Shown here piece after piece: positions 1 through 56,238 of a stretch of DNA of 56,238 bases. How positions within the stretch are numbered: position 1 is the stretch's first letter; each line of letters starts with the position of its first letter. A program made the position numbers and the translations under genes. Under the pieces are notes generated by a model. The model was not told the origin of the DNA and searched no databases. It saw only the letters and a list, made by a program, of their open reading frames with translations. The stretch lies in NCBI GenBank assembly GCA_023380415.1, contig JAMCRC010000025.1, positions 1-56,238 on the forward strand, in the 5' to 3' direction. Source of the stretch: Patescibacteria group bacterium. Lineage in GTDB: Bacteria; Patescibacteriota; Minisyncoccia; UBA6257; GWB1-50-10.

Positions 1-1061
1 AGCTCCTCGAAAATGGTCCCGCCTATCCGGCGATACCACTCATCGACAGCGGAGCACAGGCCGACGACCGTTTCGTCCATCATGAACCCCTTTCGCCCAG
101 GATGGATCCTGACCTTTTCGGCCAGTATCTCTCCTTCGAAGAAGCCTGACGTCAGCGCTTGGGCGGCCTCTTTATGAAGCCACTCGCTTGACGCATTGGC
201 GAAAGTCGAGGCGTTTATGCGGTAATCGTTGTCCGTTTCGCCGAACTTGATGACGCCGCGGCGGCCTTTCTCCGTCAGTTTGGCCAAATAGAGGTTGAAG
301 GTGACCTTGCCCGCATCGGTATCCGTAAGAGTGACCGTTTCCAGTTTCTCGCCGGCATACGGTTCGGCTTGGATATCGATGGCGCGTTCCTTCTTGCCGC
401 TTTCGTCCTGGAAGCGGAGGGAAACTACTGTATCGAGACGCTTCATGGTCACGCCGAACTTGGCCAAGATCTCGTCCTTTAACGAGTCGAAGGTCAGCCG
501 GCTGATGATCTTGTCCTTGCTGTAGTTCTCGAGGTGGACCTCGGTTTTCCATTTGACCGGGGTCTTGCCGCGAGGCGGCGTCGATCCGCGGTCGAACATG
601 AGGTCGCTGCGATCCCGGCAAGGAACATGCACTTCGTCCATTTGGGCGATGTTCTTGCCCACGAACTCCCACTCGATGTAGTTCTTCCCGTCCTTGGTCG
701 TGGTGAAAAGATAGCGGTCGCATTTGTCGAGCGGCGCCACCAATCCCATGCCGAACCGCCCCAATTGCTTCTTGTTCTTGAGCGACTCGAGCACCGAGGC
801 GAGGATCTTATCGAACTCCTTCCGATCGCGGCCTTCGCCGTTATCCTTGATGGTAACGGTACGGGTCCTTTGATTGACCGACAGCCAGACATGCTGAGCG
901 CCGGCGTCCAGGGCGTTTTGCACCGCCTCCAGGATAGCGTCCAGCAAATTCGGATATTGTTTGGCGACCAGGATAAGGGTCAGCCCCATGGAGGCCGTCT
1001 TGAACAGGCTATAGCCGATCAAACTGCCTCTGCTTCTATCACTTGCAACTGATGCCTTCAC
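1..1061 (-). CDS. GHKL-superfamily (HATPase_c_3 / MORC-like) ATPase, C-terminus cut by window edge
   Basis: Absent from the ORF track because no stop lies inside the window. My translation of the minus frame is open from GTG 1061 (AAGGAG 6 nt upstream) to nt 1. It reads ...LLDAILEAVQNALDAGAQHVWLSVNQRTRTVTIKDNGEGRDRKEF...KKQLGRFGMGLVAP..., giving the Bergerat N-box (ExxxNxxD), G1 (DxGxG) and G2 (GxxGxG). Confidence 0.7.
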   Translation of the reverse strand, partial: MKASVASDRSRGSLIGYSLFKTASMGLTLILVAKQYPNLLDAILEAVQNALDAGAQHVWLSVNQRTRTVTIKDNGEGRDRKEFDKILASVLESLKNKKQLGRFGMGLVAPLDKCDRYLFTTTKDGKNYIEWEFVGKNIAQMDEVHVPCRDRSDLMFDRGSTPPRGKTPVKWKTEVHLENYSKDKIISRLTFDSLKDEILAKFGVTMKRLDTVVSLRFQDESGKKERAIDIQAEPYAGEKLETVTLTDTDAGKVTFNLYLAKLTEKGRRGVIKFGETDNDYRINASTFANASSEWLHKEAAQALTSGFFEGEILAEKVRIHPGRKGFMMDETVVGLCSAVDEWYRRIGGTIFEE

Positions 1062-1091
1062 TGCTTTCTCCTTTCTGTTCTTTCTTTTTTC

Positions 1092-1781
1092 TTACTGCTT
1101 TTTCGAGATTATTTCCCTGGCCTTCTCGCTGCAAAGCTGGCTCATTAGGTTCGATGCCCTGAAGAAGGTCTCGTCGCCCGCCAAAGCCCGCATGCGCCTC
1201 CGGTCTTCGGCCGTAAAGTCGTCCGATACGACCCGAGAACCGAAGAGGACCGCCAACTTGGCGACGTAGGCCATCGTTTCGACGGCCATCTCCTTTTCGG
1301 ATACGGTCTTCTGCGGATGCAACAAGGCGGGGTCCCATTTCGGCATTTGCGGATCGGCGGAGCGGGCTTGTTTGAGCCCCGCCTCGACAATGGCCGCCAT
1401 CGTCCGGATCTTGTCCGGGGCCGCCTTTTCCTTCCCATGCAGGACCCGCAACAAAGAGTCGCCGTGCTTGTAGGAAAGTTTCTGGCGCGCCGCGTCGAAT
1501 GGTATCGCCCCGGCGGCCACTAACCGGCCGAAGGCCCGTACCGTGCCGTCCATGGCCCCTATTTCCGTCACGACATATCCTTTTGTCTCCAAAAAGAACA
1601 TCGTTTTCAGATAAGGGAGCCCGACGGGCTTCTGCGTGCCTTTCGCCCAGCGAGAAACCGTGCTCGTGCGCACGCCGGCATAATCCCTTAGCTCCCGCTT
1701 TTTTGCGAGCGTTTCCGCTCGGGGATCGGTGCTGGCGATAAAGTGCCTCAAGCAATCCATCACGTTCCCTTGAAAGTCCAT
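1092..1781 (-). CDS. HTH (XRE/Cro-like) domain protein
   Basis: 229-aa ORF with an N-terminal helix-turn-helix, LAKKRELRDYAGVRTSTVSRWAKGTQKP. The remaining ~140 aa are unassigned. Stop TAA 1092-1094 lies 30 nt upstream of the GHKL GTG on the same strand, suggesting an operon. The start could also be Met8. Confidence 0.6.
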   Translation of the reverse strand: MDFQGNVMDCLRHFIASTDPRAETLAKKRELRDYAGVRTSTVSRWAKGTQKPVGLPYLKTMFFLETKGYVVTEIGAMDGTVRAFGRLVAAGAIPFDAARQKLSYKHGDSLLRVLHGKEKAAPDKIRTMAAIVEAGLKQARSADPQMPKWDPALLHPQKTVSEKEMAVETMAYVAKLAVLFGSRVVSDDFTAEDRRRMRALAGDETFFRASNLMSQLCSEKAREIISKKQ

Positions 1782-1886
1782 CTTCTATTACCTCCTTTGG
1801 ATTGTTCGTTCCTGTTTTCCTATATTCTTCATTTAAAAGGGCGTAGAAAGAACATACAACTTATACCGCAAAGCGTCAATATATCC

Positions 1887-1944
1887 TTGACCGAATTAGG
1901 AAAAGAATGTATCTTGACCCAGCGATCGGTAAGAAAGCTATTTA
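1887..1944 (+). promoter_or_regulatory. candidate tandem sigma70-like promoters / operator repeats for the 1967 operon
   Basis: Two TTGACC hexamers lie 27 nt apart (1887-1892, 1914-1919). The first is followed after 17 nt by TATCTT (1910-1915). The second is followed after 18-19 nt by CTATTT/TATTTA (1938-1944). Both sit in the 185-nt divergent spacer. Confidence 0.3.
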
Positions 1945-1966
1945 AAAACAGCAGAAAGGAAAGACC

Positions 1967-2239
1967 ATGCTAGCAGAGGCCGTGGTCGGAGCAGTGGCCG
2001 GTAAGACGGACCAGCGCTACGCTATCGCCTACCTTTCGGAATCGACCGATGACGTCTCCAAAGACGAGGCGATCACGTTCTCCCTGAAGGTTTGGAAGGG
2101 AGAGTGCGAGCCGCAACGGGGACAGGTCGTCCTCCTCGGCCGGATCGAAAAGTTCGTGAAAGGATGGCGGGCGCTTTATGCCAAACCGGTAATTCTGAAG
2201 CTCAGCAAACAAGCAACAGCAATAAGGAGAAAGAAATGA
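1967..2239 (+). CDS. hypothetical small protein (90 aa)
   Basis: ATG 1967 is preceded by GAAAGGAAAG. Stop TGA 2237-2239 overlaps the next ATG (ATGA), indicating translational coupling. No domain recognised. Confidence 0.5.
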   Translation: MLAEAVVGAVAGKTDQRYAIAYLSESTDDVSKDEAITFSLKVWKGECEPQRGQVVLLGRIEKFVKGWRALYAKPVILKLSKQATAIRRKK

Positions 2240-3033
2240 GAAAAGGGTTCGTTAAATTCGAAGAAATGCAGGAACCTTTCTACGTTCGAGTCGAGCTTGA
2301 CGAAGAAAGAGTCCTGTTCTTTATGGAACTTTTTCAGAACAAGGCCGCGGTCGACCCGCTATTGCTCACCGAGAGCAAAAAGCTGGTCGACGGCCGGCAT
2401 CGCAAGGCGGCCCTCATCCGCCTGGGCCGCGACGGTTACGACTGCAATATAATCGCCGACGAAGAAGCGGCCAAATTGATCCTCCGGGCCTTCAAGGCGA
2501 ATTTCGGCGGGCCCAAGCCACCGACATCCGAGGACCTCGACCACACGATCGAGCTGCTTCTCAAGGAAGGCATGAGCCGACGTTCGGTGCTTCACGACAT
2601 GAGCGCGAAGCTGTCCATGCCAAAGGAGCTTATCCGGCGCCATCTGGATGACGTCCAGTCGAAGATGGCCAAGAAGAAACTCACCGACGCCGCAGCCGCC
2701 GTAACGGACGGCAATATATCCGTTAAAGAGGCCGCCGAAAAATTCGGCGTCGCCGCCAATTCCATCCGGTCCCGCCTGCGGGCCAATGCCCAGAAAAAGG
2801 ACCAGGTGACCGAGGGCGAGATCAACACGCTCAAGGGAAATATGACGAAGGGGTTCCACAGCTTGGCCATGAAGAATTCCCACGCCATCAAAAAGGCCAT
2901 CAAGGCCTACAAAGACGGCATCGTGAGCAAGTCCGAAGTCGAACAAATGATCGCCCATTCCGAGCACCTGATCCACAGCCTCGAACACTCGGTCGCTGAA
3001 TGGAAGAAACGCTTCCAAAAAACAGCCAAATAA
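2236..3033 (+). CDS. ParB-like nuclease (ParB/Srx fold) domain protein with C-terminal HTH-like region
   Basis: Track ORF 2092..3033 trimmed to ATG 2236 (AAGGAGA 5 nt upstream). Signature LVDGRHRKAALIRLG (DGxHR) is present. A later helical/HTH-like segment reads ISVKEAAEKFGVAANSIRSRL. Confidence 0.75.
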   Translation: MRKGFVKFEEMQEPFYVRVELDEERVLFFMELFQNKAAVDPLLLTESKKLVDGRHRKAALIRLGRDGYDCNIIADEEAAKLILRAFKANFGGPKPPTSEDLDHTIELLLKEGMSRRSVLHDMSAKLSMPKELIRRHLDDVQSKMAKKKLTDAAAAVTDGNISVKEAAEKFGVAANSIRSRLRANAQKKDQVTEGEINTLKGNMTKGFHSLAMKNSHAIKKAIKAYKDGIVSKSEVEQMIAHSEHLIHSLEHSVAEWKKRFQKTAK

Positions 3034-3064
3034 TCACCCGCTCATTACCGATCGCGATATTCAT

Positions 3065-3092
3065 CCCCGCCCCATCCGGCGGGGTTTATTTT
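3065..3092 (+). terminator. intrinsic terminator after ParB-like gene
   Basis: Stem CCCCGCC (3065-3071) / GGCGGGG (3078-3084), 6-nt loop, then TTTATTTT. Confidence 0.6.
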
Positions 3093-3105
3093 CTCGCGCT
3101 CTACC

Positions 3106-3134
3106 TTGACAGAATCATTGTTATAATCTAATAT
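3106..3134 (+). promoter_or_regulatory. candidate sigma70-like promoter for the TraR/DksA gene
   Basis: TTGACA (3106-3111), a 17-nt spacer, then TAATAT (3129-3134). The ATG at 3204 lies about 70 nt downstream. Confidence 0.4.
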
Positions 3135-3203
3135 CCAAAGACCGTAATTCGAAAAACGAATAGCACCGCAGGATAAAAACCGATACGAAAGGAGGGATTT
3201 CGC

Positions 3204-3797
3204 ATGGATCCCGATAAGAATAGGCAACAGGAAGTATTGGAAAAGAAACTTCGCGACGTCCTCGCCACCGTGAACGATGCGTCGGGGGCGATGAAATACC
3301 CGGCCGAATATCTCAAGTTCAAGAAGGATATCATCGTTCCCCATCTCAGGATCGCCTTGGACCGCTTCAAACGCGGCGTCCAGGATATTTGCATCGACTG
3401 CGGCAAGGAAATACCGGCCGAACGGCTGGAAAAGATCCCGGCCGCCATCCGGTGCGCCCGCTGCCAGACCCGATTCGAGAAAGGCGGCGGACCCTCCGGT
3501 AAGGAGAGGAAAGAGGCCGCGATATTCGAGGCCTACCGCGAAGCCCGGCTTAAGCTGAAGCCGAAGCTTTCGGCCTCCCAAGACGAATTCGATAACGCCG
3601 CTTACGAGGTCTGGTCAGAAGCGACCCATAAGATAGTGGACTGCCCCTGTCGCGTGGGGCACCCAGAACTTTGCATCGAGCGCCTTTCCAAAGAGGAGAA
3701 GATCGACATGCTCCGGGGAACCGTCCTGGGATTCGACCGATTCCTCGATCTTATCGCTGTGGCGAAACAGATCGCCCAGGCGATCGCTAGCCGTTAA
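3204..3797 (+). CDS. TraR/DksA family C4 zinc-finger protein with long C-terminal extension
   Basis: GGAGG lies 7-8 nt upstream of ATG 3204. The C4 finger is CIDCGKEIPAERLEKIPAAIRCARC. An extra ~100 aa carry a CPCRVGHPELC motif. Confidence 0.75.
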   Translation: MDPDKNRQQEVLEKKLRDVLATVNDASGAMKYPAEYLKFKKDIIVPHLRIALDRFKRGVQDICIDCGKEIPAERLEKIPAAIRCARCQTRFEKGGGPSGKERKEAAIFEAYREARLKLKPKLSASQDEFDNAAYEVWSEATHKIVDCPCRVGHPELCIERLSKEEKIDMLRGTVLGFDRFLDLIAVAKQIAQAIASR

Positions 3798-3804
3798 AAA
3801 CACA

Positions 3805-3829
3805 CCACCCGCCTCCGGGTGGCTTTTTT
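3805..3829. terminator. bidirectional intrinsic terminator between convergent genes
   Basis: Stem CCACCCG / CGGGTGG with a 4-nt loop. T6 follows on the plus strand, and a T-rich run follows on the minus strand. Confidence 0.65.
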
Positions 3830-3838
3830 ACGTGCGCG

Positions 3839-4552
3839 TCAGGCCGCTTTCTGGAACTGGGAAGAGCTCTCTTCGGCTGATTGGGAAAAATCGAAACCGC
3901 GGAACAGATAGGGTGATTCGCTTTTTTGGTCCGCTTGGTCCTCGAAATCGTCCGGGAAGGAATCCTTGCTCACCCTCATCGCGATGAAGGCCACATCCTC
4001 CGGGTCGATGGCCCCTTCGGCGACGCGCACGAATTCCCGATCAAGCCCGCCGGGTATGTTCTCTTCGTCATCGACGCCCCTGATCTTCAGGTCCTTCCCT
4101 TCCTTGAAACCGACCACGGCGATCAATTGCCCTTGGCCGACCGAGGCGTGGCCTTCCATGAAGGCGTTCTGAAGCCCGCGATTGTCGCCGTAACCGGACC
4201 ATCTGGCGCAATTCGGATACATCCGGCCGTCGGCCGCGAGGTCGCGATCGAAAGCGAGCGGGATGGATTCGTGTCCCAGCAAAGCGGCGGCCAGTTTCAT
4301 CGGGTCCTCGCGGCGCACCAAGAAATTGCCGCGGAAGTTCTTATAGAACTCGTTAATATCCTCATAAGGCCTCCCGCCGGCCTCGCCCATCGCCTTCATG
4401 AAATCTCGGGCGAATTCTTTGACCAGCTTCTTCTGCGGTTCATCGGCGGTCTTTATGGACTCGATGCTCCGCACCTCGCTCAAAAGACGCTCTTTTATTT
4501 TGTCTTTTTCGAGCGGCGGCTGGTTGAAGTATTTTTCGATCGGCAGTGTCAT
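3839..4552 (-). CDS. hypothetical protein (237 aa)
   Basis: Starts 4 nt after the ileS stop on the same strand, so likely co-transcribed. Protein-like composition with an acidic C-terminus. No domain recognised. Confidence 0.6.
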   Translation of the reverse strand: MTLPIEKYFNQPPLEKDKIKERLLSEVRSIESIKTADEPQKKLVKEFARDFMKAMGEAGGRPYEDINEFYKNFRGNFLVRREDPMKLAAALLGHESIPLAFDRDLAADGRMYPNCARWSGYGDNRGLQNAFMEGHASVGQGQLIAVVGFKEGKDLKIRGVDDEENIPGGLDREFVRVAEGAIDPEDVAFIAMRVSKDSFPDDFEDQADQKSESPYLFRGFDFSQSAEESSSQFQKAA

Positions 4553-4555
4553 GGA

Positions 4556-7500
4556 TTACTTGGATTTTAGCAGACCAAGCCAGATAGGCCAATCGTCCAG
4601 CTTCGTCTCGAGCTCGGCGTCAAAACGGTCCTTGCGGCCGAATTCGACGCTTTTTGCGTTCACTTCCCGTTTCAAAAGCTCGGCGTTCGCGGTCACGATA
4701 TGCCCTATCTCTTCCGGACCGCTTACCATGAGCGTTATTTTGTCCTTCGGCTCCAGGCCGGCGTCCTGGCGGAGTCCTTGTACCATCCGGGAAAGCTCCC
4801 TGAACCAACCCTCTTCCCTGAGCTCGTGGGTGATCTCGGTATTCAAAACGAAATCCTCTTTCGATCCTGCGGCATGTTTCACCCGCTTCACGTTGATCTC
4901 GTCGGCCAGAACGGCCGCTAATTCTTTGCCGATCTTGGCCTTGACCGTGAGCTCCGAAAGCGGCTGGCGGACCTTGATGCCCAATTCCGCGCGCTTGGCG
5001 AGCGCGGCGCTCGCCAGGTCCCTGACCGTGCCCATTTCCTTTATCAGTTTCTTGTCGGCGGCGGAAAGGGACCGTTTGGCCGGCCAATCGGCCAGATGGA
5101 CCGACCGATCGCCGTCCAGGGACAAATAGAGCGCGTCCGCAAAGAATGGCGTGAATGGGGCAATGAGCTTCGCCACTTCCGTAAGCACGCACCCGAGCGC
5201 GGCCGAAGCGGCGGCATAGTCCCTTTTATCCTCCGGCTTTTGGAAACGGCGGCGGCTGCGGCGGATATACCAGCGCGAGAGGTCGTCCACCAGGCGCTCG
5301 ATGTCGTTCGCCGCGCCGTTCACGTCATAGTGGTCGAGCGACTTGGTGACCCTACCGGCCGTCTCGGCCAAGCGGGCCATTATCCATGCGTCCAAGACAT
5401 TAGTGTATTTAGTATTTGGTATTTTGCGTTTAGCGCTGCGGTCGGCATACGTCTTATAGAAAACGTATGAGTTGTAGAGCATCGTGAAGAACTGGCGGGA
5501 GTTCTTCGACAGTTCCGCTTCATCGAATTTTTTCGGCTCGCCCGGCGGGTTCACGGTGTAGAAATACCAGCGGACGGCATCAACGCCGTGCTTATCCATC
5601 ATCTCCCAGGGGCTCACGATGTTCCCTTTCGACTTCGACATCTTTTGGCCGCTTTTATCCAAGACCAGGCCTAGAGAAACGACGTTCTTATACGAACGGC
5701 CGCGGCCAAGAATGGTCGCAACGGCAAGAAGGGTGTAAAACCAACCGCGCGTCTGATCGATGCCCTCAACGATATAGTCGGCCGGATAGGCCGTGAGCTT
5801 CTCGAAGGGATAATGGTCCTCGGCGAATGGCATGGCGCCGGAGTCGAACCAAACATCGATGACCTCGCTCGCCCGCTTCATCTTCGCGCCGCACTTGTCG
5901 CATTTGAAACTGACGGCGTCCACGTACGGCCGGTGCAGATCGGCCTCTCCGTCTCCGTTCCTCGGAAGCGGCCGGAATTCGGAGAAGAACCGGCCGGCCG
6001 GAGGCATAAGCTCGCCGGCGAACTCCTGACCCATCCCTTCCCTTTCTTTTATGGCCCGGAACGTATCCCACCCCTCGAGGACGCTCGCGAGCATCCAAAG
6101 CGGATGCTCGTGGCCGATGACGAGAATGGTCTTCCCTTTCTCGCTCTTTTCGATCTCCTGGACGAAGTCCCAAGCCCGGCGCCGCACGTCCGCGAGCGTC
6201 TCACCGCCCTTCGGAGCGGTGGTGAACTTGTCGGCCGTGGTCCTAAAGAGAGCGTGATAGTCGCGGAGCGGGTGGCCGTTCACGTCGCCCGCATTGATCT
6301 CCCTGAGACGGCGGTCGAACTTCACGCCCTTGAGGCCCAGTTCTTTCTTCATTATCTCCGCGGTCTCCTTGGTCCGCGTAAGATCCGAGGAAAAACAAAG
6401 GTCGATCTTCTCCTTTTTCAAGGAGGCGGCGGCCTTCTTTACTTCGGCCCTGCCCCTGGCCGTGAGGTGGTACGGTCGCTTTTCCGGCCAAGAATCGATT
6501 ATGTTCTTCACGTTCTGCTCGGCCTCGCCGTGGCGCATAAGGATGTACCGGTTGCCGGAGCTCTTTCCTCCGGACGCGAGCTCGTCGATGCTTCCCACCG
6601 CTTTCGCGTGACCGCATTTCTCGCAGGTCCAGACCGGCAGAGGCGTTCCCCAATACCTCTCGCGCGATATCGCCCAATCCTTGACGTCTCTGAGCCATTC
6701 GCCGAAGCGGCCGGTCTTGATGGTCTCCGGCACCCAGTTGATCTTTGCGTTCTCCCCGAGCATTTCGCCCTTCAAGCGGCTCATGCCGATGAACCAGGAA
6801 TCGCGGGCGTAATAAATGAGCGGCGTGCCGCAGCGCCAGCAGAACGGGTAATCGTGAGTGTATTTCTCTTCGCCGAAAAGGCGGTTTTCCTTCTTCAAAT
6901 ACTCCAGTATTTTTGTCTCCGTTTCGGGGGCTTTGACGTAAAGGCCGGCGAACCCTTTTATTTCCGGGATGAATTTACCCTCCAGGGTGACCGTATGGAA
7001 TGTCGGCAACCCCACCTTAACGCCCAGCTCATAATCGTCCTCGCCGTACATCACGGCCGTGTGGACCACGCCCGTGCCATCCTCGGTCGTCACGAAGTTC
7101 GCTTCGTAGACCTTGTAGCTCGCCGGCGTCTTGAGGTGTTGGATGTCGAAAAGCGGCTCGTACTCGAGGCCGACCAGCTTTTCGCCTTTTACCGTTCCGA
7201 GATCGGCGAAGTTCTCGTGGAGGACCGAGGCGAGCCGCGGCTTGGCCAGGATGAAGGTCTCGCCGCTTTGGACCTTCACGAGCTGGTAATCGATGTTCTT
7301 ACCGACCGCGAGCGCGACGTTCCCGGGGAGCGTCCAAGGCGTCGTTGTCCAGGAAAGGATGAAGGTCTCGCCGTCGATCACGGTGCGGCCGATCTTCTGC
7401 CCCTTCTTCAGGCGGAACTTTATGTAGACCGAGGTGTCGGTCGCCTCTTTGTATCCCTGGGCCAGCTCATGCGACGAAAGGGCCGTCCCGCATCGCGGAC

Positions 7501-8041
7501 ACCACGGCACTATCTTGTGGCCTTTGTACAGAAGTTTTTTGTTCCACGCTTCCTTCAAGACCGACCAAACCGACTCGATGTAATCGTTCGCGTAAGTGAC
7601 GTAGGGATGGGACATATCGAGCCAAAAGCCCATGCGTTCGGTGAGCCGCTCCCATTCATCCTTGTACTGCCAAACGGATTCCTTGCATTTCTCGTTGAAG
7701 GCGGCGATGCCGAACTTTTCGATCTCCTTTTTCGATCTGAGGCCGAGCTTCTTTTCGACCTCGATCTCGACGGGCAGGCCGTGCGTATCCCAACCGGCCC
7801 GGCGCGGAACGTAATAGCCCGCCATCGTCTTATAGCGCAGGATGATGTCCTTGAATGAGCGCGAAAGGACATGGTGGATGCCAGGCCGGCCATTCGCCGT
7901 GGGCGGACCTTCGTAAAATACGAATTGCTTGGCCTTCTCCCGGTTCTTGAGGGACATCTCGAAGACCCGGCTTTCTTTCCAGAATTTAAGGACTTTTTCT
8001 TCGACCTCCGGCAGAGAGAACTTGTCGAGGTTTTCGAGCAT
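4556..8041 (-). CDS. ileS: isoleucine--tRNA ligase (type 2) carrying an inserted histidine-phosphatase domain
   Basis: 1161 aa. Motifs: GPPTANGRPGIHHV (HIGH region), WTTTPWTLPGN (editing domain), WAISRERYWGTPLP, DVWFDSGAMP, KMSKSKGN. See the finding for the ~200-aa insertion. Confidence 0.97.
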   Translation of the reverse strand: MLENLDKFSLPEVEEKVLKFWKESRVFEMSLKNREKAKQFVFYEGPPTANGRPGIHHVLSRSFKDIILRYKTMAGYYVPRRAGWDTHGLPVEIEVEKKLGLRSKKEIEKFGIAAFNEKCKESVWQYKDEWERLTERMGFWLDMSHPYVTYANDYIESVWSVLKEAWNKKLLYKGHKIVPWCPRCGTALSSHELAQGYKEATDTSVYIKFRLKKGQKIGRTVIDGETFILSWTTTPWTLPGNVALAVGKNIDYQLVKVQSGETFILAKPRLASVLHENFADLGTVKGEKLVGLEYEPLFDIQHLKTPASYKVYEANFVTTEDGTGVVHTAVMYGEDDYELGVKVGLPTFHTVTLEGKFIPEIKGFAGLYVKAPETETKILEYLKKENRLFGEEKYTHDYPFCWRCGTPLIYYARDSWFIGMSRLKGEMLGENAKINWVPETIKTGRFGEWLRDVKDWAISRERYWGTPLPVWTCEKCGHAKAVGSIDELASGGKSSGNRYILMRHGEAEQNVKNIIDSWPEKRPYHLTARGRAEVKKAAASLKKEKIDLCFSSDLTRTKETAEIMKKELGLKGVKFDRRLREINAGDVNGHPLRDYHALFRTTADKFTTAPKGGETLADVRRRAWDFVQEIEKSEKGKTILVIGHEHPLWMLASVLEGWDTFRAIKEREGMGQEFAGELMPPAGRFFSEFRPLPRNGDGEADLHRPYVDAVSFKCDKCGAKMKRASEVIDVWFDSGAMPFAEDHYPFEKLTAYPADYIVEGIDQTRGWFYTLLAVATILGRGRSYKNVVSLGLVLDKSGQKMSKSKGNIVSPWEMMDKHGVDAVRWYFYTVNPPGEPKKFDEAELSKNSRQFFTMLYNSYVFYKTYADRSAKRKIPNTKYTNVLDAWIMARLAETAGRVTKSLDHYDVNGAANDIERLVDDLSRWYIRRSRRRFQKPEDKRDYAAASAALGCVLTEVAKLIAPFTPFFADALYLSLDGDRSVHLADWPAKRSLSAADKKLIKEMGTVRDLASAALAKRAELGIKVRQPLSELTVKAKIGKELAAVLADEINVKRVKHAAGSKEDFVLNTEITHELREEGWFRELSRMVQGLRQDAGLEPKDKITLMVSGPEEIGHIVTANAELLKREVNAKSVEFGRKDRFDAELETKLDDWPIWLGLLKSK

Positions 8042-8135
8042 TAAGCTGATTTTAAATGAAAAAAACGGCGTTTGCCAGCGGTTTTGGGCGGTTTATACTT
8101 AGGTCAGTTCTACCACAAACCAATAGGAGGTAGTC

Positions 8136-9614
8136 GTGATAGATATCGAAAATCTGCCCTTCGTAGGTTTCGTGAACAACCTCGAAAGGCGCAGGGAATG
8201 GGTCGCCCATGCCAAGATCGTCCTGGAGCATCTGCGAAAGGGCGAAAACGTCGGCTTCGTGGCCGACACGGCGGCCGGGAAAACGATAGTCGCATTGATG
8301 GTCATCCTGGGCGGCGGATACCGAACACTCTTCGCCACGCCCCAGAAGATACTGACGCTTCAGCACCTCGAGCTTTTGCAAAAGCTCGCCGGCGACAATT
8401 CCATGGCCCGGGCCATTACCGGCGAAACGCCCCGGGAGAAACGGTCCTGGGACAAAGACCTGGTCATCGCCACGCCGCAGACCGTCGAGAACGACATCCG
8501 TTCCGGACGGCTCGACCTCGGCCGCTTCGAACTCTTCATTCCGGACGAGTTCCATCGCGCCGTCGGCCATTACTCCTACACCGCCATCGCGGAGACGGCC
8601 CATGCCCGAGGATTGAAGATCCTCGGCCTCTCGGCCTCCCCCGCGGGAGATCCGAGCAGGATCGAGGCGACCAAAAAGGGCCTTTTCCTCGATACGTTCA
8701 TCGTCGCCAACATCAAGGCGCCGGAACGCCTCGAAGATGTGGTGGTCGTGGAACCGGACGAGCGCCTCATCGAGGCCGAGACCTATCTGAGCACGATCAT
8801 CAGCAATACCGGCTTCGAACTTTTATCCGAGGGGCTCCTTCCTTCCGCGCCCAAGAAAATCCTGAACCAGAGAGAGCTCGACGAAATGCGCGCGCGCATC
8901 AACGGACTGCCGGCGGACGACCCGCTCCACTATACCGGCCTTTCCCTGACGGCCCGCTACCTGAAGCTGCGCCACGCCCTCTCGCTGCTCCTTACGGACG
9001 GCTATCATTCCTTCATTGCCTACGGAACGCGCCTTGCCGCGGACGAGACCAAGGCCGCCCGCTTCATCTGGACGAGCCCGGACTTCCAAGGCGCCATGAC
9101 GATAGCCAAGAACGAACGCCATCCCAAGGAATCCAAATTCATCGAACTGGCCCAATCGCTCAAGCGCGCCGGCAAGAACGCCCTGGTCTTCGTGGGAACG
9201 AAAGAGACCGGAGCATGGCTCAAAGGCCGCCTGATGGACGACGGACTGCGGGCCGAATTCCTTTCCGGCGGACGGGGCAAAGACGCCAAGAGGCAACGGA
9301 ATATCCTTGACCGCTTGGCGTCGCGCGAGATCGATGCGCTTCTCGCCACATCCGTGGTCGAAGAGGGAGTATCCATCCCCGAGGTCGATACGGTCATCCA
9401 TTATTCCATGCCGCAAACGCCCGTTGCGCGCAAACAACGCAACGGCCGGACCGGACGCCTGAAGACCGGCCACATCGTCTTCATCAGGATGAACAATGCG
9501 CTGGACGGCGCCGCCTACTTCGGAACGCGGCGCAAAATGAACGCCGTTCAGGCCGCCATCGAAGGCCGAACCTATCCCGAAAAAGAACCGCTTCCCCTTT
9601 TCCCAGGGTGGTGA
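8136..9614 (+). CDS. SF2 DEAD/DEAH-box helicase (Hef/Mph1-like, COG1111-type)
   Basis: GTG 8136 with AGGAGG 5 nt upstream. Motifs: ADTAAGKT (Walker A), DEFH (II), SASP (III), QRNGRTGR (VI). Confidence 0.85.
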   Translation: MIDIENLPFVGFVNNLERRREWVAHAKIVLEHLRKGENVGFVADTAAGKTIVALMVILGGGYRTLFATPQKILTLQHLELLQKLAGDNSMARAITGETPREKRSWDKDLVIATPQTVENDIRSGRLDLGRFELFIPDEFHRAVGHYSYTAIAETAHARGLKILGLSASPAGDPSRIEATKKGLFLDTFIVANIKAPERLEDVVVVEPDERLIEAETYLSTIISNTGFELLSEGLLPSAPKKILNQRELDEMRARINGLPADDPLHYTGLSLTARYLKLRHALSLLLTDGYHSFIAYGTRLAADETKAARFIWTSPDFQGAMTIAKNERHPKESKFIELAQSLKRAGKNALVFVGTKETGAWLKGRLMDDGLRAEFLSGGRGKDAKRQRNILDRLASREIDALLATSVVEEGVSIPEVDTVIHYSMPQTPVARKQRNGRTGRLKTGHIVFIRMNNALDGAAYFGTRRKMNAVQAAIEGRTYPEKEPLPLFPGW

Positions 9615-9636
9615 AGCGGGAGCATCCGCACACAAG

Positions 9637-9665
9637 CGGCCGATCGCATGATCGGCCGTTATTAT
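9637..9665 (+). terminator. hairpin after helicase gene
   Basis: Stem CGGCCGATC / GATCGGCCG with a 4-nt loop, followed by TTATTAT. Confidence 0.45.
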
Positions 9666-9669
9666 CCAC

Positions 9670-9701
9670 AAAAAAGAAGGAGGTCCGACCTCCTTCTTTT
9701 T
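9670..9701. terminator. bidirectional intrinsic terminator (helicase / argS)
   Basis: A-run, 9-bp stem AGAAGGAGG / CCTCCTTCT, 5-nt loop, then a T-run. It lies directly after the argS stop (9704-9706). Confidence 0.65.
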
Positions 9702-9703
9702 GG

Positions 9704-11293
9704 CTACATTTTCTTCGGAGCGGAAATGCCCAACACAACGAAGAGGTTTTCGAGGACGGTGGCGGTCGCCCGGACAAGGGCCAAGCGCGCGCCTTTTACG
9801 TCCCCGGCCTCTCCGATAATGCGCTCCTTCTCGTAAAACTGCTGGAAATCGCGGGCCAAGTCGATGGCGTAGCGCGCCAGACGATGGGCCTGGTAGTCCC
9901 GGGCCGTTTCTTCGATAAGGTCCGGGAATTCGAGGAGCGCCCGAATGAGGACCTGGTCTTCGGGCGTATCCAAGAGGCCGAGGTCCTTGGAGTCAGGTCT
10001 GACCGCACCCGCTTTCTTCAGAATGCCCTTCGCCCGCACATAGGCGTATTGGACGTAGTAAATCGGGTTCTTCACGGACCGCTCTTTCGCGAGACCCATA
10101 TCGAAATCCATATGCGTCGACGGCGATATCATGAGGAAGAAGAAGCGGGCCACATCGAGGCCGACCTCGTCGACGAGATCCTCGAACGTGAGGAAATTAC
10201 CCTTCCGCTTCGACATCTTGAACTCCGTCCCGTCTTTCATGAGGCGGATGGCCTGGGTGATGATGACCTCGGAGCGCTTGAAGCCCAAGATCTTGGCCAC
10301 GGATTGGATGCGCTTCACGTAACCGTAATGATCCGGTCCCAATATGTTGATCTTCTCGCTGAAGCCGCGCTTTTGGGTCTCCAAATAGTGGCCGGCATCG
10401 GAGAGAAAGTAGGTCGGGTTGCCGTCGCTCGTGACAAGCACGCGGTCCTTGTCGTCGCCGAAGGCCGTGGTCTTGAGCCACACCGCCCCTTCGGACTCGT
10501 AAATGAATCCCGCTTTCTTGAAGATCTCCATGGCTTTCTGGGGCATCTTGGCCTTATGGACGGCCTTCTCAGAGGTATAGCGGTCGAACCGGATACCCGC
10601 TTTCTCGCCGACCGCTTTTTTTATGAGGCCGAGGAAGTCCTTGGCCGCTCTTTCGCCGAGAGCCATCGGGTCCTTCTGCAGCCTTTTGACCAACGCGGCG
10701 TTCTTCTTCGCCCAATCCTTCACGTATTCCCCTTTATAAAAACTCTCTTCGTCCGGGATAATGCCCAAGGCGGCGATTATCGACTGGCCGAGCGTGAGCA
10801 CCTGGTGGCCGGTATCGTTAACGTAGTACTCCTTCTCCACTTTGGCGCCCGCCAGGCGCAGCACGTTCCCCAGAACGTCGCCCAGAAATCCTCCCCGGCC
10901 GTTCGCGAGCGTGAGCGGTCCCGTTGGGTTCGCCGAGACGAACTCGACCTGGACCTTCGATCCGGCGGCCGCCTTCGAGGCGCCGTATCTCCTGCCGAGC
11001 TTCAATATGCCCATGAGGCCGGCGTTCAGGGCGGAAGGCGTCAGATAAAAATTAACGAATCCCGGGCCGGCTGCTTCTACTTTCTCGAAAAACCCGCGGG
11101 GCGCTCTTTCTTTGATGTCCCGGACGAGCACGGCCGCGACCGCCGCCGGGCTCTTGCCCTGCTCTTTGGCCAGACGGAAAGCGATGGTCGTGGAATAATG
11201 GGCCGCTTGGCCATCCGGCACCACCACATCGCCCTCCTTGGCGTCGGGCACTATCCTTCGCAGTATCCTCAAAATGGAATCCTTGGCGTTCAC
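9704..11293 (-). CDS. argS: arginine--tRNA ligase (non-canonical HIGH motif)
   Basis: 529 aa with a GTG start. Aligns by eye with Bacillus-type ArgRS: VEFVSANPTGPL..., YYVNDTGHQ, KMSKRKGN. The HIGH position reads TLAN (see finding). Confidence 0.93.
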   Translation of the reverse strand: MNAKDSILRILRRIVPDAKEGDVVVPDGQAAHYSTTIAFRLAKEQGKSPAAVAAVLVRDIKERAPRGFFEKVEAAGPGFVNFYLTPSALNAGLMGILKLGRRYGASKAAAGSKVQVEFVSANPTGPLTLANGRGGFLGDVLGNVLRLAGAKVEKEYYVNDTGHQVLTLGQSIIAALGIIPDEESFYKGEYVKDWAKKNAALVKRLQKDPMALGERAAKDFLGLIKKAVGEKAGIRFDRYTSEKAVHKAKMPQKAMEIFKKAGFIYESEGAVWLKTTAFGDDKDRVLVTSDGNPTYFLSDAGHYLETQKRGFSEKINILGPDHYGYVKRIQSVAKILGFKRSEVIITQAIRLMKDGTEFKMSKRKGNFLTFEDLVDEVGLDVARFFFLMISPSTHMDFDMGLAKERSVKNPIYYVQYAYVRAKGILKKAGAVRPDSKDLGLLDTPEDQVLIRALLEFPDLIEETARDYQAHRLARYAIDLARDFQQFYEKERIIGEAGDVKGARLALVRATATVLENLFVVLGISAPKKM

Positions 11294-11317
11294 ACATTAA
11301 ATCTAGCCGATTTCAAG

Positions 11318-11360
11318 ACAAAAATAAAAACCCGCGCCGGAAATGCATCCAGAGCGCGGG
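11318..11360 (-). terminator. intrinsic terminator after the 11386..11817 gene
   Basis: In minus sense: stem CCCGCGC / GCGCGGG with an inner GGA/UCC pairing, followed by TTTTTATTTTT. Confidence 0.5.
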
Positions 11361-11385
11361 CAAAGGAGGCTTATCGCCCCCAAGA

Positions 11386-11817
11386 TCAAAGTTCCTCGTA
11401 ATAGCCGATGATATCGGCTAATGAATGCACCTGCGGCGCGTCGGTCAAACTGCGATTGCGGACATCTATCCGTTTGGCGCCGGCCCGCCGGGCGATGGCG
11501 AGCACCGCCGGATCGTAATGGACGCAAAAGGATCTTTTGGGACGGTGGTGGCGGACCAAGGCCCTTATGCCGGCGCGGATCGCGCCGTGGTCCTCGCCCA
11601 CGAATACCGTCGGGAAATTTACCGATCTCTTCTTGAGATAATCCATCGCCCTCATCTTCTCCGGGGCGCGGCCAAGGACCACCAGGGCCACATCGTCACC
11701 CTTCCGCCTGAGCATGCCGATAACGAACCTGACGTCGTCCTTCAGATAAAATCCTCTTTCGTCCTCTCCGACCAGAACGCTCAATCCGAAGATGAACAGA
11801 TTGTTCTTTCTTTTCAT
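11386..11817 (-). CDS. hypothetical protein (143 aa)
   Basis: Only plausible ORF in this interval, with protein-like composition. No confident domain. Confidence 0.55.
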   Translation of the reverse strand: MKRKNNLFIFGLSVLVGEDERGFYLKDDVRFVIGMLRRKGDDVALVVLGRAPEKMRAMDYLKKRSVNFPTVFVGEDHGAIRAGIRALVRHHRPKRSFCVHYDPAVLAIARRAGAKRIDVRNRSLTDAPQVHSLADIIGYYEEL

Positions 11818-11952
11818 TTAATGCTCCTTATTTTGTTTTCAAAACGAACTCCGCCTCGCTCCGCCCAAGGCGGACGATATAAAGGAGTTGAAACCTTTTT
11901 CAAAATATATAATCTGGTGAAATATGTCAACCCATGATAACCTGAAAGCGGA

Positions 11953-12393
11953 ATGAAAACCCTTTCCGAGAACAAGCGCGCCCGCTTCGACTACGAATTC
12001 CTGGAAAAGTACGACGCAGGCATCGAACTCAAGGGCTTCGAAGCGAAAGCCGCGGTTTTGGGGCGAGTCAATTTGGCCGGCGCCTATGCCACGGTGAAGG
12101 ACGGCGAGGTCTGGCTCACGAACTGCGATATCCCGCCCTACCAGCCGAAGAATATGCCGGCGGACTACGACTCCAAGCGACCGCGCCGCTTGCTCCTCAC
12201 CCGTGGCGAGATCGCGGAACTTATCGGCCGGACCAAGGAAAAGGGATTGACCTTAGTGCCGATTCAGATGTATAGTAAGAGCCATCTCGTGAAGGTGGAA
12301 CTCGGCCTGGGGCGCAGCCGCAAGAAGGCGGATAAGCGCGAGGTCCTGAAAAAGAAGGCCGCCGAACGCGAGATACGGGATTTTAAAAATTAA
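11953..12393 (+). CDS. smpB: SsrA-binding protein SmpB
   Basis: 146 aa. Typical sequence: NKRARFDYEFLEKYDAGIELKGFEAK..., with a basic C-terminal tail. tmRNA follows immediately. Confidence 0.95.
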   Translation: MKTLSENKRARFDYEFLEKYDAGIELKGFEAKAAVLGRVNLAGAYATVKDGEVWLTNCDIPPYQPKNMPADYDSKRPRRLLLTRGEIAELIGRTKEKGLTLVPIQMYSKSHLVKVELGLGRSRKKADKREVLKKKAAEREIRDFKN

Positions 12394-12401
12394 ATTCCAC
12401 T

Positions 12402-12714
12402 GGGGATGTCGGGCTTTGACAGGGCATCTTCCGCGGAAATCGCGAGCCGAGCCGACCGACTCGTAAATCCGGTCGAAATCTTAACTGCCAATAAATCAGC
12501 AGTTCCGGCTTTAGCTTACGCTTAAGCAGGCATCGGTCCCTGACGCCTACTAGGGGGTCGCCGGTGTAATAACGCGGGCTCTGGCCTCTCGAAGATGCTT
12601 CGCCCGAGAGGGGCCGAGACTTAGCGAGGCACTTCGTACTTGTTTTCAAGCACTACGCTCGTAGAAGGTTTGCACGGAACGTCCTGGATGTGGGTCCAAC
12701 TCCCACCATCTCCA
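12402..12714 (+). ncRNA. ssrA: tmRNA (transfer-messenger RNA)
   Basis: 5' end GGGGAUGUCGGGCUUUGACAGGG; 3' end GUGGGUCCAACUCCCACCAUCUCCA. The acceptor stem GGGGAUG/CAUCUCC contains G3:U, with a T-arm adjacent. The tag ORF (12487-12525) GCC AAU AAA UCA GCA GUU CCG GCU UUA GCU UAC GCU UAA encodes ANKSAVPALAYA*. CCA is not encoded. Confidence 0.9.
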
Positions 12715-12723
12715 CAACAACTT

Positions 12724-12750
12724 AAAGCCGTCTCTCTTGAGGCGGTTTTA
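12724..12750 (+). terminator. intrinsic terminator after tmRNA
   Basis: Stem AAAGCCGUCUC / GAGGCGGUUUU (includes G:U pairs), UCUU loop, then a T-run. Confidence 0.5.
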
Positions 12751-12797
12751 AGTTGCTTACGCGATGGGGAGGTGGACCGGGGAAATCCATCGGCATG

Positions 12798-12826
12798 TTG
12801 ACACAAATCCATATAACAGACATTAT
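12798..12826 (+). promoter_or_regulatory. candidate promoter for the epimerase-like gene
   Basis: TTGACA (12798-12803), 17 nt, then CATTAT (12821-12826). Confidence 0.3.
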
Positions 12827-12874
12827 TTAGACGCTCTTAATATAAAAGAATAAGACAGAAAAAGGAGGTAGAAA

Positions 12875-13627
12875 TTGACACCGTTATTGATCGACCTCGG
12901 AGAGACCGAAGCGCGCGTTTCCGAAAAAGGAGGCACGATAACCCGGCTCACTCATAAAGGGAAACCGATATTCGCCACTCAATTCGAAAAGAGCGGCGGT
13001 AAAATGCGCGGCGGATGCCATGCTTGCGCTCCCTGGTTCGGATCGTCCGACCTGGGCCGCCAACACGGGCACTTGAGGGACATTGCCGGCCGCGGCATTT
13101 CCCATCACAACGCCGCCTATGTCGAATTGGCCCGCGGCAGTGACAGCGCCTATCCCTGGAACATGGCCTACAACACAAAGACCATCATCCACGAATCGGG
13201 CATCATTGAAACGGGTTTTAGCATGCGCCGCCTGAACGACGAAGAAAAAGGCGGCGACAAGGCCCCGGCTCCGGCCAATCCCGCCCAGCACCCCTACTAC
13301 GCCTGTACGGACGCAAGCAAGACCTGCGTCATCGTGAACGGCAAAAGGGAATACGGCTTCAGTGACAAGGCGCACGGCATCGAAATGGCCCTCAAAAGAG
13401 AGATCATCATCGAGATGCCGGACCGATGGATGGAGATCTCTTTGGGCGGCGCCTTTATGGAAAGGCGGAACCCCTGGATATTCCTCTGGACCGACGCGCC
13501 TAAAGAGTATGTCTGCGTCGAGCCGGTCCTTTACGATCCCACTGATTTCAACACCCCGAAGGGACTTTCATTGAAGATCGGCCAAGTGCTCGATATTTCG
13601 ATGACGCTCAAGATATACCTGCGATAG
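12875..13627 (+). CDS. aldose 1-epimerase family protein (hexose-6-phosphate mutarotase-like)
   Basis: TTG 12875 with AGGAGG 6 nt upstream. MRGGCHACAPWFG...QHGHLRD resembles the YeaD-type RGGIPxCxPWFG...HGFxR motif. Confidence 0.7.
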   Translation: MTPLLIDLGETEARVSEKGGTITRLTHKGKPIFATQFEKSGGKMRGGCHACAPWFGSSDLGRQHGHLRDIAGRGISHHNAAYVELARGSDSAYPWNMAYNTKTIIHESGIIETGFSMRRLNDEEKGGDKAPAPANPAQHPYYACTDASKTCVIVNGKREYGFSDKAHGIEMALKREIIIEMPDRWMEISLGGAFMERRNPWIFLWTDAPKEYVCVEPVLYDPTDFNTPKGLSLKIGQVLDISMTLKIYLR

Positions 13628-13634
13628 TGATTTA

Positions 13635-13666
13635 CGGCACCCGTGCGATGGGTGCCGCTTTATTTT
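13635..13666 (+). terminator. intrinsic terminator after epimerase-like gene
   Basis: Stem CGGCACCC / GGGTGCCG with a 7-nt loop, then CTTTATTTT. Confidence 0.65.
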
Positions 13667-13697
13667 AAAAAGAAGACCGCCATCAAGGGCGGTCTTC
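13667..13697 (-). terminator. minus-strand intrinsic terminator with no minus-strand CDS upstream of it
   Basis: 10-bp stem GAAGACCGCC / GGCGGTCTTC with a 6-nt loop. The A-run on the plus side becomes a U-run after the hairpin in minus sense. Confidence 0.5.
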
Positions 13698-13849
13698 AGC
13701 TTCCATTCGTAAGTTGTTGCATATTTTTGGAAGCGGTCATAGCTATTGACTCTTCACTATATATAACGATATTCCCTTAGTTTTTGTTGCACCCCACCAC
13801 TCTCCCCGCCGCGCAGGAGAAAATTTGACCCAACTATAATCCTTGAGTA

Positions 13850-14105
13850 AGAGTGCCCGGGAATCGTTATTTTTATCCTCTTCTAGGGCATCTGGCGGCA
13901 GCTTAGAGCAAGCATACCAAGAGACGTCATTTCTCCATCAACCCCTAGGCCGCTGGCGGTTTTCCGAGCCTCATTTCCCTCAGCCGACAGGCCGCATGTT
14001 CTGCGAGGAGCGTGAGACTTGGCCTAGCGGCCCGGAGCGCTCGACGAGCAGGATATGCGGCCTGAAGGCGCCCCCCCTCGTTATCCACAGCCGCCCGCCT
14101 CCTTC
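13850..14105. ncRNA. candidate structured ncRNA (identity and strand unresolved; RNase P RNA-like or 6S-like)
   Basis: 520-nt gap without a credible ORF. A GC-rich core sits between AT-rich flanks. A perfect 10-bp inverted repeat (13988-13997 / 14055-14064) encloses nested helices. See finding. Confidence 0.35.
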
Positions 14106-14107
14106 TG

Positions 14108-14227
14108 TGCTATACTATGAGTAGGACCTTGAGAAAAGAATAAAGCGTTTTAGGCATAAGCCTACATACGGGCTTTATAGCCCCATATTTCTCAAGGCCT
14201 CTATTTTATTCATGGGGCCTTTTTTTT
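14108..14227 (+). promoter_or_regulatory. extended -10 promoter plus structured leader / attenuator upstream of infC-rpmI-rplT (L20-leader-like)
   Basis: TGcTATACT at 14108-14116. A 10-bp helix CCUUGAGAAA (14127-36) / UUUCUCAAGG (14188-97) encloses two hairpins (14151-64, 14170-83). A competing hairpin AAGGCCUC / GGGGCCUU (14194-14221) runs into T8 (14220-27). Confidence 0.45.
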
Positions 14228-14754
14228 ATCCGCGTTTCTGGTATCATTCCCACATACAACACCGCATCAACAACCAGATAATCGCGCCGGAGCTCCGCAT
14301 CGTCGGAGCGGAAGGAGAGAATCTCGGCATCATGGCCAAAGCGAAAGCTTTGGCTTTGGCGCAAGAAAAGGGCCTCGATCTCATCGAGATCGCGCCCATG
14401 GCCCAGCCTCCCGTAGCGCGGTTGATGGACTACGATAAATTCCGTTACGAGCAGGCGAAGGAGGAGAAGAAACAGCGCCAGGCCCAGAAGCAGAAAGAAC
14501 TGAAACAGGTCCGCATCACCGGCCGAGCGGCCGCGAACGATCTTGCCATCCGGGCCAAGGCGGCCGACAAATTCCTCGAGGAAGGCCACAAGGTGGAGAT
14601 AAACCTCGCCCTTAGGGGCCGGGAGAAGGCCCACAAGGACTGGGCCTTGCAGAAAATGCAGGAATTCCTTAGTATGATTACCGTTCCTTACGTCACAACC
14701 ATGGCGCCGAAGCCGGGTGGACGCGGGTATAACGCTCAGATAGTCAAAAAATAA
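14212..14754 (+). CDS. infC: translation initiation factor IF-3
   Basis: RINNQIIAPELRIVGAEGENLGIM...PPVARLMDYDKFRYE is typical IF3. ATG 14212 lies inside the terminator-like hairpin. The true start may be a non-AUG codon (ATA 14254 or ATC 14266), as is usual for infC. Confidence 0.9.
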   Translation: MGPFFYPRFWYHSHIQHRINNQIIAPELRIVGAEGENLGIMAKAKALALAQEKGLDLIEIAPMAQPPVARLMDYDKFRYEQAKEEKKQRQAQKQKELKQVRITGRAAANDLAIRAKAADKFLEEGHKVEINLALRGREKAHKDWALQKMQEFLSMITVPYVTTMAPKPGGRGYNAQIVKK

Positions 14755-14927
14755 TGTCGGCAAAAAGCGTACAAAAAAGGGTCCGGGTCACAAGGTCCGG
14801 AAAAGTGATGCGCCGCGCGAAGGGCCTGGGCCACTCGCGCTTCAACAAGAATTCGACCCAAATGAAACGCAAGAAAGGGGCGCGCGGATTGAACTTGCCC
14901 ACGGAAAGGATCGTAAGGTATTTATAG
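14754..14927 (+). CDS. rpmI: 50S ribosomal protein L35
   Basis: Not in the track (57 aa). Sequence MSAKSVQKRVRVTRSGKVMRRAKGLGHSRFNKNSTQMKRKKGARGLNLPTERIVRYL. The ATG overlaps the infC stop (TAATG). Confidence 0.9.
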   Translation: MSAKSVQKRVRVTRSGKVMRRAKGLGHSRFNKNSTQMKRKKGARGLNLPTERIVRYL

Positions 14928-14930
14928 ACC

Positions 14931-15275
14931 ATGCCAAGAGTAAAACGGGGAACAATCGCCAATAAAAAGAGAAAGCGGACGCTGAAGCGGACCAAGGGAT
15001 TCCGCTGGGACCGCAAGAGCAAGGAGCGGGCCGCCAAGGAAGCCCTCCTTCATTCTTTGAGCCGCAAGTTCAAGGGCCGCAAGGAGAAGAAGCGCGTCTA
15101 CCGCACCCTCTGGAACACCAAGATAAGCGCCGCGGTCCGCGAGCACGAGATGAGCTACAGCCGCTTCATCGACGCCCTGAAGAAGAAGGGGGTGAAGCTC
15201 GACCGGAAGGTCCTCGCCGACATCGCCGAGCACGAACCGGAGACGTTCAAGAAGATAATCGAGTTCGTCAGATAA
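14931..15275 (+). CDS. rplT: 50S ribosomal protein L20
   Basis: 114 aa beginning MPRVKRGTIANKKRKRTLKRTKGFRW..., typical L20. Confidence 0.95.
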   Translation: MPRVKRGTIANKKRKRTLKRTKGFRWDRKSKERAAKEALLHSLSRKFKGRKEKKRVYRTLWNTKISAAVREHEMSYSRFIDALKKKGVKLDRKVLADIAEHEPETFKKIIEFVR

Positions 15276-15310
15276 TAACTGGCTGGCACAGCCGATCGAC
15301 ATCGATAACG

Positions 15311-15336
15311 AACCCCGCCACTAGGCGGGGTTTTTG
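15311..15336. terminator. bidirectional intrinsic terminator (rplT / NUDIX gene)
   Basis: Stem CCCCGCC / GGCGGGG with an ACTA loop, then T5. The NUDIX stop codon lies in the loop. Confidence 0.6.
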
Positions 15337-15863
15337 ATATCCTTATTCTCCCTGGCTGGCTGGGACTGGACGACCTCGGCCGGGGCGGGCATGGGCGGGG
15401 CCGGCTTCTTCTTCTTGGCGTCCTCGACGATGGTGTCGTAGGCCCGCTTCAGATTCCGTTTCAGCGTCGGGGCCTTGAGCATCTTCATCGCGTCCTTGTA
15501 GAGGAACCAGGCATAGCCCTGATGCTCCCTTGGGACGATCGTGATGAGCTGCTTTTGGGTCTCGGCCAGATAGTAGATCACAAGGCGCGGGATGCGCTCT
15601 TTTTCCTTGGTGTAGAAGACGAAACGGTCCGTCACCCGGAACCAGTCTCTGAAGCGCAGGTCTTTGGGCTTCAAACCGGTCTCTTCCTCGACCTCGCGGA
15701 GGGCCGCCTTGAAGCTCTTCTCCCCTTCCGCAAGCTTTCCTTTGGGGAAATTCCAATAATAGCCGCCGTGGTAGAGAAGAAGGAACTTGATGCCCTCCGG
15801 GGTTCGGCGGTACACAATGATGCCGGCCGACACCGACACGTTATTTTTATTCATCCCGTCCAT
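15321..15863 (-). CDS. NUDIX hydrolase
   Basis: Nudix box GKLAEGEKSFKAALREVEEETG (Gx5Ex7REUxEExGU). The track ORF extends to 15890. Met10 or Met13 is the more likely start. Confidence 0.85.
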   Translation of the reverse strand: MDGMNKNNVSVSAGIIVYRRTPEGIKFLLLYHGGYYWNFPKGKLAEGEKSFKAALREVEEETGLKPKDLRFRDWFRVTDRFVFYTKEKERIPRLVIYYLAETQKQLITIVPREHQGYAWFLYKDAMKMLKAPTLKRNLKRAYDTIVEDAKKKKPAPPMPAPAEVVQSQPARENKDIKNPA

Positions 15864-15899
15864 TCTACACCCGCCCCGGCGGACGGGCAAAAACGCCGG

Positions 15900-17633
15900 T
15901 CAGCGGCCAAGGAATTTGAGGAGCTTGGCGAGCGGATAGGTATTGATTATGTCAGCCCTAGTCGCCCACCCCCTTCTGGCTTGGGCGATGCCGTATTTCA
16001 GAAAACCGAAGTGGCCGGCCGCGTGAGCGTCCGAATCAATGGACATTTTGACGCCCGCTCTGACGCACTCGCGAACGTATTCGTCGCTTAGATCCGCCCG
16101 TTCCGGAAGCGCGTCGATCTCGAGAACCGTCCCGGTGCGCTTCGCCTCGGCGATGACGGCCCTCATGTCCACATCGTAGGCCGGCCGCTTGCCGATGAGG
16201 CGCCCGGTGGGATGGAAGAGTATGTCGACATTCGGGTTTTTCATCGCCTTGATTATCCTTTCGGTCTGCTCCCTGCGAGGCAGGTCGAAGTGGGAATGGA
16301 CCGAAACGCCCACGACATCAAGGCCGGCCAGGGCTCGGTCCGGCAGGTCGAGCGAGCCATCCTTCAGGATATCGCATTCCGTGCCCTTTAAGATCCTGAA
16401 TTTGGCGTGCTGCTTCCGGTATTTAGCATTCAGCTCGTCGATCTCTTTCCCTTGTTTCGCAAGACGTTTTTCGTCGAGGCCGTGGGTCATGGCCAGACGC
16501 TTGGTATGGTCGGTGACCGCCATATACTCAAGTCCCGCCCTAATGGCCGCCCCGGCCATTTCCGCGATCGAGGCCTCGCCGTCCGTCCATTCGGATTGAG
16601 TTTGAAGATCGCCCTTGAGGTCTCCGTAGCCGATGATATCCGGAAGCTTTCCGGCGAGCGCCAGATCTATCTCTCCTCGATTCTCGCGCATCTCGGGAGG
16701 GACATATTCCATGCCGAAGGCCTTATAAAGCTCTTCTTCGGTACGGCCGGCCAGAAATTTGTCCCCTCGCCAAAGCCCGTACTCGTTTAGTTTCCAACCC
16801 CTCTTTTCGGCCATGGTCCGCAAGGCGACGTTATGCTCTTTGGAACCGGTGAAATAGTTCAAGGCCGAGCCGTATGACCCGTCGGGGACGACCCGCACAT
16901 CCACTTGGAGGCCGCTCGCCAAACGGACCATCGATTTCGTGTCGCCTTTCGCAAGCACTCTAGAGACATCCGGCATCTTGGTGAACGCATCCATCACCTT
17001 TTCCGGGTCGGAGGCCACGACAAGAAAGTCGGCGTCGCCGATCGTTTCCTTCATCCGCCGGGAAGATCCGGCCAGGGTCGCCTTTTTCACCCCTTTCACG
17101 CTTCGGAGCCGGCGTTCGATCTCCTCGAGCTCCGGCATGACATGCCCCAGAATGAAACGCTTGCCGCTCCCTTTAGCGAAATCCAGGCCTTTCGCGATGC
17201 GTTCCCCGCTCTTCTCTCCAAAACCTTTTAACCCCTGGACCTTGCCGGACCTCACGGCGCGTTCAAGGTCCTTCAAGTTCTTCACCTTTAGCTTTTTATA
17301 CAAAAAATAGATGCGTTTCGGCCCCAACCCCTCCACCCGGGAAAGCCCGGCCAAGTCCACCGGTACGGCCTTTCTAAGCTTGTCGTAATATTTCAGACGG
17401 CCGGTCTTTACGAGCTCCTCGATCTTCAAAGCGATGGCCTCGCCCACGCCCGGCACGCCCATCAAGGCCTTGAGCCCGCCCGCACCGTAGACGGCCGCCA
17501 CCTCCTGATTCAACCCGGCGATCCCTCCGGCCGCCCGGCGGTAGGCCGCCGGTTTCCAAGCGACGCCCTGCATCTCCAAGTAGTCGGCGATGTCCTCGAG
17601 AATCCGCGCGATCTCTTGGTTACCGATCTTCAT
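15900..17633 (-). CDS. polX: DNA polymerase X family protein with C-terminal PHP domain
   Basis: 577 aa. N-terminal HhH motifs (GVPGVGEAIALKI, VEGLGPKRIY), a pol-beta-like core (GSSRRMKETIGDADFLV), and PHP motifs (DHTKRL..., SVHSHF, DSDAH). Confidence 0.9.
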   Translation of the reverse strand: MKIGNQEIARILEDIADYLEMQGVAWKPAAYRRAAGGIAGLNQEVAAVYGAGGLKALMGVPGVGEAIALKIEELVKTGRLKYYDKLRKAVPVDLAGLSRVEGLGPKRIYFLYKKLKVKNLKDLERAVRSGKVQGLKGFGEKSGERIAKGLDFAKGSGKRFILGHVMPELEEIERRLRSVKGVKKATLAGSSRRMKETIGDADFLVVASDPEKVMDAFTKMPDVSRVLAKGDTKSMVRLASGLQVDVRVVPDGSYGSALNYFTGSKEHNVALRTMAEKRGWKLNEYGLWRGDKFLAGRTEEELYKAFGMEYVPPEMRENRGEIDLALAGKLPDIIGYGDLKGDLQTQSEWTDGEASIAEMAGAAIRAGLEYMAVTDHTKRLAMTHGLDEKRLAKQGKEIDELNAKYRKQHAKFRILKGTECDILKDGSLDLPDRALAGLDVVGVSVHSHFDLPRREQTERIIKAMKNPNVDILFHPTGRLIGKRPAYDVDMRAVIAEAKRTGTVLEIDALPERADLSDEYVRECVRAGVKMSIDSDAHAAGHFGFLKYGIAQARRGWATRADIINTYPLAKLLKFLGR

Positions 17634-17640
17634 GGGCAGA

Positions 17641-18321
17641 TCAAACCTTATCCACCGGCCTTTCGGGGTTGACCGCTTGAGGCGGGTTCCACTTCAACAT
17701 GTCTTTGCGGATGGAAAGGAAAAGCATGGAGATGGCGAGCGATATGACGCTGGCGGCGACGAAGAGGATCTGGAAACCGTAGCGGGAGGCCAAATAACCG
17801 CCCAAAGCGGCGGCGCCGGCCGTCGCAAGGCCGACCGAGATGACGCTTTCCAAACTCCATTCGAAGCTGATGCGCCATTTGTCCACGTGGCGGGTGAATA
17901 TGCCGTACCAGCTCGGGACCGCCCAAGCCATCAGGAATCCGTAGAGGGCCTGGACGAGATAAAGCTCCATCGGGGTGCGAACGAGGATATAAAGGAGAGG
18001 GACGAACGACTCGAGGAAATAGCCCCAGAACATGGCCCAAAAGGCCAAGACCTCACCGTTGCGACGGTCCAAAACCTTTGCGATCGGGAGCTGGAATATC
18101 GACTTCACTATCCAATAGACCGACGTGGCGAACCCGGCCACTTCGACCGATCCGCCGCCGATCTGATTCGTCACGAAGACGGCGAAGATCGGGGCGAACG
18201 ACCCGAAGGCGTAGTTGGTAAAAAAATCGACGACGACCATCGTCTTGACCACCCGGTTGAAATCCTTGAAGGACCTGAGGGCCTTCGTGAAAGAAAACTT
18301 AGCTGAACTTGAATTCTCCAT
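17641..18321 (-). CDS. half-size (6-TM) MFS-like transporter
   Basis: 226 aa with about 6 hydrophobic helices. Resembles the C-terminal half of an MFS permease. Its start overlaps the Clp-like gene's end by 23 nt. Confidence 0.65.
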   Translation of the reverse strand: MENSSSAKFSFTKALRSFKDFNRVVKTMVVVDFFTNYAFGSFAPIFAVFVTNQIGGGSVEVAGFATSVYWIVKSIFQLPIAKVLDRRNGEVLAFWAMFWGYFLESFVPLLYILVRTPMELYLVQALYGFLMAWAVPSWYGIFTRHVDKWRISFEWSLESVISVGLATAGAAALGGYLASRYGFQILFVAASVISLAISMLFLSIRKDMLKWNPPQAVNPERPVDKV

Positions 18322-20776
18322 TTTGGAAGCTTAATTGGATGCGATCGCCTCTCTTCACCTCCTCGCGAAGGATCTTTTCGGCCAGGACCGACCGGACCTT
18401 TTCTTCTATCGCGCCCCGCAAGGGACGGGCGCCGAAGACCGGACTCCAGCCGATCTGGACCAGGCCCTTGAGGGATGCTTCGTCGAAAACAAGGGTCATG
18501 CCGTTCGATTCCTTGAGCGCTTCGGCGAGCTCCTGCATCATCAAGCCCGCCACCAAGGCGAGCTCCGATGGCGTTAGTTCCCGGAAGACGATAATGTCCG
18601 AAAAACGGTTCAAGAGCTCCGGTTTGAAAACGCTGGTCAGCTTGTCCTTTATCTCGTCGGCGATCTCCGCCACCTTCTTCCCCTTCTCTATCTCCGATTT
18701 GATGTAATCGGAATTGGCGTTCGACGTGGCGATAATTATCGTATTCGTGAAATCCACGGTTCGGCCCAAGCTGTCCGTGAGCCGGCCGTCGTCGAACACC
18801 TGCAGGAAGAGGTTCAATATGTCCGGACTGGCCTTTTCGAACTCATCGAGAAGGACTAATTGGTACGGCTTCTCGCGTACCGCGTCCGTCAGGACCCCGG
18901 GACGGCTTCCGTCCGGGGCGCCGATGAAGCGCTCCAAACTGGATTTTTCCTGGAACTCGGTCATGTCGAAGCGCGAGAGGGCGCCGCGATCGCCGAACTG
19001 GACCTCGGCCAATATCTTGGCGAGCTCCGTCTTTCCCACGCCGGTGGGGCCGACGAAAAGGAACGATGCTATGGGGCCCCCTTTGCGCTTCAATCCCGCC
19101 CGGTATTCACGGAGGGCTCGGGACACGGCCGAAACGGCCGCTTCCTGGTCGATCAGCTTCTTGTGAATGGTGGTCTCGAGGCCCAGAAGTTCCCTGGCTT
19201 CCACCTGGCCGGCTCTTTGGATTGGGATGCGGCTCAATTTTTCCGCCAGAGCCGTGACATCGCTTCCCGTAACCGCTTTCCGCCGCATATCGGCGAGGGC
19301 GGCGATGGTCTGTTTCAAAAGATCGGTCGCGCTCCCCGGCAGAAGCTTTTGGGAGAAATAACGATGAGCGAGATCGACCGCCGCTTTGACCGCGCCGAAG
19401 GTGATGAAAGTGCGATTGGCCTTTTCGAGAAGCAGACTCTCGTAGATCAGGACCCGAACCGCATCTTCCTCCGCGATCTCATCCACCCGGACGACATCGA
19501 ATTGTTCCAGGAAATCGGTCCGCGGTTCGACGTACGCCTTGAACTCGCGCGGATAGGTCTCGGCGACCACCGGAATGCCGGCATCCCGAATGACCGGCAA
19601 TATCAGGTCGATGGCGTTCAACCCTCCCTTGTCGGCCGTCTTGAACCAATCATGAACGTTGGGCAGGAAAAGGACCACGTTCCCCGCCGTGACTATCTCT
19701 TCCGCAATGAGGCGCAGCCGTCCGGCCAGAACTTCCGCCGCGGCCCCGGCCAAAAGGCCGGCCACATCCAAGGAGACCAAGCGCTTATCGAAGAGGACCG
19801 GAGGCACGTCGTCCTTGATCATCCGGAAGGCCAAATGAGCGATCAGGGTGGACTTGCCGCTCCCCGGCTCGCCGACAAGGAGCGCGTTCGGCTTTCCGGG
19901 ACGAGCCACGACGTCCAAGAGGCCGTTGAATTCTTTCTCGTGGCCGATAAGAAGGCCGATCTTCTCGCGTCGCGCAAGGTCGGTGAGGTCGATGCCGAAT
20001 TGGTCCAAATTGGGCGTCGGTCGCGCCGTCCAGGCGCGATTCATCGTCCGATGGCGAAGGAAACGCGAGGCGTAGACGAAACCGCCGATCGTGGCCGGAA
20101 CCGAGCGGAGGCGCGAGAATCGGCGGCGGAAACGGCCGAAGATGACGGCCGTGGACGCGTCTTCGGTGCTGATATTCGCTGCATCGAAAAGCGATCGGAC
20201 CCTGGGGTCGGCCACGGAGAATAGGGCGCCGAACAAGCTGCGGCACTCGATGTAGGATTCGTTGGAGTCCACGGCGACCTGATAGGCCCGCAAGACGAAG
20301 TCGGCGACGGTCGCTTGGAGATCGGTCTCGCCGTTCCCTTGAGATAGAAGCCCTTCCAATTTCCCCTTAAGGTCGCCGATGTCGGCCTCGAGGCGCTTCA
20401 GGGTCTCGCGAACGTCACGCCGTTCGAGCAGGACCCATAAAAGGACCAGATGAAAGTCCTGATTGGTCACCGTGCTGCGCCTTCTCGCATAGGCCAAGGC
20501 GCGGGAGGCGGTCGGCGTAAGGGCCAGCGCCAAGTTCGCCCGGTTCTGCCGCTGCAATTCGAAGAGCGTTCTTTCTCCTTTTTTCGCGTGGTAGGCCCGA
20601 TCCAAAAGGAAGAGGGCGAGGAGCAGCCCCACGAAGAACAATTTGGTTTGGGGCGCCATAAGAAATACGACCGTCGCGACCGCAAGAACGATGTAGGCGC
20701 AGATAACGACGAGGCGGGCCAGGAAATCTCCGGCCGGATTCAGGCGAAAACGCTTGTCTTTGAAATATACTTCCAT
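18299..20776 (-). CDS. membrane-anchored Clp/Hsp100-family AAA+ ATPase (ClpC/ClpB-like)
   Basis: Track ORF trimmed to ATG 20776 (MEVYFKDKRF...). Two N-terminal TM helices and Clp_N-like repeats. D1 has GEPGSGKS; D2 has GPTGVGKTELAK plus LVLLDEFEKA. Sensor/Clp signature FRPEFLNR-like KPELLNRF. Confidence 0.85.
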   Translation of the reverse strand: MEVYFKDKRFRLNPAGDFLARLVVICAYIVLAVATVVFLMAPQTKLFFVGLLLALFLLDRAYHAKKGERTLFELQRQNRANLALALTPTASRALAYARRRSTVTNQDFHLVLLWVLLERRDVRETLKRLEADIGDLKGKLEGLLSQGNGETDLQATVADFVLRAYQVAVDSNESYIECRSLFGALFSVADPRVRSLFDAANISTEDASTAVIFGRFRRRFSRLRSVPATIGGFVYASRFLRHRTMNRAWTARPTPNLDQFGIDLTDLARREKIGLLIGHEKEFNGLLDVVARPGKPNALLVGEPGSGKSTLIAHLAFRMIKDDVPPVLFDKRLVSLDVAGLLAGAAAEVLAGRLRLIAEEIVTAGNVVLFLPNVHDWFKTADKGGLNAIDLILPVIRDAGIPVVAETYPREFKAYVEPRTDFLEQFDVVRVDEIAEEDAVRVLIYESLLLEKANRTFITFGAVKAAVDLAHRYFSQKLLPGSATDLLKQTIAALADMRRKAVTGSDVTALAEKLSRIPIQRAGQVEARELLGLETTIHKKLIDQEAAVSAVSRALREYRAGLKRKGGPIASFLFVGPTGVGKTELAKILAEVQFGDRGALSRFDMTEFQEKSSLERFIGAPDGSRPGVLTDAVREKPYQLVLLDEFEKASPDILNLFLQVFDDGRLTDSLGRTVDFTNTIIIATSNANSDYIKSEIEKGKKVAEIADEIKDKLTSVFKPELLNRFSDIIVFRELTPSELALVAGLMMQELAEALKESNGMTLVFDEASLKGLVQIGWSPVFGARPLRGAIEEKVRSVLAEKILREEVKRGDRIQLSFQNGEFKFS

Positions 20777-20778
20777 GT

Positions 20779-21114
20779 TCAAACGAATATCCTCGCGATC
20801 ACGTAGACCGGCAGTATCCACCAGATCGCGTAAACGGCGAGGGCGGCGATCCCCAAGACCAGATACACGGCCGTTCCGACCAAAAGCCGGAAGAGACGCA
20901 AAGGCAATCCGATCAATCGGCCGACGATCGAATAGTCCCCGTAGAGCGGCTCGAAGAAATGCTGCAACGTTATTTTGAAGGCCAAAACGCGGTCCAGGTC
21001 GCGGAACCGGTCGATCAGAAAATCGAAATAAACGCGGGCGCTTCCGAGATACCAATGCCGCAGGAATTCGGCGATCCGAAAGACGAATTGCTCGCTCAGA
21101 TACACAAAAACCAT
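20779..21114 (-). CDS. small integral membrane protein (111 aa)
   Basis: Alternative frame to the N-terminal extension of the long track ORF. Has hydrophobic helices (LVGTAVYLVLGIAALAVYAIWWILPVYVIA). Its stop is 2 nt before the Clp-like ATG (TGAACATG). Confidence 0.55.
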   Translation of the reverse strand: MVFVYLSEQFVFRIAEFLRHWYLGSARVYFDFLIDRFRDLDRVLAFKITLQHFFEPLYGDYSIVGRLIGLPLRLFRLLVGTAVYLVLGIAALAVYAIWWILPVYVIARIFV

Positions 21115-21163
21115 CGGGTTTATTATAGCCCAACCCTCAAAATAGCGCTAAAATCACGGATTT

Positions 21164-22525
21164 TCAGTTAGTGCCCTCGGCAGGAATCGAACCTGCACCT
21201 TCTCCTTCGGAGGGAGATATTCTATCCATTGGACTACGAGGGCCTATCCCCATGAGTATGCCTAAGGCCAACCAGAACATCAACTGTCCGCTCCAGAGGT
21301 CCCAATAAAAATGGTCCACGAGGCCGAAGATAAGCGCGCCGGAAACGAGGATCAAGGCGAACCAAGTGTCCGCATCCTTGCCACCCAGCCAAGCGCGGAA
21401 CTTGCCGTACACGAGCCAACCCAAGAAAAAAATGAGGGCGAGGAAACCGACGATCCCAGTATCGGCCAATGCCAAGAGATAAATGTCATGGATGGGCTGG
21501 GCCTGGAAGGCGTAATTCAAACCGAAAGCCCGATACCAACCGTTCCTCTCCGCCACCAAGACCTGGTTCTTGAGCCCAACGCCCAAAGGATACGCCTCCG
21601 GAAAATTCAAAAGCCCCATCTCATTGTAGATCACCCGATCCACGACCGACGGCTCTTCGGATGAAAACCCGGCGCGAGCGAATATGAGCCGGCCGCCGAC
21701 CGGGACCAAGAAAGCGCCGGCCGCCAGGAGAACGAAAATTACTGCCGTCGCCCGCCGCCTCAGGTCCTTTCGCCAGAGGCCGTACGCCACGAGAGCCGCG
21801 ACGGTGAGGCCGGCCACGATCCAACCCGATCGCGAAAAGGTGAATATAAGGCCAGCCAGGATGAAGAAGAGACCGGCCGCCAAACCGATGCGCGCCCACG
21901 GCCTTCTCGCCCGATACAAGAGGTAGACGGCCGCCACGAGGCCGAAACCGAGAAAGGCGGCGAGGATGTTCGCATGAGGCATCGTTCCGTAGCTTCTGAG
22001 GTAAGCGAGCCCGTTCGCCGCTACCCTGGCGATGCCCGGGGTGGTGAGCCCTATAACCGACTCGCCGAGCCACCTGAGCCCCAAACTGGTCTGGTCCCGG
22101 AACTGCAGCAGGGCCACGGCGCTTTGGAACACGGCGGAGGCGAAAAGGGCGGAGAAAACGGCGGTAAGGGACAGTTTCTTGCCGATGATGAGCGCGCTCA
22201 AAGAAAGGGCGAAGGCGAAGAGAAGAACGAGACGGGCAAGGCCGTAGGCGGCGAGGAGCGGCGAGAACGACCAGAACGTGGCGACGATGGCCGCTCCGGC
22301 GACGACCGCGAGCGGCTTTAGATACTTGGCGTGCCAATCCATCTCCCGAAGGCCCCAAAACGCAAGGAACACCAGGAGCAGCAGGTCGGTGCCGTAAAGG
22401 AATATCCCGAAATATTCCGAAACGACCGGCGTCGCGCTCCAAACGAACTTCTTGGCGTCGAAGGGAATGGAAAAAACCAAGAGCCAGAGGACGATATCCC
22501 GTAGATGGTGCCTGATCCAATTCAT
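21164..22525 (-). CDS. O-antigen ligase (Wzy_C/WaaL-like) family membrane protein
   Basis: 453 aa and polytopic. FTFSRSGW and HDIYLLALADTGIVG motifs are typical of the O-antigen ligase family. The last ~26 codons read through the tRNA-Arg gene (see finding). Confidence 0.8.
   Translation of the reverse strand: MNWIRHHLRDIVLWLLVFSIPFDAKKFVWSATPVVSEYFGIFLYGTDLLLLVFLAFWGLREMDWHAKYLKPLAVVAGAAIVATFWSFSPLLAAYGLARLVLLFAFALSLSALIIGKKLSLTAVFSALFASAVFQSAVALLQFRDQTSLGLRWLGESVIGLTTPGIARVAANGLAYLRSYGTMPHANILAAFLGFGLVAAVYLLYRARRPWARIGLAAGLFFILAGLIFTFSRSGWIVAGLTVAALVAYGLWRKDLRRRATAVIFVLLAAGAFLVPVGGRLIFARAGFSSEEPSVVDRVIYNEMGLLNFPEAYPLGVGLKNQVLVAERNGWYRAFGLNYAFQAQPIHDIYLLALADTGIVGFLALIFFLGWLVYGKFRAWLGGKDADTWFALILVSGALIFGLVDHFYWDLWSGQLMFWLALGILMGIGPRSPMDRISPSEGEGAGSIPAEGTN
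21172..21243 (-). tRNA. tRNA-Arg (anticodon CCG)
   Basis: Reverse complement: GCCCUCGUAGUCCAAUGGAUAGAAUAUCUCCCUCCGAAGGAGAAGGUGCAGGUUCGAUUCCUGCCGAGGGCA. Acceptor stem GCCCUCG/CGAGGGC, anticodon stem UCUCC/GGAGA, loop CUCCGAA, T-loop UUCGAUU. The D-stem has one C:A mismatch. CCA is not encoded. Confidence 0.9.
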
Positions 22526-23628
22526 GCCAAACTGATTATCTCATAGACCGCCGCGGCGAGGAAAATCGCATACAGCGCCCAGGAGACCGGCCGCCACCTG
22601 CTCCGAGGCACGAGCCGCCGCCAAATATGGACCACGAGGGCGCTGTCGAAAGCCAAGAAGAGCCCGCCCAAGAGGCCGATCACCGAGAGAAAATTATTAA
22701 GGCCCAAAAAGTAAAAAATGGGCGGGCCGGCGACGACCGCGAGCGCTCCCAAGACCTTTGGCCATTTGAGGTCCAGATCGAGCATCTCCTTGGCATTCAA
22801 TCCGATCACGATATACGACTTCCAAATGGCGACGAGGCCCATGACCCCGAGAACGGCAAGGGCCGCGGGCGGCAGGCCGGTAAGGCCGCTCAAGGTATCC
22901 GGGGTCGGATGGGACGTAAGACGCAGTACCCCGATGGCGAAAGCGAAATAAACGGCGGCCGCGAGGAACGTTCCCCAGAAAGCTACTCGGCCGATCGAGA
23001 ATGGCGCGCCGGCCTTGGCGCTCTCGCGCTCCTTTTCCACGACCTGGGCCATGGCCGAACGTCCGGCGAGAGAAAAAAGGAGCGGTCCGAACGGCAGGAA
23101 GACGAGCGGCCAGTTCAGGGCCGGCGGCCAGACCTGCGCCCCGAGCGGACCGGACCCGAAACCGAAGACGACGGCGATAAAAGCGACAAGGGCGGCGACG
23201 CCGAAAAATTCCGTCCAACCGACCACGCTCAAACGGAAGAAAATAAAGAGCGAACCGAGGGCCCAAAATACCAAGAGCACCGGCCGGGCGGCGACGCCGA
23301 AGATCAGCGCGCCGAAGGCCGGCGCGAGGATCAAATAGACCGTGAGAATGAGCAGGAACTCGGCGAGAACGACGATGCTCGACGCCTGCGAGGCCCAAGG
23401 GTTCATGCTCTCGCGGAGGAAGTACAGGAAATTATGTCCGGGGGGAGCCGTTTTGAGCGCCTCCCCATAAAACAGATGGACTAAAAAGTACACCAGGCCG
23501 AAGAACAACAGGTAAGCTGCGGCGAGCACGAGACCGACCTGTCCCAAAATATAGGGTAAAGAAAAAATACCGGCACCAAGAATGGTGCCCGCGAGTATCG
23601 TGACCGATATGAGGAAACTCTTGTTCAT
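22522..23628 (-). CDS. amino acid permease-like transporter (Aa_trans / aromatic amino acid permease type)
   Basis: 368 aa with about 10-11 TM helices. N-terminal ILGAGIFSLPY motif. 4-nt overlap with the downstream gene. Confidence 0.75.
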   Translation of the reverse strand: MNKSFLISVTILAGTILGAGIFSLPYILGQVGLVLAAAYLLFFGLVYFLVHLFYGEALKTAPPGHNFLYFLRESMNPWASQASSIVVLAEFLLILTVYLILAPAFGALIFGVAARPVLLVFWALGSLFIFFRLSVVGWTEFFGVAALVAFIAVVFGFGSGPLGAQVWPPALNWPLVFLPFGPLLFSLAGRSAMAQVVEKERESAKAGAPFSIGRVAFWGTFLAAAVYFAFAIGVLRLTSHPTPDTLSGLTGLPPAALAVLGVMGLVAIWKSYIVIGLNAKEMLDLDLKWPKVLGALAVVAGPPIFYFLGLNNFLSVIGLLGGLFLAFDSALVVHIWRRLVPRSRWRPVSWALYAIFLAAAVYEIISLA

Positions 23629-23690
23629 TCTAAAAACCGCACGCCCGAGACGACTTGGGTCTTTAAAAACGCAGGTCGGGGAACCAAAAC

Positions 23691-23981
23691 CTAAGCCACG
23701 AGGTACACCTCGTCGCCTTCGCGCACCTTGTCCCGCACCTTGATGCCGACCTCCTGGTTCTTCTTGGCCTCGGGGATGGACTCGTGATTGAACTGGATCG
23801 ATCCCACGATGTCCTCAAAATCCGTCGTGGCTCCCTTGAATCGGAGCTTAGCGCCGGTCGCGATCGGTACGCCGCACTTAACGATGGCCACGCCTATTCC
23901 TCCGTAGAAATGGGTCACGATGCCGATCGGCTTGCCCAATTGGCCGCCCTCTTTTTTAGATTTAAGAAAATTGAACATCAT
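23691..23981 (-). CDS. small EF-Tu domain-2-like beta-barrel protein (hypothetical)
   Basis: 96 aa. GKPIGIVTHFYGGIGVAIVKC...GDEVYLV resembles the so-called translation elongation factor-like proteins. Confidence 0.55.
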   Translation of the reverse strand: MMFNFLKSKKEGGQLGKPIGIVTHFYGGIGVAIVKCGVPIATGAKLRFKGATTDFEDIVGSIQFNHESIPEAKKNQEVGIKVRDKVREGDEVYLVA

Positions 23982-23988
23982 CGTTCAT

Positions 23989-24624
23989 TTAAAGAACGCG
24001 ACCTTTGAGGCCGTTCTTAGCCTCCGCCTCCCCGATCAGTTTCTCCACTTTATCCAAAAGGCGCGACGGGTCATCGTCGAAAACGACGGTCCCCAACCCC
24101 CGGTGGGCGTTCTCAAGAATGCCGCGGATCATATCGGCCGTTCCGCCCGTCCCCTCAAGGACCCCGATTGGTTTATGGTCCTCGAAGGCGATCGTGAACT
24201 CGTTCAAGGTTCCCGTCCGGCCGCAGATGGTGATGACGGCATCCGCGGAACGCGTGAGAAGCAGGTTCCGGCCGGAATAATCGAAACCGGTATAGACGAT
24301 GAGATCGTGGTAATCGAGAGGCAGATGGTACGTCTTCACATGGGCCGTTTTCGAGGCCGCCGGCGATATCCCGATAACGATGCCGCCCGCATCCTTCGCG
24401 CCCTTAGCGGCGAAATAGGGCACGCCGATCGTCGCGCCGGTCACGAGGATATGGCCGCGGCGGGCGATCTCCGCTCCGATCGCCTCCGCTTTTTCGAGCG
24501 TCCCGCGCGTGCAATGGCCCGTCTCGGCCGCGCCGGAAACGCAGAATTTGTACTTCAGATGGTAAGCGTGATTGCGATTGCGGCCGCTCAATATCTCTTT
24601 TTCGGTTATTTTTTTTCTTGGCAT
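23989..24624 (-). CDS. TIGR00725 / LOG (SLOG) family Rossmann-fold protein
   Basis: 211 aa. VSGAAETG..., ILVTGATIGVP, and ICGRTGTLNEF (a variant of PGGxGTxxE). Confidence 0.7.
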   Translation of the reverse strand: MPRKKITEKEILSGRNRNHAYHLKYKFCVSGAAETGHCTRGTLEKAEAIGAEIARRGHILVTGATIGVPYFAAKGAKDAGGIVIGISPAASKTAHVKTYHLPLDYHDLIVYTGFDYSGRNLLLTRSADAVITICGRTGTLNEFTIAFEDHKPIGVLEGTGGTADMIRGILENAHRGLGTVVFDDDPSRLLDKVEKLIGEAEAKNGLKGRVL

Positions 24625-24652
24625 GCTGGTTTGATATGTCGGATTTATTTGA

Positions 24653-26008
24653 TTATAACACCGTTTCGTCGCCCAACGAAGGCGTGGCGGCCTCGACGTT
24701 CAGTTCTTCCTTGATCTTGGCGGCGAGCGCCTTTTCGCTCTCCTCCTCGCCCTGGCAGACGAACAATTTTTGGAGGGATGGGCCGATCTGCCGCACCCAA
24801 AGAACCAGCCCGTTCTGGTCGGCGTGGGCCGAAAAACCGCTGATGTTCAGTATCTTCGCCCGCACATTCACCTCTTCGCCGAATATCTTTACGACCGATT
24901 CGCCCGCGACGAGGCGCTGCCCCAGCGATCCTTTGGCTTGGTAGCCGACAACAAGCAAGGTGCTCTTCTCGTCGGGCAGATACCGGATAGCATGGTGCAG
25001 GATCCGCCCGCCGTTCATCATTCCGGCGCCGGCAATGACGACCTTCGGTCCCGGTACGTCGTTGATTTCCTTGGACTGCTCTTTGGTAAGAGTCATGTGA
25101 AGGCCGGGAAAATCGAAGATGGCATCGCCTTGGCGCATCAATCCGACGGCTTCGCCGTTGAAGTAGTCCGGATTCGAGGCGTATTTCTGATAGACCGCGG
25201 TGAGTTTGATCGCCAGAGGACTGTCGACGAAGACCGGCACGCGCGGGATATCGCCGCTCTCGACCAGATCGTTCATGGCGTAAAGCAGGTCTTGGGTGCG
25301 CTCCATGGCGAAAGCCGGGACCATGAGGACGCCGCCTTTCTTGATGGTATCGACGATAGCGCTCCTAAGCGCTGCCTTCCTTTCGTCTACGCCTTCGTGC
25401 AGACGATCGCCGTAGGCCGATTCGACCAAGGCGAACTGGGCACCCGGGACGTATTCGGTGGGGTGGATGTAGGGCGCCGGCGTATTGCCGAGATCTCCGG
25501 AAAATACCATCTCTTTGCCGCTCCAGCGGACCACGACCGAGGCCGAGCCCAGTATATGGCCCGCATCGTAGGTCTCGACCTCGAACGGACCGATCTGGAC
25601 CTTCTCGTGATATTTGCGCTTCTGCCAGTGCGCCATCACTTTCAAAATATCGGAGGCGTCGTAGAGCGGCGGCTGGTGACGCTTGTCCGACTCCTGCCGG
25701 AGAAGGTGCTCCGAATCGAGAAGGAGGAGTTCGGCGAAATCTTTCGTCGGCGGCGTGGAATAGATCGTTCCATCGAACCCGGCCTTCACGAGCGAAGGCA
25801 GCCGGCCGATATGGTCCAGATGGGCGTGGGTCACAAAGACCGCTTTTATTTCTTTGGGGTCGTATTTGAATGGCTCGAAGTTGAGGTCCTCGCAGTAGCT
25901 AGGTCCCTGGTTCAAGCCGCAATCGACCAGAATTTTGGTATCCCCTTCCTCTAAAAGATAATTGGAGCCGGTCACCGTCTTGGCCGCTCCGCAGAATGTT
26001 AGCTTCAT
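24653..26008 (-). CDS. MBL-fold metallo-hydrolase, beta-CASP RNA-metabolising type
   Basis: 451 aa. VTHAHLDHIGRLP (HxHxDH), with a beta-CASP and C-terminal RNA-specificity-domain-like layout. Confidence 0.85.
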   Translation of the reverse strand: MKLTFCGAAKTVTGSNYLLEEGDTKILVDCGLNQGPSYCEDLNFEPFKYDPKEIKAVFVTHAHLDHIGRLPSLVKAGFDGTIYSTPPTKDFAELLLLDSEHLLRQESDKRHQPPLYDASDILKVMAHWQKRKYHEKVQIGPFEVETYDAGHILGSASVVVRWSGKEMVFSGDLGNTPAPYIHPTEYVPGAQFALVESAYGDRLHEGVDERKAALRSAIVDTIKKGGVLMVPAFAMERTQDLLYAMNDLVESGDIPRVPVFVDSPLAIKLTAVYQKYASNPDYFNGEAVGLMRQGDAIFDFPGLHMTLTKEQSKEINDVPGPKVVIAGAGMMNGGRILHHAIRYLPDEKSTLLVVGYQAKGSLGQRLVAGESVVKIFGEEVNVRAKILNISGFSAHADQNGLVLWVRQIGPSLQKLFVCQGEEESEKALAAKIKEELNVEAATPSLGDETVL

Positions 26009-26029
26009 AAGGTCATTATAGACCCGATG

Positions 26030-27241
26030 TTATTTTTTGTTCAGAAAACCCGCCACTACGTCCTTCTCGCTCCAAGGGACCTTATTGCCGGACGCGACGC
26101 GGATATACGATTCGCTTCCCTTGCCGGTGAGCACGACGGTGTCGCCGGGCCTCGCCAAACCAACGGCTCTCCTTATCGCCTCCCTGCGGTCCAAGACCTC
26201 GAAAGTATTTTCCGGCCTCAGGCGCGGTGTTTGCGCGTCCGCAAATCCCGAGCGCAGTTCTTTGATTATTTCCCGATCGTCCTCGTCGAATGGGTCTTCG
26301 CTTGTAAGGACCAGGGCGTCGCAATACCTGGCGGCCACCGCTCCCATTTTCGGCCGCTTCCATTTATCCCGGCCTCCCCCCGCGCTTCCCAATACGGCGA
26401 TGAGCCTGCCCGGCCGGCCGAAGATCTCTTCCGGCCGAACCGACCTATATATCGCCTCAAGCGAATCGGGCGTATGGGCGTAATCGACGACGACCGCGAA
26501 CGGATCCTTTTGGACGAATTCCATTCTCCCCGGTACGCCGCCGAAATCCTCGAACGCCCGGCGGACGGTCTCGGCCGGGACGCCGAACGCCTCGGCTACG
26601 GCCGCGGCCGCCCCGGCATTTTCCCGGTTGAAATCCGACCGGAACCACGGATTCTTGAGCGGCGCATACCCGTCGAATTCCGTTATGCGTCCGCCCGGCA
26701 CCCGCTCGGCGGATCTGATGAACCACGGGGAGTTCGGATCCTTGCGGTTAACGAAAAAGAGGCGTGTTTTCTTCGATGAATGCCTCAGGGACGAGAAGAA
26801 AGCGACCTTGGCCGCCCGATAGTTCTCGAAGGAACCGTGGGACTCGATGTGTTCCGGGGCCAAGTTCAGGAAGACCGCGGCATCCCAATCTATAAAGAGG
26901 TGTCGGTGCTGGGCCACCCCCTGGGAGGTTACCTCGATCACGGCATACGCGCATCCTGCCTGCCGAGCACTATTTAAAAAGGATTGGATGGACCCGCGAC
27001 CGGGCATGCTGTTCCCGGACAAGTTCTTCGCGCGGGAACCTCCGACCATCCGCCAAACGGACGTGAGGAAAGCGACCTTATGGCCGTTCGCCATCAGGGC
27101 CTCGGCGATAAGCTCTACGGTCGTTGATTTTCCTTTGGTCCCGGTCACGCCGATCACGGTAATATGCCGGCTCGGGAAGCCGAACCGCAGGGCGCCGAGA
27201 AACGCCCAAAGCCAGTGATATGCGGAATAAAGGGTCCGCAT
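26030..27241 (-). CDS. Mur ligase family protein (MurE-like, short N-terminus)
   Basis: 403 aa. GVTGTKGKSTT P-loop, DYAHTPDSLEA, GSAGGGRDKWKRP. Confidence 0.8.
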   Translation of the reverse strand: MRTLYSAYHWLWAFLGALRFGFPSRHITVIGVTGTKGKSTTVELIAEALMANGHKVAFLTSVWRMVGGSRAKNLSGNSMPGRGSIQSFLNSARQAGCAYAVIEVTSQGVAQHRHLFIDWDAAVFLNLAPEHIESHGSFENYRAAKVAFFSSLRHSSKKTRLFFVNRKDPNSPWFIRSAERVPGGRITEFDGYAPLKNPWFRSDFNRENAGAAAAVAEAFGVPAETVRRAFEDFGGVPGRMEFVQKDPFAVVVDYAHTPDSLEAIYRSVRPEEIFGRPGRLIAVLGSAGGGRDKWKRPKMGAVAARYCDALVLTSEDPFDEDDREIIKELRSGFADAQTPRLRPENTFEVLDRREAIRRAVGLARPGDTVVLTGKGSESYIRVASGNKVPWSEKDVVAGFLNKK

Positions 27242-27242
27242 A

Positions 27243-27824
27243 TCAGGCGCGTCTTCCCATCATCTTCAGGGCTTCCCGGAGGCGCTCTTCAAGCGTCCTT
27301 TTTTCCGCGCCGACCTCGCTTAAGACCTTACGGACGTCGGGGCGATTGTAGCCGAGGCCCACCAGGGCCTCTTCCACTTCGGCGTTCACGCCCATGCTCT
27401 GCGAGAGAGCATTCGCTTTGGGAAGTTTGATGCGATTTTGCAGTTCCAAAACTACCCGGCCGGCCGTTTTTTCACCGATGCCCGGGGCCCGGGATATAAG
27501 GTCGGTCCTTTTCTCGATTATCGCCGCCATTATATTCGGTACCGTATCGAGGTCCAGAATGGCGAGCGCCGTCCGGGGGCCGATGCCGGAGACCGAGTTC
27601 AATAGCTCGAATAGCTTCAGCGCCCCTTCTTCGCGGAAACCGAACAGGTCCAGTGCGTCCTCGCGGACGTAGGTATAGCAATAGACGGTGAGCGGCTCGC
27701 TCATTGCCGGAAGCCCCGCAAGCGTCTGCTTGTTCGTATGGACCTTGAAGCCCACGCCTCCGACGCCGAGGACCAAAAAATTATCGCCGACGGACCTGAG
27801 CTTCCCTTCGAGCATGTAGATCAT
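27243..27824 (-). CDS. ruvA: Holliday junction branch migration protein RuvA
   Basis: 193 aa. GVGFKVH..., LFGF, VSGIGPRTALAIL, and APGIGEKTAGRVVLEL HhH motifs. Confidence 0.93.
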   Translation of the reverse strand: MIYMLEGKLRSVGDNFLVLGVGGVGFKVHTNKQTLAGLPAMSEPLTVYCYTYVREDALDLFGFREEGALKLFELLNSVSGIGPRTALAILDLDTVPNIMAAIIEKRTDLISRAPGIGEKTAGRVVLELQNRIKLPKANALSQSMGVNAEVEEALVGLGYNRPDVRKVLSEVGAEKRTLEERLREALKMMGRRA

Positions 27825-27893
27825 TCCCCTTCATTATAGCGGGGTAGCGGTTTGACACCAGACCCGGAAACCCGTAATATACCAATCAATTCA

Positions 27894-28148
27894 ATGCCTA
27901 TCACTCGTTCAGCGAAAAACGCCCTTCGCCAGTCGGTGCGCCGCCGAGGCCGGAACCTGAAGCGCAAGAAACAGCTCACTGACGCTCTCAAGGGCTATCG
28001 GAAAACGCTCGCGGCCGGAAAAAAAGAAGAGGCCGCGAAGTCGCTCATCCAGGTCTATAAGGCCGCCGATAAGCTCGCCAAAACCGGCGTCATCCACAAG
28101 AACCGCGCGAACCGGATCAAGTCCAGGCTGGCGAAAAAACTGAAGTAG
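27894..28148 (+). CDS. rpsT: 30S ribosomal protein S20
   Basis: Track ORF (TTG 27852) trimmed to ATG 27894: MPITRSAKNALRQSVRRRGRNLKRK... Confidence 0.9.
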   Translation: MPITRSAKNALRQSVRRRGRNLKRKKQLTDALKGYRKTLAAGKKEEAAKSLIQVYKAADKLAKTGVIHKNRANRIKSRLAKKLK

Positions 28149-28153
28149 GAAAG

Positions 28154-28177
28154 ACCCGCCTCACCGGCGGGTTTTTA
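28154..28177 (+). terminator. intrinsic terminator after rpsT
   Basis: Stem ACCCGCC / GGCGGGT with a 5-nt loop, then T5. Confidence 0.65.
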
Positions 28178-28254
28178 CTTAAAGCGCGCGTCCTGCAAGG
28201 AGGGCGGGCTCGGCAAGCGCGGCCCGGAGCGCCCAACGAGCGGGATATCCGGCA

Positions 28255-29130
28255 TTATCGTAGGACGAAATCCAATAATGCCTCCTCGTAGTCCAAGCCG
28301 CCGCTTTTGACGCTCGCATCGTAGTCGGCCAAGCGGACCGCATCGCCGCCTCGCGCCATAAACCCCAAGGAGTTGAACACGTAGGCCGCCGCTTCCTTTT
28401 GGAGGAAGAGCTTCTCGAGAAGCTTCATTCTATCCGTCCGATTCCTGGCCCACATTATGGCCCGCGCGCCTTCAAAGACAGCCGTCTTCGAAGACCATTC
28501 GATGACGGGCTCGATCGACTTGGCCGCGATCGGCTGAGGAAGGTCCATTAAAGACAATTTCTCTATCTCGTTTACGGCGTTCCAACTCGCATCCGGAGCG
28601 CTTTCCAGAAAACCCAGAAAAAACCTCAGGGCTTCCGGCGAAAAAGAGATGGCGTGCGCCTCGGACTCCGCCGCGACGAAACGCCGCAGGCCTTCGCCCG
28701 CAAGCTCATCAAATGTCGACGAGCGGACCGGTTTTTTCAAAAGAAAATCGAAGGCCTTGAGCGGCTTACCGGAGTCGGATAAGAAAACGAATATTTTCGG
28801 CTCTTCGGCGTACTTTTTAAGCACGCCGGCCCATTGCTTCCTCCAAGCCGCCGCGCCCTTCACGTCCCTTTCCTCACCCTCCGCTCCGTCGGCACTCTTT
28901 TTCGACGCCTTGTCAGAGCAAGTGCCCTCACGAGCGACCAAGACCTTGCTCGGAGTGAACATAGACGGCTGGCTCAGGAAATCGCGCGCCTTTTCCCAGG
29001 CCTCCTGGTCCTCGATGAAATCTACGTCCAGGAAGTCGGCTGCCGGGTACTTCTTGAAATAGTCGGCCAAAAGTTCCCGCAGCTTCATTTTGCGACGATA
29101 GGAATCGGGGCCGTAAAGATGGATGATCAT
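28255..29130 (-). CDS. holA: DNA polymerase III delta subunit-like protein
   Basis: Start set at MIIHLYGPDSY (ATG 29130), directly abutting the mutM stop. The length and N-terminal pattern fit HolA, but similarity is weak. Confidence 0.65.
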   Translation of the reverse strand: MIIHLYGPDSYRRKMKLRELLADYFKKYPAADFLDVDFIEDQEAWEKARDFLSQPSMFTPSKVLVAREGTCSDKASKKSADGAEGEERDVKGAAAWRKQWAGVLKKYAEEPKIFVFLSDSGKPLKAFDFLLKKPVRSSTFDELAGEGLRRFVAAESEAHAISFSPEALRFFLGFLESAPDASWNAVNEIEKLSLMDLPQPIAAKSIEPVIEWSSKTAVFEGARAIMWARNRTDRMKLLEKLFLQKEAAAYVFNSLGFMARGGDAVRLADYDASVKSGGLDYEEALLDFVLR

Positions 29131-30047
29131 TTGGGCTTTTGGCAATGCGGACAAAAATGAGCCGAGCGTTGGCCTATCTTCATCCGCTTAATGGTACTCC
29201 CGCAACGCGGGCACTTGCCACCCTCGCGGCCGTATGCCCGGCGAACCAGCTGATACCGGCCCTCGCGGCCGGAAGAATCGCGGAAATCGTCCACGGACGA
29301 GCCACGAAGACGGATGGCTTCTTTGAGGACCCGGCGCATCGATCTATAGAGCCGCCCCAGCTCGGCCGGCGTCAGACCGGCTGCGCTCCGGGCGGGATGT
29401 ATGCGCGCGAACCACAACGACTCATCGGCGTATATGTTGCCGAGACCGCTCAAGAAGCTCTGGTCCAAAAGAAGGGGCTTGATCTTCGTCTTCTTGCCGG
29501 CAATGATCGTTTTGAAATCTTTCAAAGTGAAGTTCTCGGCGATCGGCTCGGGGCCCAATCCGATCAGTCCGGCCAGGTTCGAGATCTCATCTTCCGGTCC
29601 GGCCACCACCTTGGCGAAACGGCGGAGGTCGGAGAGAGCGAGCATGCGGCCGTCCTTTAGGAAGAAAATGAGGCGGATAAAGCGGTTACGATCGTGGCCC
29701 AATGGCCCGCTCACGTTATCCGGAACCCATTTCTGGCCCGCCCAGACATCTTTTTTCGTGCTTTGTATTTTGTACTTGGCTTTTGGCATCCAACGGCCGA
29801 CCAGAAAATGACCGGTCATTTTTTGATGAGCGAGCATGGCGTACCCGCCCGAGAGGTGGAAGATAACGTTCTTGCCCCGCCGGCCGACGGAAATTATCCG
29901 CCGTCCCCCGATCGTCCGCCTGAAGGCGGCTTCTGTCTGGGGCCGGAAATATTTCGGCCAATCGGTCCAAATATCCACAATGGTGCTTCCCCTGACCTTT
30001 CTCTGAAGGTCTGTTGCGATCGTGTGGACCTCGGGGAGTTCTGGCAT
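29127..30047 (-). CDS. mutM: formamidopyrimidine-DNA glycosylase (Fpg/MutM)
   Basis: MPELPEV N-terminus, H2TH region, and C-terminal zinc finger CPRCGSTIKRMKIGQRSAHFCPHCQ. Confidence 0.92.
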   Translation of the reverse strand: MPELPEVHTIATDLQRKVRGSTIVDIWTDWPKYFRPQTEAAFRRTIGGRRIISVGRRGKNVIFHLSGGYAMLAHQKMTGHFLVGRWMPKAKYKIQSTKKDVWAGQKWVPDNVSGPLGHDRNRFIRLIFFLKDGRMLALSDLRRFAKVVAGPEDEISNLAGLIGLGPEPIAENFTLKDFKTIIAGKKTKIKPLLLDQSFLSGLGNIYADESLWFARIHPARSAAGLTPAELGRLYRSMRRVLKEAIRLRGSSVDDFRDSSGREGRYQLVRRAYGREGGKCPRCGSTIKRMKIGQRSAHFCPHCQKPK

Positions 30048-30061
30048 TGATTAATTCTCCG

Positions 30062-30103
30062 ATAAAAAACGGGCCGCAGCAAGGAATGGTTCCTTGTGCG
30101 GCC
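30062..30103 (-). terminator. strong intrinsic terminator after the lipoprotein gene, 15 nt upstream of mutM ATG
   Basis: 14-bp stem (one bulge), 30072-30086 / 30090-30103, with a 3-nt loop. In minus sense it is followed by GUUUUUUAUC. Confidence 0.6.
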
Positions 30104-30108
30104 ACGGG

Positions 30109-30852
30109 TCAATATTTGAACCCCGGCGGGGTTGCAAATAACTGGATCGCATACGGCCCGCTGTTATACAGATCCACGCGGCCGAGATTCCGCCGCGACA
30201 AGATCGCACCGCGGTCGTTGAGATAATCGACACTAATGGTATAAGAGACGGTGTAAGGGCGATATCCCACGAGCTCCTCCTTGGCATAGAATCCTCCCGG
30301 TCTCACCCAAGTCCTTTTGACGCTCCAGGGTTCGGCTACCATGCCGGGATAAACTATCACGCAAGCGTCGTGGCGGGTGAAGTTCGGTATCTGCACTACG
30401 ACCGTTGTCCGGTTGGGCATATCCGGGAACTCTATCGTCCGAACACTCCCAAAGCTGGCTTGTGAACTGTAATATCGGCACGTGCCGTCGGGGAGATAAA
30501 CGGTGCCGATCGTCCATTTGTGGAACTGCCCGTTTCTCAGATAGGCGGTAGCCAGAGCCATCCCCACATAATGCGCGCATGCCTCATCCGAATACATCGG
30601 CACCACCAAAGCCAGGGCGGAATAACCCAGCCAGAGATATTTCTCTCCGTAGACGGCCTCGTTCGGACGGATAATGCACAAAGGGTGAACCGTATCAGCT
30701 TGGGCGAATATCTTTCCGAAAAAAGGCGTCGGATTGTCTATTTCGAGCCTTGCCGGGTCCAATCGGGCGTCCGTCACGACCCGGATCGGGCTGAAGTAGA
30801 TGCAGCCGCCGAAGATCGCGGCCAGTATCAGCGGGATGATTCTTGTTTTCAA
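30109..30852 (-). CDS. hypothetical lipoprotein
   Basis: 247 aa. Signal peptide with a lipobox-like LAAIFGGC. No domain recognised. Confidence 0.65.
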   Translation of the reverse strand: MKTRIIPLILAAIFGGCIYFSPIRVVTDARLDPARLEIDNPTPFFGKIFAQADTVHPLCIIRPNEAVYGEKYLWLGYSALALVVPMYSDEACAHYVGMALATAYLRNGQFHKWTIGTVYLPDGTCRYYSSQASFGSVRTIEFPDMPNRTTVVVQIPNFTRHDACVIVYPGMVAEPWSVKRTWVRPGGFYAKEELVGYRPYTVSYTISVDYLNDRGAILSRRNLGRVDLYNSGPYAIQLFATPPGFKY

Positions 30853-30964
30853 TCTAGCCTCCTTGTTATGCTCGCAAAATTATACGTCTAAATAAGCGGT
30901 ATTGTCAATGAACGACATCGCGGACAGTGGGAGTGGAGCCGTGATTAAGCTATAATTACGTCAG

Positions 30965-32632
30965 ATGACACCTAATCCGAATCTCGAGGAGCAGCTCCAA
31001 AAACAGCGCCGCCTGGCCGAGGAGGAGGACGCCAAGCGCCGGGCCCAAAAACTGGGACTACCCTATCTAGACCTGATATCCACCCGCGTGCCGACCGAGA
31101 TCAAGGCCATGGCCCTGGTCCCGGAAGAACGGGCCAAATCCGCCCTTCTTTGCCCTTTGCAGCTCATCAAGACATCTCTTATGGTGGCGGCCTTCGACCC
31201 GGAGCGGCCGGAATCAAAAGCGATCATCGACGAACTTAAAAGCGGCCACGATGTGAAAGTGGTCGTTTCATCCCTTACGGGGTTGAAGCACGCCTGGAGC
31301 TATTACCAGTACATCGTTCCCCAGAAAGAGATCAGCGGACGCGTGGAGATAGATCAGGGCGAGCTTAAGAAGATGAGCGAAGAGGTGAAAAGCCTGGACG
31401 CGCTCCATAAGGCCCTCGCCGAATTCCAAAGCCCTTACGTCTCTCAAGTGCTCGAGATCGTCCTCGGCGGCGCAATGGCGTTGGGCGCATCGGACATCCA
31501 TCTCGAGCCGGCCGAAAAGGCGGGCCTGCTGCGCCTCCGCATCGACGGATTGCTCCACGGAGTTTACGACGCCTTTGAGCCGCACATGTACCAATCAATC
31601 GTGACCAGGGTCAAACTCCTTTCGGGACTGAAGTTGAACGTGAAGGACGAGGCCCAGGACGGCCGGTTCACCATTGCGCTCGCGGACCGCTCGATCGAGA
31701 TCCGGACGTCGATCATACCCTCCGAGTACGGCGAGACGGCCGTGCTTCGGTTGCTCGACCCCAGATCGCTCAAAGTGAACCTCGAAGAGCTCGGTTGGCG
31801 CGGCGACGACCTCGCGATAGCCGAGGCCGAGCTCAAGAAGCCGAATGGCCTCATTTTGAACACCGGCCCCACCGGCTCCGGAAAAACGACGACGCTCTAC
31901 GCCTTCCTGCGCCACGCCCAAAGACCGGAGCTCAAGATCATAACTATCGAGGACCCGATCGAATATCATTTGCCCGGCATTTCCCAGACCCAAGTGGACG
32001 CCGAGGCCGGCTATACTTTCGCGGACGGATTGCGTTCTATTTTGAGGCAAGATCCCAATATCATCCTCGTCGGAGAGATCCGCGACAAGGAAACGGCCGA
32101 GATCGCCTTGAACGCGTCCCTAACCGGCCACCTGGTTTTCTCGACCCTCCACACGAACGATGCCGTCGGCGCGATACCGCGCCTCATGGACCTGAAGATC
32201 CAATCGAACATCCTGGGTCCGGCCCTGAGCTTGGTGATCGCTCAACGCCTGGTCCGGGTCCTCTGCCCGAAATGCAAGGCCGTTGATGAAAGCGCTGCTG
32301 GTTTAGGAGATAAAATAAAGGGATTCGTGGCCGGACTGCCGGATCGCGTTAAAAAAGAGGATTACTCCGCGCCGAAGATATACAAGGCCGTGGGGTGCGA
32401 CGCTTGCGGCGGAATCGGCTACAAAGGACGCACATCCATCTTCGAACTTTTCCAGATAACGGAAGGGGTCGAGGAGGCGATATATAAAAACCCGACCGAG
32501 ATCGAGCTTAAGGGCTTGGCAAAAGGCCAGGGAATGGTTACGATGCAAGAGGATGGTCTCCTTAAGGCGCTCCACGGGGTCACTAGCTTAGAAGAAGTGG
32601 AACGTCTCACGGGACCGATCGAATGGGCGTGA
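30965..32632 (+). CDS. pilB: GspE/PilB-family type IV pilus (type II secretion) assembly ATPase
   Basis: 555 aa. T2SSE_N-like N-terminus, GPTGSGKTTTLYA Walker A, Asp/His boxes, and the tetracysteine CPKC...CDACGG. Confidence 0.9.
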   Translation: MTPNPNLEEQLQKQRRLAEEEDAKRRAQKLGLPYLDLISTRVPTEIKAMALVPEERAKSALLCPLQLIKTSLMVAAFDPERPESKAIIDELKSGHDVKVVVSSLTGLKHAWSYYQYIVPQKEISGRVEIDQGELKKMSEEVKSLDALHKALAEFQSPYVSQVLEIVLGGAMALGASDIHLEPAEKAGLLRLRIDGLLHGVYDAFEPHMYQSIVTRVKLLSGLKLNVKDEAQDGRFTIALADRSIEIRTSIIPSEYGETAVLRLLDPRSLKVNLEELGWRGDDLAIAEAELKKPNGLILNTGPTGSGKTTTLYAFLRHAQRPELKIITIEDPIEYHLPGISQTQVDAEAGYTFADGLRSILRQDPNIILVGEIRDKETAEIALNASLTGHLVFSTLHTNDAVGAIPRLMDLKIQSNILGPALSLVIAQRLVRVLCPKCKAVDESAAGLGDKIKGFVAGLPDRVKKEDYSAPKIYKAVGCDACGGIGYKGRTSIFELFQITEGVEEAIYKNPTEIELKGLAKGQGMVTMQEDGLLKALHGVTSLEEVERLTGPIEWA

Positions 32633-32656
32633 AAAAATAAAAAAGCCATCCCGAAG

Positions 32657-32774
32657 GGAGATCTGTGAGCATTTTTGCCAATGGTGGAGGCGAAATTAAG
32701 ATCTCTCCGAGGAATTGCCCAGCCGAAACCAAGCAACCCGAAGCTGGGAGAAATCTCTTTGCTCACAGGTCTCC
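32657..32774 (+). ncRNA. candidate structured RNA element in pilB-ruvB spacer
   Basis: 15-bp helix GGAGAUCUGUGAGCA (32657-71) / UGCUCACAGGUCUCC (32760-74). Its single non-Watson-Crick pair is U:G on the plus strand and A:C on the minus strand. Inner hairpin CCCAGC...GCUGGG. Confidence 0.35.
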
Positions 32775-32850
32775 ATTAAGGATGACGGCGACCATTCTAG
32801 CATAATGGGTTTCAAATGTCAACCCCGCATCTCTGGTGGCGATTTCGATG

Positions 32851-32856
32851 TATAAT
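32851..32856 (+). promoter_or_regulatory. perfect TATAAT -10 hexamer 5 nt upstream of the ruvB ATG (possible leaderless mRNA)
   Basis: TATAAT at 32851-32856 and ATG at 32862. No Shine-Dalgarno can fit between them. The -35 is weak (CATCTC). Confidence 0.3.
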
Positions 32857-32861
32857 CTCGA

Positions 32862-33866
32862 ATGAGTATGCCCAAAAAAGCGCCTGAAATCTCGACCGAA
32901 GAAGGGGCCTTGGAGGCCCTCCGCCCCCAACGGTTCGAAGACTATATCGGCCAAACCAAGATCAAGACGAACCTCCAGCTGATCATTGATGCCGCCAAGG
33001 GCCGCGGCGAAGCCTGCGACCATCTCCTCTTCTACGGCCAGGCCGGATTAGGGAAAACCACGCTCGCTTACATCATCGGCCGCGAGATGAACGTGAATGT
33101 CCGCTCCACCTCCGGTCCGGCCATCGAGAAAGCTGGCGATATGGCGGCTCTGCTTTCGAATCTCGAAGCCAACGAAGTCCTTTTCATAGACGAGATCCAT
33201 CGTCTGAACAAGCTTGCCGAGGAGATCCTTTACCCGGCGCTCGAGAGCCGCAAGCTTCATCTCATCGTCGGCAAGGGGCCGTCCGCTCGCACCTTCACCC
33301 TCGACCTTCCGCCCATCACCGTGATCGGCGCCACGACCAAAGTGAATATGCTTTCGGCACCGCTCCGCTCGCGGTTCGGCGCCACCTTCCGCCTCGAATA
33401 CTACCAGCACGAGGACATCGAGCGGATCATCGCCCGTTCCGCGAAGATACTCGGCGTCGCGATAACGCCGGAGGCGGCCCGGGCGCTCGCTCGCGCTTCC
33501 CGCTTCACTCCCCGCATCGCGAACCGCCTCCTGAAACGCGCCCGCGACTACGCACAGGTCTACAAAAAACGGTCCATCGACGACGAGGTGGTCAAGGCGA
33601 CGCTCGACATGCTCGAAATAGACGATCTTGGCCTCGATGAGACCGATCGCGAGCTCCTGCGGATCATCGTTTCCAAATTCAACGGCGGTCCGGTGGGCCT
33701 CAAGACACTGGCTGCGGCCCTGAACGAGGATATGGAGACCATCGAAGAGGTTTATGAGCCGTTCTTGATGAAACTGGGGCTTTTGAACCGCACCTCCCTG
33801 GGCCGTATGGCGACTCCCCTAGCCTACGAGCATCTCGGATTGCAGCGCGATAAGAAGCTTATTTGA
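32862..33866 (+). CDS. ruvB: Holliday junction branch migration DNA helicase RuvB
   Basis: 334 aa. LRPQRFEDYIGQ, GQAGLGKTTLA, FIDEIHRL, and a RuvB C-terminal winged helix. Confidence 0.96.
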   Translation: MSMPKKAPEISTEEGALEALRPQRFEDYIGQTKIKTNLQLIIDAAKGRGEACDHLLFYGQAGLGKTTLAYIIGREMNVNVRSTSGPAIEKAGDMAALLSNLEANEVLFIDEIHRLNKLAEEILYPALESRKLHLIVGKGPSARTFTLDLPPITVIGATTKVNMLSAPLRSRFGATFRLEYYQHEDIERIIARSAKILGVAITPEAARALARASRFTPRIANRLLKRARDYAQVYKKRSIDDEVVKATLDMLEIDDLGLDETDRELLRIIVSKFNGGPVGLKTLAAALNEDMETIEEVYEPFLMKLGLLNRTSLGRMATPLAYEHLGLQRDKKLI

Positions 33867-33873
33867 ACGCGGC

Positions 33874-34326
33874 ATGATGAAGTACCGAACGGATTCGGCC
33901 GAAAAGACCAGAAGCATCGCCGCCGCACTGGCGGCGACGCTCGACGGCCGGTCGCCTCATCCCCTCGTGATCGGTCTCGACGGCGACCTCGGATCCGGCA
34001 AGACCACTTTTATCCAGGGCTTCGCCAGGGCCATCGGCATAAAGCGCCGGCTGCTTTCCCCCACTTTCCTTCTTATGCGCTCGTACCCCATTCCGAAACC
34101 GCTGGCGAGATACGGCAGGCTCTATCATTTGGACGCTTACCGCTTCAAACGGGCGGAAGAGACCGAGTCCGTCGCCTTGAAGGATGTCCTTCGTGATCCA
34201 CGAAACATCGTCATTATCGAATGGGCGGGGAACATAAAAAGCGTTCTTCCCCGAGACGCTATCCGGATGAAGTTCGAGCACGGCCGCCACGAACACGAAA
34301 GGTACATAGAGGTGAAGATGAAATGA
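33874..34326 (+). CDS. tsaE: tRNA t6A37 biosynthesis ATPase TsaE
   Basis: 150 aa. LDGDLGSGKTTFIQGFARAIG P-loop, SPTFLLMRSY, HLDAYR. Confidence 0.85.
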   Translation: MMKYRTDSAEKTRSIAAALAATLDGRSPHPLVIGLDGDLGSGKTTFIQGFARAIGIKRRLLSPTFLLMRSYPIPKPLARYGRLYHLDAYRFKRAEETESVALKDVLRDPRNIVIIEWAGNIKSVLPRDAIRMKFEHGRHEHERYIEVKMK

Positions 34327-34429
34327 GCCAGCGGGTGCCGCGCCATGCATCCCGTGATAGAACCGGCGTTCGGGCAAGCGCCCCGGGGCGGTCTCCGAAC
34401 GGAGTATGTGGCACGGAAAATGTATTTTC

Positions 34430-35353
34430 ATGAAAAAGCTTATCCTTATAGACGCCAATTCCCTGATCCACCGCGCTTTCCACGCCATTCCTCCGTTCAC
34501 CGCGCCGGACGGTTCGCCTTCGGGCGCGCTTTACGGCCTGTCGAGCCTTCTTCTTAATATCTGCCGAACCGAACGCCCCGACCTCGCCGCGGCCGCTTTC
34601 GATAGGCCGGAGCCGACGTTCCGCAAGGAGGCCTTTTCCGGCTATAAGGCCCATCGGCCCAAGGCGCCCGACGAGCTTATTTCCCAGATCGTCGGCTCCC
34701 ACGATGTCTTCAAGGCCTTCGGCATCGCCACCTTCGAACTGCCTGGGTTCGAGGCCGACGATATTATTGGGACTTTGGCCGCACGGTTTCTCGATGACCC
34801 GGACACCCGGACAACGATACTGACCGGCGACCTTGATGCCCTCCAACTTGTCGAAGACGAACGGGTGGTCGTCGAAATACTGAAAAAGGGAGTGAGCGAG
34901 ACCGTCACTTACGACGAGGCGGCCATCAAAGAGCGCTACGGCCTCGAGCCTGGACAGTTACCCGACTACAAAGGGTTCGTCGGGGACGCCTCCGACAATA
35001 TTCCCGGCGTGAAAGGGTTGGGACCAAAAACGGCCCAAGCGCTGATCGCTCGGTATGGTTCGCTCGATGGTCTGTTTGAGAGAATGCCGGAGACCGATCC
35101 GGCTGCGAGAAAGGTCCTCCCATTCAAAAAAGAGGCGCTTTTCTCCAAACATCTCGCGACCATCCGACGGGACGCGCCGATCTCGCTCAAAAAGGAGGAT
35201 TTGACGTTCACCGGCCTCGATACGGCGAAGATCACGGAGCTTTTCGAGCATCTCGGCTTTCAGAGCCTTAAAAAGCGGCTAAACGGAGAATCGAGCGGTC
35301 CGGCATCCAGGAAGGTGGCGGAGAATAAAAAGGAGACCGGGATGTTGTTTTAG
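34430..35353 (+). CDS. 5'-3' exonuclease (Pol I N-terminal / FEN-like)
   Basis: Track ORF trimmed to MKKLILIDANSLIHRAFHA. Motifs: FEADDIIGTLA, GDLDALQL, GDASDNIPGVKGLGPKTA. Confidence 0.88.
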   Translation: MKKLILIDANSLIHRAFHAIPPFTAPDGSPSGALYGLSSLLLNICRTERPDLAAAAFDRPEPTFRKEAFSGYKAHRPKAPDELISQIVGSHDVFKAFGIATFELPGFEADDIIGTLAARFLDDPDTRTTILTGDLDALQLVEDERVVVEILKKGVSETVTYDEAAIKERYGLEPGQLPDYKGFVGDASDNIPGVKGLGPKTAQALIARYGSLDGLFERMPETDPAARKVLPFKKEALFSKHLATIRRDAPISLKKEDLTFTGLDTAKITELFEHLGFQSLKKRLNGESSGPASRKVAENKKETGMLF

Positions 35354-35395
35354 GGAGTTCAAATCTCCCTTTTTTTGTGCTATCTTGAGCTTGCG

Positions 35396-36517
35396 ATGCT
35401 TAATTTATTCGGCCGGGAAGGGAAAAAGGAGGCAGACCGGTCCGCTCAAGACACGGAGGCGGAATTCCGGGCGATAGTGGAGAACATCCCGGAAGGCGTT
35501 CTGATCTACGACCAAAATTTCAGGATCCTCGCCATCAATAAAGCGGCCGAGGATATCTTCGGCATTAACGCGGTCGAGGTGTTGGAAAACCAAATATCGC
35601 CGGAAATGGCGCAAAAACCGCGATTCCGCCTCCTTACGGAGGTGGTCTTTCCGTCGCTGGCCCCGAGCGTTACCACCATTCAGGACAACGTCTGGCCCCA
35701 GATCATGGACCTGGTCTTCGAGGATCCCCATAGGGAATTCCGGGTAACGCTAAACCGCGTGACCGACGGAACGGGGCAGGCCATCGGATTCCTGAAGCTG
35801 ATCGCCGACCGGACCAGGGAAAAAGAGCTTTTGAGCCAACAAGGAGAATTCCTGACCGTAGCCGCTCATCAATTGCGCACCCCAATAACCGCGCTGAACT
35901 GGACGCTCGAGTCCATTGCTCAAACCCCGAACATCCCCCAGCCGGTCGCGGGCGGGATCCAAGAAAGCCGCAACCTGGTCGGCCGAAGTTTGAAAATAAT
36001 CAATGACCTTCTCGAGGCCTCCCGGCTCGAAGGCGGGCGTTTCGGCCTCAAAAAAGAGCCGGCCGATATGGCGGAGGTGGTGAAGGCGGCCGTTCAAGGC
36101 GCGGCGCCGGTCGCCGAAGAATACGGGGTTACTTTAAGATCCAACCCGAAAGGCCCGATCGTGCTGCCATTCGACGCCGAACGGGTCGGTTTGGTCCTTG
36201 CGAACTTCATCGACAACGCCATCAAGTACAACTCGAAGGGCGGGTTCGTGGAGGTTGATGCCGCCCCGACCGATGACGGCCGATCCGTGAGGGTCAGCGT
36301 TAAAGACAACGGCGTCGGCATCGCGCCGGAGGACCAAAAAAAGCTGTTCCAGAAGTTCTTCAGGGGAAGCAATATAACCCAAATCGAGCCGAATGGAAGC
36401 GGCCTGGGCCTTTACATCGCCAAGAACATAATCGAGGGGCACGGCGGCAAGATCGGGGTCGTCTCGGAGATCGGCCGCGGCAGCGAATTCTGGTTCACCC
36501 TACCTTTGAGGGGCTAA
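35396..36517 (+). CDS. soluble PAS-domain sensor histidine kinase
   Basis: PAS (FRAIVENIPEGVLIYDQNFRILAINKAAEDIFG), H-box AAHQLRTPITAL, N-box NFIDNAIKYN, G1 DNGVGI, G2 GSGLGL. No TM segment, and no adjacent response regulator. Confidence 0.85.
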   Translation: MLNLFGREGKKEADRSAQDTEAEFRAIVENIPEGVLIYDQNFRILAINKAAEDIFGINAVEVLENQISPEMAQKPRFRLLTEVVFPSLAPSVTTIQDNVWPQIMDLVFEDPHREFRVTLNRVTDGTGQAIGFLKLIADRTREKELLSQQGEFLTVAAHQLRTPITALNWTLESIAQTPNIPQPVAGGIQESRNLVGRSLKIINDLLEASRLEGGRFGLKKEPADMAEVVKAAVQGAAPVAEEYGVTLRSNPKGPIVLPFDAERVGLVLANFIDNAIKYNSKGGFVEVDAAPTDDGRSVRVSVKDNGVGIAPEDQKKLFQKFFRGSNITQIEPNGSGLGLYIAKNIIEGHGGKIGVVSEIGRGSEFWFTLPLRG

Positions 36518-36527
36518 AAAACGCTCT

Positions 36528-37067
36528 ATGTCGGGACATAGTCATTGGAAGCAGATAAAGATCCAAAAGGCGAGCACCGATAAAAAGAAGAGCGCCTCCT
36601 TCGCCAAAATATTGAACGCGATCGCCATCGCGGCGCGGTCAGAACCGAATCCAGACTTCAATCCACGCCTCAGAACCTGTATTCAAAAGGCCCGCGAGGC
36701 CCAGGTCCCCCAGGAGAACATCGACCGAGCCGTTCAAAAGGCCAAAGACAAGAATTCCGACCTCAATGAGATCGTTCTCGAGTGCTACGGTCCCGGCGGT
36801 ATAGGCATTTTGATATTGGCGGTGAGCGACAACACCAATCGGACGGTGAATGATGTTAAGTTGGTCCTCAAAGAACATGGGGCGCGGCTCGCCGAACCAG
36901 GAAGCGTTCGTTGGGGATTCGAGCCGGACCAAAAGGAATTCGGTGGATTCAAGGCCAAATTTCCCCAAGACCCCGGAGCGGACCGCGACAGATTGAACGC
37001 CATCATATCGGCCATCGAAGACCTGGACGACGTCCAGTCCGTCGCTACCACCGCCTACCAACAATGA
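36528..37067 (+). CDS. YebC/PmpR-family protein (shortened, 179 aa)
   Basis: MSGHSHWKQIKIQK..., NPRLRTCIQKAREAQVP, YGPGGIGILILAVSDNTNRT, EDLDDVQSV. Confidence 0.85.
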   Translation: MSGHSHWKQIKIQKASTDKKKSASFAKILNAIAIAARSEPNPDFNPRLRTCIQKAREAQVPQENIDRAVQKAKDKNSDLNEIVLECYGPGGIGILILAVSDNTNRTVNDVKLVLKEHGARLAEPGSVRWGFEPDQKEFGGFKAKFPQDPGADRDRLNAIISAIEDLDDVQSVATTAYQQ

Positions 37068-37543
37068 AGACCACCGTCTTGGGCATCGACCCCGGTACGA
37101 CCCGGATCGGGTACGGACTGATTGGCGTCTCCGGTATGGACCTGAGGCACATCGAAAGCGGTCTTTTGCCCGTACCGGCATCAGAGCGTCGTCCAGAGGC
37201 GCGCCTTTTGAATATCGAGCACGAGTTCGAAGAGTTGGTCAGACGGACCAATCCCGGGATCGTCGGCATAGAGAAACTTTTTTTTACCAAGAATAAAAAG
37301 ACGGCGATGAGGGTCGCTGAAGCGAGAGGGGTCATTCTCAAGGCCGCGGCCGGGCTGGGTCTCAGGATAGAGGAAGTGTCACCGTCAGCCGTTAAGATCG
37401 CCGTGACCGGCGATGGTCGGGCCGGCAAGGAAGCGGTCGCCAAGATGACGAACTTAATGCTCAAACTGCCGCCCAGGAAGGTGGTCGACGACGTAACGGA
37501 CGCCCTCGCGATCGCCATCGCGGTGAGCAATACCCGCTTCTAG
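37064..37543 (+). CDS. ruvC: crossover junction endodeoxyribonuclease RuvC
   Basis: Track ORF trimmed to ATG 37064 (ATGA overlap with the yebC stop). MKTTVLGIDPGTTRIGYGLI..., VGIEKLFF, DDVTDALAIAI. Confidence 0.9.
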   Translation: MKTTVLGIDPGTTRIGYGLIGVSGMDLRHIESGLLPVPASERRPEARLLNIEHEFEELVRRTNPGIVGIEKLFFTKNKKTAMRVAEARGVILKAAAGLGLRIEEVSPSAVKIAVTGDGRAGKEAVAKMTNLMLKLPPRKVVDDVTDALAIAIAVSNTRF

Positions 37544-40008
37544 TGGTAGACGATTATATTAAGGGAGTTCGAGGCGCCGGAAGCGTCCGTCGCCTTTACC
37601 GTTATTATGTTTTGGGGGTTCAGCGCCACACCCAAAGAATGGACCAGGTCGTACGTCTCTCCGGACACGGGGATCGTCTGGACCAACGTTCCATTGATAT
37701 CTATCTCGACCGACCGGAGGCCGGCGGGCGAACTAATCGTTGTCCTGAGAGAGATCGGGGATGGCACGAATGACCCGCTCGTGGGATACGTGTTGGAAAA
37801 CGATATTCCGGCCCCCTGTCCGTCCGCGCTCCAAGCGGCCGGGGGCACATTCTGATTGTAATTGGAAAAATTAGGGATGTTCTTCGATGCCCAATCCAGG
37901 ACGGCCGATTCCCAATTATCGAATTGGGAATCGCTTCCCGGATCTTGCGGCACCGGACCTAGGGGGTCGTTTTTATCGGTATAGTAGAGAATGCTGTGGA
38001 CCTGAGGATAGTTCACGCCGCCCACCGAAACGTTGTTTACGTAACTACCGTTAAGCATCGGTTTCGTGACCGGGGGAAGCGGTTCGGGGGTCGGGAAATT
38101 GTCAGGTGGGTAGTTCGGCAAGACCGACCTCAAGAAAGCGCTCCACATCGGTACGGCCGCCAAGATACTAGAACCGTTGCGTTGCATCGGGGCGTAGTTG
38201 GTGTTGCCGGCCCAAACCCCAACGACGAGATCCGGCGTGTAACCGAATGCCCAGGCATCCCTATAATCATTGCTAGTCCCGGTCTTCAAGGCCACATCGT
38301 AGCCGGGGAAGGCGGTCTGACCGCCTCCGGGTCCGAAAAGGGGGGCTCTAAGGTCGACGTTTGAGAGTATCGAATTGATCCATTGGATGTACTTTGGGTC
38401 ATTGACTTGGCTCGCCTGGTCTTGGTATTTCTCCAGCACCGTACCGTTCGAATCGTCAACTTCGAGGACCATCGATTGCTGGTGCTCGACGCCCTCGTCC
38501 GCCAATACGGAATAGGCCTTGAGCATGTCGACCATCTTGACCGCGCCGCCTCCCAGGACCAGGGAAAGCCCGTATTGGTTCGGATCGTTCAGCGTAGTGA
38601 TACCGAAAGATTTAAGCTCGTTCAAAACATTCTGTAATCCGACCAAATAAAGGACCTTGACCGCCGCCACATTGATAGATTCCGGTAGGGCCTGCTCGAA
38701 GGTCAGCGGCCCCTGGAAGCTCTCGAAATCCTGAGGATGGAAACACGGCACGCCCGAAGAGGATGTTTGGTTCGGGATATCGAAATTGGGTACGGCTGGG
38801 CAATTCGGATTGAACTCGGTCGGCACATCGAATACCACCGTATTCGGCGGGTAACCATCCTCCAGGGCCTTGAGGTAAACGAACGGCTTCAGGCTAGATC
38901 CGGGTTGGCGCAACCCCTGGAGGGGCATATCGAAATTTCCGTCGATCGAGGAATCGAAGTAGTCAGCTGATCCGACCAAGGCCAACATCTGGCCGGTTTT
39001 GGGGTCCTCGGCCATCAACGCGCCGTTATCCGAATTATAAAGCTTCAAGTTCCTCGCCACGCCGTCGCTGACGGCCTGCTCGGCCGCCTGCTGCATCGGC
39101 CAATCGAGGGTCGTGACGACCTTCAAGCCGCCATTAAGCACCATATCCTCGCCGTATTTGTTTATTAGGTAGCTCTCGACCGCCATCACGAAATGGGGAG
39201 CTTTAATGGAACCCAATGATTGGGGGGCGAAGGTCAGTTTTTCTTGCTTGGCTTGGTCGGCTTGGGCTTGCGTTATGTACCCGATTTGGGCCATCCGGTC
39301 CAAGGCGTAGTGCTGGCGGGCGATAAGTTCGCTTAAATTATCCCCCCACGGAGAGTAATAGCTCGGAGCTTGGGGCAGGCTCGCTAAAACCGCCGCCTCG
39401 GCCAAATCGAGGTCTTTGACCGGCTTGCCGAAATATGTTTCGCTCGCCGCTTCGACGCCGTAAGCGTTAGATCCATAAGGTATTTGATTGAGGTAAAAGT
39501 CCAATATTTGGTCTTTGGAGTATTTCGCCTCCAATTCGAAGGCCAGGATTATCTCGTCTATCTTCCTAGTGATCGTTTTTTGGGGCGTCAGAAAGGCATT
39601 CCTGGCCAGCTGCTGGGTGATCGTCGAGGCGCCTTGGACGAAGCGTCCCGCCCTAATATCGGCCCACAACGCCCGAGCGATCCCCAGGACATCTATGGCC
39701 GGCCGGGTGTAGAATCCGGAATCTTCGAGGGCAATAGTCGCATCCTTGACCGAACTCGGGATATCGGAGAAGGGAACCACCGTCCTCTTTTCCTGTCCGT
39801 GGATCTCGTAAAGAAGAACTGTGCCGGTTCGGTCGTATATTTTCGTCGATTGACTGATCTCCCGAGTGGAGAATTGGTCCGGTGTCGGCAACGTCCTAAT
39901 GGCGATGACGACGTAGACCGTCCCCGCCACCGCTACCGTCACAAACAAAAAGAATCCGACAACGAGAACGGACAGCCAAAAATTACGCCGGCTCCTTTTG
40001 CGTCCCAT
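37540..40008 (-). CDS. penicillin-binding protein 1A (bifunctional glycosyltransferase/transpeptidase) with long C-terminal extension
   Basis: GT51 motifs EDSGFY, GASTITQQLARN, RKIDEIILAFELE; TP motifs SSLKPF, KTGTSND. Start set at ATG 40008, because the longer track start (40059) lies inside a terminator hairpin. Confidence 0.9.
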   Translation of the reverse strand: MGRKRSRRNFWLSVLVVGFFLFVTVAVAGTVYVVIAIRTLPTPDQFSTREISQSTKIYDRTGTVLLYEIHGQEKRTVVPFSDIPSSVKDATIALEDSGFYTRPAIDVLGIARALWADIRAGRFVQGASTITQQLARNAFLTPQKTITRKIDEIILAFELEAKYSKDQILDFYLNQIPYGSNAYGVEAASETYFGKPVKDLDLAEAAVLASLPQAPSYYSPWGDNLSELIARQHYALDRMAQIGYITQAQADQAKQEKLTFAPQSLGSIKAPHFVMAVESYLINKYGEDMVLNGGLKVVTTLDWPMQQAAEQAVSDGVARNLKLYNSDNGALMAEDPKTGQMLALVGSADYFDSSIDGNFDMPLQGLRQPGSSLKPFVYLKALEDGYPPNTVVFDVPTEFNPNCPAVPNFDIPNQTSSSGVPCFHPQDFESFQGPLTFEQALPESINVAAVKVLYLVGLQNVLNELKSFGITTLNDPNQYGLSLVLGGGAVKMVDMLKAYSVLADEGVEHQQSMVLEVDDSNGTVLEKYQDQASQVNDPKYIQWINSILSNVDLRAPLFGPGGGQTAFPGYDVALKTGTSNDYRDAWAFGYTPDLVVGVWAGNTNYAPMQRNGSSILAAVPMWSAFLRSVLPNYPPDNFPTPEPLPPVTKPMLNGSYVNNVSVGGVNYPQVHSILYYTDKNDPLGPVPQDPGSDSQFDNWESAVLDWASKNIPNFSNYNQNVPPAAWSADGQGAGISFSNTYPTSGSFVPSPISLRTTISSPAGLRSVEIDINGTLVQTIPVSGETYDLVHSLGVALNPQNIITVKATDASGASNSLNIIVYH

Positions 40009-40042
40009 GCGATTGATTTCATTAGTGTAGCATTGGACCGAA

Positions 40043-40076
40043 TAAAAAACGAACACCATCGAAGTTGATGGTGTCC
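40043..40076 (-). terminator. intrinsic terminator closing the dnaA-dnaN(-miniORF) unit
   Basis: In minus sense: GGACACCAUC-AACUUC-GAUGGUGUUC (contains a G:U pair) followed by GUUUUUUAUU. Confidence 0.55.
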
Positions 40077-40088
40077 GTCGTTTGGAAT

Positions 40089-40274
40089 CTAGTAAGCGTC
40101 GGGGTTCTCGATGTCGTCGTCCATTTGATAGTCGTTGCCGACCTCAGCTCCGCCATCATCGGGAACGCCGAATTCGTCGCCGGAGACGGCCTCTTCCGGA
40201 CTGGGAGGAAGAACCTCCTCGTCTTCGTCGCTCCGAGCGGACATATTAATACCGTGCAAAACTAACGTATCCAT
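40089..40274 (-). CDS. possible hyper-acidic mini-protein (61 aa)
   Basis: ORF between dnaN and the terminator. By my count it has 19 Asp/Glu against 1 Arg. No obvious Shine-Dalgarno, so coding status is uncertain. Confidence 0.3.
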   Translation of the reverse strand: MDTLVLHGINMSARSDEDEEVLPPSPEEAVSGDEFGVPDDGGAEVGNDYQMDDDIENPDAY

Positions 40275-40352
40275 AATCAGTAATACTGTCGACCTTTTTG
40301 GTTCAATGGGGAGAGTATAAGGAAGACCCCCAAAATGTCAAATAGTCGATGG

Positions 40353-41456
40353 TTAGCCCCTGATCGGCATGGCGACGTACACGACCGTTTTATCGCCTTC
40401 GCCGATCAAGAGAACCGGTTTCTCCGATGAATTGAAACCGATGACGATATTCTGGGTCTTATGGATCTTCAGGCCGTCCAAAACGTATCGCCAATTGAAT
40501 ATCACCGAGAACCTTTCTCCGGTGGTTTTTACCGGCACTTTGTAACTATTCTCGCCTATGGAAGCGTCCGCCGAATAAACCTCGATGAACTTGCCGTTCT
40601 CGCCTATCCTGATGGTGATGTCGTTGCTCTTCCCGGAGAACGTACTGGCCAGCTTGACCGCGTTGATCAACTCCTGCCGATCGATCGTCACTTCCGTCCG
40701 GCACTCCTTCGGAATAACCGCCTTATAATCCGGGAACCGCCCATCGATCAGCCGGGATATCACCCGCTCACCGTTCCCTTTGAGCAGGATCTGATTCTGG
40801 TCGATTGAGACATCGACTGTCTCCGCGCCATCGAATATCCTTAATATTTCTCCGGCTGTTTTAAGCGGAATTATCACGCTAAAATCCCCAACCGAATCCG
40901 CCACCGCGTTACTCAAGGTTTTCTCGGCCAGCCGGAAACCGTCTGTCGCCACAAACCCCATAACCCCATCCGACGAAGAGACCAAAACTCCGCTGATCTC
41001 CGGACGGATCTCGGAATACTGGGCGGATGGAATGACGCAACCAATAGCATCCTTGAGGTCCTTGGTCGAGATACTGAACGATCCAGCATCGTCCGAAACC
41101 GATGGGATTATTGGGAATTCGTTCGCGTCCTGGCCCTGGACGACCGCTTCGTAGTTATCGGTCGTGATCATGATCTTCTTGTCCTTCTCCTCGATGGTCA
41201 CCCTTTCCGCCGCCAGATTCTTGATTATCGAGTTGAATACCGAGAATGGGACGGCGACCACCCCATCCGCAATAACCTTTCCTGGAACGGCGCATTCGAT
41301 GGCGAGCTCTAGGTTGGTTGACGCGAACAATATTCGGCCGCTCTCGGTTTTCACGAGAAAACTTTTCAGGATAGGAAGATTGGCGTTCTCCCCCACACCC
41401 CGCTCGATAACCCCTAATGCTTCTATTAAGTTAGTTCTTAATATAATTAATTTCAT
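40353..41456 (-). CDS. dnaN: DNA polymerase III beta sliding clamp
   Basis: 367 aa. Three-domain clamp pattern directly downstream of dnaA. Confidence 0.95.
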   Translation of the reverse strand: MKLIILRTNLIEALGVIERGVGENANLPILKSFLVKTESGRILFASTNLELAIECAVPGKVIADGVVAVPFSVFNSIIKNLAAERVTIEEKDKKIMITTDNYEAVVQGQDANEFPIIPSVSDDAGSFSISTKDLKDAIGCVIPSAQYSEIRPEISGVLVSSSDGVMGFVATDGFRLAEKTLSNAVADSVGDFSVIIPLKTAGEILRIFDGAETVDVSIDQNQILLKGNGERVISRLIDGRFPDYKAVIPKECRTEVTIDRQELINAVKLASTFSGKSNDITIRIGENGKFIEVYSADASIGENSYKVPVKTTGERFSVIFNWRYVLDGLKIHKTQNIVIGFNSSEKPVLLIGEGDKTVVYVAMPIRG

Positions 41457-41626
41457 AGTAGTGGTAGTAGTTCCTGGGATTATGTGGATAAGCTAGTAAC
41501 GTTAAGTATTTATTGGTCGTTTCGGTACTAGTGACTGTTGATTATTGTTGATTATATCCGATCCGGTGTGGGTAACTTTTTGTATCGCCCGATTTATTCC
41601 ACAACCCAACCACGTTTTTATTCACA
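41457..41626. other. candidate oriC segment (DnaA-box cluster in dnaA-dnaN spacer)
   Basis: AT-rich spacer. Perfect box TGTGGATAA at 41483-41491. 8/9 boxes TGTGGGTAA at 41567-41575 and TTATTCACA at 41618-41626. TTATTCCACA at 41594-41603. Confidence 0.55.
41536..41555. repeat. perfect tandem 10-mer TGTTGATTAT x2
   Basis: Read directly from the sequence inside the dnaA-dnaN spacer. AT-rich, possibly DUE-like or a protein-binding iteron. Confidence 0.6.
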
Positions 41627-42998
41627 GCTTATACAGGCGTTCTTTGATGAGTAGGATTTTTTGGTTTAACCCTGGATTTTGGCTAATCTCTTTGGATATT
41701 TTATCGCAGGCGTGGATGGCGGTCGTGTGGTCTCTTTTCCCCAACCTATCCCCTATATGGGGGTAGGACATCTTAAGGACCTCCCGCATGAGATACATGG
41801 CTATTTGGCGCGGCTCCACCACCTCCTGCTTCCGGCTTCTTTGGGTCATGTCGGCAGTGGGGACTTCGAAGAATTCGGCCACCGTCTTAACGATGTCATT
41901 GGGGGTTATATTCCTTGGGGCGACCTGGACAGCCTCATTTATTATCTCTTCGAGTTTTTTATTGTCTATTTGGCCGCTCTTATACTGCTCATAGAACACA
42001 ACCTTGTTTAAAACCCCCTCGAGCTCGCGGATGTTCTTTTGGACCCTGGCCGCGATCTGCTCCATTATTTTTTCGTCTAAAACAGCCCCCGTCTCTTTGG
42101 CCTTGGTCTTTAGTATGGCCAACCTCGTCTCGTAGTCCGGATAGACCACATCCACTATCATCCCCCCTTCAAAACGCGACCTGAGGCGTTCCTCGAGGGT
42201 GGGAATGGCGGACGGCGGCCGGTCGGACGAGATGATTATCTGCTTGTTGTTCTCGTATAACGTATTGAATGTGTAAAAAAACTCCTGTTCGGTGGCCGTC
42301 TTCCCGCCGATGAATTGAATATCATCGATTATAAGAACGTCTATATCGCGATATTTCCTTTTGACGTCGTCCATGCGTTTGTTTCTTAGGGCCTGAACAA
42401 CGTCATTGATGAATTTCTCCGATGAGACATAAAGAACGCTTACTTGGTTCTTGTAGGCCAGGATTATCTCATTGCCGATGGATTGAATGAGATGGGTTTT
42501 ACCCAACCCCACGCCGCCGTAAACGAAGAGCGGGTTGTATTTTTTACCAACGTCCTTTACGACCGCTTGGGCGGCGGCGTAAGCCATCTCATTCGACGAC
42601 CCAACGATAAACGTTTTGAAATCGTAGCGCGGATTAAGATTCGTCTTCGGATCGATCCTCGTCTCGATCAATTCGGATTGAGGCCTTACGTCGTTGTCCG
42701 CCTTAGGTTTTTTGACGGATATAGCGATCGGGTTTTTGGCGTTGGCCCCGACCACGACATAGTCGATGTTCTTGATGGACCCATCGATGTTCCGGAGCGA
42801 CCCGAGAATTATCTTGTGGTACCGGCTTTTGACCCACTCTTTGGCGAAGTTATTCGGCAGGCCGACCAACGCCACCCCGGTATCCTTTTCGTCTTTCCCG
42901 AGGAACTGGCTATTCTTAAGCCAGGTCAGGAAATTAGGCCGCGATATTTGCAGCTCGATATCTCCCAAGACCGTTTGCCATACGTCTTCGTGGTTCAT
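41622..42998 (-). CDS. dnaA: chromosomal replication initiator protein DnaA
   Basis: 458 aa. GGVGLGKTHL Walker A, LIIDDIQF, and a C-terminal DnaA signature ...HTTAIHACDKI. Confidence 0.97.
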   Translation of the reverse strand: MNHEDVWQTVLGDIELQISRPNFLTWLKNSQFLGKDEKDTGVALVGLPNNFAKEWVKSRYHKIILGSLRNIDGSIKNIDYVVVGANAKNPIAISVKKPKADNDVRPQSELIETRIDPKTNLNPRYDFKTFIVGSSNEMAYAAAQAVVKDVGKKYNPLFVYGGVGLGKTHLIQSIGNEIILAYKNQVSVLYVSSEKFINDVVQALRNKRMDDVKRKYRDIDVLIIDDIQFIGGKTATEQEFFYTFNTLYENNKQIIISSDRPPSAIPTLEERLRSRFEGGMIVDVVYPDYETRLAILKTKAKETGAVLDEKIMEQIAARVQKNIRELEGVLNKVVFYEQYKSGQIDNKKLEEIINEAVQVAPRNITPNDIVKTVAEFFEVPTADMTQRSRKQEVVEPRQIAMYLMREVLKMSYPHIGDRLGKRDHTTAIHACDKISKEISQNPGLNQKILLIKERLYKL

Positions 42999-43176
42999 TT
43001 GATTCCAATTTTATTCATCGAAAACGTCGACCGCCGCTCCAAAACCGAATCACCATTCAAGTTCCTGTTTATGATAGAAGGATTTTGAAACGATGCAATG
43101 TTGCGGAAACGGGTCCTATGTGCTTTAATTGTGCATTATCTGTTGATAGTCGTTACAGGTTATAATTCAAAGGTAA

Positions 43177-43311
43177 ATGAGCGTCACTTATCAGCCGAAG
43201 AAGAGGAAGCGGGTCCGGGCGCACGGGTTTCTGAAGCGTCGGCGGTCGGCGAGCGGCAGGAATGTCGTTAAGAGCCGCCGGCAGAAGGGCCGCAAGCGCT
43301 TGACGGTCTAA
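43177..43311 (+). CDS. rpmH: 50S ribosomal protein L34
   Basis: Not in the track (44 aa): [44 protein letters not shown]. Confidence 0.9.
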
Positions 43312-43314
43312 TTC

Positions 43315-43554
43315 GTGGAATTCGCCATAAAAAACAAGGCGGTCCGGGGAGAGAGGCCCGAGGTTTTCGCGTCGGTCGGCAAGGCGGTATTTAAAAAAGC
43401 GGTCGAGCGCAATCTCCTGAAACGCCGCCTTAGGGCCATATTACTACCGATTGCCAGAGCCAAGAGGACCGATATCACGGTATACGTCAAAGGCGGGGCG
43501 GAGCAGCTTGATTTTGCGGAACTAAGGACGAGGGTTATAAATTCTATCAAGTAA
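43315..43554 (+). CDS. rnpA: ribonuclease P protein component (minimal, 79 aa)
   Basis: GTG start 3 nt after the rpmH stop. RNR motif KKAVERNLLKRRLRAIL. Canonical rpmH-rnpA-yidC synteny. Confidence 0.8.
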   Translation: MEFAIKNKAVRGERPEVFASVGKAVFKKAVERNLLKRRLRAILLPIARAKRTDITVYVKGGAEQLDFAELRTRVINSIK

Positions 43555-43555
43555 A

Positions 43556-44221
43556 ATGGGTGCCATATTCAACTCCGTAATCTACTTGCCGATATTGTCG
43601 GTCTTGAAGTTCCTTTACCTGAATGTGTCTTTTGGGGACCTTGGGGTCGCCATCTTCGTCCTCACCGTGATCGTCCGCCTCGTCCTCCTCCCCCTTTTCT
43701 ATAAGGGGGCCAAAGACCAGACGATCCTTCAGCGCCTTCAGCCGCACATCCGGAAGATCCAATTGGACCACAAAGACGATAAGGAGAAGCAGGCGCGAGC
43801 GATGATGGACCTTTACAAGACGAATCGCGTAAACCCGTTCTCGGGATTCCTTCTTCTTCTCGTCCAACTTCCCATATTCATCGCTCTCTTCGAGATATTC
43901 ACTACCGGAATAAAATCCAACATTTTCACGAATCCAGCCCTTTTCGGCCTAAGTTTGAGCGCTCCAAGCTACCTTATGGCGGTTCTCGCCGCGCTTCTCC
44001 AGTACTTCCAGGGGAAAATGGCAATGCCGGCCGGTAAGTCAATGGAAGCGACCCAGAAAGTTATGGTCGTCGTAGGCCCCCTCGTGACCATCCTTGTCCT
44101 CGGGAACCTGCCCGCGGCCCTGAGTTGGTATTGGACGGTGTCGAACTTGTTTTCTTTGGGGCAACAGTTCTATATTAATAAAAAACTGCCACCCCTGCCG
44201 GATGTGGCATCCACCAAATAA
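43556..44221 (+). CDS. yidC: membrane protein insertase YidC (short, Gram-positive type)
   Basis: 221 aa with 5 TM helices. LLPLFYKGAKDQ..., MMDLYKTNRVNPFSGFLLLLVQLPIF. Confidence 0.9.
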   Translation: MGAIFNSVIYLPILSVLKFLYLNVSFGDLGVAIFVLTVIVRLVLLPLFYKGAKDQTILQRLQPHIRKIQLDHKDDKEKQARAMMDLYKTNRVNPFSGFLLLLVQLPIFIALFEIFTTGIKSNIFTNPALFGLSLSAPSYLMAVLAALLQYFQGKMAMPAGKSMEATQKVMVVVGPLVTILVLGNLPAALSWYWTVSNLFSLGQQFYINKKLPPLPDVASTK

Positions 44222-44230
44222 TCCAATCAA

Positions 44231-44659
44231 ATGGACCTCAAAGAACAAGTTCAATCTTTGATCGCTAGAATGGGCTTCCCGGACGCCCAGGTTTCGGTCG
44301 ATGACGAGCACCATAAGATATCGGTGGTTATAGACGACGAGGCCGTCCGGGCCCAACTCCCATCGCTCCTGCCGGCCCTGGAGCACCTCGTGAACCTGAT
44401 CCTCCGGAAGGTAAAGTCGCCATCGTATGTCGTAGATCTGAACTACTACCGTCGGGAGCGCGAGCGGCTCATTATCGAGCTCGCCAAAGCAGCGGCTAAA
44501 AAAGCGGCGATGACCAAGGGGGAGGTCGCGCTGCCGCCGATGAACGCCTATGAACGGCGCCTGGTCCATGTGGAGATATCGACCAACCCCGATCTAATGA
44601 CGGAGAGCATCGGTGCCGGGAAGGACCGTCATATCGTCATTCAACCGACCAATCTCTAG
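44231..44659 (+). CDS. jag: Jag/KhpB-like KH + R3H RNA-binding protein
   Basis: 142 aa. R3H region MNAYERRLVHVEIS. Synteny after yidC. Confidence 0.85.
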   Translation: MDLKEQVQSLIARMGFPDAQVSVDDEHHKISVVIDDEAVRAQLPSLLPALEHLVNLILRKVKSPSYVVDLNYYRRERERLIIELAKAAAKKAAMTKGEVALPPMNAYERRLVHVEISTNPDLMTESIGAGKDRHIVIQPTNL

Positions 44660-45867
44660 TCGGAGTACTCCCCGTTCACGGCATTGCCCGGTCCGCCGGT
44701 GTTGGCGGGGACCTGTAGGGCGTACAAATATCCGTCCAGCCTATTGATGAAGTATAGATTACCCCCGGCCACAGCCGGGTCTTTTCCATCTATGGCGCCG
44801 ACGGCATTAGCCGGGACCGGCAGCGGAACGGTGCTGCCGTTCTGCGTATCTATGGCATAGAGGGCGTCGGTGGTGTAGAGCTTGTGTTCGATGTAGTCGT
44901 CCGGGAGCGAGGCGCTCTTAAAATCCTGATCGGTCGGAACGAAGCAGTATATCGTCGGCCCGGAATCGTCGGAACACTTGGATGGCAGCGTGGTGAACGG
45001 TATCGGCGCCAGGTTTTGCATAGTTTGGCTAGAAAGTATCTGGAAGCCGTTCGACGCCGAATAAGCGACCAATGTGGATCCGTTATTGACCAATTTGACC
45101 ATCAGGCCGTTCGCCGGGCCGATTATCGGGTTGATGGCGAGCGTCTTTAAATTCAAGCTCCAGACCCGGGAAGCGTAATTCGCCGCCCCCTTTTCTTCGA
45201 TAAGGAGGGTGTTGGGGGGGACAATGTCGAATTTCGTATCCAGGAAGCGGAAATCGTTGATGATTATCTTTGGTTGAGGCGGCGTCTTGGTCAGATCGAG
45301 CGACACTAGATTGATGTTCGAGCCGTTCTGGACGGTCGCGATCAGCGTCTGTGAATTACTTCCCCAGGTGGCCTGCAGGATATTCGCCGGAAGCGGGCGC
45401 CAGACCTGATCGATGGCGTCGTATATCCCCCAACTCGGGTTTTGCGGATCGCCGAAGGCGGCGAGTACGGAATTGTAATCCGGGCTGGCTTTGATGAAAT
45501 TGACGGCCGCCACTCCCTGCTGGGTGATCTGCGGGTTCTTTTGGCCCGGTTCGGCCTGCCAAACAAGGCCGTTCTGGTCCAGATAAAACACCTCCTGGGT
45601 GGCCGGATCAGTCCAGAAGAACGAAGCGGGGCGGTCGGAGACCTTGGTGAGCGTTCCGACGGAGATGCCGGACGTCGCGACCGCGGCGGTGCTTGTGGCG
45701 CCCGTGCTGGTGCTTGTGAGGCCGGCCAGGGGGAAGTATGGGGCGCTCGATGTGGATGCGCTTGGGGCAGAGGGAGATCCAGAGAACCAATTCCAGGCGA
45801 AATACACCAACAATCCCGCGACGACAATGATCGCGGCGATGACGATTATTTTGATATACGGCTTCAT
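44656..45867 (-). CDS. membrane-anchored, beta-rich extracytoplasmic protein (last gene of T4SS-like operon)
   Basis: 403 aa. N-terminal TM helix, a Ser/Thr-rich linker, then a beta-strand-rich body (possibly propeller-like). Starts 1 nt after the upstream stop. Confidence 0.65.
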   Translation of the reverse strand: MKPYIKIIVIAAIIVVAGLLVYFAWNWFSGSPSAPSASTSSAPYFPLAGLTSTSTGATSTAAVATSGISVGTLTKVSDRPASFFWTDPATQEVFYLDQNGLVWQAEPGQKNPQITQQGVAAVNFIKASPDYNSVLAAFGDPQNPSWGIYDAIDQVWRPLPANILQATWGSNSQTLIATVQNGSNINLVSLDLTKTPPQPKIIINDFRFLDTKFDIVPPNTLLIEEKGAANYASRVWSLNLKTLAINPIIGPANGLMVKLVNNGSTLVAYSASNGFQILSSQTMQNLAPIPFTTLPSKCSDDSGPTIYCFVPTDQDFKSASLPDDYIEHKLYTTDALYAIDTQNGSTVPLPVPANAVGAIDGKDPAVAGGNLYFINRLDGYLYALQVPANTGGPGNAVNGEYSD

Positions 45868-45868
45868 T

Positions 45869-47320
45869 TTAATTCGCGTTGCATCCAGCTACGGTAATAT
45901 GGACGTGGTTGGCGCTTGGATCGGTGCAGCTCACTATCCCCGTACTGCTTTCGCAGCGCGCCCCGCTCGCCTCGGGCTGTTTCACGTATTGGCCGCAATA
46001 CTGGGCTATCCCAACGAGGAAGTTATTGGCCGCCGTCCCGTCAAAAGCGCCATTCGGGCCGCTGTTAAAATCGAAGTCCATCGCTTCCGAGCCGAGGTTG
46101 CCGGCGCTCGTCGCGGTATGGCCGGTCTGATTCCCGCCGTAATGGCAGGAATTAACGGCGTGGACGCAGAACTTCTGCCCGTTGAGCGTCGCCGGATTGC
46201 CACGGGTGTAATTGCAGATCGTATTGCCTGTTTGTTGGTAGCTGTACGGCCCGGAGGTGAAGTTCGCGAGATTATGGCTCATGATGCAGGAGAACAGGTC
46301 CGATGTATCTTGGGCGATCCCGGCGACATAACCCTGGTAGTAGTACTTGGCGCCGCATGAAGATTGGTCGTGGCAGCCGATCGCGGCTTGGAGGGCGTTC
46401 GGGTCGTATTGACCGAAACCGCTTTGGGAGCTTTGAGCGCTCGGGTTGAGGGCGATCTGTTGATCGTGCGGGTAGCAAAGCTGGAGGGTCGGATTCAGGT
46501 TTATCATGGTCGGTGTCGACGAGCTGTCGTTCGGCTGGTAGGCGTAGATCAGGCATTTGGCGCCACTGACCGGACTCCCCGAGCCGGTGAAGTAAGGGTA
46601 CATCCAAACGCGGTCCCCGGCGTCTATGGTCTCTCCCTCGTCGTAGTATTGGTGGTCGTTCGTGATGTCTATACTGCTGCTCCCCACGTAACCCACGCGG
46701 AAAGCGCAATTCAGCGTCGGATTCCCGCCCTGATCGACTGATCCTGCGCCGTCCCAAGCGGCCGCTTGAGACATGCTTGCGTATGTCGCTGTGGCGGAGA
46801 TGGTCGAAGTATTGTTCGGATTCCAGGTGCTCTGGTTCAGTGGGATACATTCGGTGTCGGCGACGGAAAGGGTCTGGGTGCTGGCTGGCTTGGGCGGCGC
46901 AGGCAGGTCCGTCCCGGGCAGATTGAGATTCGATGTTATCTTCGGATTGATGGTGGTGAGTATGAGGTAGGAGGCGAGAAGGAGGCCGACGCCGTAGAGG
47001 GCCGAAAGGATGATATCCCGCGCGTCCTCTTGGGCGCTCGTATTTCCCGCCGAGATCGTATACTTGATGCCTCCGTAGACGATCATGAGGAGGGCGAGGA
47101 GGCCCGCGATGGCGAGAGCGATCTGATAGAAGGAATTGATGAAATTCCCTATCGACGTCGACGAAGCGAGCTGATTGCAGGTTCCGAAACCGACCGGGCA
47201 CGGGAAATTAAGGTTCACGATGTCACTTTGGGCGAACGCGCTCGGCGCGGCCGTAAGGCCGACCAGGACCACGAGACCGAGCATTACAAGAGATGTTTTT
47301 AAAATAGGTCTCATGTTCAC
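45869..47320 (-). CDS. VirB2/TrbC-type T4SS pilin module fused to a Cys-rich extracellular domain
   Basis: 483 aa. Signal peptide (...APSAFA|Q). Two-TM hairpin FYQIALAIAGLLALLMIVYGGIKYTISAGNTSAQEDARDIILSALYGVGLLLASYLIL. Then ~350 aa with 16 Cys, ending NHVHITVAGCNAN. The start could be ATG 47314. Confidence 0.65.
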   Translation of the reverse strand: MNMRPILKTSLVMLGLVVLVGLTAAPSAFAQSDIVNLNFPCPVGFGTCNQLASSTSIGNFINSFYQIALAIAGLLALLMIVYGGIKYTISAGNTSAQEDARDIILSALYGVGLLLASYLILTTINPKITSNLNLPGTDLPAPPKPASTQTLSVADTECIPLNQSTWNPNNTSTISATATYASMSQAAAWDGAGSVDQGGNPTLNCAFRVGYVGSSSIDITNDHQYYDEGETIDAGDRVWMYPYFTGSGSPVSGAKCLIYAYQPNDSSSTPTMINLNPTLQLCYPHDQQIALNPSAQSSQSGFGQYDPNALQAAIGCHDQSSCGAKYYYQGYVAGIAQDTSDLFSCIMSHNLANFTSGPYSYQQTGNTICNYTRGNPATLNGQKFCVHAVNSCHYGGNQTGHTATSAGNLGSEAMDFDFNSGPNGAFDGTAANNFLVGIAQYCGQYVKQPEASGARCESSTGIVSCTDPSANHVHITVAGCNAN

Positions 47321-48015
47321 TTACCGATGATATTGAAGACGTTCACCGTTCGGCTGAATTCGAGGGGGTTTTGGATGTTTTGGGTAGTGAGCGTGACGGG
47401 CAGCATCTGCTGGCTCGATGATTGCGGGGTTCCGATATCCAACGTGAGCTGGTTACCGCTGCTCGTGACGGTCTGGCCGTTCAGCTGCCAAGTGAACTTA
47501 AGGTCCGAAAGCGAGCTCACGTTGAAGAAATAGGGCCAAGCCGTGAAGACGATCTTGCCTCCGGAGGGAATATTTTTCTGGACGGCCGGATAGTCGATGA
47601 CCGCGAAGGGCGGAGATGCCGTGATCGAGATCGAGCTGGTATTCGAGCCACTTCCGGTCTGGACTTGGACCCGGATGTTCACGAGGCCGGTCGGGTCGGG
47701 ACTCGCGGTGAAGATTATAGATTTGAGGCCGACGCCGCTTTGGATCAGATTATCATTAACAAACCAGCTCACTTGGGCCTGCCCCAAATTAACGAGGCGG
47801 TTCCCACTCAGCTCTTCTACCGAGGCCTTGACCGGGCTTCCTGGTGTGACCGAGGCCTTGCCGGGGAAATCAGCCGGGAAATAGTTCTGAGCTTGCCAGG
47901 TAATGATGACCGATGTGGCGGCCTGTCCGGCCGGGGTTTGAGCCCAGGCGAAATGGACCGCCGAGACGCCGCCGATCAGAATAGCCGCCCAAATGATTGA
48001 TTTATTCGTTCGCAT
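47317..48015 (-). CDS. secreted protein with two Ig-like/beta-sandwich repeats
   Basis: 232 aa. Signal peptide (...HFAWA|Q) and a repeated pattern (VSWFVNDNLIQSG / FTWQLNGQTVTSSG). Confidence 0.6.
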   Translation of the reverse strand: MRTNKSIIWAAILIGGVSAVHFAWAQTPAGQAATSVIITWQAQNYFPADFPGKASVTPGSPVKASVEELSGNRLVNLGQAQVSWFVNDNLIQSGVGLKSIIFTASPDPTGLVNIRVQVQTGSGSNTSSISITASPPFAVIDYPAVQKNIPSGGKIVFTAWPYFFNVSSLSDLKFTWQLNGQTVTSSGNQLTLDIGTPQSSSQQMLPVTLTTQNIQNPLEFSRTVNVFNIIGK

Positions 48016-48019
48016 CGGT

Positions 48020-48361
48020 TTAAGAGGCCAATTCCACCCCCTCCGCCTCCAGTGGGGCGTTCTTGGGATGGTTGTGCCAGTAGGCCTTGACGAGAAAGGC
48101 GCTGATCGGTCCGGGAACGAGCGGTATCAGGTCGATGGCGAACTGGATCAGGAATGATTTTAGTTTACCCGCCCCCGGATCACCCCTCCTTTTGAAGAAC
48201 CACTCCGTTCCGGTCGTCGAAGCGAAATTGAAAAGCCAGGCGGCCACGATCCCGACGAGCGTGCCGTCCAGGATATCGTTCATGATATAGAGCCCGAAAA
48301 GGAATGTGGCCAGAACAACCACCTCCGCGCCGTTTATCTTTTTGTATTCGCCCATGCCCAC
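48020..48361 (-). CDS. small integral membrane protein (113 aa)
   Basis: About 3 TM helices, tightly packed in the operon (4 nt and 9 nt spacers). Confidence 0.6.
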   Translation of the reverse strand: MGMGEYKKINGAEVVVLATFLFGLYIMNDILDGTLVGIVAAWLFNFASTTGTEWFFKRRGDPGAGKLKSFLIQFAIDLIPLVPGPISAFLVKAYWHNHPKNAPLEAEGVELAS

Positions 48362-48370
48362 CTTATTAGT

Positions 48371-50125
48371 TTATTCCTTTAGCCCTTTTATCTCCAGCAT
48401 TTGCTCGGGATTCGTGGTGATTATCTGGTCCTCGGTATACGAGGCGATGATCTTTATCGCTACGTGCTTCAATCCGGCGAAGAAAAGACCTTCGCCGACC
48501 GAGGCCTCGAGAAGGAACGCCTTTTCCCCTTCAGTGAGGCCGAAGGCCTTGGCGACCACATCGATGCTCGTCGGCGACTGTTTCAGGAGGAGCTGCAGGG
48601 ACGAGTTGGTGATTATCGGCTGGCCGTAATCTGACTTCAAAAAGTCCTCCACATCCTGGTTGATGGTCATAACGCCCAGATAGTACTTGCGGGCGCGCTT
48701 CACTAGGCCGAATAGGAATTGGGCGCTGTCCTGGTATTTCATCATGATCCAGGCCTCGTCCACGATCATTATCCTCTGCTTGAGCTCGGCCCGGATCAGG
48801 TTCCAGACGAAGTTCAAGATTATATACATCGCGATGGGGCGCAGCTCCTCCTCGAGATCGCGGATCGAGAAGACGATCAGGCGGTTCTTGATATCGACGT
48901 TCGTCGGGGCGTTGGTGAAGCCGGAATAGGACCCGTTCACGTATTTATCGAGCCGGGCCGCCATGCCCTTGCCGCCCTCGGTGCTCTGGAGGATCGTCTG
49001 AAGGTCGCCCAGAAGCGGCGGATTCAATTCCTTCAGGGACCCGAAGTTGTCGGCGGTGATGTCGCGCGAAGCGTATGTCTCGGTAATGGCTCGGTCGAGC
49101 ATCGCTTCTTCTTCCGGAGTGATCTTGCCGAGCATCAGTTTCACGAGGCCCGTCAGGTTCAGAATGTGCGATTTGAAAACGTCGGCCGGTTCCTCTCCCT
49201 CCGGAATGATCGGGATGTCGAACGGGTTGATGTGACTCTCGGAGGTGAGCGATATTTTGAAGTAGCTTCCGCCGATCGCGTTCGCCAGGTTCTGGTATTC
49301 GTTCTCCGGGTCGATGACGAGGACATCGGTACCCATCATCATCGAGCGCAGGATCTGGAGTTTGGCGGCGTACGATTTGCCGGAGCCGGATTTGGCGAAG
49401 ACGACCATGTTCGCGTTCTCCAGGGAGAATCGGTCGAAGATGATCAAGCTCTGATTGTTCAGGTTGATGCCGTAAAGGATGCCGTTCTCCGAAGAGAGCT
49501 CGGGCGACACGAAGGGGAAGAGCGATGAGGCCGGGCCGGTATTGAGGGGGGTCCGGAGGGCGAGCCTGTCCTCGCCGAGCGGCATGACCGACGTCAGGCC
49601 TTCCGTTTGGCGGAAAAGAGCGGGCTTTGCGTAGACCAGCTTGCTCTCGAGCGTGTTCACCACGGTCTCTTCGAGGGTTTTGAGATCATCCTCGGCCGGA
49701 GCGTAGAGCGTTATGTAGACCCCGACCTCGAAGAGGCGCTCACGGGCTTGCTGGAGGGCGTCTCGGAGCGTCTCGACGTCATCGTGGGCCGTCTCTAATA
49801 TCGGGTCGCGGACTATCCCCTTCGACTCTTTTTCGTTTATCTCGGCCTCGATCTGGGCCACCTTTTTCCGGAGGTTCCGGAGCGCAAGGGCCGTGTCCAT
49901 CGGATGCATGAAGATAGAGATGTCGATCATGGCCGGCAGGTTGATGATGGAGGAGAACCAGCCGCTCGTGACGAAGCGCGGATAGGTGAATATGAATATG
50001 GTCTTCGTGTAGTAGTCGCCGATCTTCAGATAATTGCTGCCGACCTCGAGTCCGGCCGGCGCAATTATGTTCGGCAGGTCTTCGTCTCCCGGCTGGTAGG
50101 CCTTGGGTAGTTTGATATTATCCAT
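48371..50125 (-). CDS. virB4: VirB4-family T4SS ATPase, C-terminal (motor) part
   Basis: Start set at ATG 50125 (MDNIKLPKAY). Walker A is VVFAKSGSGKSYAAK and Walker B is RIMIVDEAWIMM. Layout is AAA_10/DUF87-like. Confidence 0.88.
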   Translation of the reverse strand: MDNIKLPKAYQPGDEDLPNIIAPAGLEVGSNYLKIGDYYTKTIFIFTYPRFVTSGWFSSIINLPAMIDISIFMHPMDTALALRNLRKKVAQIEAEINEKESKGIVRDPILETAHDDVETLRDALQQARERLFEVGVYITLYAPAEDDLKTLEETVVNTLESKLVYAKPALFRQTEGLTSVMPLGEDRLALRTPLNTGPASSLFPFVSPELSSENGILYGINLNNQSLIIFDRFSLENANMVVFAKSGSGKSYAAKLQILRSMMMGTDVLVIDPENEYQNLANAIGGSYFKISLTSESHINPFDIPIIPEGEEPADVFKSHILNLTGLVKLMLGKITPEEEAMLDRAITETYASRDITADNFGSLKELNPPLLGDLQTILQSTEGGKGMAARLDKYVNGSYSGFTNAPTNVDIKNRLIVFSIRDLEEELRPIAMYIILNFVWNLIRAELKQRIMIVDEAWIMMKYQDSAQFLFGLVKRARKYYLGVMTINQDVEDFLKSDYGQPIITNSSLQLLLKQSPTSIDVVAKAFGLTEGEKAFLLEASVGEGLFFAGLKHVAIKIIASYTEDQIITTNPEQMLEIKGLKE

Positions 50126-50126
50126 T

Positions 50127-50780
50127 TTATTGGGCGGCGATGTCTTTTTTCTCGACGAGTTGCGGATTATAGAGATTGTAGAAGAGTTCGACGAGGTCAT
50201 CGTCCTCTAAAGGGACGGCTCGGAGGCCGATCTGGTTGAGTCCCGTGATGACCTGTTCGCTGCGGCGCCGGAGCTGTTCCAGGTTTTCCTGCAAGGTCGC
50301 TTCGGCTGCGGCTTTGGCCGAAGATTTATTGCCTCCGAAGAAAGACATCAACCCCTTGGATCCGCCGCCGGGGATGACGACCGGATCGTAGGGCACGACG
50401 GCGAAAAACGTCTTGGTGATGATGGCGTTCTCCTGAACGAAGTTACGGATGAAGTTGATGTATTCTTCGATCTGGATCTTCAGAAGCTCATTCCCCTCTT
50501 CTTCCTTGCGGGACTCCATTAGTTTCAAGTACTTGTCGACGTTGACTTTCCGCGAATGGATGAAGAATTGGACGGAGAAATCGAGCGCGTTCAGGAAGTT
50601 CTGGAACGTTCCGAGGATCAGGTTCTGCTCGTCGTCGGACTTGAGGTCGAAATTAACGCCCGAAACGATAAGGATCTGGCGCAACCCCTTGTTTTTGAGA
50701 TAGACCACGCCGTCCTTTATCGACTTCACCTCGACGAAATCCTGGGACGGCTTGGTTGGTTGTTGTTTGGTCTCGGCCAT
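50127..50780 (-). CDS. VirB4 N-terminal-domain-like protein (separate ORF)
   Basis: 217 aa. FVEVKSIKDGVVYLKNKGLRQILIVSGVNFDLKSDDEQNLILGTFQNFLNALDFSVQFFIHSRKVN matches the N-domain pattern of Gram-positive VirB4 proteins. Its stop is 1 nt before the VirB4 ATG, in a different frame. Confidence 0.65.
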   Translation of the reverse strand: MAETKQQPTKPSQDFVEVKSIKDGVVYLKNKGLRQILIVSGVNFDLKSDDEQNLILGTFQNFLNALDFSVQFFIHSRKVNVDKYLKLMESRKEEEGNELLKIQIEEYINFIRNFVQENAIITKTFFAVVPYDPVVIPGGGSKGLMSFFGGNKSSAKAAAEATLQENLEQLRRRSEQVITGLNQIGLRAVPLEDDDLVELFYNLYNPQLVEKKDIAAQ

Positions 50781-50794
50781 TTTGATCTATTTTA

Positions 50795-51286
50795 TCAATA
50801 ATCCACCCTTTTTGCCTGCTTGCGCTCTCCGGTCAGATAGACGACGGTTTCGTAACCCCGGGTCTCCCCTCCGGCGGGCGTCTTGGGGGCGAATATCCTG
50901 CCGGTCGTTACGCTCAAGGCGACGTTCTTCAGCCGCTCTTCGAGGCCCATTTTGTGGCGCAGACTGTCGATCTTGTTGAACTTGTCCAGTTCTATCGTTG
51001 TCGTGGGGTTTACCCTCTGCCAGGTATAGGTCCGCGGCTGCCAGAAGTATGAAAAGGCCGAAGCGACTATGCTTGGAAAATCCTGGCCATTTATCTTCAC
51101 GAAGGCGAAAGCGACCCCGATGAGCCCCAGGATGACGGTGGCGACTACGGCGAAGAAAAGATTGAATATCTGGAACGAGATATAGCCCAAAAGTGCCGCC
51201 CCGCCGACGTAGAAGAATTGCTGGAGGGTGAGAAAACCGACGATCTTCGGCTTCTGATCTATAAATTGGGGGACTTGGAATTCCAT
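50795..51286 (-). CDS. PrgI-family (VirB3-like) membrane protein
   Basis: 163 aa. QVPQFIDQKPKIVGFLTLQQFFYVGGAALLGYI followed by 2 TM helices, the typical PrgI N-terminal pattern. Confidence 0.7.
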   Translation of the reverse strand: MEFQVPQFIDQKPKIVGFLTLQQFFYVGGAALLGYISFQIFNLFFAVVATVILGLIGVAFAFVKINGQDFPSIVASAFSYFWQPRTYTWQRVNPTTTIELDKFNKIDSLRHKMGLEERLKNVALSVTTGRIFAPKTPAGGETRGYETVVYLTGERKQAKRVDY

Positions 51287-52777
51287 TTATTCTCCTTTGA
51301 GGTCTATAACGTTGCCTTCCACCTTCGGTTCCGGCCTCTTGATGGCCCCTAATATGGCCGGCCCATCGGAGGTCGAATCTCCCTTAGGAGGTTCGACCTC
51401 CCCAATATTCTCCGTCGCGGGACTCTGACTCGCAGGCATCTTCATAACGTCATTCCGAGCCATTGGCGAGGAACCCACTTTTGGTGCGGCGAAGACCTTA
51501 TCCGGAACCTCTTCCGCTTTCGGCTTGATGACCACGGACGGCCTCTCGTTCACCTCCGGTCCGGCCGGTTTGGTTTCGGCGGCGAGCGGCGCCGGCGTCT
51601 CCGTAAGCGGCTTCGCCTCCCCCACATTAAGGAAAGAGGGCTCCTCGAAGGATGTAAGCGGAGTCCTGGTCTCGCTGTAATGGACGACGCGCTTTTCTTC
51701 CGGCTTGACGCCTGGTATCTCGAGCTTCGCGAAGGGCGACCTGGTCTCGTTGCCCTGAGGCCGTTTCTTGAGGAAAAAACCTCCGATCGGCGAAATAACG
51801 CTTCGGATGGCCGGTCTTCCGACGACCGTTCCGGGCGCCTCTTCCTCGTGGAGGATGAAAGGGGCGTCCGGTTTCTTTTCTTTGAGTGTGACGCCCGCCG
51901 CCGGCGCGGCCTCGACCGGGATCGGTTCGGCTTGGGTTTCGCCTATATTCTCGATGGATATCACCTTCTCTTTCGGCCCCTCGCCTTCCCCGCCGGCCGG
52001 TTCGTAGATGGAGCTGATGGAGCCGGTGAGCCCGCCGATGACGCCCGCCCGGATGTCGGCCGCTATTTCGGCGCAAACCCGGCGGTCTATCCCGGTTTTC
52101 TCCTCGATGGTCTTTTCCAGATCGTCCATATGGACGAAGCCGAGTATCACTTGGCCGGCCATGGCCGCCACCTGGGCCGTCTTGCCGTCGCTCAAATGGT
52201 GATTGGTGCAGGTGCGGTAAATGGCCTGCGAATTCTCATAGGAATAAAGGGCCTGCTGCAGATCGTCTGTCACGAAACGGTAACGCTTCAAATATTTTCC
52301 GCCTTCCTCGTTGCCTGAGGCGTTCGGATCGAGACCGGTGATCTGCGCCGGCGCGGCGATGATGAAACTGTAGATCGACGGTCTCTCGGCCTTGAGCCAA
52401 TCGAGCTTACCGCTCCCAGTATCCCCCGGAACGGTTTGCCAGAAGAGCCGCTGGAATTCTTCCTGGGAACGGGGCGAAAGATCTTGGAGCACGACGCTCA
52501 ACGATTTGCCGTTCGCGCTCCCCAGTACGGCCCGGACGATCTCCGGCCTCACGCTCTTTTGCCAGTCGTCCTCATTAAGGTCCCCGAGGACCATCGGGAT
52601 TCCCGCGAACACATCCTCCCAGTCCACTCCCTGCCATTCCTCCAAGGAGAAATCGCCGAAAGCGTCCTCGAGCGCTTTCTCGGCCGGAGAGAATTGTTTC
52701 TTTTGCAGGGGGTCCCAGACCGCGTCGTCCCAGACCGGGAGTATGTTAAGTATTGTTTGGATGTCGTCTTCCATCAT
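51287..52777 (-). CDS. hypothetical protein: acidic Trp-rich N-domain plus Pro/Glu/Lys-rich disordered C-half
   Basis: 496 aa with no TM helix. Its stop abuts the PrgI-like start. No domain recognised. Confidence 0.6.
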   Translation of the reverse strand: MMEDDIQTILNILPVWDDAVWDPLQKKQFSPAEKALEDAFGDFSLEEWQGVDWEDVFAGIPMVLGDLNEDDWQKSVRPEIVRAVLGSANGKSLSVVLQDLSPRSQEEFQRLFWQTVPGDTGSGKLDWLKAERPSIYSFIIAAPAQITGLDPNASGNEEGGKYLKRYRFVTDDLQQALYSYENSQAIYRTCTNHHLSDGKTAQVAAMAGQVILGFVHMDDLEKTIEEKTGIDRRVCAEIAADIRAGVIGGLTGSISSIYEPAGGEGEGPKEKVISIENIGETQAEPIPVEAAPAAGVTLKEKKPDAPFILHEEEAPGTVVGRPAIRSVISPIGGFFLKKRPQGNETRSPFAKLEIPGVKPEEKRVVHYSETRTPLTSFEEPSFLNVGEAKPLTETPAPLAAETKPAGPEVNERPSVVIKPKAEEVPDKVFAAPKVGSSPMARNDVMKMPASQSPATENIGEVEPPKGDSTSDGPAILGAIKRPEPKVEGNVIDLKGE

Positions 52778-52786
52778 ATGGGTTGG

Positions 52787-54688
52787 TTATTTTTTGCCGC
52801 CGCCCTCCCCGCCGCCGGCCGGTTTGGCGCCGCTTTCGGGCTTCTTCTCGCCGCCCTCGCCGCCCTCTTCATAAACCTCCTTCATCAGCTTTTCGATCTT
52901 GTCGGTCTTGCCTTCGGTCTCGCCGAACGACCGGTTGGTCACGCCGTAGACCTGGCCGAGTCGGGTCTCGGCGATCGGCGACCCCTTGAACTTCTTGCCG
53001 CGCGTGGCTTTCATTGTCGCCTCGGCCTTCACGAACTCTTCGCGGGCCTTCTTCGGCAGTTGGGCCATGATCTCCGCCATATCCCGGACCGCATCGACGG
53101 CTCCCTTGGTGTCCTCGGTCACTTTCTCCCGGTTGGCGATGGCCTTTGCGAGCGCCTCTCTGGCGGGACCGCTCTTCTTGAGATCGCCCTCCTTTTCGGC
53201 CGCGGCAAGGGCGGCTTCGGCATCCTCGACCTGGGTCGCCGCCATCCGGCGTTTTTCGAGCGCGGTTTCCGCGGCGTCATCGCGCTTCCGTTTCTCTTTC
53301 ATGACCTTCATGGCGTAGGCGACTCGGCTGGGATTGTCCATGCTGTAATATTGTCGTCCGCCCTCCCTCAGGTCCTTGGGGATCTTTTTATTGGCATCCG
53401 ATACCAATTTCTCGTATTTGGCCCGTTGATTGGACAAAACGTTGCCGGTGTTCCTGACCGGCGCTCCCAACCAACGCAGGCCGCGAGGAAGGTCTTGACC
53501 GAATCTTTGAAGGCCGCCCACGACATTGCGTCCTCTTTCCGTCCGCAGAGGATAGGTGGCGGCTCTTTGAGCCAGACGGGTCGATGTGTTCTTCGCCCAT
53601 TTCTTGGTGCTGTCACCCACTCCTTTGGCGAGCTTAATGGCTCCCGCGGCGCCCGTGATGCCCATATTCTTCGCGACGAAGAGACCGCCGATCATGAGCC
53701 CGCAGAGGATGATCATCTTGATGCCCTGATTGAAAACATTGCTCAAAGTTCCCCCGAGCGAGGACGAGGTGTCGATGGGTAAGCTGTCGAAGAATTGGAC
53801 GCTCGTGAGAGCAAGGTAGATGAAGAAGGCGACCGCCGGAAGGAAGAAGACCCAATCGAGGAACCGGCTCCACCAGTCATGAAATATCTTATTGAGCGGC
53901 GGAAAGACCCAAAAGAGCCAGGTGATGGGGGCGGTGAGGAGCAGGATCGAGAGCATGACGTACCGGACGATGAGCATGAAGGCCAGGGCGAACATCACGA
54001 GGGCCGCGATGAGCGTAAAGACCATCGAGAAGACCAGTCCGGCAATGCCGGTCAATATCGCTTCGCCGAAACCGGAAGCGGCGCTCCCCTGGTCGGACGG
54101 GTTCGGCGGCGGCGGATTCTGGGGCGGCAGGTAAAGGGCCTGCGGTTCGAAGGCAACGGTAATGGCGGTGGCGAATTCGCTCGGGCTGCCGCCGAGCTTG
54201 CCGGCCAGAAAGACGTTCGTGAGCGAGTCCGAAAATACGATGAACGCTCCGGCGATGGTCAAACTGAAGTTCACGATGATGGCGGCCGCGATAAGCTTGG
54301 GGAGGAGGCTTTTCGCGTTGTACTCCTTGTAGCGGACGATGGTCGCCACAGCGATGATTATCATCACGAGAACGAACCCGAGGTTCGCGATGTCCCGGAG
54401 GATGGTCCAGCCGATCGTCACTATCTGATTCTGGTGGTTCAATATTTGTCCGTTCAGATTGAGGGCCACTTGGACCAGATAGCTCCCGAGGATGTAAAGG
54501 AGGCCGAACAGGAAGTTGAAGACGTAAGCGATGGCCCGGAAACCGGCGGTGACGAGGCCGGCGGGGCTCAGATCGACGCCGAAGAGCGAAACGGCGTGGG
54601 TCGTCTGCGGCAGAACCAAGAGAGGCGCGGCGATAAGAAACGCCACGGCCGCGACCTTCAAGAATTTCTTGTATTCTTTATTCTTCAT
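52787..54688 (-). CDS. VirB6/TrbL-like polytopic membrane protein with long cytoplasmic coiled-coil tail
   Basis: 633 aa. Signal/TM region plus about 7 further TM helices, including a PPQNPPPPNP loop. Then ~230 aa of charged helical tail ending GGEGGEKKPESGAKPAGGGEGGGKK. Confidence 0.65.
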   Translation of the reverse strand: MKNKEYKKFLKVAAVAFLIAAPLLVLPQTTHAVSLFGVDLSPAGLVTAGFRAIAYVFNFLFGLLYILGSYLVQVALNLNGQILNHQNQIVTIGWTILRDIANLGFVLVMIIIAVATIVRYKEYNAKSLLPKLIAAAIIVNFSLTIAGAFIVFSDSLTNVFLAGKLGGSPSEFATAITVAFEPQALYLPPQNPPPPNPSDQGSAASGFGEAILTGIAGLVFSMVFTLIAALVMFALAFMLIVRYVMLSILLLTAPITWLFWVFPPLNKIFHDWWSRFLDWVFFLPAVAFFIYLALTSVQFFDSLPIDTSSSLGGTLSNVFNQGIKMIILCGLMIGGLFVAKNMGITGAAGAIKLAKGVGDSTKKWAKNTSTRLAQRAATYPLRTERGRNVVGGLQRFGQDLPRGLRWLGAPVRNTGNVLSNQRAKYEKLVSDANKKIPKDLREGGRQYYSMDNPSRVAYAMKVMKEKRKRDDAAETALEKRRMAATQVEDAEAALAAAEKEGDLKKSGPAREALAKAIANREKVTEDTKGAVDAVRDMAEIMAQLPKKAREEFVKAEATMKATRGKKFKGSPIAETRLGQVYGVTNRSFGETEGKTDKIEKLMKEVYEEGGEGGEKKPESGAKPAGGGEGGGKK

Positions 54689-54703
54689 TCTCGGTTCTGA
54701 TTT

Positions 54704-56238
54704 CTAATGCGTCGCCTGACACTGGGTTAGCTTGGTTTGACCGGCAGTGAGCGCGGCCTGGATGTTCGAGAGCGTCGTTTGGGCGTTCAGATCTAGGCCG
54801 TTGGCGCTCGATACGGTCTCGGTGATGGCGCTCGAGTTGAACTGGTCCAGTGTGCTCGAAGAGATGGTTGGTGTGTTGAGGGTCGCGAGCCACACGTTGA
54901 TCAGATTGGTCGAAGAGGCCACCTGGACCGTCATTTGATATATGCTGACCGGCGTGGAACTCACGGCGATCGTCAGGTTGCCCTGGGCCCAGCCGAGATC
55001 GGAACTGCTCGAATTGGTCCCGAGGCAGCTAACGAGCGGTTGCAACACGGCAGTGATGAGGGACTGATTCGTCGTCGAGGCCGTCTGAAGGGTCGTCGAG
55101 GCATCGGCGAGAGACTTGGCGGCCTGGTTCAGCTGGACCAGGTATTGATTCTGTATGGCTTGGTTCTGAGCGCTGTTGTACGTATCGTTGGCATTCTGAA
55201 TGTCGGGATTGTTGACGATCTGGTCGACGGTCGGGGCGCCGGCTCCGGAGGAGGGTTTGTTGCTATTCGAGGCCGAGAGCAATATCCCCTGGAGACCGTT
55301 CACGCCGGCCTTGATGAGTCGGTTGAAAGCGGCATCGGCGATCATGGCGATGGCGTTCGAAATGCTCGAGTCGTTTATGGCGAGATCGAGATTGGCGTAC
55401 AAGGCCTTGTTGAGCCCCTGCTCGAAGACCCGGCCCGGGGTCGCCACCTGCAGGTCGCCGCACTCCCAGGAAAGCTGGGAAAGGACCATGAAATCGCGGG
55501 AGTGGGTATCGACGCCCGTTTGGCTCAGAGTATCGTAGGTCATCGGCGGCGGGCTCCCCGGATCCTCATACGGCTTGCCGTTCGTGTCCGAGATGGTCTT
55601 GGCCGCTGTCAGTTTTTGCTGGTTCTGATTGTTGATGACGAACCAGTTGTAGCAGACCTGGGGAGAGTTGAACCCGACGTTCACTTGGGTCTGGAGGGCG
55701 TTCTGGGTGGTCACCTGCTGGACATTGTTGTAGAGGGCGTCCTGGGCGATTATATCCACGCCATACTGGTTATTTTGAGGCGCCAGAAGCTCGCTGTAGC
55801 CGATGAACCCGCCGACCGCGAAGTTCTGGCGGAAAGCGTTGAAGTTCGAAACGATGGAATTAAGCGTGCAGGAACTTGGCTGGTTCAGGGGCTGGGGGGC
55901 GGAGAGCTCCAAGTTCACCTTGAACGTGTAAGGCGAGCAGAGAGTCGGTAAAAGGCTTTGAGCGGTGTCGCCGACGGCCTGCTGGAAAGCCGGCTGGAAT
56001 ACTTGCTGGCCGAAGTTCGTGATGAACTGCGGCTTGCCGCCGTTATTGATCCAGGCGATTATCTCGTCGGTCATCGTATTGATGATCCTTTGCTTGAGAG
56101 CCGAAAGGAACGTCGGCAGGATCTGGTCCTCGACGAACTGCCAAGCGGACTGGGCGATCTTGGCCGGATCGATGACGATGTCGCCTATACCCAAGATGGC
56201 CTGGGCGCGGGGGGCGAAAGCGGTCTGGATCGAAGTGC
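54704..56238 (-). CDS. large Q/N/S/T-rich hypothetical protein, N-terminus beyond window
   Basis: The frame stays open from 56194 (the track's TTG) to the window end (...TSIQTAFAPRAQAILGIGDIV...). At least 511 aa with paired Cys residues. First visible gene of the T4SS-like operon. Confidence 0.6.
   Translation of the reverse strand, partial: TSIQTAFAPRAQAILGIGDIVIDPAKIAQSAWQFVEDQILPTFLSALKQRIINTMTDEIIAWINNGGKPQFITNFGQQVFQPAFQQAVGDTAQSLLPTLCSPYTFKVNLELSAPQPLNQPSSCTLNSIVSNFNAFRQNFAVGGFIGYSELLAPQNNQYGVDIIAQDALYNNVQQVTTQNALQTQVNVGFNSPQVCYNWFVINNQNQQKLTAAKTISDTNGKPYEDPGSPPPMTYDTLSQTGVDTHSRDFMVLSQLSWECGDLQVATPGRVFEQGLNKALYANLDLAINDSSISNAIAMIADAAFNRLIKAGVNGLQGILLSASNSNKPSSGAGAPTVDQIVNNPDIQNANDTYNSAQNQAIQNQYLVQLNQAAKSLADASTTLQTASTTNQSLITAVLQPLVSCLGTNSSSSDLGWAQGNLTIAVSSTPVSIYQMTVQVASSTNLINVWLATLNTPTISSSTLDQFNSSAITETVSSANGLDLNAQTTLSNIQAALTAGQTKLTQCQATH

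Follow-up and report, generated by a model that had tools for sequence, protein, structure and literature searches.

A chromosomal, non-conjugative type IV secretion operon beside the probable replication origin of a patescibacterium

Operon layout and surroundings

The window analysed here is a 56,238-nt stretch of DNA from an uncultured patescibacterium, and its last 11.6 kb are occupied by ten tightly packed minus-strand genes (44656-56238), called g1 to g10 in the direction of transcription. As the original prediction had claimed, all ten ORFs were found in the ORF listing, and all are intact. Their spacers, from g1 to g10, measure 15, 9, 0, 14, 1, 9-15, 4, about 0 and 1 nt. A 74-nt overlap between g5 and g6 was rejected as an artefact of the longest ORF, which starts g6 at 50200; gene calls on identical contigs and the best 120 homologues start it at 50125, 1 nt past the g5 stop. 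The identical contigs carry the locus 7.4 kb further upstream of the window and reveal a co-oriented 265-aa gene (g0), which lies just beyond the window edge and overlaps the start of g1 by 4 nt; therefore, the operon comprises at least 11 genes. The predicted extent of at least 11.6 kb and ten genes thus held for the window but missed this upstream gene. The same contigs complete g1, predicted to have at least 511 aa, to 525 aa, its first 14 codons being outside the window. Six or seven of the operon proteins are lineage-specific, and all of these except g3 carry a signal peptide or a membrane anchor.

At its 3′ end, the operon adjoins the rpmH-rnpA-yidC-jag operon beside dnaA/dnaN (neighbours identified as dnaN, dnaA, rnpA, yidC, and jag; L34/rpmH at 43177-43311). 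It had been proposed that g10 and jag have their last stop codon in common; direct reading corrects this to two separate stops, that of g10 on the minus and that of jag on the plus strand, overlapping by 2 nt within a CTAG palindrome (44656-44659), and no intergenic room for a terminator is left between the two convergent operons. The dnaA-dnaN spacer (41457-41626) is the probable oriC: its GC content is low, and a pattern search located a cluster of DnaA boxes within it, one perfect and two with one mismatch. The minimum of the cumulative GC skew in the window falls at ∼42-44 kb. The 3′ end of the operon lies ∼3 kb from this probable origin, and transcription runs towards it. Conservation was assessed in the species-level genomes of 48 relatives from several candidate orders, all with sufficiently long flanks. 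The operon is convergent on jag, with yidC, dnaA, and dnaN beyond, in 47 of the 48 and inverted in the other one. Hence, the DnaA boxes, the skew minimum, and the conserved orientation all agree with the predicted head-on course relative to replication, and the synteny comparison proposed for the oriC side shows the position to be kept. Farther afield, the 7.4 kb upstream of the window encode KsgA, a ComM-type ATPase, a DksA/TraR zinc-finger protein, and further proteins without assignment, and a Pfam scan of 30 other, larger ORFs of the window returned housekeeping proteins or no assignment. A PilB-type ATPase of type IV pili is also encoded in the window (30965-32632).

Secretion core and accessory proteins

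The original prediction had staked its reading on the VirB4, PrgI, VirB6, and pilin assignments, and HMM searches agree with all four, with scores above the curated cut-offs (Pfam gathering score or NCBIfam). The VirB6/TrbL-like polytopic membrane protein g2 (52787-54688) matches Pfam TrbL over residues 106-333 with 29.0 bits (cut-off 25.9), and its database record also carries PF19590 TrbL_3. It has a signal peptide, about six transmembrane helices (seven hydrophobic segments), and a charged C-terminal tail of ∼290 aa, and it was detected in 42 of the 48 genomes (median identity 38%). The VirB3-like membrane protein g4 (50795-51286; Pfam PrgI 33.9 bits, cut-off 27), presumed to be the membrane dock for VirB4, was detected in 45 of them, with a median identity of 46%. 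VirB4 itself is divided between two genes. Its N-terminal domain forms an ORF of its own, the TrsD-like g5 (50127-50780; NCBIfam TrsD/TraD, 3.8e-9), which matches the N-terminal ∼100-200 residues of the NCBIfam VirB4 models (CD1110, 3-105; Mbov_0397, 98-222), has PF26593 TraC-like annotated in its database record, and shows a median identity of 60%. The ATPase, g6 (48371-50125; 584 aa), matches NCBIfam conju_CD1110 with 366 bits (cut-off 325) and, in Pfam, P-loop_TraG (100 bits, 1.2e-28), AAA_10, and DUF87. Sequence comparison indicates that the split is genuine: it is kept in almost all genomes, and the two parts are joined in frame as a single protein of 769-790 aa in two of the relatives.

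The best 120 homologues of g6 are 580-593 aa long and 75-95% identical to it, and those with named organisms are all patescibacterial. Consistent with the predicted Gram-positive/CPR flavour of the system, its best relatives outside the CPR are CD1110-family proteins of Firmicutes and Actinobacteria (30-35% identity), and the best solved structure in a profile search of the PDB was the Thermoanaerobacter VirB4 domain 4ag5 (5.8e-46; TrwK, 1e-4). The claim that only four components are recognisable proved slightly low because the N-domain ORF belongs to the known TrsD family and the C terminus of the pilin resembles a zinc peptidase.

The accessory proteins are mostly extracellular. The secreted protein g1 (54704-56238 within the window) has a signal peptide with one N-terminal hydrophobic segment, a conserved Cys-containing N-domain modelled with pLDDT below 50, and a C-terminal three-helix coiled coil, in which AlphaFold2 places three long helices over residues 360-525 (pLDDT mostly 76-96 per 10-residue block, one at 70). 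Its ortholog profile matched only coiled-coil chains in the PDB, Foldseek returned only generic helical bundles, and no Pfam match was obtained for any of 48 orthologs. The secreted protein g8, of ∼230 aa (47317-48015), combines an N-terminal hydrophobic segment with conserved Trp/Pro motifs (Trp-40 and Trp-176 invariant in a 56-sequence alignment); it was detected in 44 of the 48 genomes with a median identity of 33%, and no relative was found in the PDB. The last gene, g10 (44656-45867), encodes an extracellular protein anchored by one N-terminal transmembrane segment and present in 45 genomes (median identity 34%). Weak propeller matches in the PDB and scattered weak matches to four β-propeller Pfam families among 49 orthologs suggest that it is probably a β-propeller, which lends weak support to its earlier description as β-rich. 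The extracellular proteins of the operon diverge fast, with 26-36% identity compared with 76% for VirB4. Of the remaining two, g7 (48020-48361) is a small membrane protein of 111-113 aa recognised from its ORF and hydrophobic segments; it is weakly conserved (22 of 48 genomes, about 31% identity) and matched nothing in Pfam or NCBIfam. The cytoplasmic protein g3 (51287-52777) is acidic (D+E 79 vs K+R 53) and lacks any hydrophobic or transmembrane segment. A 43-sequence alignment shows its conserved parts to be a central helical region of ∼90 aa and the short C-terminal motifs PFILHxE, KRVVHYSExRTPL, and EGNxIDL, and no relatives were found in the PDB or Pfam.

A pilin fused to a candidate zinc peptidase

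As predicted, g9 (45869-47320) joins a VirB2-type pilin to an extracellular module rich in Cys: it matches Pfam T4SS_pilin with 39.9 bits (cut-off 26.6) and contains 16 Cys residues. The pilin domain spans residues 54-123 (46952-47161), and the family is matched by 53 of 55 orthologs, whose lengths range from 97 to 594 aa. A pilin-domain HMM found no second pilin among the ORFs of the window or of the upstream extension. AlphaFold2 models a helix hairpin (residues 57-89 and 94-124) with 10-residue block means mostly of 74-83, and the weak Foldseek match of the pilin to the Aeropyrum pernix conjugation pilin 8dfu (probability 0.66, TM 0.64, E 4.8) is not significant. With its 350-aa C-terminal module, g9 may not polymerise at all, and the hairpin could be a mere membrane anchor.

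The C-terminal domain (residues 348-483; 45872-46279) was assigned from motif and profile as Hedgehog/DD-peptidase-like (LAS, M15-like). Its putative zinc ligands, His-393, Asp-415, His-472, and His-474, are invariant in a 28-sequence alignment and recall the H-x(n)-D ... H-x-H signature of the LAS peptidases and the Hedgehog fold (MEROPS M15, VanY/VanX-like, Sonic hedgehog N-domain), although an insertion of ∼14 residues breaks the H...D spacing within the motif of the window's own copy and the similarity lies below Pfam thresholds. The top 23 PDB matches of the domain profile were all Hedgehog N-domains, aligned over HYxGxAxD (HYEGRAVD in Hedgehog), with a borderline best E-value of 9.8e-4. 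Among the orthologs, one matches HH_signal (3.7e-4), one Peptidase_M15_4 (8e-3), and one has a lysostaphin-type Peptidase_M23 (2e-33) in this position instead. No M15 or Hedgehog structure was matched by Foldseek, for which the g9 AlphaFold2 model was poor (mean pLDDT 59). Overall, the C terminus of g9 is a probable cell-wall-cutting zinc peptidase, but the assignment is weak, drawing on a four-residue motif and a profile E-value of ∼1e-3. The H/D/H/H motif occurs in 29 of the 55 orthologs; therefore, the peptidase-like domain is dispensable in many lineages. Gram-positive T4SSs regularly include wall hydrolases anchored in the membrane, and those of the VirB1/PrgK/TraG type would be functional analogues of this domain. 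Unlike them, however, it sits on a pilin hairpin rather than on a single transmembrane anchor and has neither a lytic transglycosylase nor a CHAP domain.

Inheritance, relatives, and possible function

The operon is a vertically inherited core machine and not an integrative conjugative element. The rival reading, an ordinary integrated conjugative element or its decaying remnant with relaxase, coupling protein (T4CP), and integrase out of view, could appeal to the homology of the recognisable components to MPF-FATA conjugation proteins and to an inspection that covered the window and 7.4 kb upstream. Within that range, however, none of the three was found among the scanned ORFs, as the original prediction had noted for the visible part of the operon, and housekeeping genes stand on both flanks. 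In addition, the place beside jag/dnaA is shared by species-level genomes of several candidate orders, most of which keep the complete gene order, including comM-ksgA-g0...g10; VirB4 (median identity 76%) is more conserved than DnaA (69%) and DnaN (50%); the proposed comparison of GC usage showed that the operon matches its flanks without a compositional break; no att-like repeats flank the locus; and the genes are intact, the split VirB4 being conserved rather than degraded. Relaxases occur in just 103 of 3,035 Patescibacteria genomes (PMC12102498). This reading is thereby effectively refuted. The gene for a coupling protein may lie at another place in the genome; many Patescibacteria have VirD4 homologues, but far from virB4 (PMC12102498).

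The locus is very probably a chromosomal, non-conjugative T4SS of the kind typical of ultrasmall Patescibacteria (CPR). The T4SS call is correct but not new because this kind was described in 2023-2025, and to call such loci essentially uncharacterised was an overstatement. Their repertoire was reported by Quinonero-Coronel et al. (2025, Microb Genom 11:001409; PMC12102498), with clade-specific VirB4, TrsD, PrgI, VirB6, VirB2-like pilins, absence of relaxase, and proximity to dnaA in Paceibacteria. The Paceibacteria systems share with ours the short clade-specific VirB4, a separate TrsD-like ORF, PrgI/VirB3, VirB6, a PF18895 VirB2-like pilin near virB4, the lack of a relaxase and of a nearby T4CP, and the neighbours dnaA, dnaN, rnpA, rpmH, and ksgA, with no essential difference. 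Saccharibacteria cannot grow epibiotically without their homologous T4SS (Wang et al. 2023, Cell 186:4803; PMC10633639), and the requirement extends to its pilins and to the peptidase and lysozyme genes next to it (PMC10633639, PMC12102498). That of Ca. Southlakia epibionticum ML1 (SEML1_0006-0019), the sole relative tested by experiment (PMC10633639), is likewise monoderm-type and chromosomal. It includes pilins, neither a coupling protein nor a relaxase is recognisable in it, and the numbering of its genes (6-19) points to a place near the chromosome start there as well. It belongs to another class (Saccharimonadia), however, and has about six separate VirB2-like pilins where our locus has one fused pilin, and its peptidase and lysozyme are separate ORFs downstream of virB4, whereas the putative peptidase here is fused to the pilin.

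Our T4SS is derived from monoderm MPF-FATA conjugation machinery (pGO1/pSK41 Trs with TrsC/TrsD/TrsE, pIP501 Tra, pCF10 Prg/Pcf, CTn2 CD1110), no longer in a mobile element. PrgI and a VirB6-like protein are common to both, g6 belongs to the CTn2 CD1110 family (best plasmid matches 30-35% identity), and pGO1 has the same TrsD-plus-VirB4 split. In contrast to those plasmid- or ICE-borne systems, the locus has a fixed chromosomal place next to oriC and shows no relaxase, T4CP, oriT, PrgB-type adhesin, or recognisable VirB8-like (PrgL/TraM) protein. It does have a VirB2-like pilin, which to our knowledge is absent from Gram-positive systems.

Taking identity and mechanism together, we hold the following to be the best explanation overall and rather probable, although the mechanism with all its steps jointly is put forward tentatively. 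The split VirB4 would be docked by PrgI at the VirB6 channel and would pull the pilin fusion g9 from the membrane and assemble it. With g0, g1, g8, and g10, which are secreted or anchored, g9 would make up a short fibre or stub on the surface at the site of host-cell contact. Its zinc domain would cut peptidoglycan cross-links of the cell's own wall, and possibly of the host's, for passage. Once assembled, the structure would convey proteins or other macromolecules, and not relaxase-processed DNA, in support of a host-dependent lifestyle.

Two other functions were weighed against this. The machine might work inward, like Helicobacter ComB or archaeal Ced, taking up host DNA or nucleotides into a cell unable to make nucleotides; import is the hypothesis preferred in PMC12102498. 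ComB and Ced, too, have no relaxase or T4CP, g6 bears a weak and partial resemblance to CedB (2.4e-11, well under the NCBIfam cut-off), and a ComM-type ATPase gene is conserved a few genes upstream. However, the ComM synteny may merely reflect conserved origin-proximal gene order, and no DNA-binding or nuclease component was recognisable in the operon by Pfam/NCBIfam or ortholog searches. S. epibionticum can grow epibiotically without ComEC-dependent DNA uptake but not without the T4SS; this sets the two systems apart but does not reveal what the T4SS carries. We regard uptake as unlikely. The assembly of a pilin-based adhesive or wall-remodelling fibre for host attachment by VirB4/VirB3/VirB6, with nothing translocated, is similarly doubtful. 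It would fit the lack of a T4CP here and of VirB11 (none among the operon genes and scanned window ORFs in Pfam/NCBIfam), as pilus biogenesis is independent of the coupling protein in classical systems such as Agrobacterium VirB; the mostly extracellular accessory proteins would fit as well, and the fast divergence of the extracellular parts is as expected for host-contact surfaces. However, it leaves the conserved acidic g3 and the long cytoplasmic VirB6 tail unexplained, and type IV pili, for which the window also encodes the PilB-type ATPase, are already implicated in Saccharibacteria attachment.

The main text of PMC12102498 makes no mention of a pilin-peptidase fusion, of β-propeller-like or coiled-coil accessory proteins, or of a conserved head-on orientation with abutting stops. 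What may be new in this family of secretion systems is a pilin, the only one of its locus, that carries a C-terminal Hedgehog/DD-peptidase-like zinc motif, for which support is moderate, together with the conserved head-on orientation of the operon to replication and six to seven accessory proteins without assignment.

Gene content and junctions of the operon

ORF calling bore out the original prediction of a packed, co-oriented gene cluster: ten minus-strand ORFs (numbered g1 to g10 in the direction of transcription) occupy 44656-56238 with spacers of 0-15 nt, the most upstream, g1, being cut by the window end. VirB4, PrgI, VirB6 and pilin proteins had been assigned from the sequence alone, and all four assignments are backed by Pfam or NCBIfam matches above cut-offs. 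Among these minus-strand genes, g2 matched the Pfam family TrbL/VirB6 (29.0 bits vs. a gathering score of 25.9), g4 matched PrgI (33.9 bits vs. 27), g9 matched T4SS_pilin (PF18895; 39.9 bits vs. 26.6), and g6 matched P-loop_TraG (1.2e-28), AAA_10 and DUF87, all above gathering score. In NCBIfam, g6 is a CD1110-family VirB4 (366 bits vs. a cut-off of 325), and among solved structures it is closest to the Thermoanaerobacter VirB4 ATPase domain (4ag5; 5.8e-46), with TrwK of R388 next.

The preceding gene, g5, aligned with the N-terminal 100-200 residues of several NCBIfam VirB4 models and matched the TrsD/TraD family (3.8e-9). The 74-nt overlap of g5 with g6 is a longest-ORF artefact because both the gene callers and the best 120 homologues (580-593 aa) place the ATPase start at 50125, one base past the g5 stop. 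Reading this junction as a frameshift, a pseudogene or a programmed frameshift was ruled out by the retention of the split in nearly all relatives, by the start codon right behind the stop and by in-frame fusion in two lineages. In these two more distant relatives, g5 and g6 form a single ORF (3086-5458, 790 aa, in L065, a Colwellbacteria genome; 9434-11743, 769 aa, in L075, JAKJEF01), so the two ORFs jointly represent VirB4, and the split is a stable lineage trait that was undone, or never arose, in some lineages.

A look-up with g2 found two contigs, L001 and L002, which match the window sequence where compared and extend it upstream. They give g1 a full length of 525 aa and place g0, encoding a 265-aa membrane-anchored protein, 5' of g1 with a 4-nt overlap. 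On the same strand upstream of g0 lie ksgA, a 113-aa ORF, genes for a ComM/Mg-chelatase-type ATPase and a DksA/TraR zinc-finger protein, and a 399-aa ORF without assignment. The 41-nt gap between ksgA and g0 contains a sigma-70-like site, TTAAAA-17-TATACT with a TG extension, as a consensus match, and no strong coding-strand terminator-like hairpin was found in the gaps between operon genes. At the 3' end, the stop codon that g10 was said to share with jag is in fact two stops that meet, overlapping by two bases within a palindromic CTAG (44656-44659). There is no terminator between these convergent operons, and g10 and jag are merely a few bases apart in relatives too.

Hydropathy predicted signal peptides for g1 and g8, one N-terminal anchor each for g0 and g10, and a cytoplasmic location for g3, g5 and g6. 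The g2 product would span the membrane about six times behind a signal peptide and end in a long charged tail; in the g9 product, a signal peptide would be followed by a pilin hairpin of two helices and an extracellular part with 16 cysteines.

Place beside the origin and mode of inheritance

The left flank is as predicted, with jag (R3H), yidC and rnpA on the plus strand and dnaA and dnaN on the minus strand. The L34 gene (rpmH) is 43177-43311; another candidate considered here, 43098-43271, was rejected. Three DnaA-box matches, one perfect and two with one mismatch, cluster in the dnaA-dnaN spacer (41483-41626), the window as a whole containing 10 matches vs. 5.4 expected. The cumulative GC skew has its minimum at about 42-44 kb, and GC falls to 0.49 around dnaN-dnaA alone. 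Elsewhere in the window it is 55-59%, a high value among patescibacteria. Plus-strand skew is positive over most of the operon, although the operon genes are on the minus strand, and the minus-strand genes left of the origin lie in negative skew. From these skews we infer that the coding strand of the operon has lagging-strand composition, as would be expected for long-standing head-on transcription.

Next we compared the locus with its relatives. VirB4 has thousands of homologues, the best 120 of which share 75-95% identity, and the organisms named among these (about 20 of the 120) are all patescibacterial (Patescibacteria, Jorgensenbacteria, Brennerbacteria or Paceibacterota). When one genome per GTDB species was scanned, 80 loci were obtained, all from uncultured-genome records, in which every title naming a taxon is that of Patescibacteria. 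The locus is also present in OY970216.1 (804,691 bp, recorded as a chromosome) and in the 379-kb contig CAVRNT010000001.1. All locus and flank proteins were compared with these loci by tblastn, and synteny was summarized over the 48 genomes with enough flank. The operon converges on jag, followed by yidC, (rnpA), dnaA and dnaN, in 47 of the 48 genomes. In L048 (15737-20000), the origin segment (dnaN-dnaA / rpmH-rnpA-yidC-jag) is inverted, and the operon converges on dnaN, not jag, still pointing at the origin. Upstream, ksgA is syntenic in 37/48 genomes and comM, which is often beyond the locus edge, in 21/48. In about ten genomes (L025, L029, L034, L035, L038, L040, L045, L047, L048 and L067), g9 and g10 have changed places. 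The place beside oriC is therefore kept in 47/48 genomes, and the predicted head-on orientation to replication is consistent with this, with the DnaA boxes and with the skew minimum.

Across the same 48 genomes, the median tblastn identity of the relatives' proteins to those of the window was 76% for VirB4 vs. 69% for DnaA, which argues that the ATPase core is more constrained than the replication initiator. The TrsD-like g5 (60%), Jag (56%), YidC (52%), DnaN (50%) and PrgI (46%) follow, and the envelope and surface parts diverge fast: VirB6 (38%), g9 (36%), g10 (34%), g8 (33%), g7 (31%), g1 (29%), and g0 and g3 (26% each).

An integrative conjugative element should bring its own DNA-processing genes and a patchy distribution. 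No relaxase or coupling protein was found in Pfam/NCBIfam scans of the ten operon proteins, 30 of the other window ORFs (the larger of them) and five upstream genes, and the remaining upstream genes have housekeeping Pfam matches on record. The proposed rightward extension of the contig, carried out through L001 and L002, thus revealed no relaxase, VirD4/TcpA-type coupling protein or integrase among the scanned ORFs of the window and the 7.4 kb upstream. Searches for oriT-like inverted repeats and for att-like direct repeats flanking the operon returned short chance matches only. The GC content of the operon (0.55-0.59) is the same as that of its flanks and the rest of the window, so that the compositional comparison, made within the window, revealed no anomaly. 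Composition and synteny together rule out a recent horizontal origin, and fixation in 47/48 genomes is against the patchy distribution of such an element. Overall, judged from its sequence and those of its relatives, the locus is a vertically inherited core operon and not an integrative conjugative element.

The other scanned window ORFs are housekeeping genes or lack an assignment. They include genes for translation and RNA metabolism (IleRS, ArgRS, a beta-CASP RNase), DNA repair and recombination (PolX, RuvB, RuvC, Fpg, a 5'-3' exonuclease), the envelope (a Mur ligase, PBP1A), and ClpB and a PilB-type ATPase. The last of these is a PilB/GspE-type protein (T2SSE 8e-112) that has an MshEN N-domain and is encoded 12 kb from the operon, at 30965-32632 (plus strand); its presence means that the genome also encodes type IV pilus machinery. 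The IleRS (1161 aa; 4556-8041, minus strand) contains a complete His_Phos_1 domain (4.8e-35, residues 500-659) within the class I catalytic domain, and we know of no precedent for such an IleRS-histidine-phosphatase fusion. A YebC/TACO1 homologue (36528-37067, plus strand) is short, at 179 aa, and its match to the 160-position second/third-domain model is confined to positions 2-54; it looks C-terminally truncated, and ruvC is the next, overlapping ORF (36911-37543). A tmRNA gene at 12402-12717 (plus strand) encodes the tag peptide ANKSAVPALAYA, and a tRNA-Arg(CCG) gene (21171-21243) overlaps the 3' end of a Wzy_C (O-antigen-ligase-like) ORF (21164-22525).

The pilin fusion and the accessory proteins

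A pilin-domain HMM found no pilin gene besides g9 in the window or its upstream extension. The g9 orthologs range from 97 to 594 aa, and their C-terminal module varies across species (orthologs in L005-L078): 29 of 55 carry the motif H-Y-x-G-x-A-x-D ... H-x-H, an M23-type motif stands at the module position in L075, and one ortholog has an M23 peptidase there (Peptidase_M23, 2e-33). Many others terminate in a Cys-rich 'WxYPYY...CxxYAYK' beta domain, and in a few cases there is little besides the pilin. In an alignment of 28 sequences, the sole invariant residues of the module are H393, D415, H472 and H474 (g9 numbering), a zinc-ligand signature of the form H-x(n)-D ... H-x-H. Most orthologs have n = 6; in the window g9, n is about 21, with an insertion of ~14 residues between H393 and D415.

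The C-terminal region of the window g9 itself (45872-46279, minus strand) has no Pfam match. The top 23 PDB matches of the module profile are Hedgehog N-terminal domains, with a best E value of only 9.8e-4, which align over the zinc-binding HYEGRAVD segment, and single orthologs match HH_signal (3.7e-4) and Peptidase_M15_4 (8e-3), both below Pfam cut-offs. The LAS group of zinc hydrolases includes Hedgehog as well as the D-Ala-D-Ala peptidases (M15) and the M23 peptidases of lysostaphin type, and because of this common membership we read the module, with no more than moderate support, as a putative peptidoglycan peptidase fused to the pilin. The AF2 model of g9, built from only 16-17 sequences, is poor (mean pLDDT 58.9; 68-86 in the C-terminal region), and with this model Foldseek found no match at E <= 0.001 in PDB and BFVD. 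We found no report of a pilin-enzyme fusion in any T4SS.

For g1, the AF2 model is mediocre (mean pLDDT 60, from only 16-17 sequences), although residues 360-525 are predicted with confidence to form a C-terminal coiled coil of three helices; the N-domain is conserved. Foldseek with this model matched generic coiled coils only, with no match at E <= 0.001 in PDB and BFVD and no VirB5/TraC-like protein among the 50 matches listed, and the g1 ortholog profile likewise found coiled coils only among PDB sequences. The same kind of search, with ortholog profiles of g0, g3 and g8, found nothing, and Pfam scans of every g1 and g3 ortholog returned nothing meaningful. Short C-terminal motifs are conserved in g3, and g10 gave repeated weak beta-propeller matches (ortholog profile vs. 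PDB sequences, and Pfam). For g0, g3, g7 and g8, no relationship to a protein of known function or structure was detected. No VirB8-like protein was recognized in the operon. Candidates for this role were g0, g8 and g10, of which g0 (bitopic, ~265 aa) was provisionally set aside, its sequence looking mainly helical and not NTF2-like.

A member of the patescibacterial T4SS branch

A survey of 3,035 Patescibacteria genomes (Quinonero-Coronel et al. 2025; PMC12102498) described their VirB4 as a monophyletic clade nested in MPF-FATA, with TrsD, PrgI/VirB3, VirB6 and VirB2-like (PF18895) genes abundant near virB4, relaxases almost absent, and T4CP genes seldom close by. Similarly, the locus here has a TrsD-like g5 ending 1 nt before the g6 start, PrgI/VirB3, VirB6 and a PF18895 pilin near virB4, and no relaxase or coupling protein in the cluster. 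The best plasmid VirB4 shares 35% identity with g6, and by similarity g6 appears to fall within the Patescibacteria-specific clade. In the same survey, the T4SS of Paceibacteria and Microgenomatia lie close to dnaA, dnaN, rnpA, ksgA and rpmH, and the operon here is likewise chromosomal beside these genes in 47/48 genomes. Unlike conjugative MPF-FATA systems and ICEs, it has no relaxase, coupling protein or integrase among the ORFs scanned in the window and the 7.4 kb upstream, and no oriT or att repeats that we could find. As for DNA-import systems, the components ComB2-4, ComB6-10, CedA, CedA1 and CedA2 were not found here, and the similarity to CedB and CedD, which comes from the ATPase core common to these proteins, is partial and sub-threshold (43 and 20 bits vs. 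cut-offs of 700 and 600).

Because the locus has the patescibacterial features that could be tested here and lacks those of conjugative elements, it is, on this sequence comparison, a correctly identified member of a kind of T4SS already described. A 2025 review gives the Patescibacteria systems the status of an established new branch within the T4SS superfamily (PMC12857230). Tn-seq showed that epibiotic growth requires the Saccharibacteria T4SS together with its pilins, and this system lacks both coupling protein and relaxase (Wang et al. 2023; PMC10633639). S. epibionticum is the only species for which such a requirement for host-dependent growth is known. The T4SS interpretation of the original prediction thus stands, and its claim of novelty was overstated, the kind being already in PMC12102498 and PMC10633639. 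In that T4SS literature we did not find the pilin-peptidase fusion, the conserved head-on, terminator-less jag junction or the Paceibacteria-specific accessory inventory.

Beyond the component list, topology, chromosomal fixation and lack of DNA-processing genes in view, all of which we observed, the parts suggest how the machine may work. The split VirB4, held by PrgI at the channel that VirB6 forms, would pull the pilin fusion out of the membrane and drive its assembly, along with the accessory proteins that are secreted or anchored, into a surface fibre or stub; the putative zinc peptidase would open peptidoglycan; and the assembled structure might mediate exchange between the cell and its host. 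It could import DNA or nucleotides, export effectors or act in attachment only, each of these being a tentative candidate at best. That the sole VirB2-type pilin of the locus forms a fibre that cuts peptidoglycan, drilling the host wall to make a feeding conduit, seems to us unlikely.

Origin proximity has been proposed to raise expression via gene dosage (PMC12102498). This idea presupposes overlapping replication rounds and gives no account of head-on orientation, a term absent from the main text of that paper. A simple gene-dosage account of high expression fits awkwardly with an operon fixed head-on beside oriC.

A large part of bacterial diversity belongs to the Patescibacteria, which seem to live at the expense of other cells, and theirs is, to our knowledge, the only T4SS known to be essential for the growth of its owner. 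The locus does not represent a new kind of system, but it shows the 11-gene Paceibacteria architecture cleanly and in full. If the pilin did form such a peptidoglycan-cutting fibre, the locus would encode a pilus with its own weapon, in a machine kept head-on beside the origin in nearly all 48 species-level genomes. With the putative wall-cutting activity fused to the pilin, the four putative zinc ligands provide a testable handle on wall passage.
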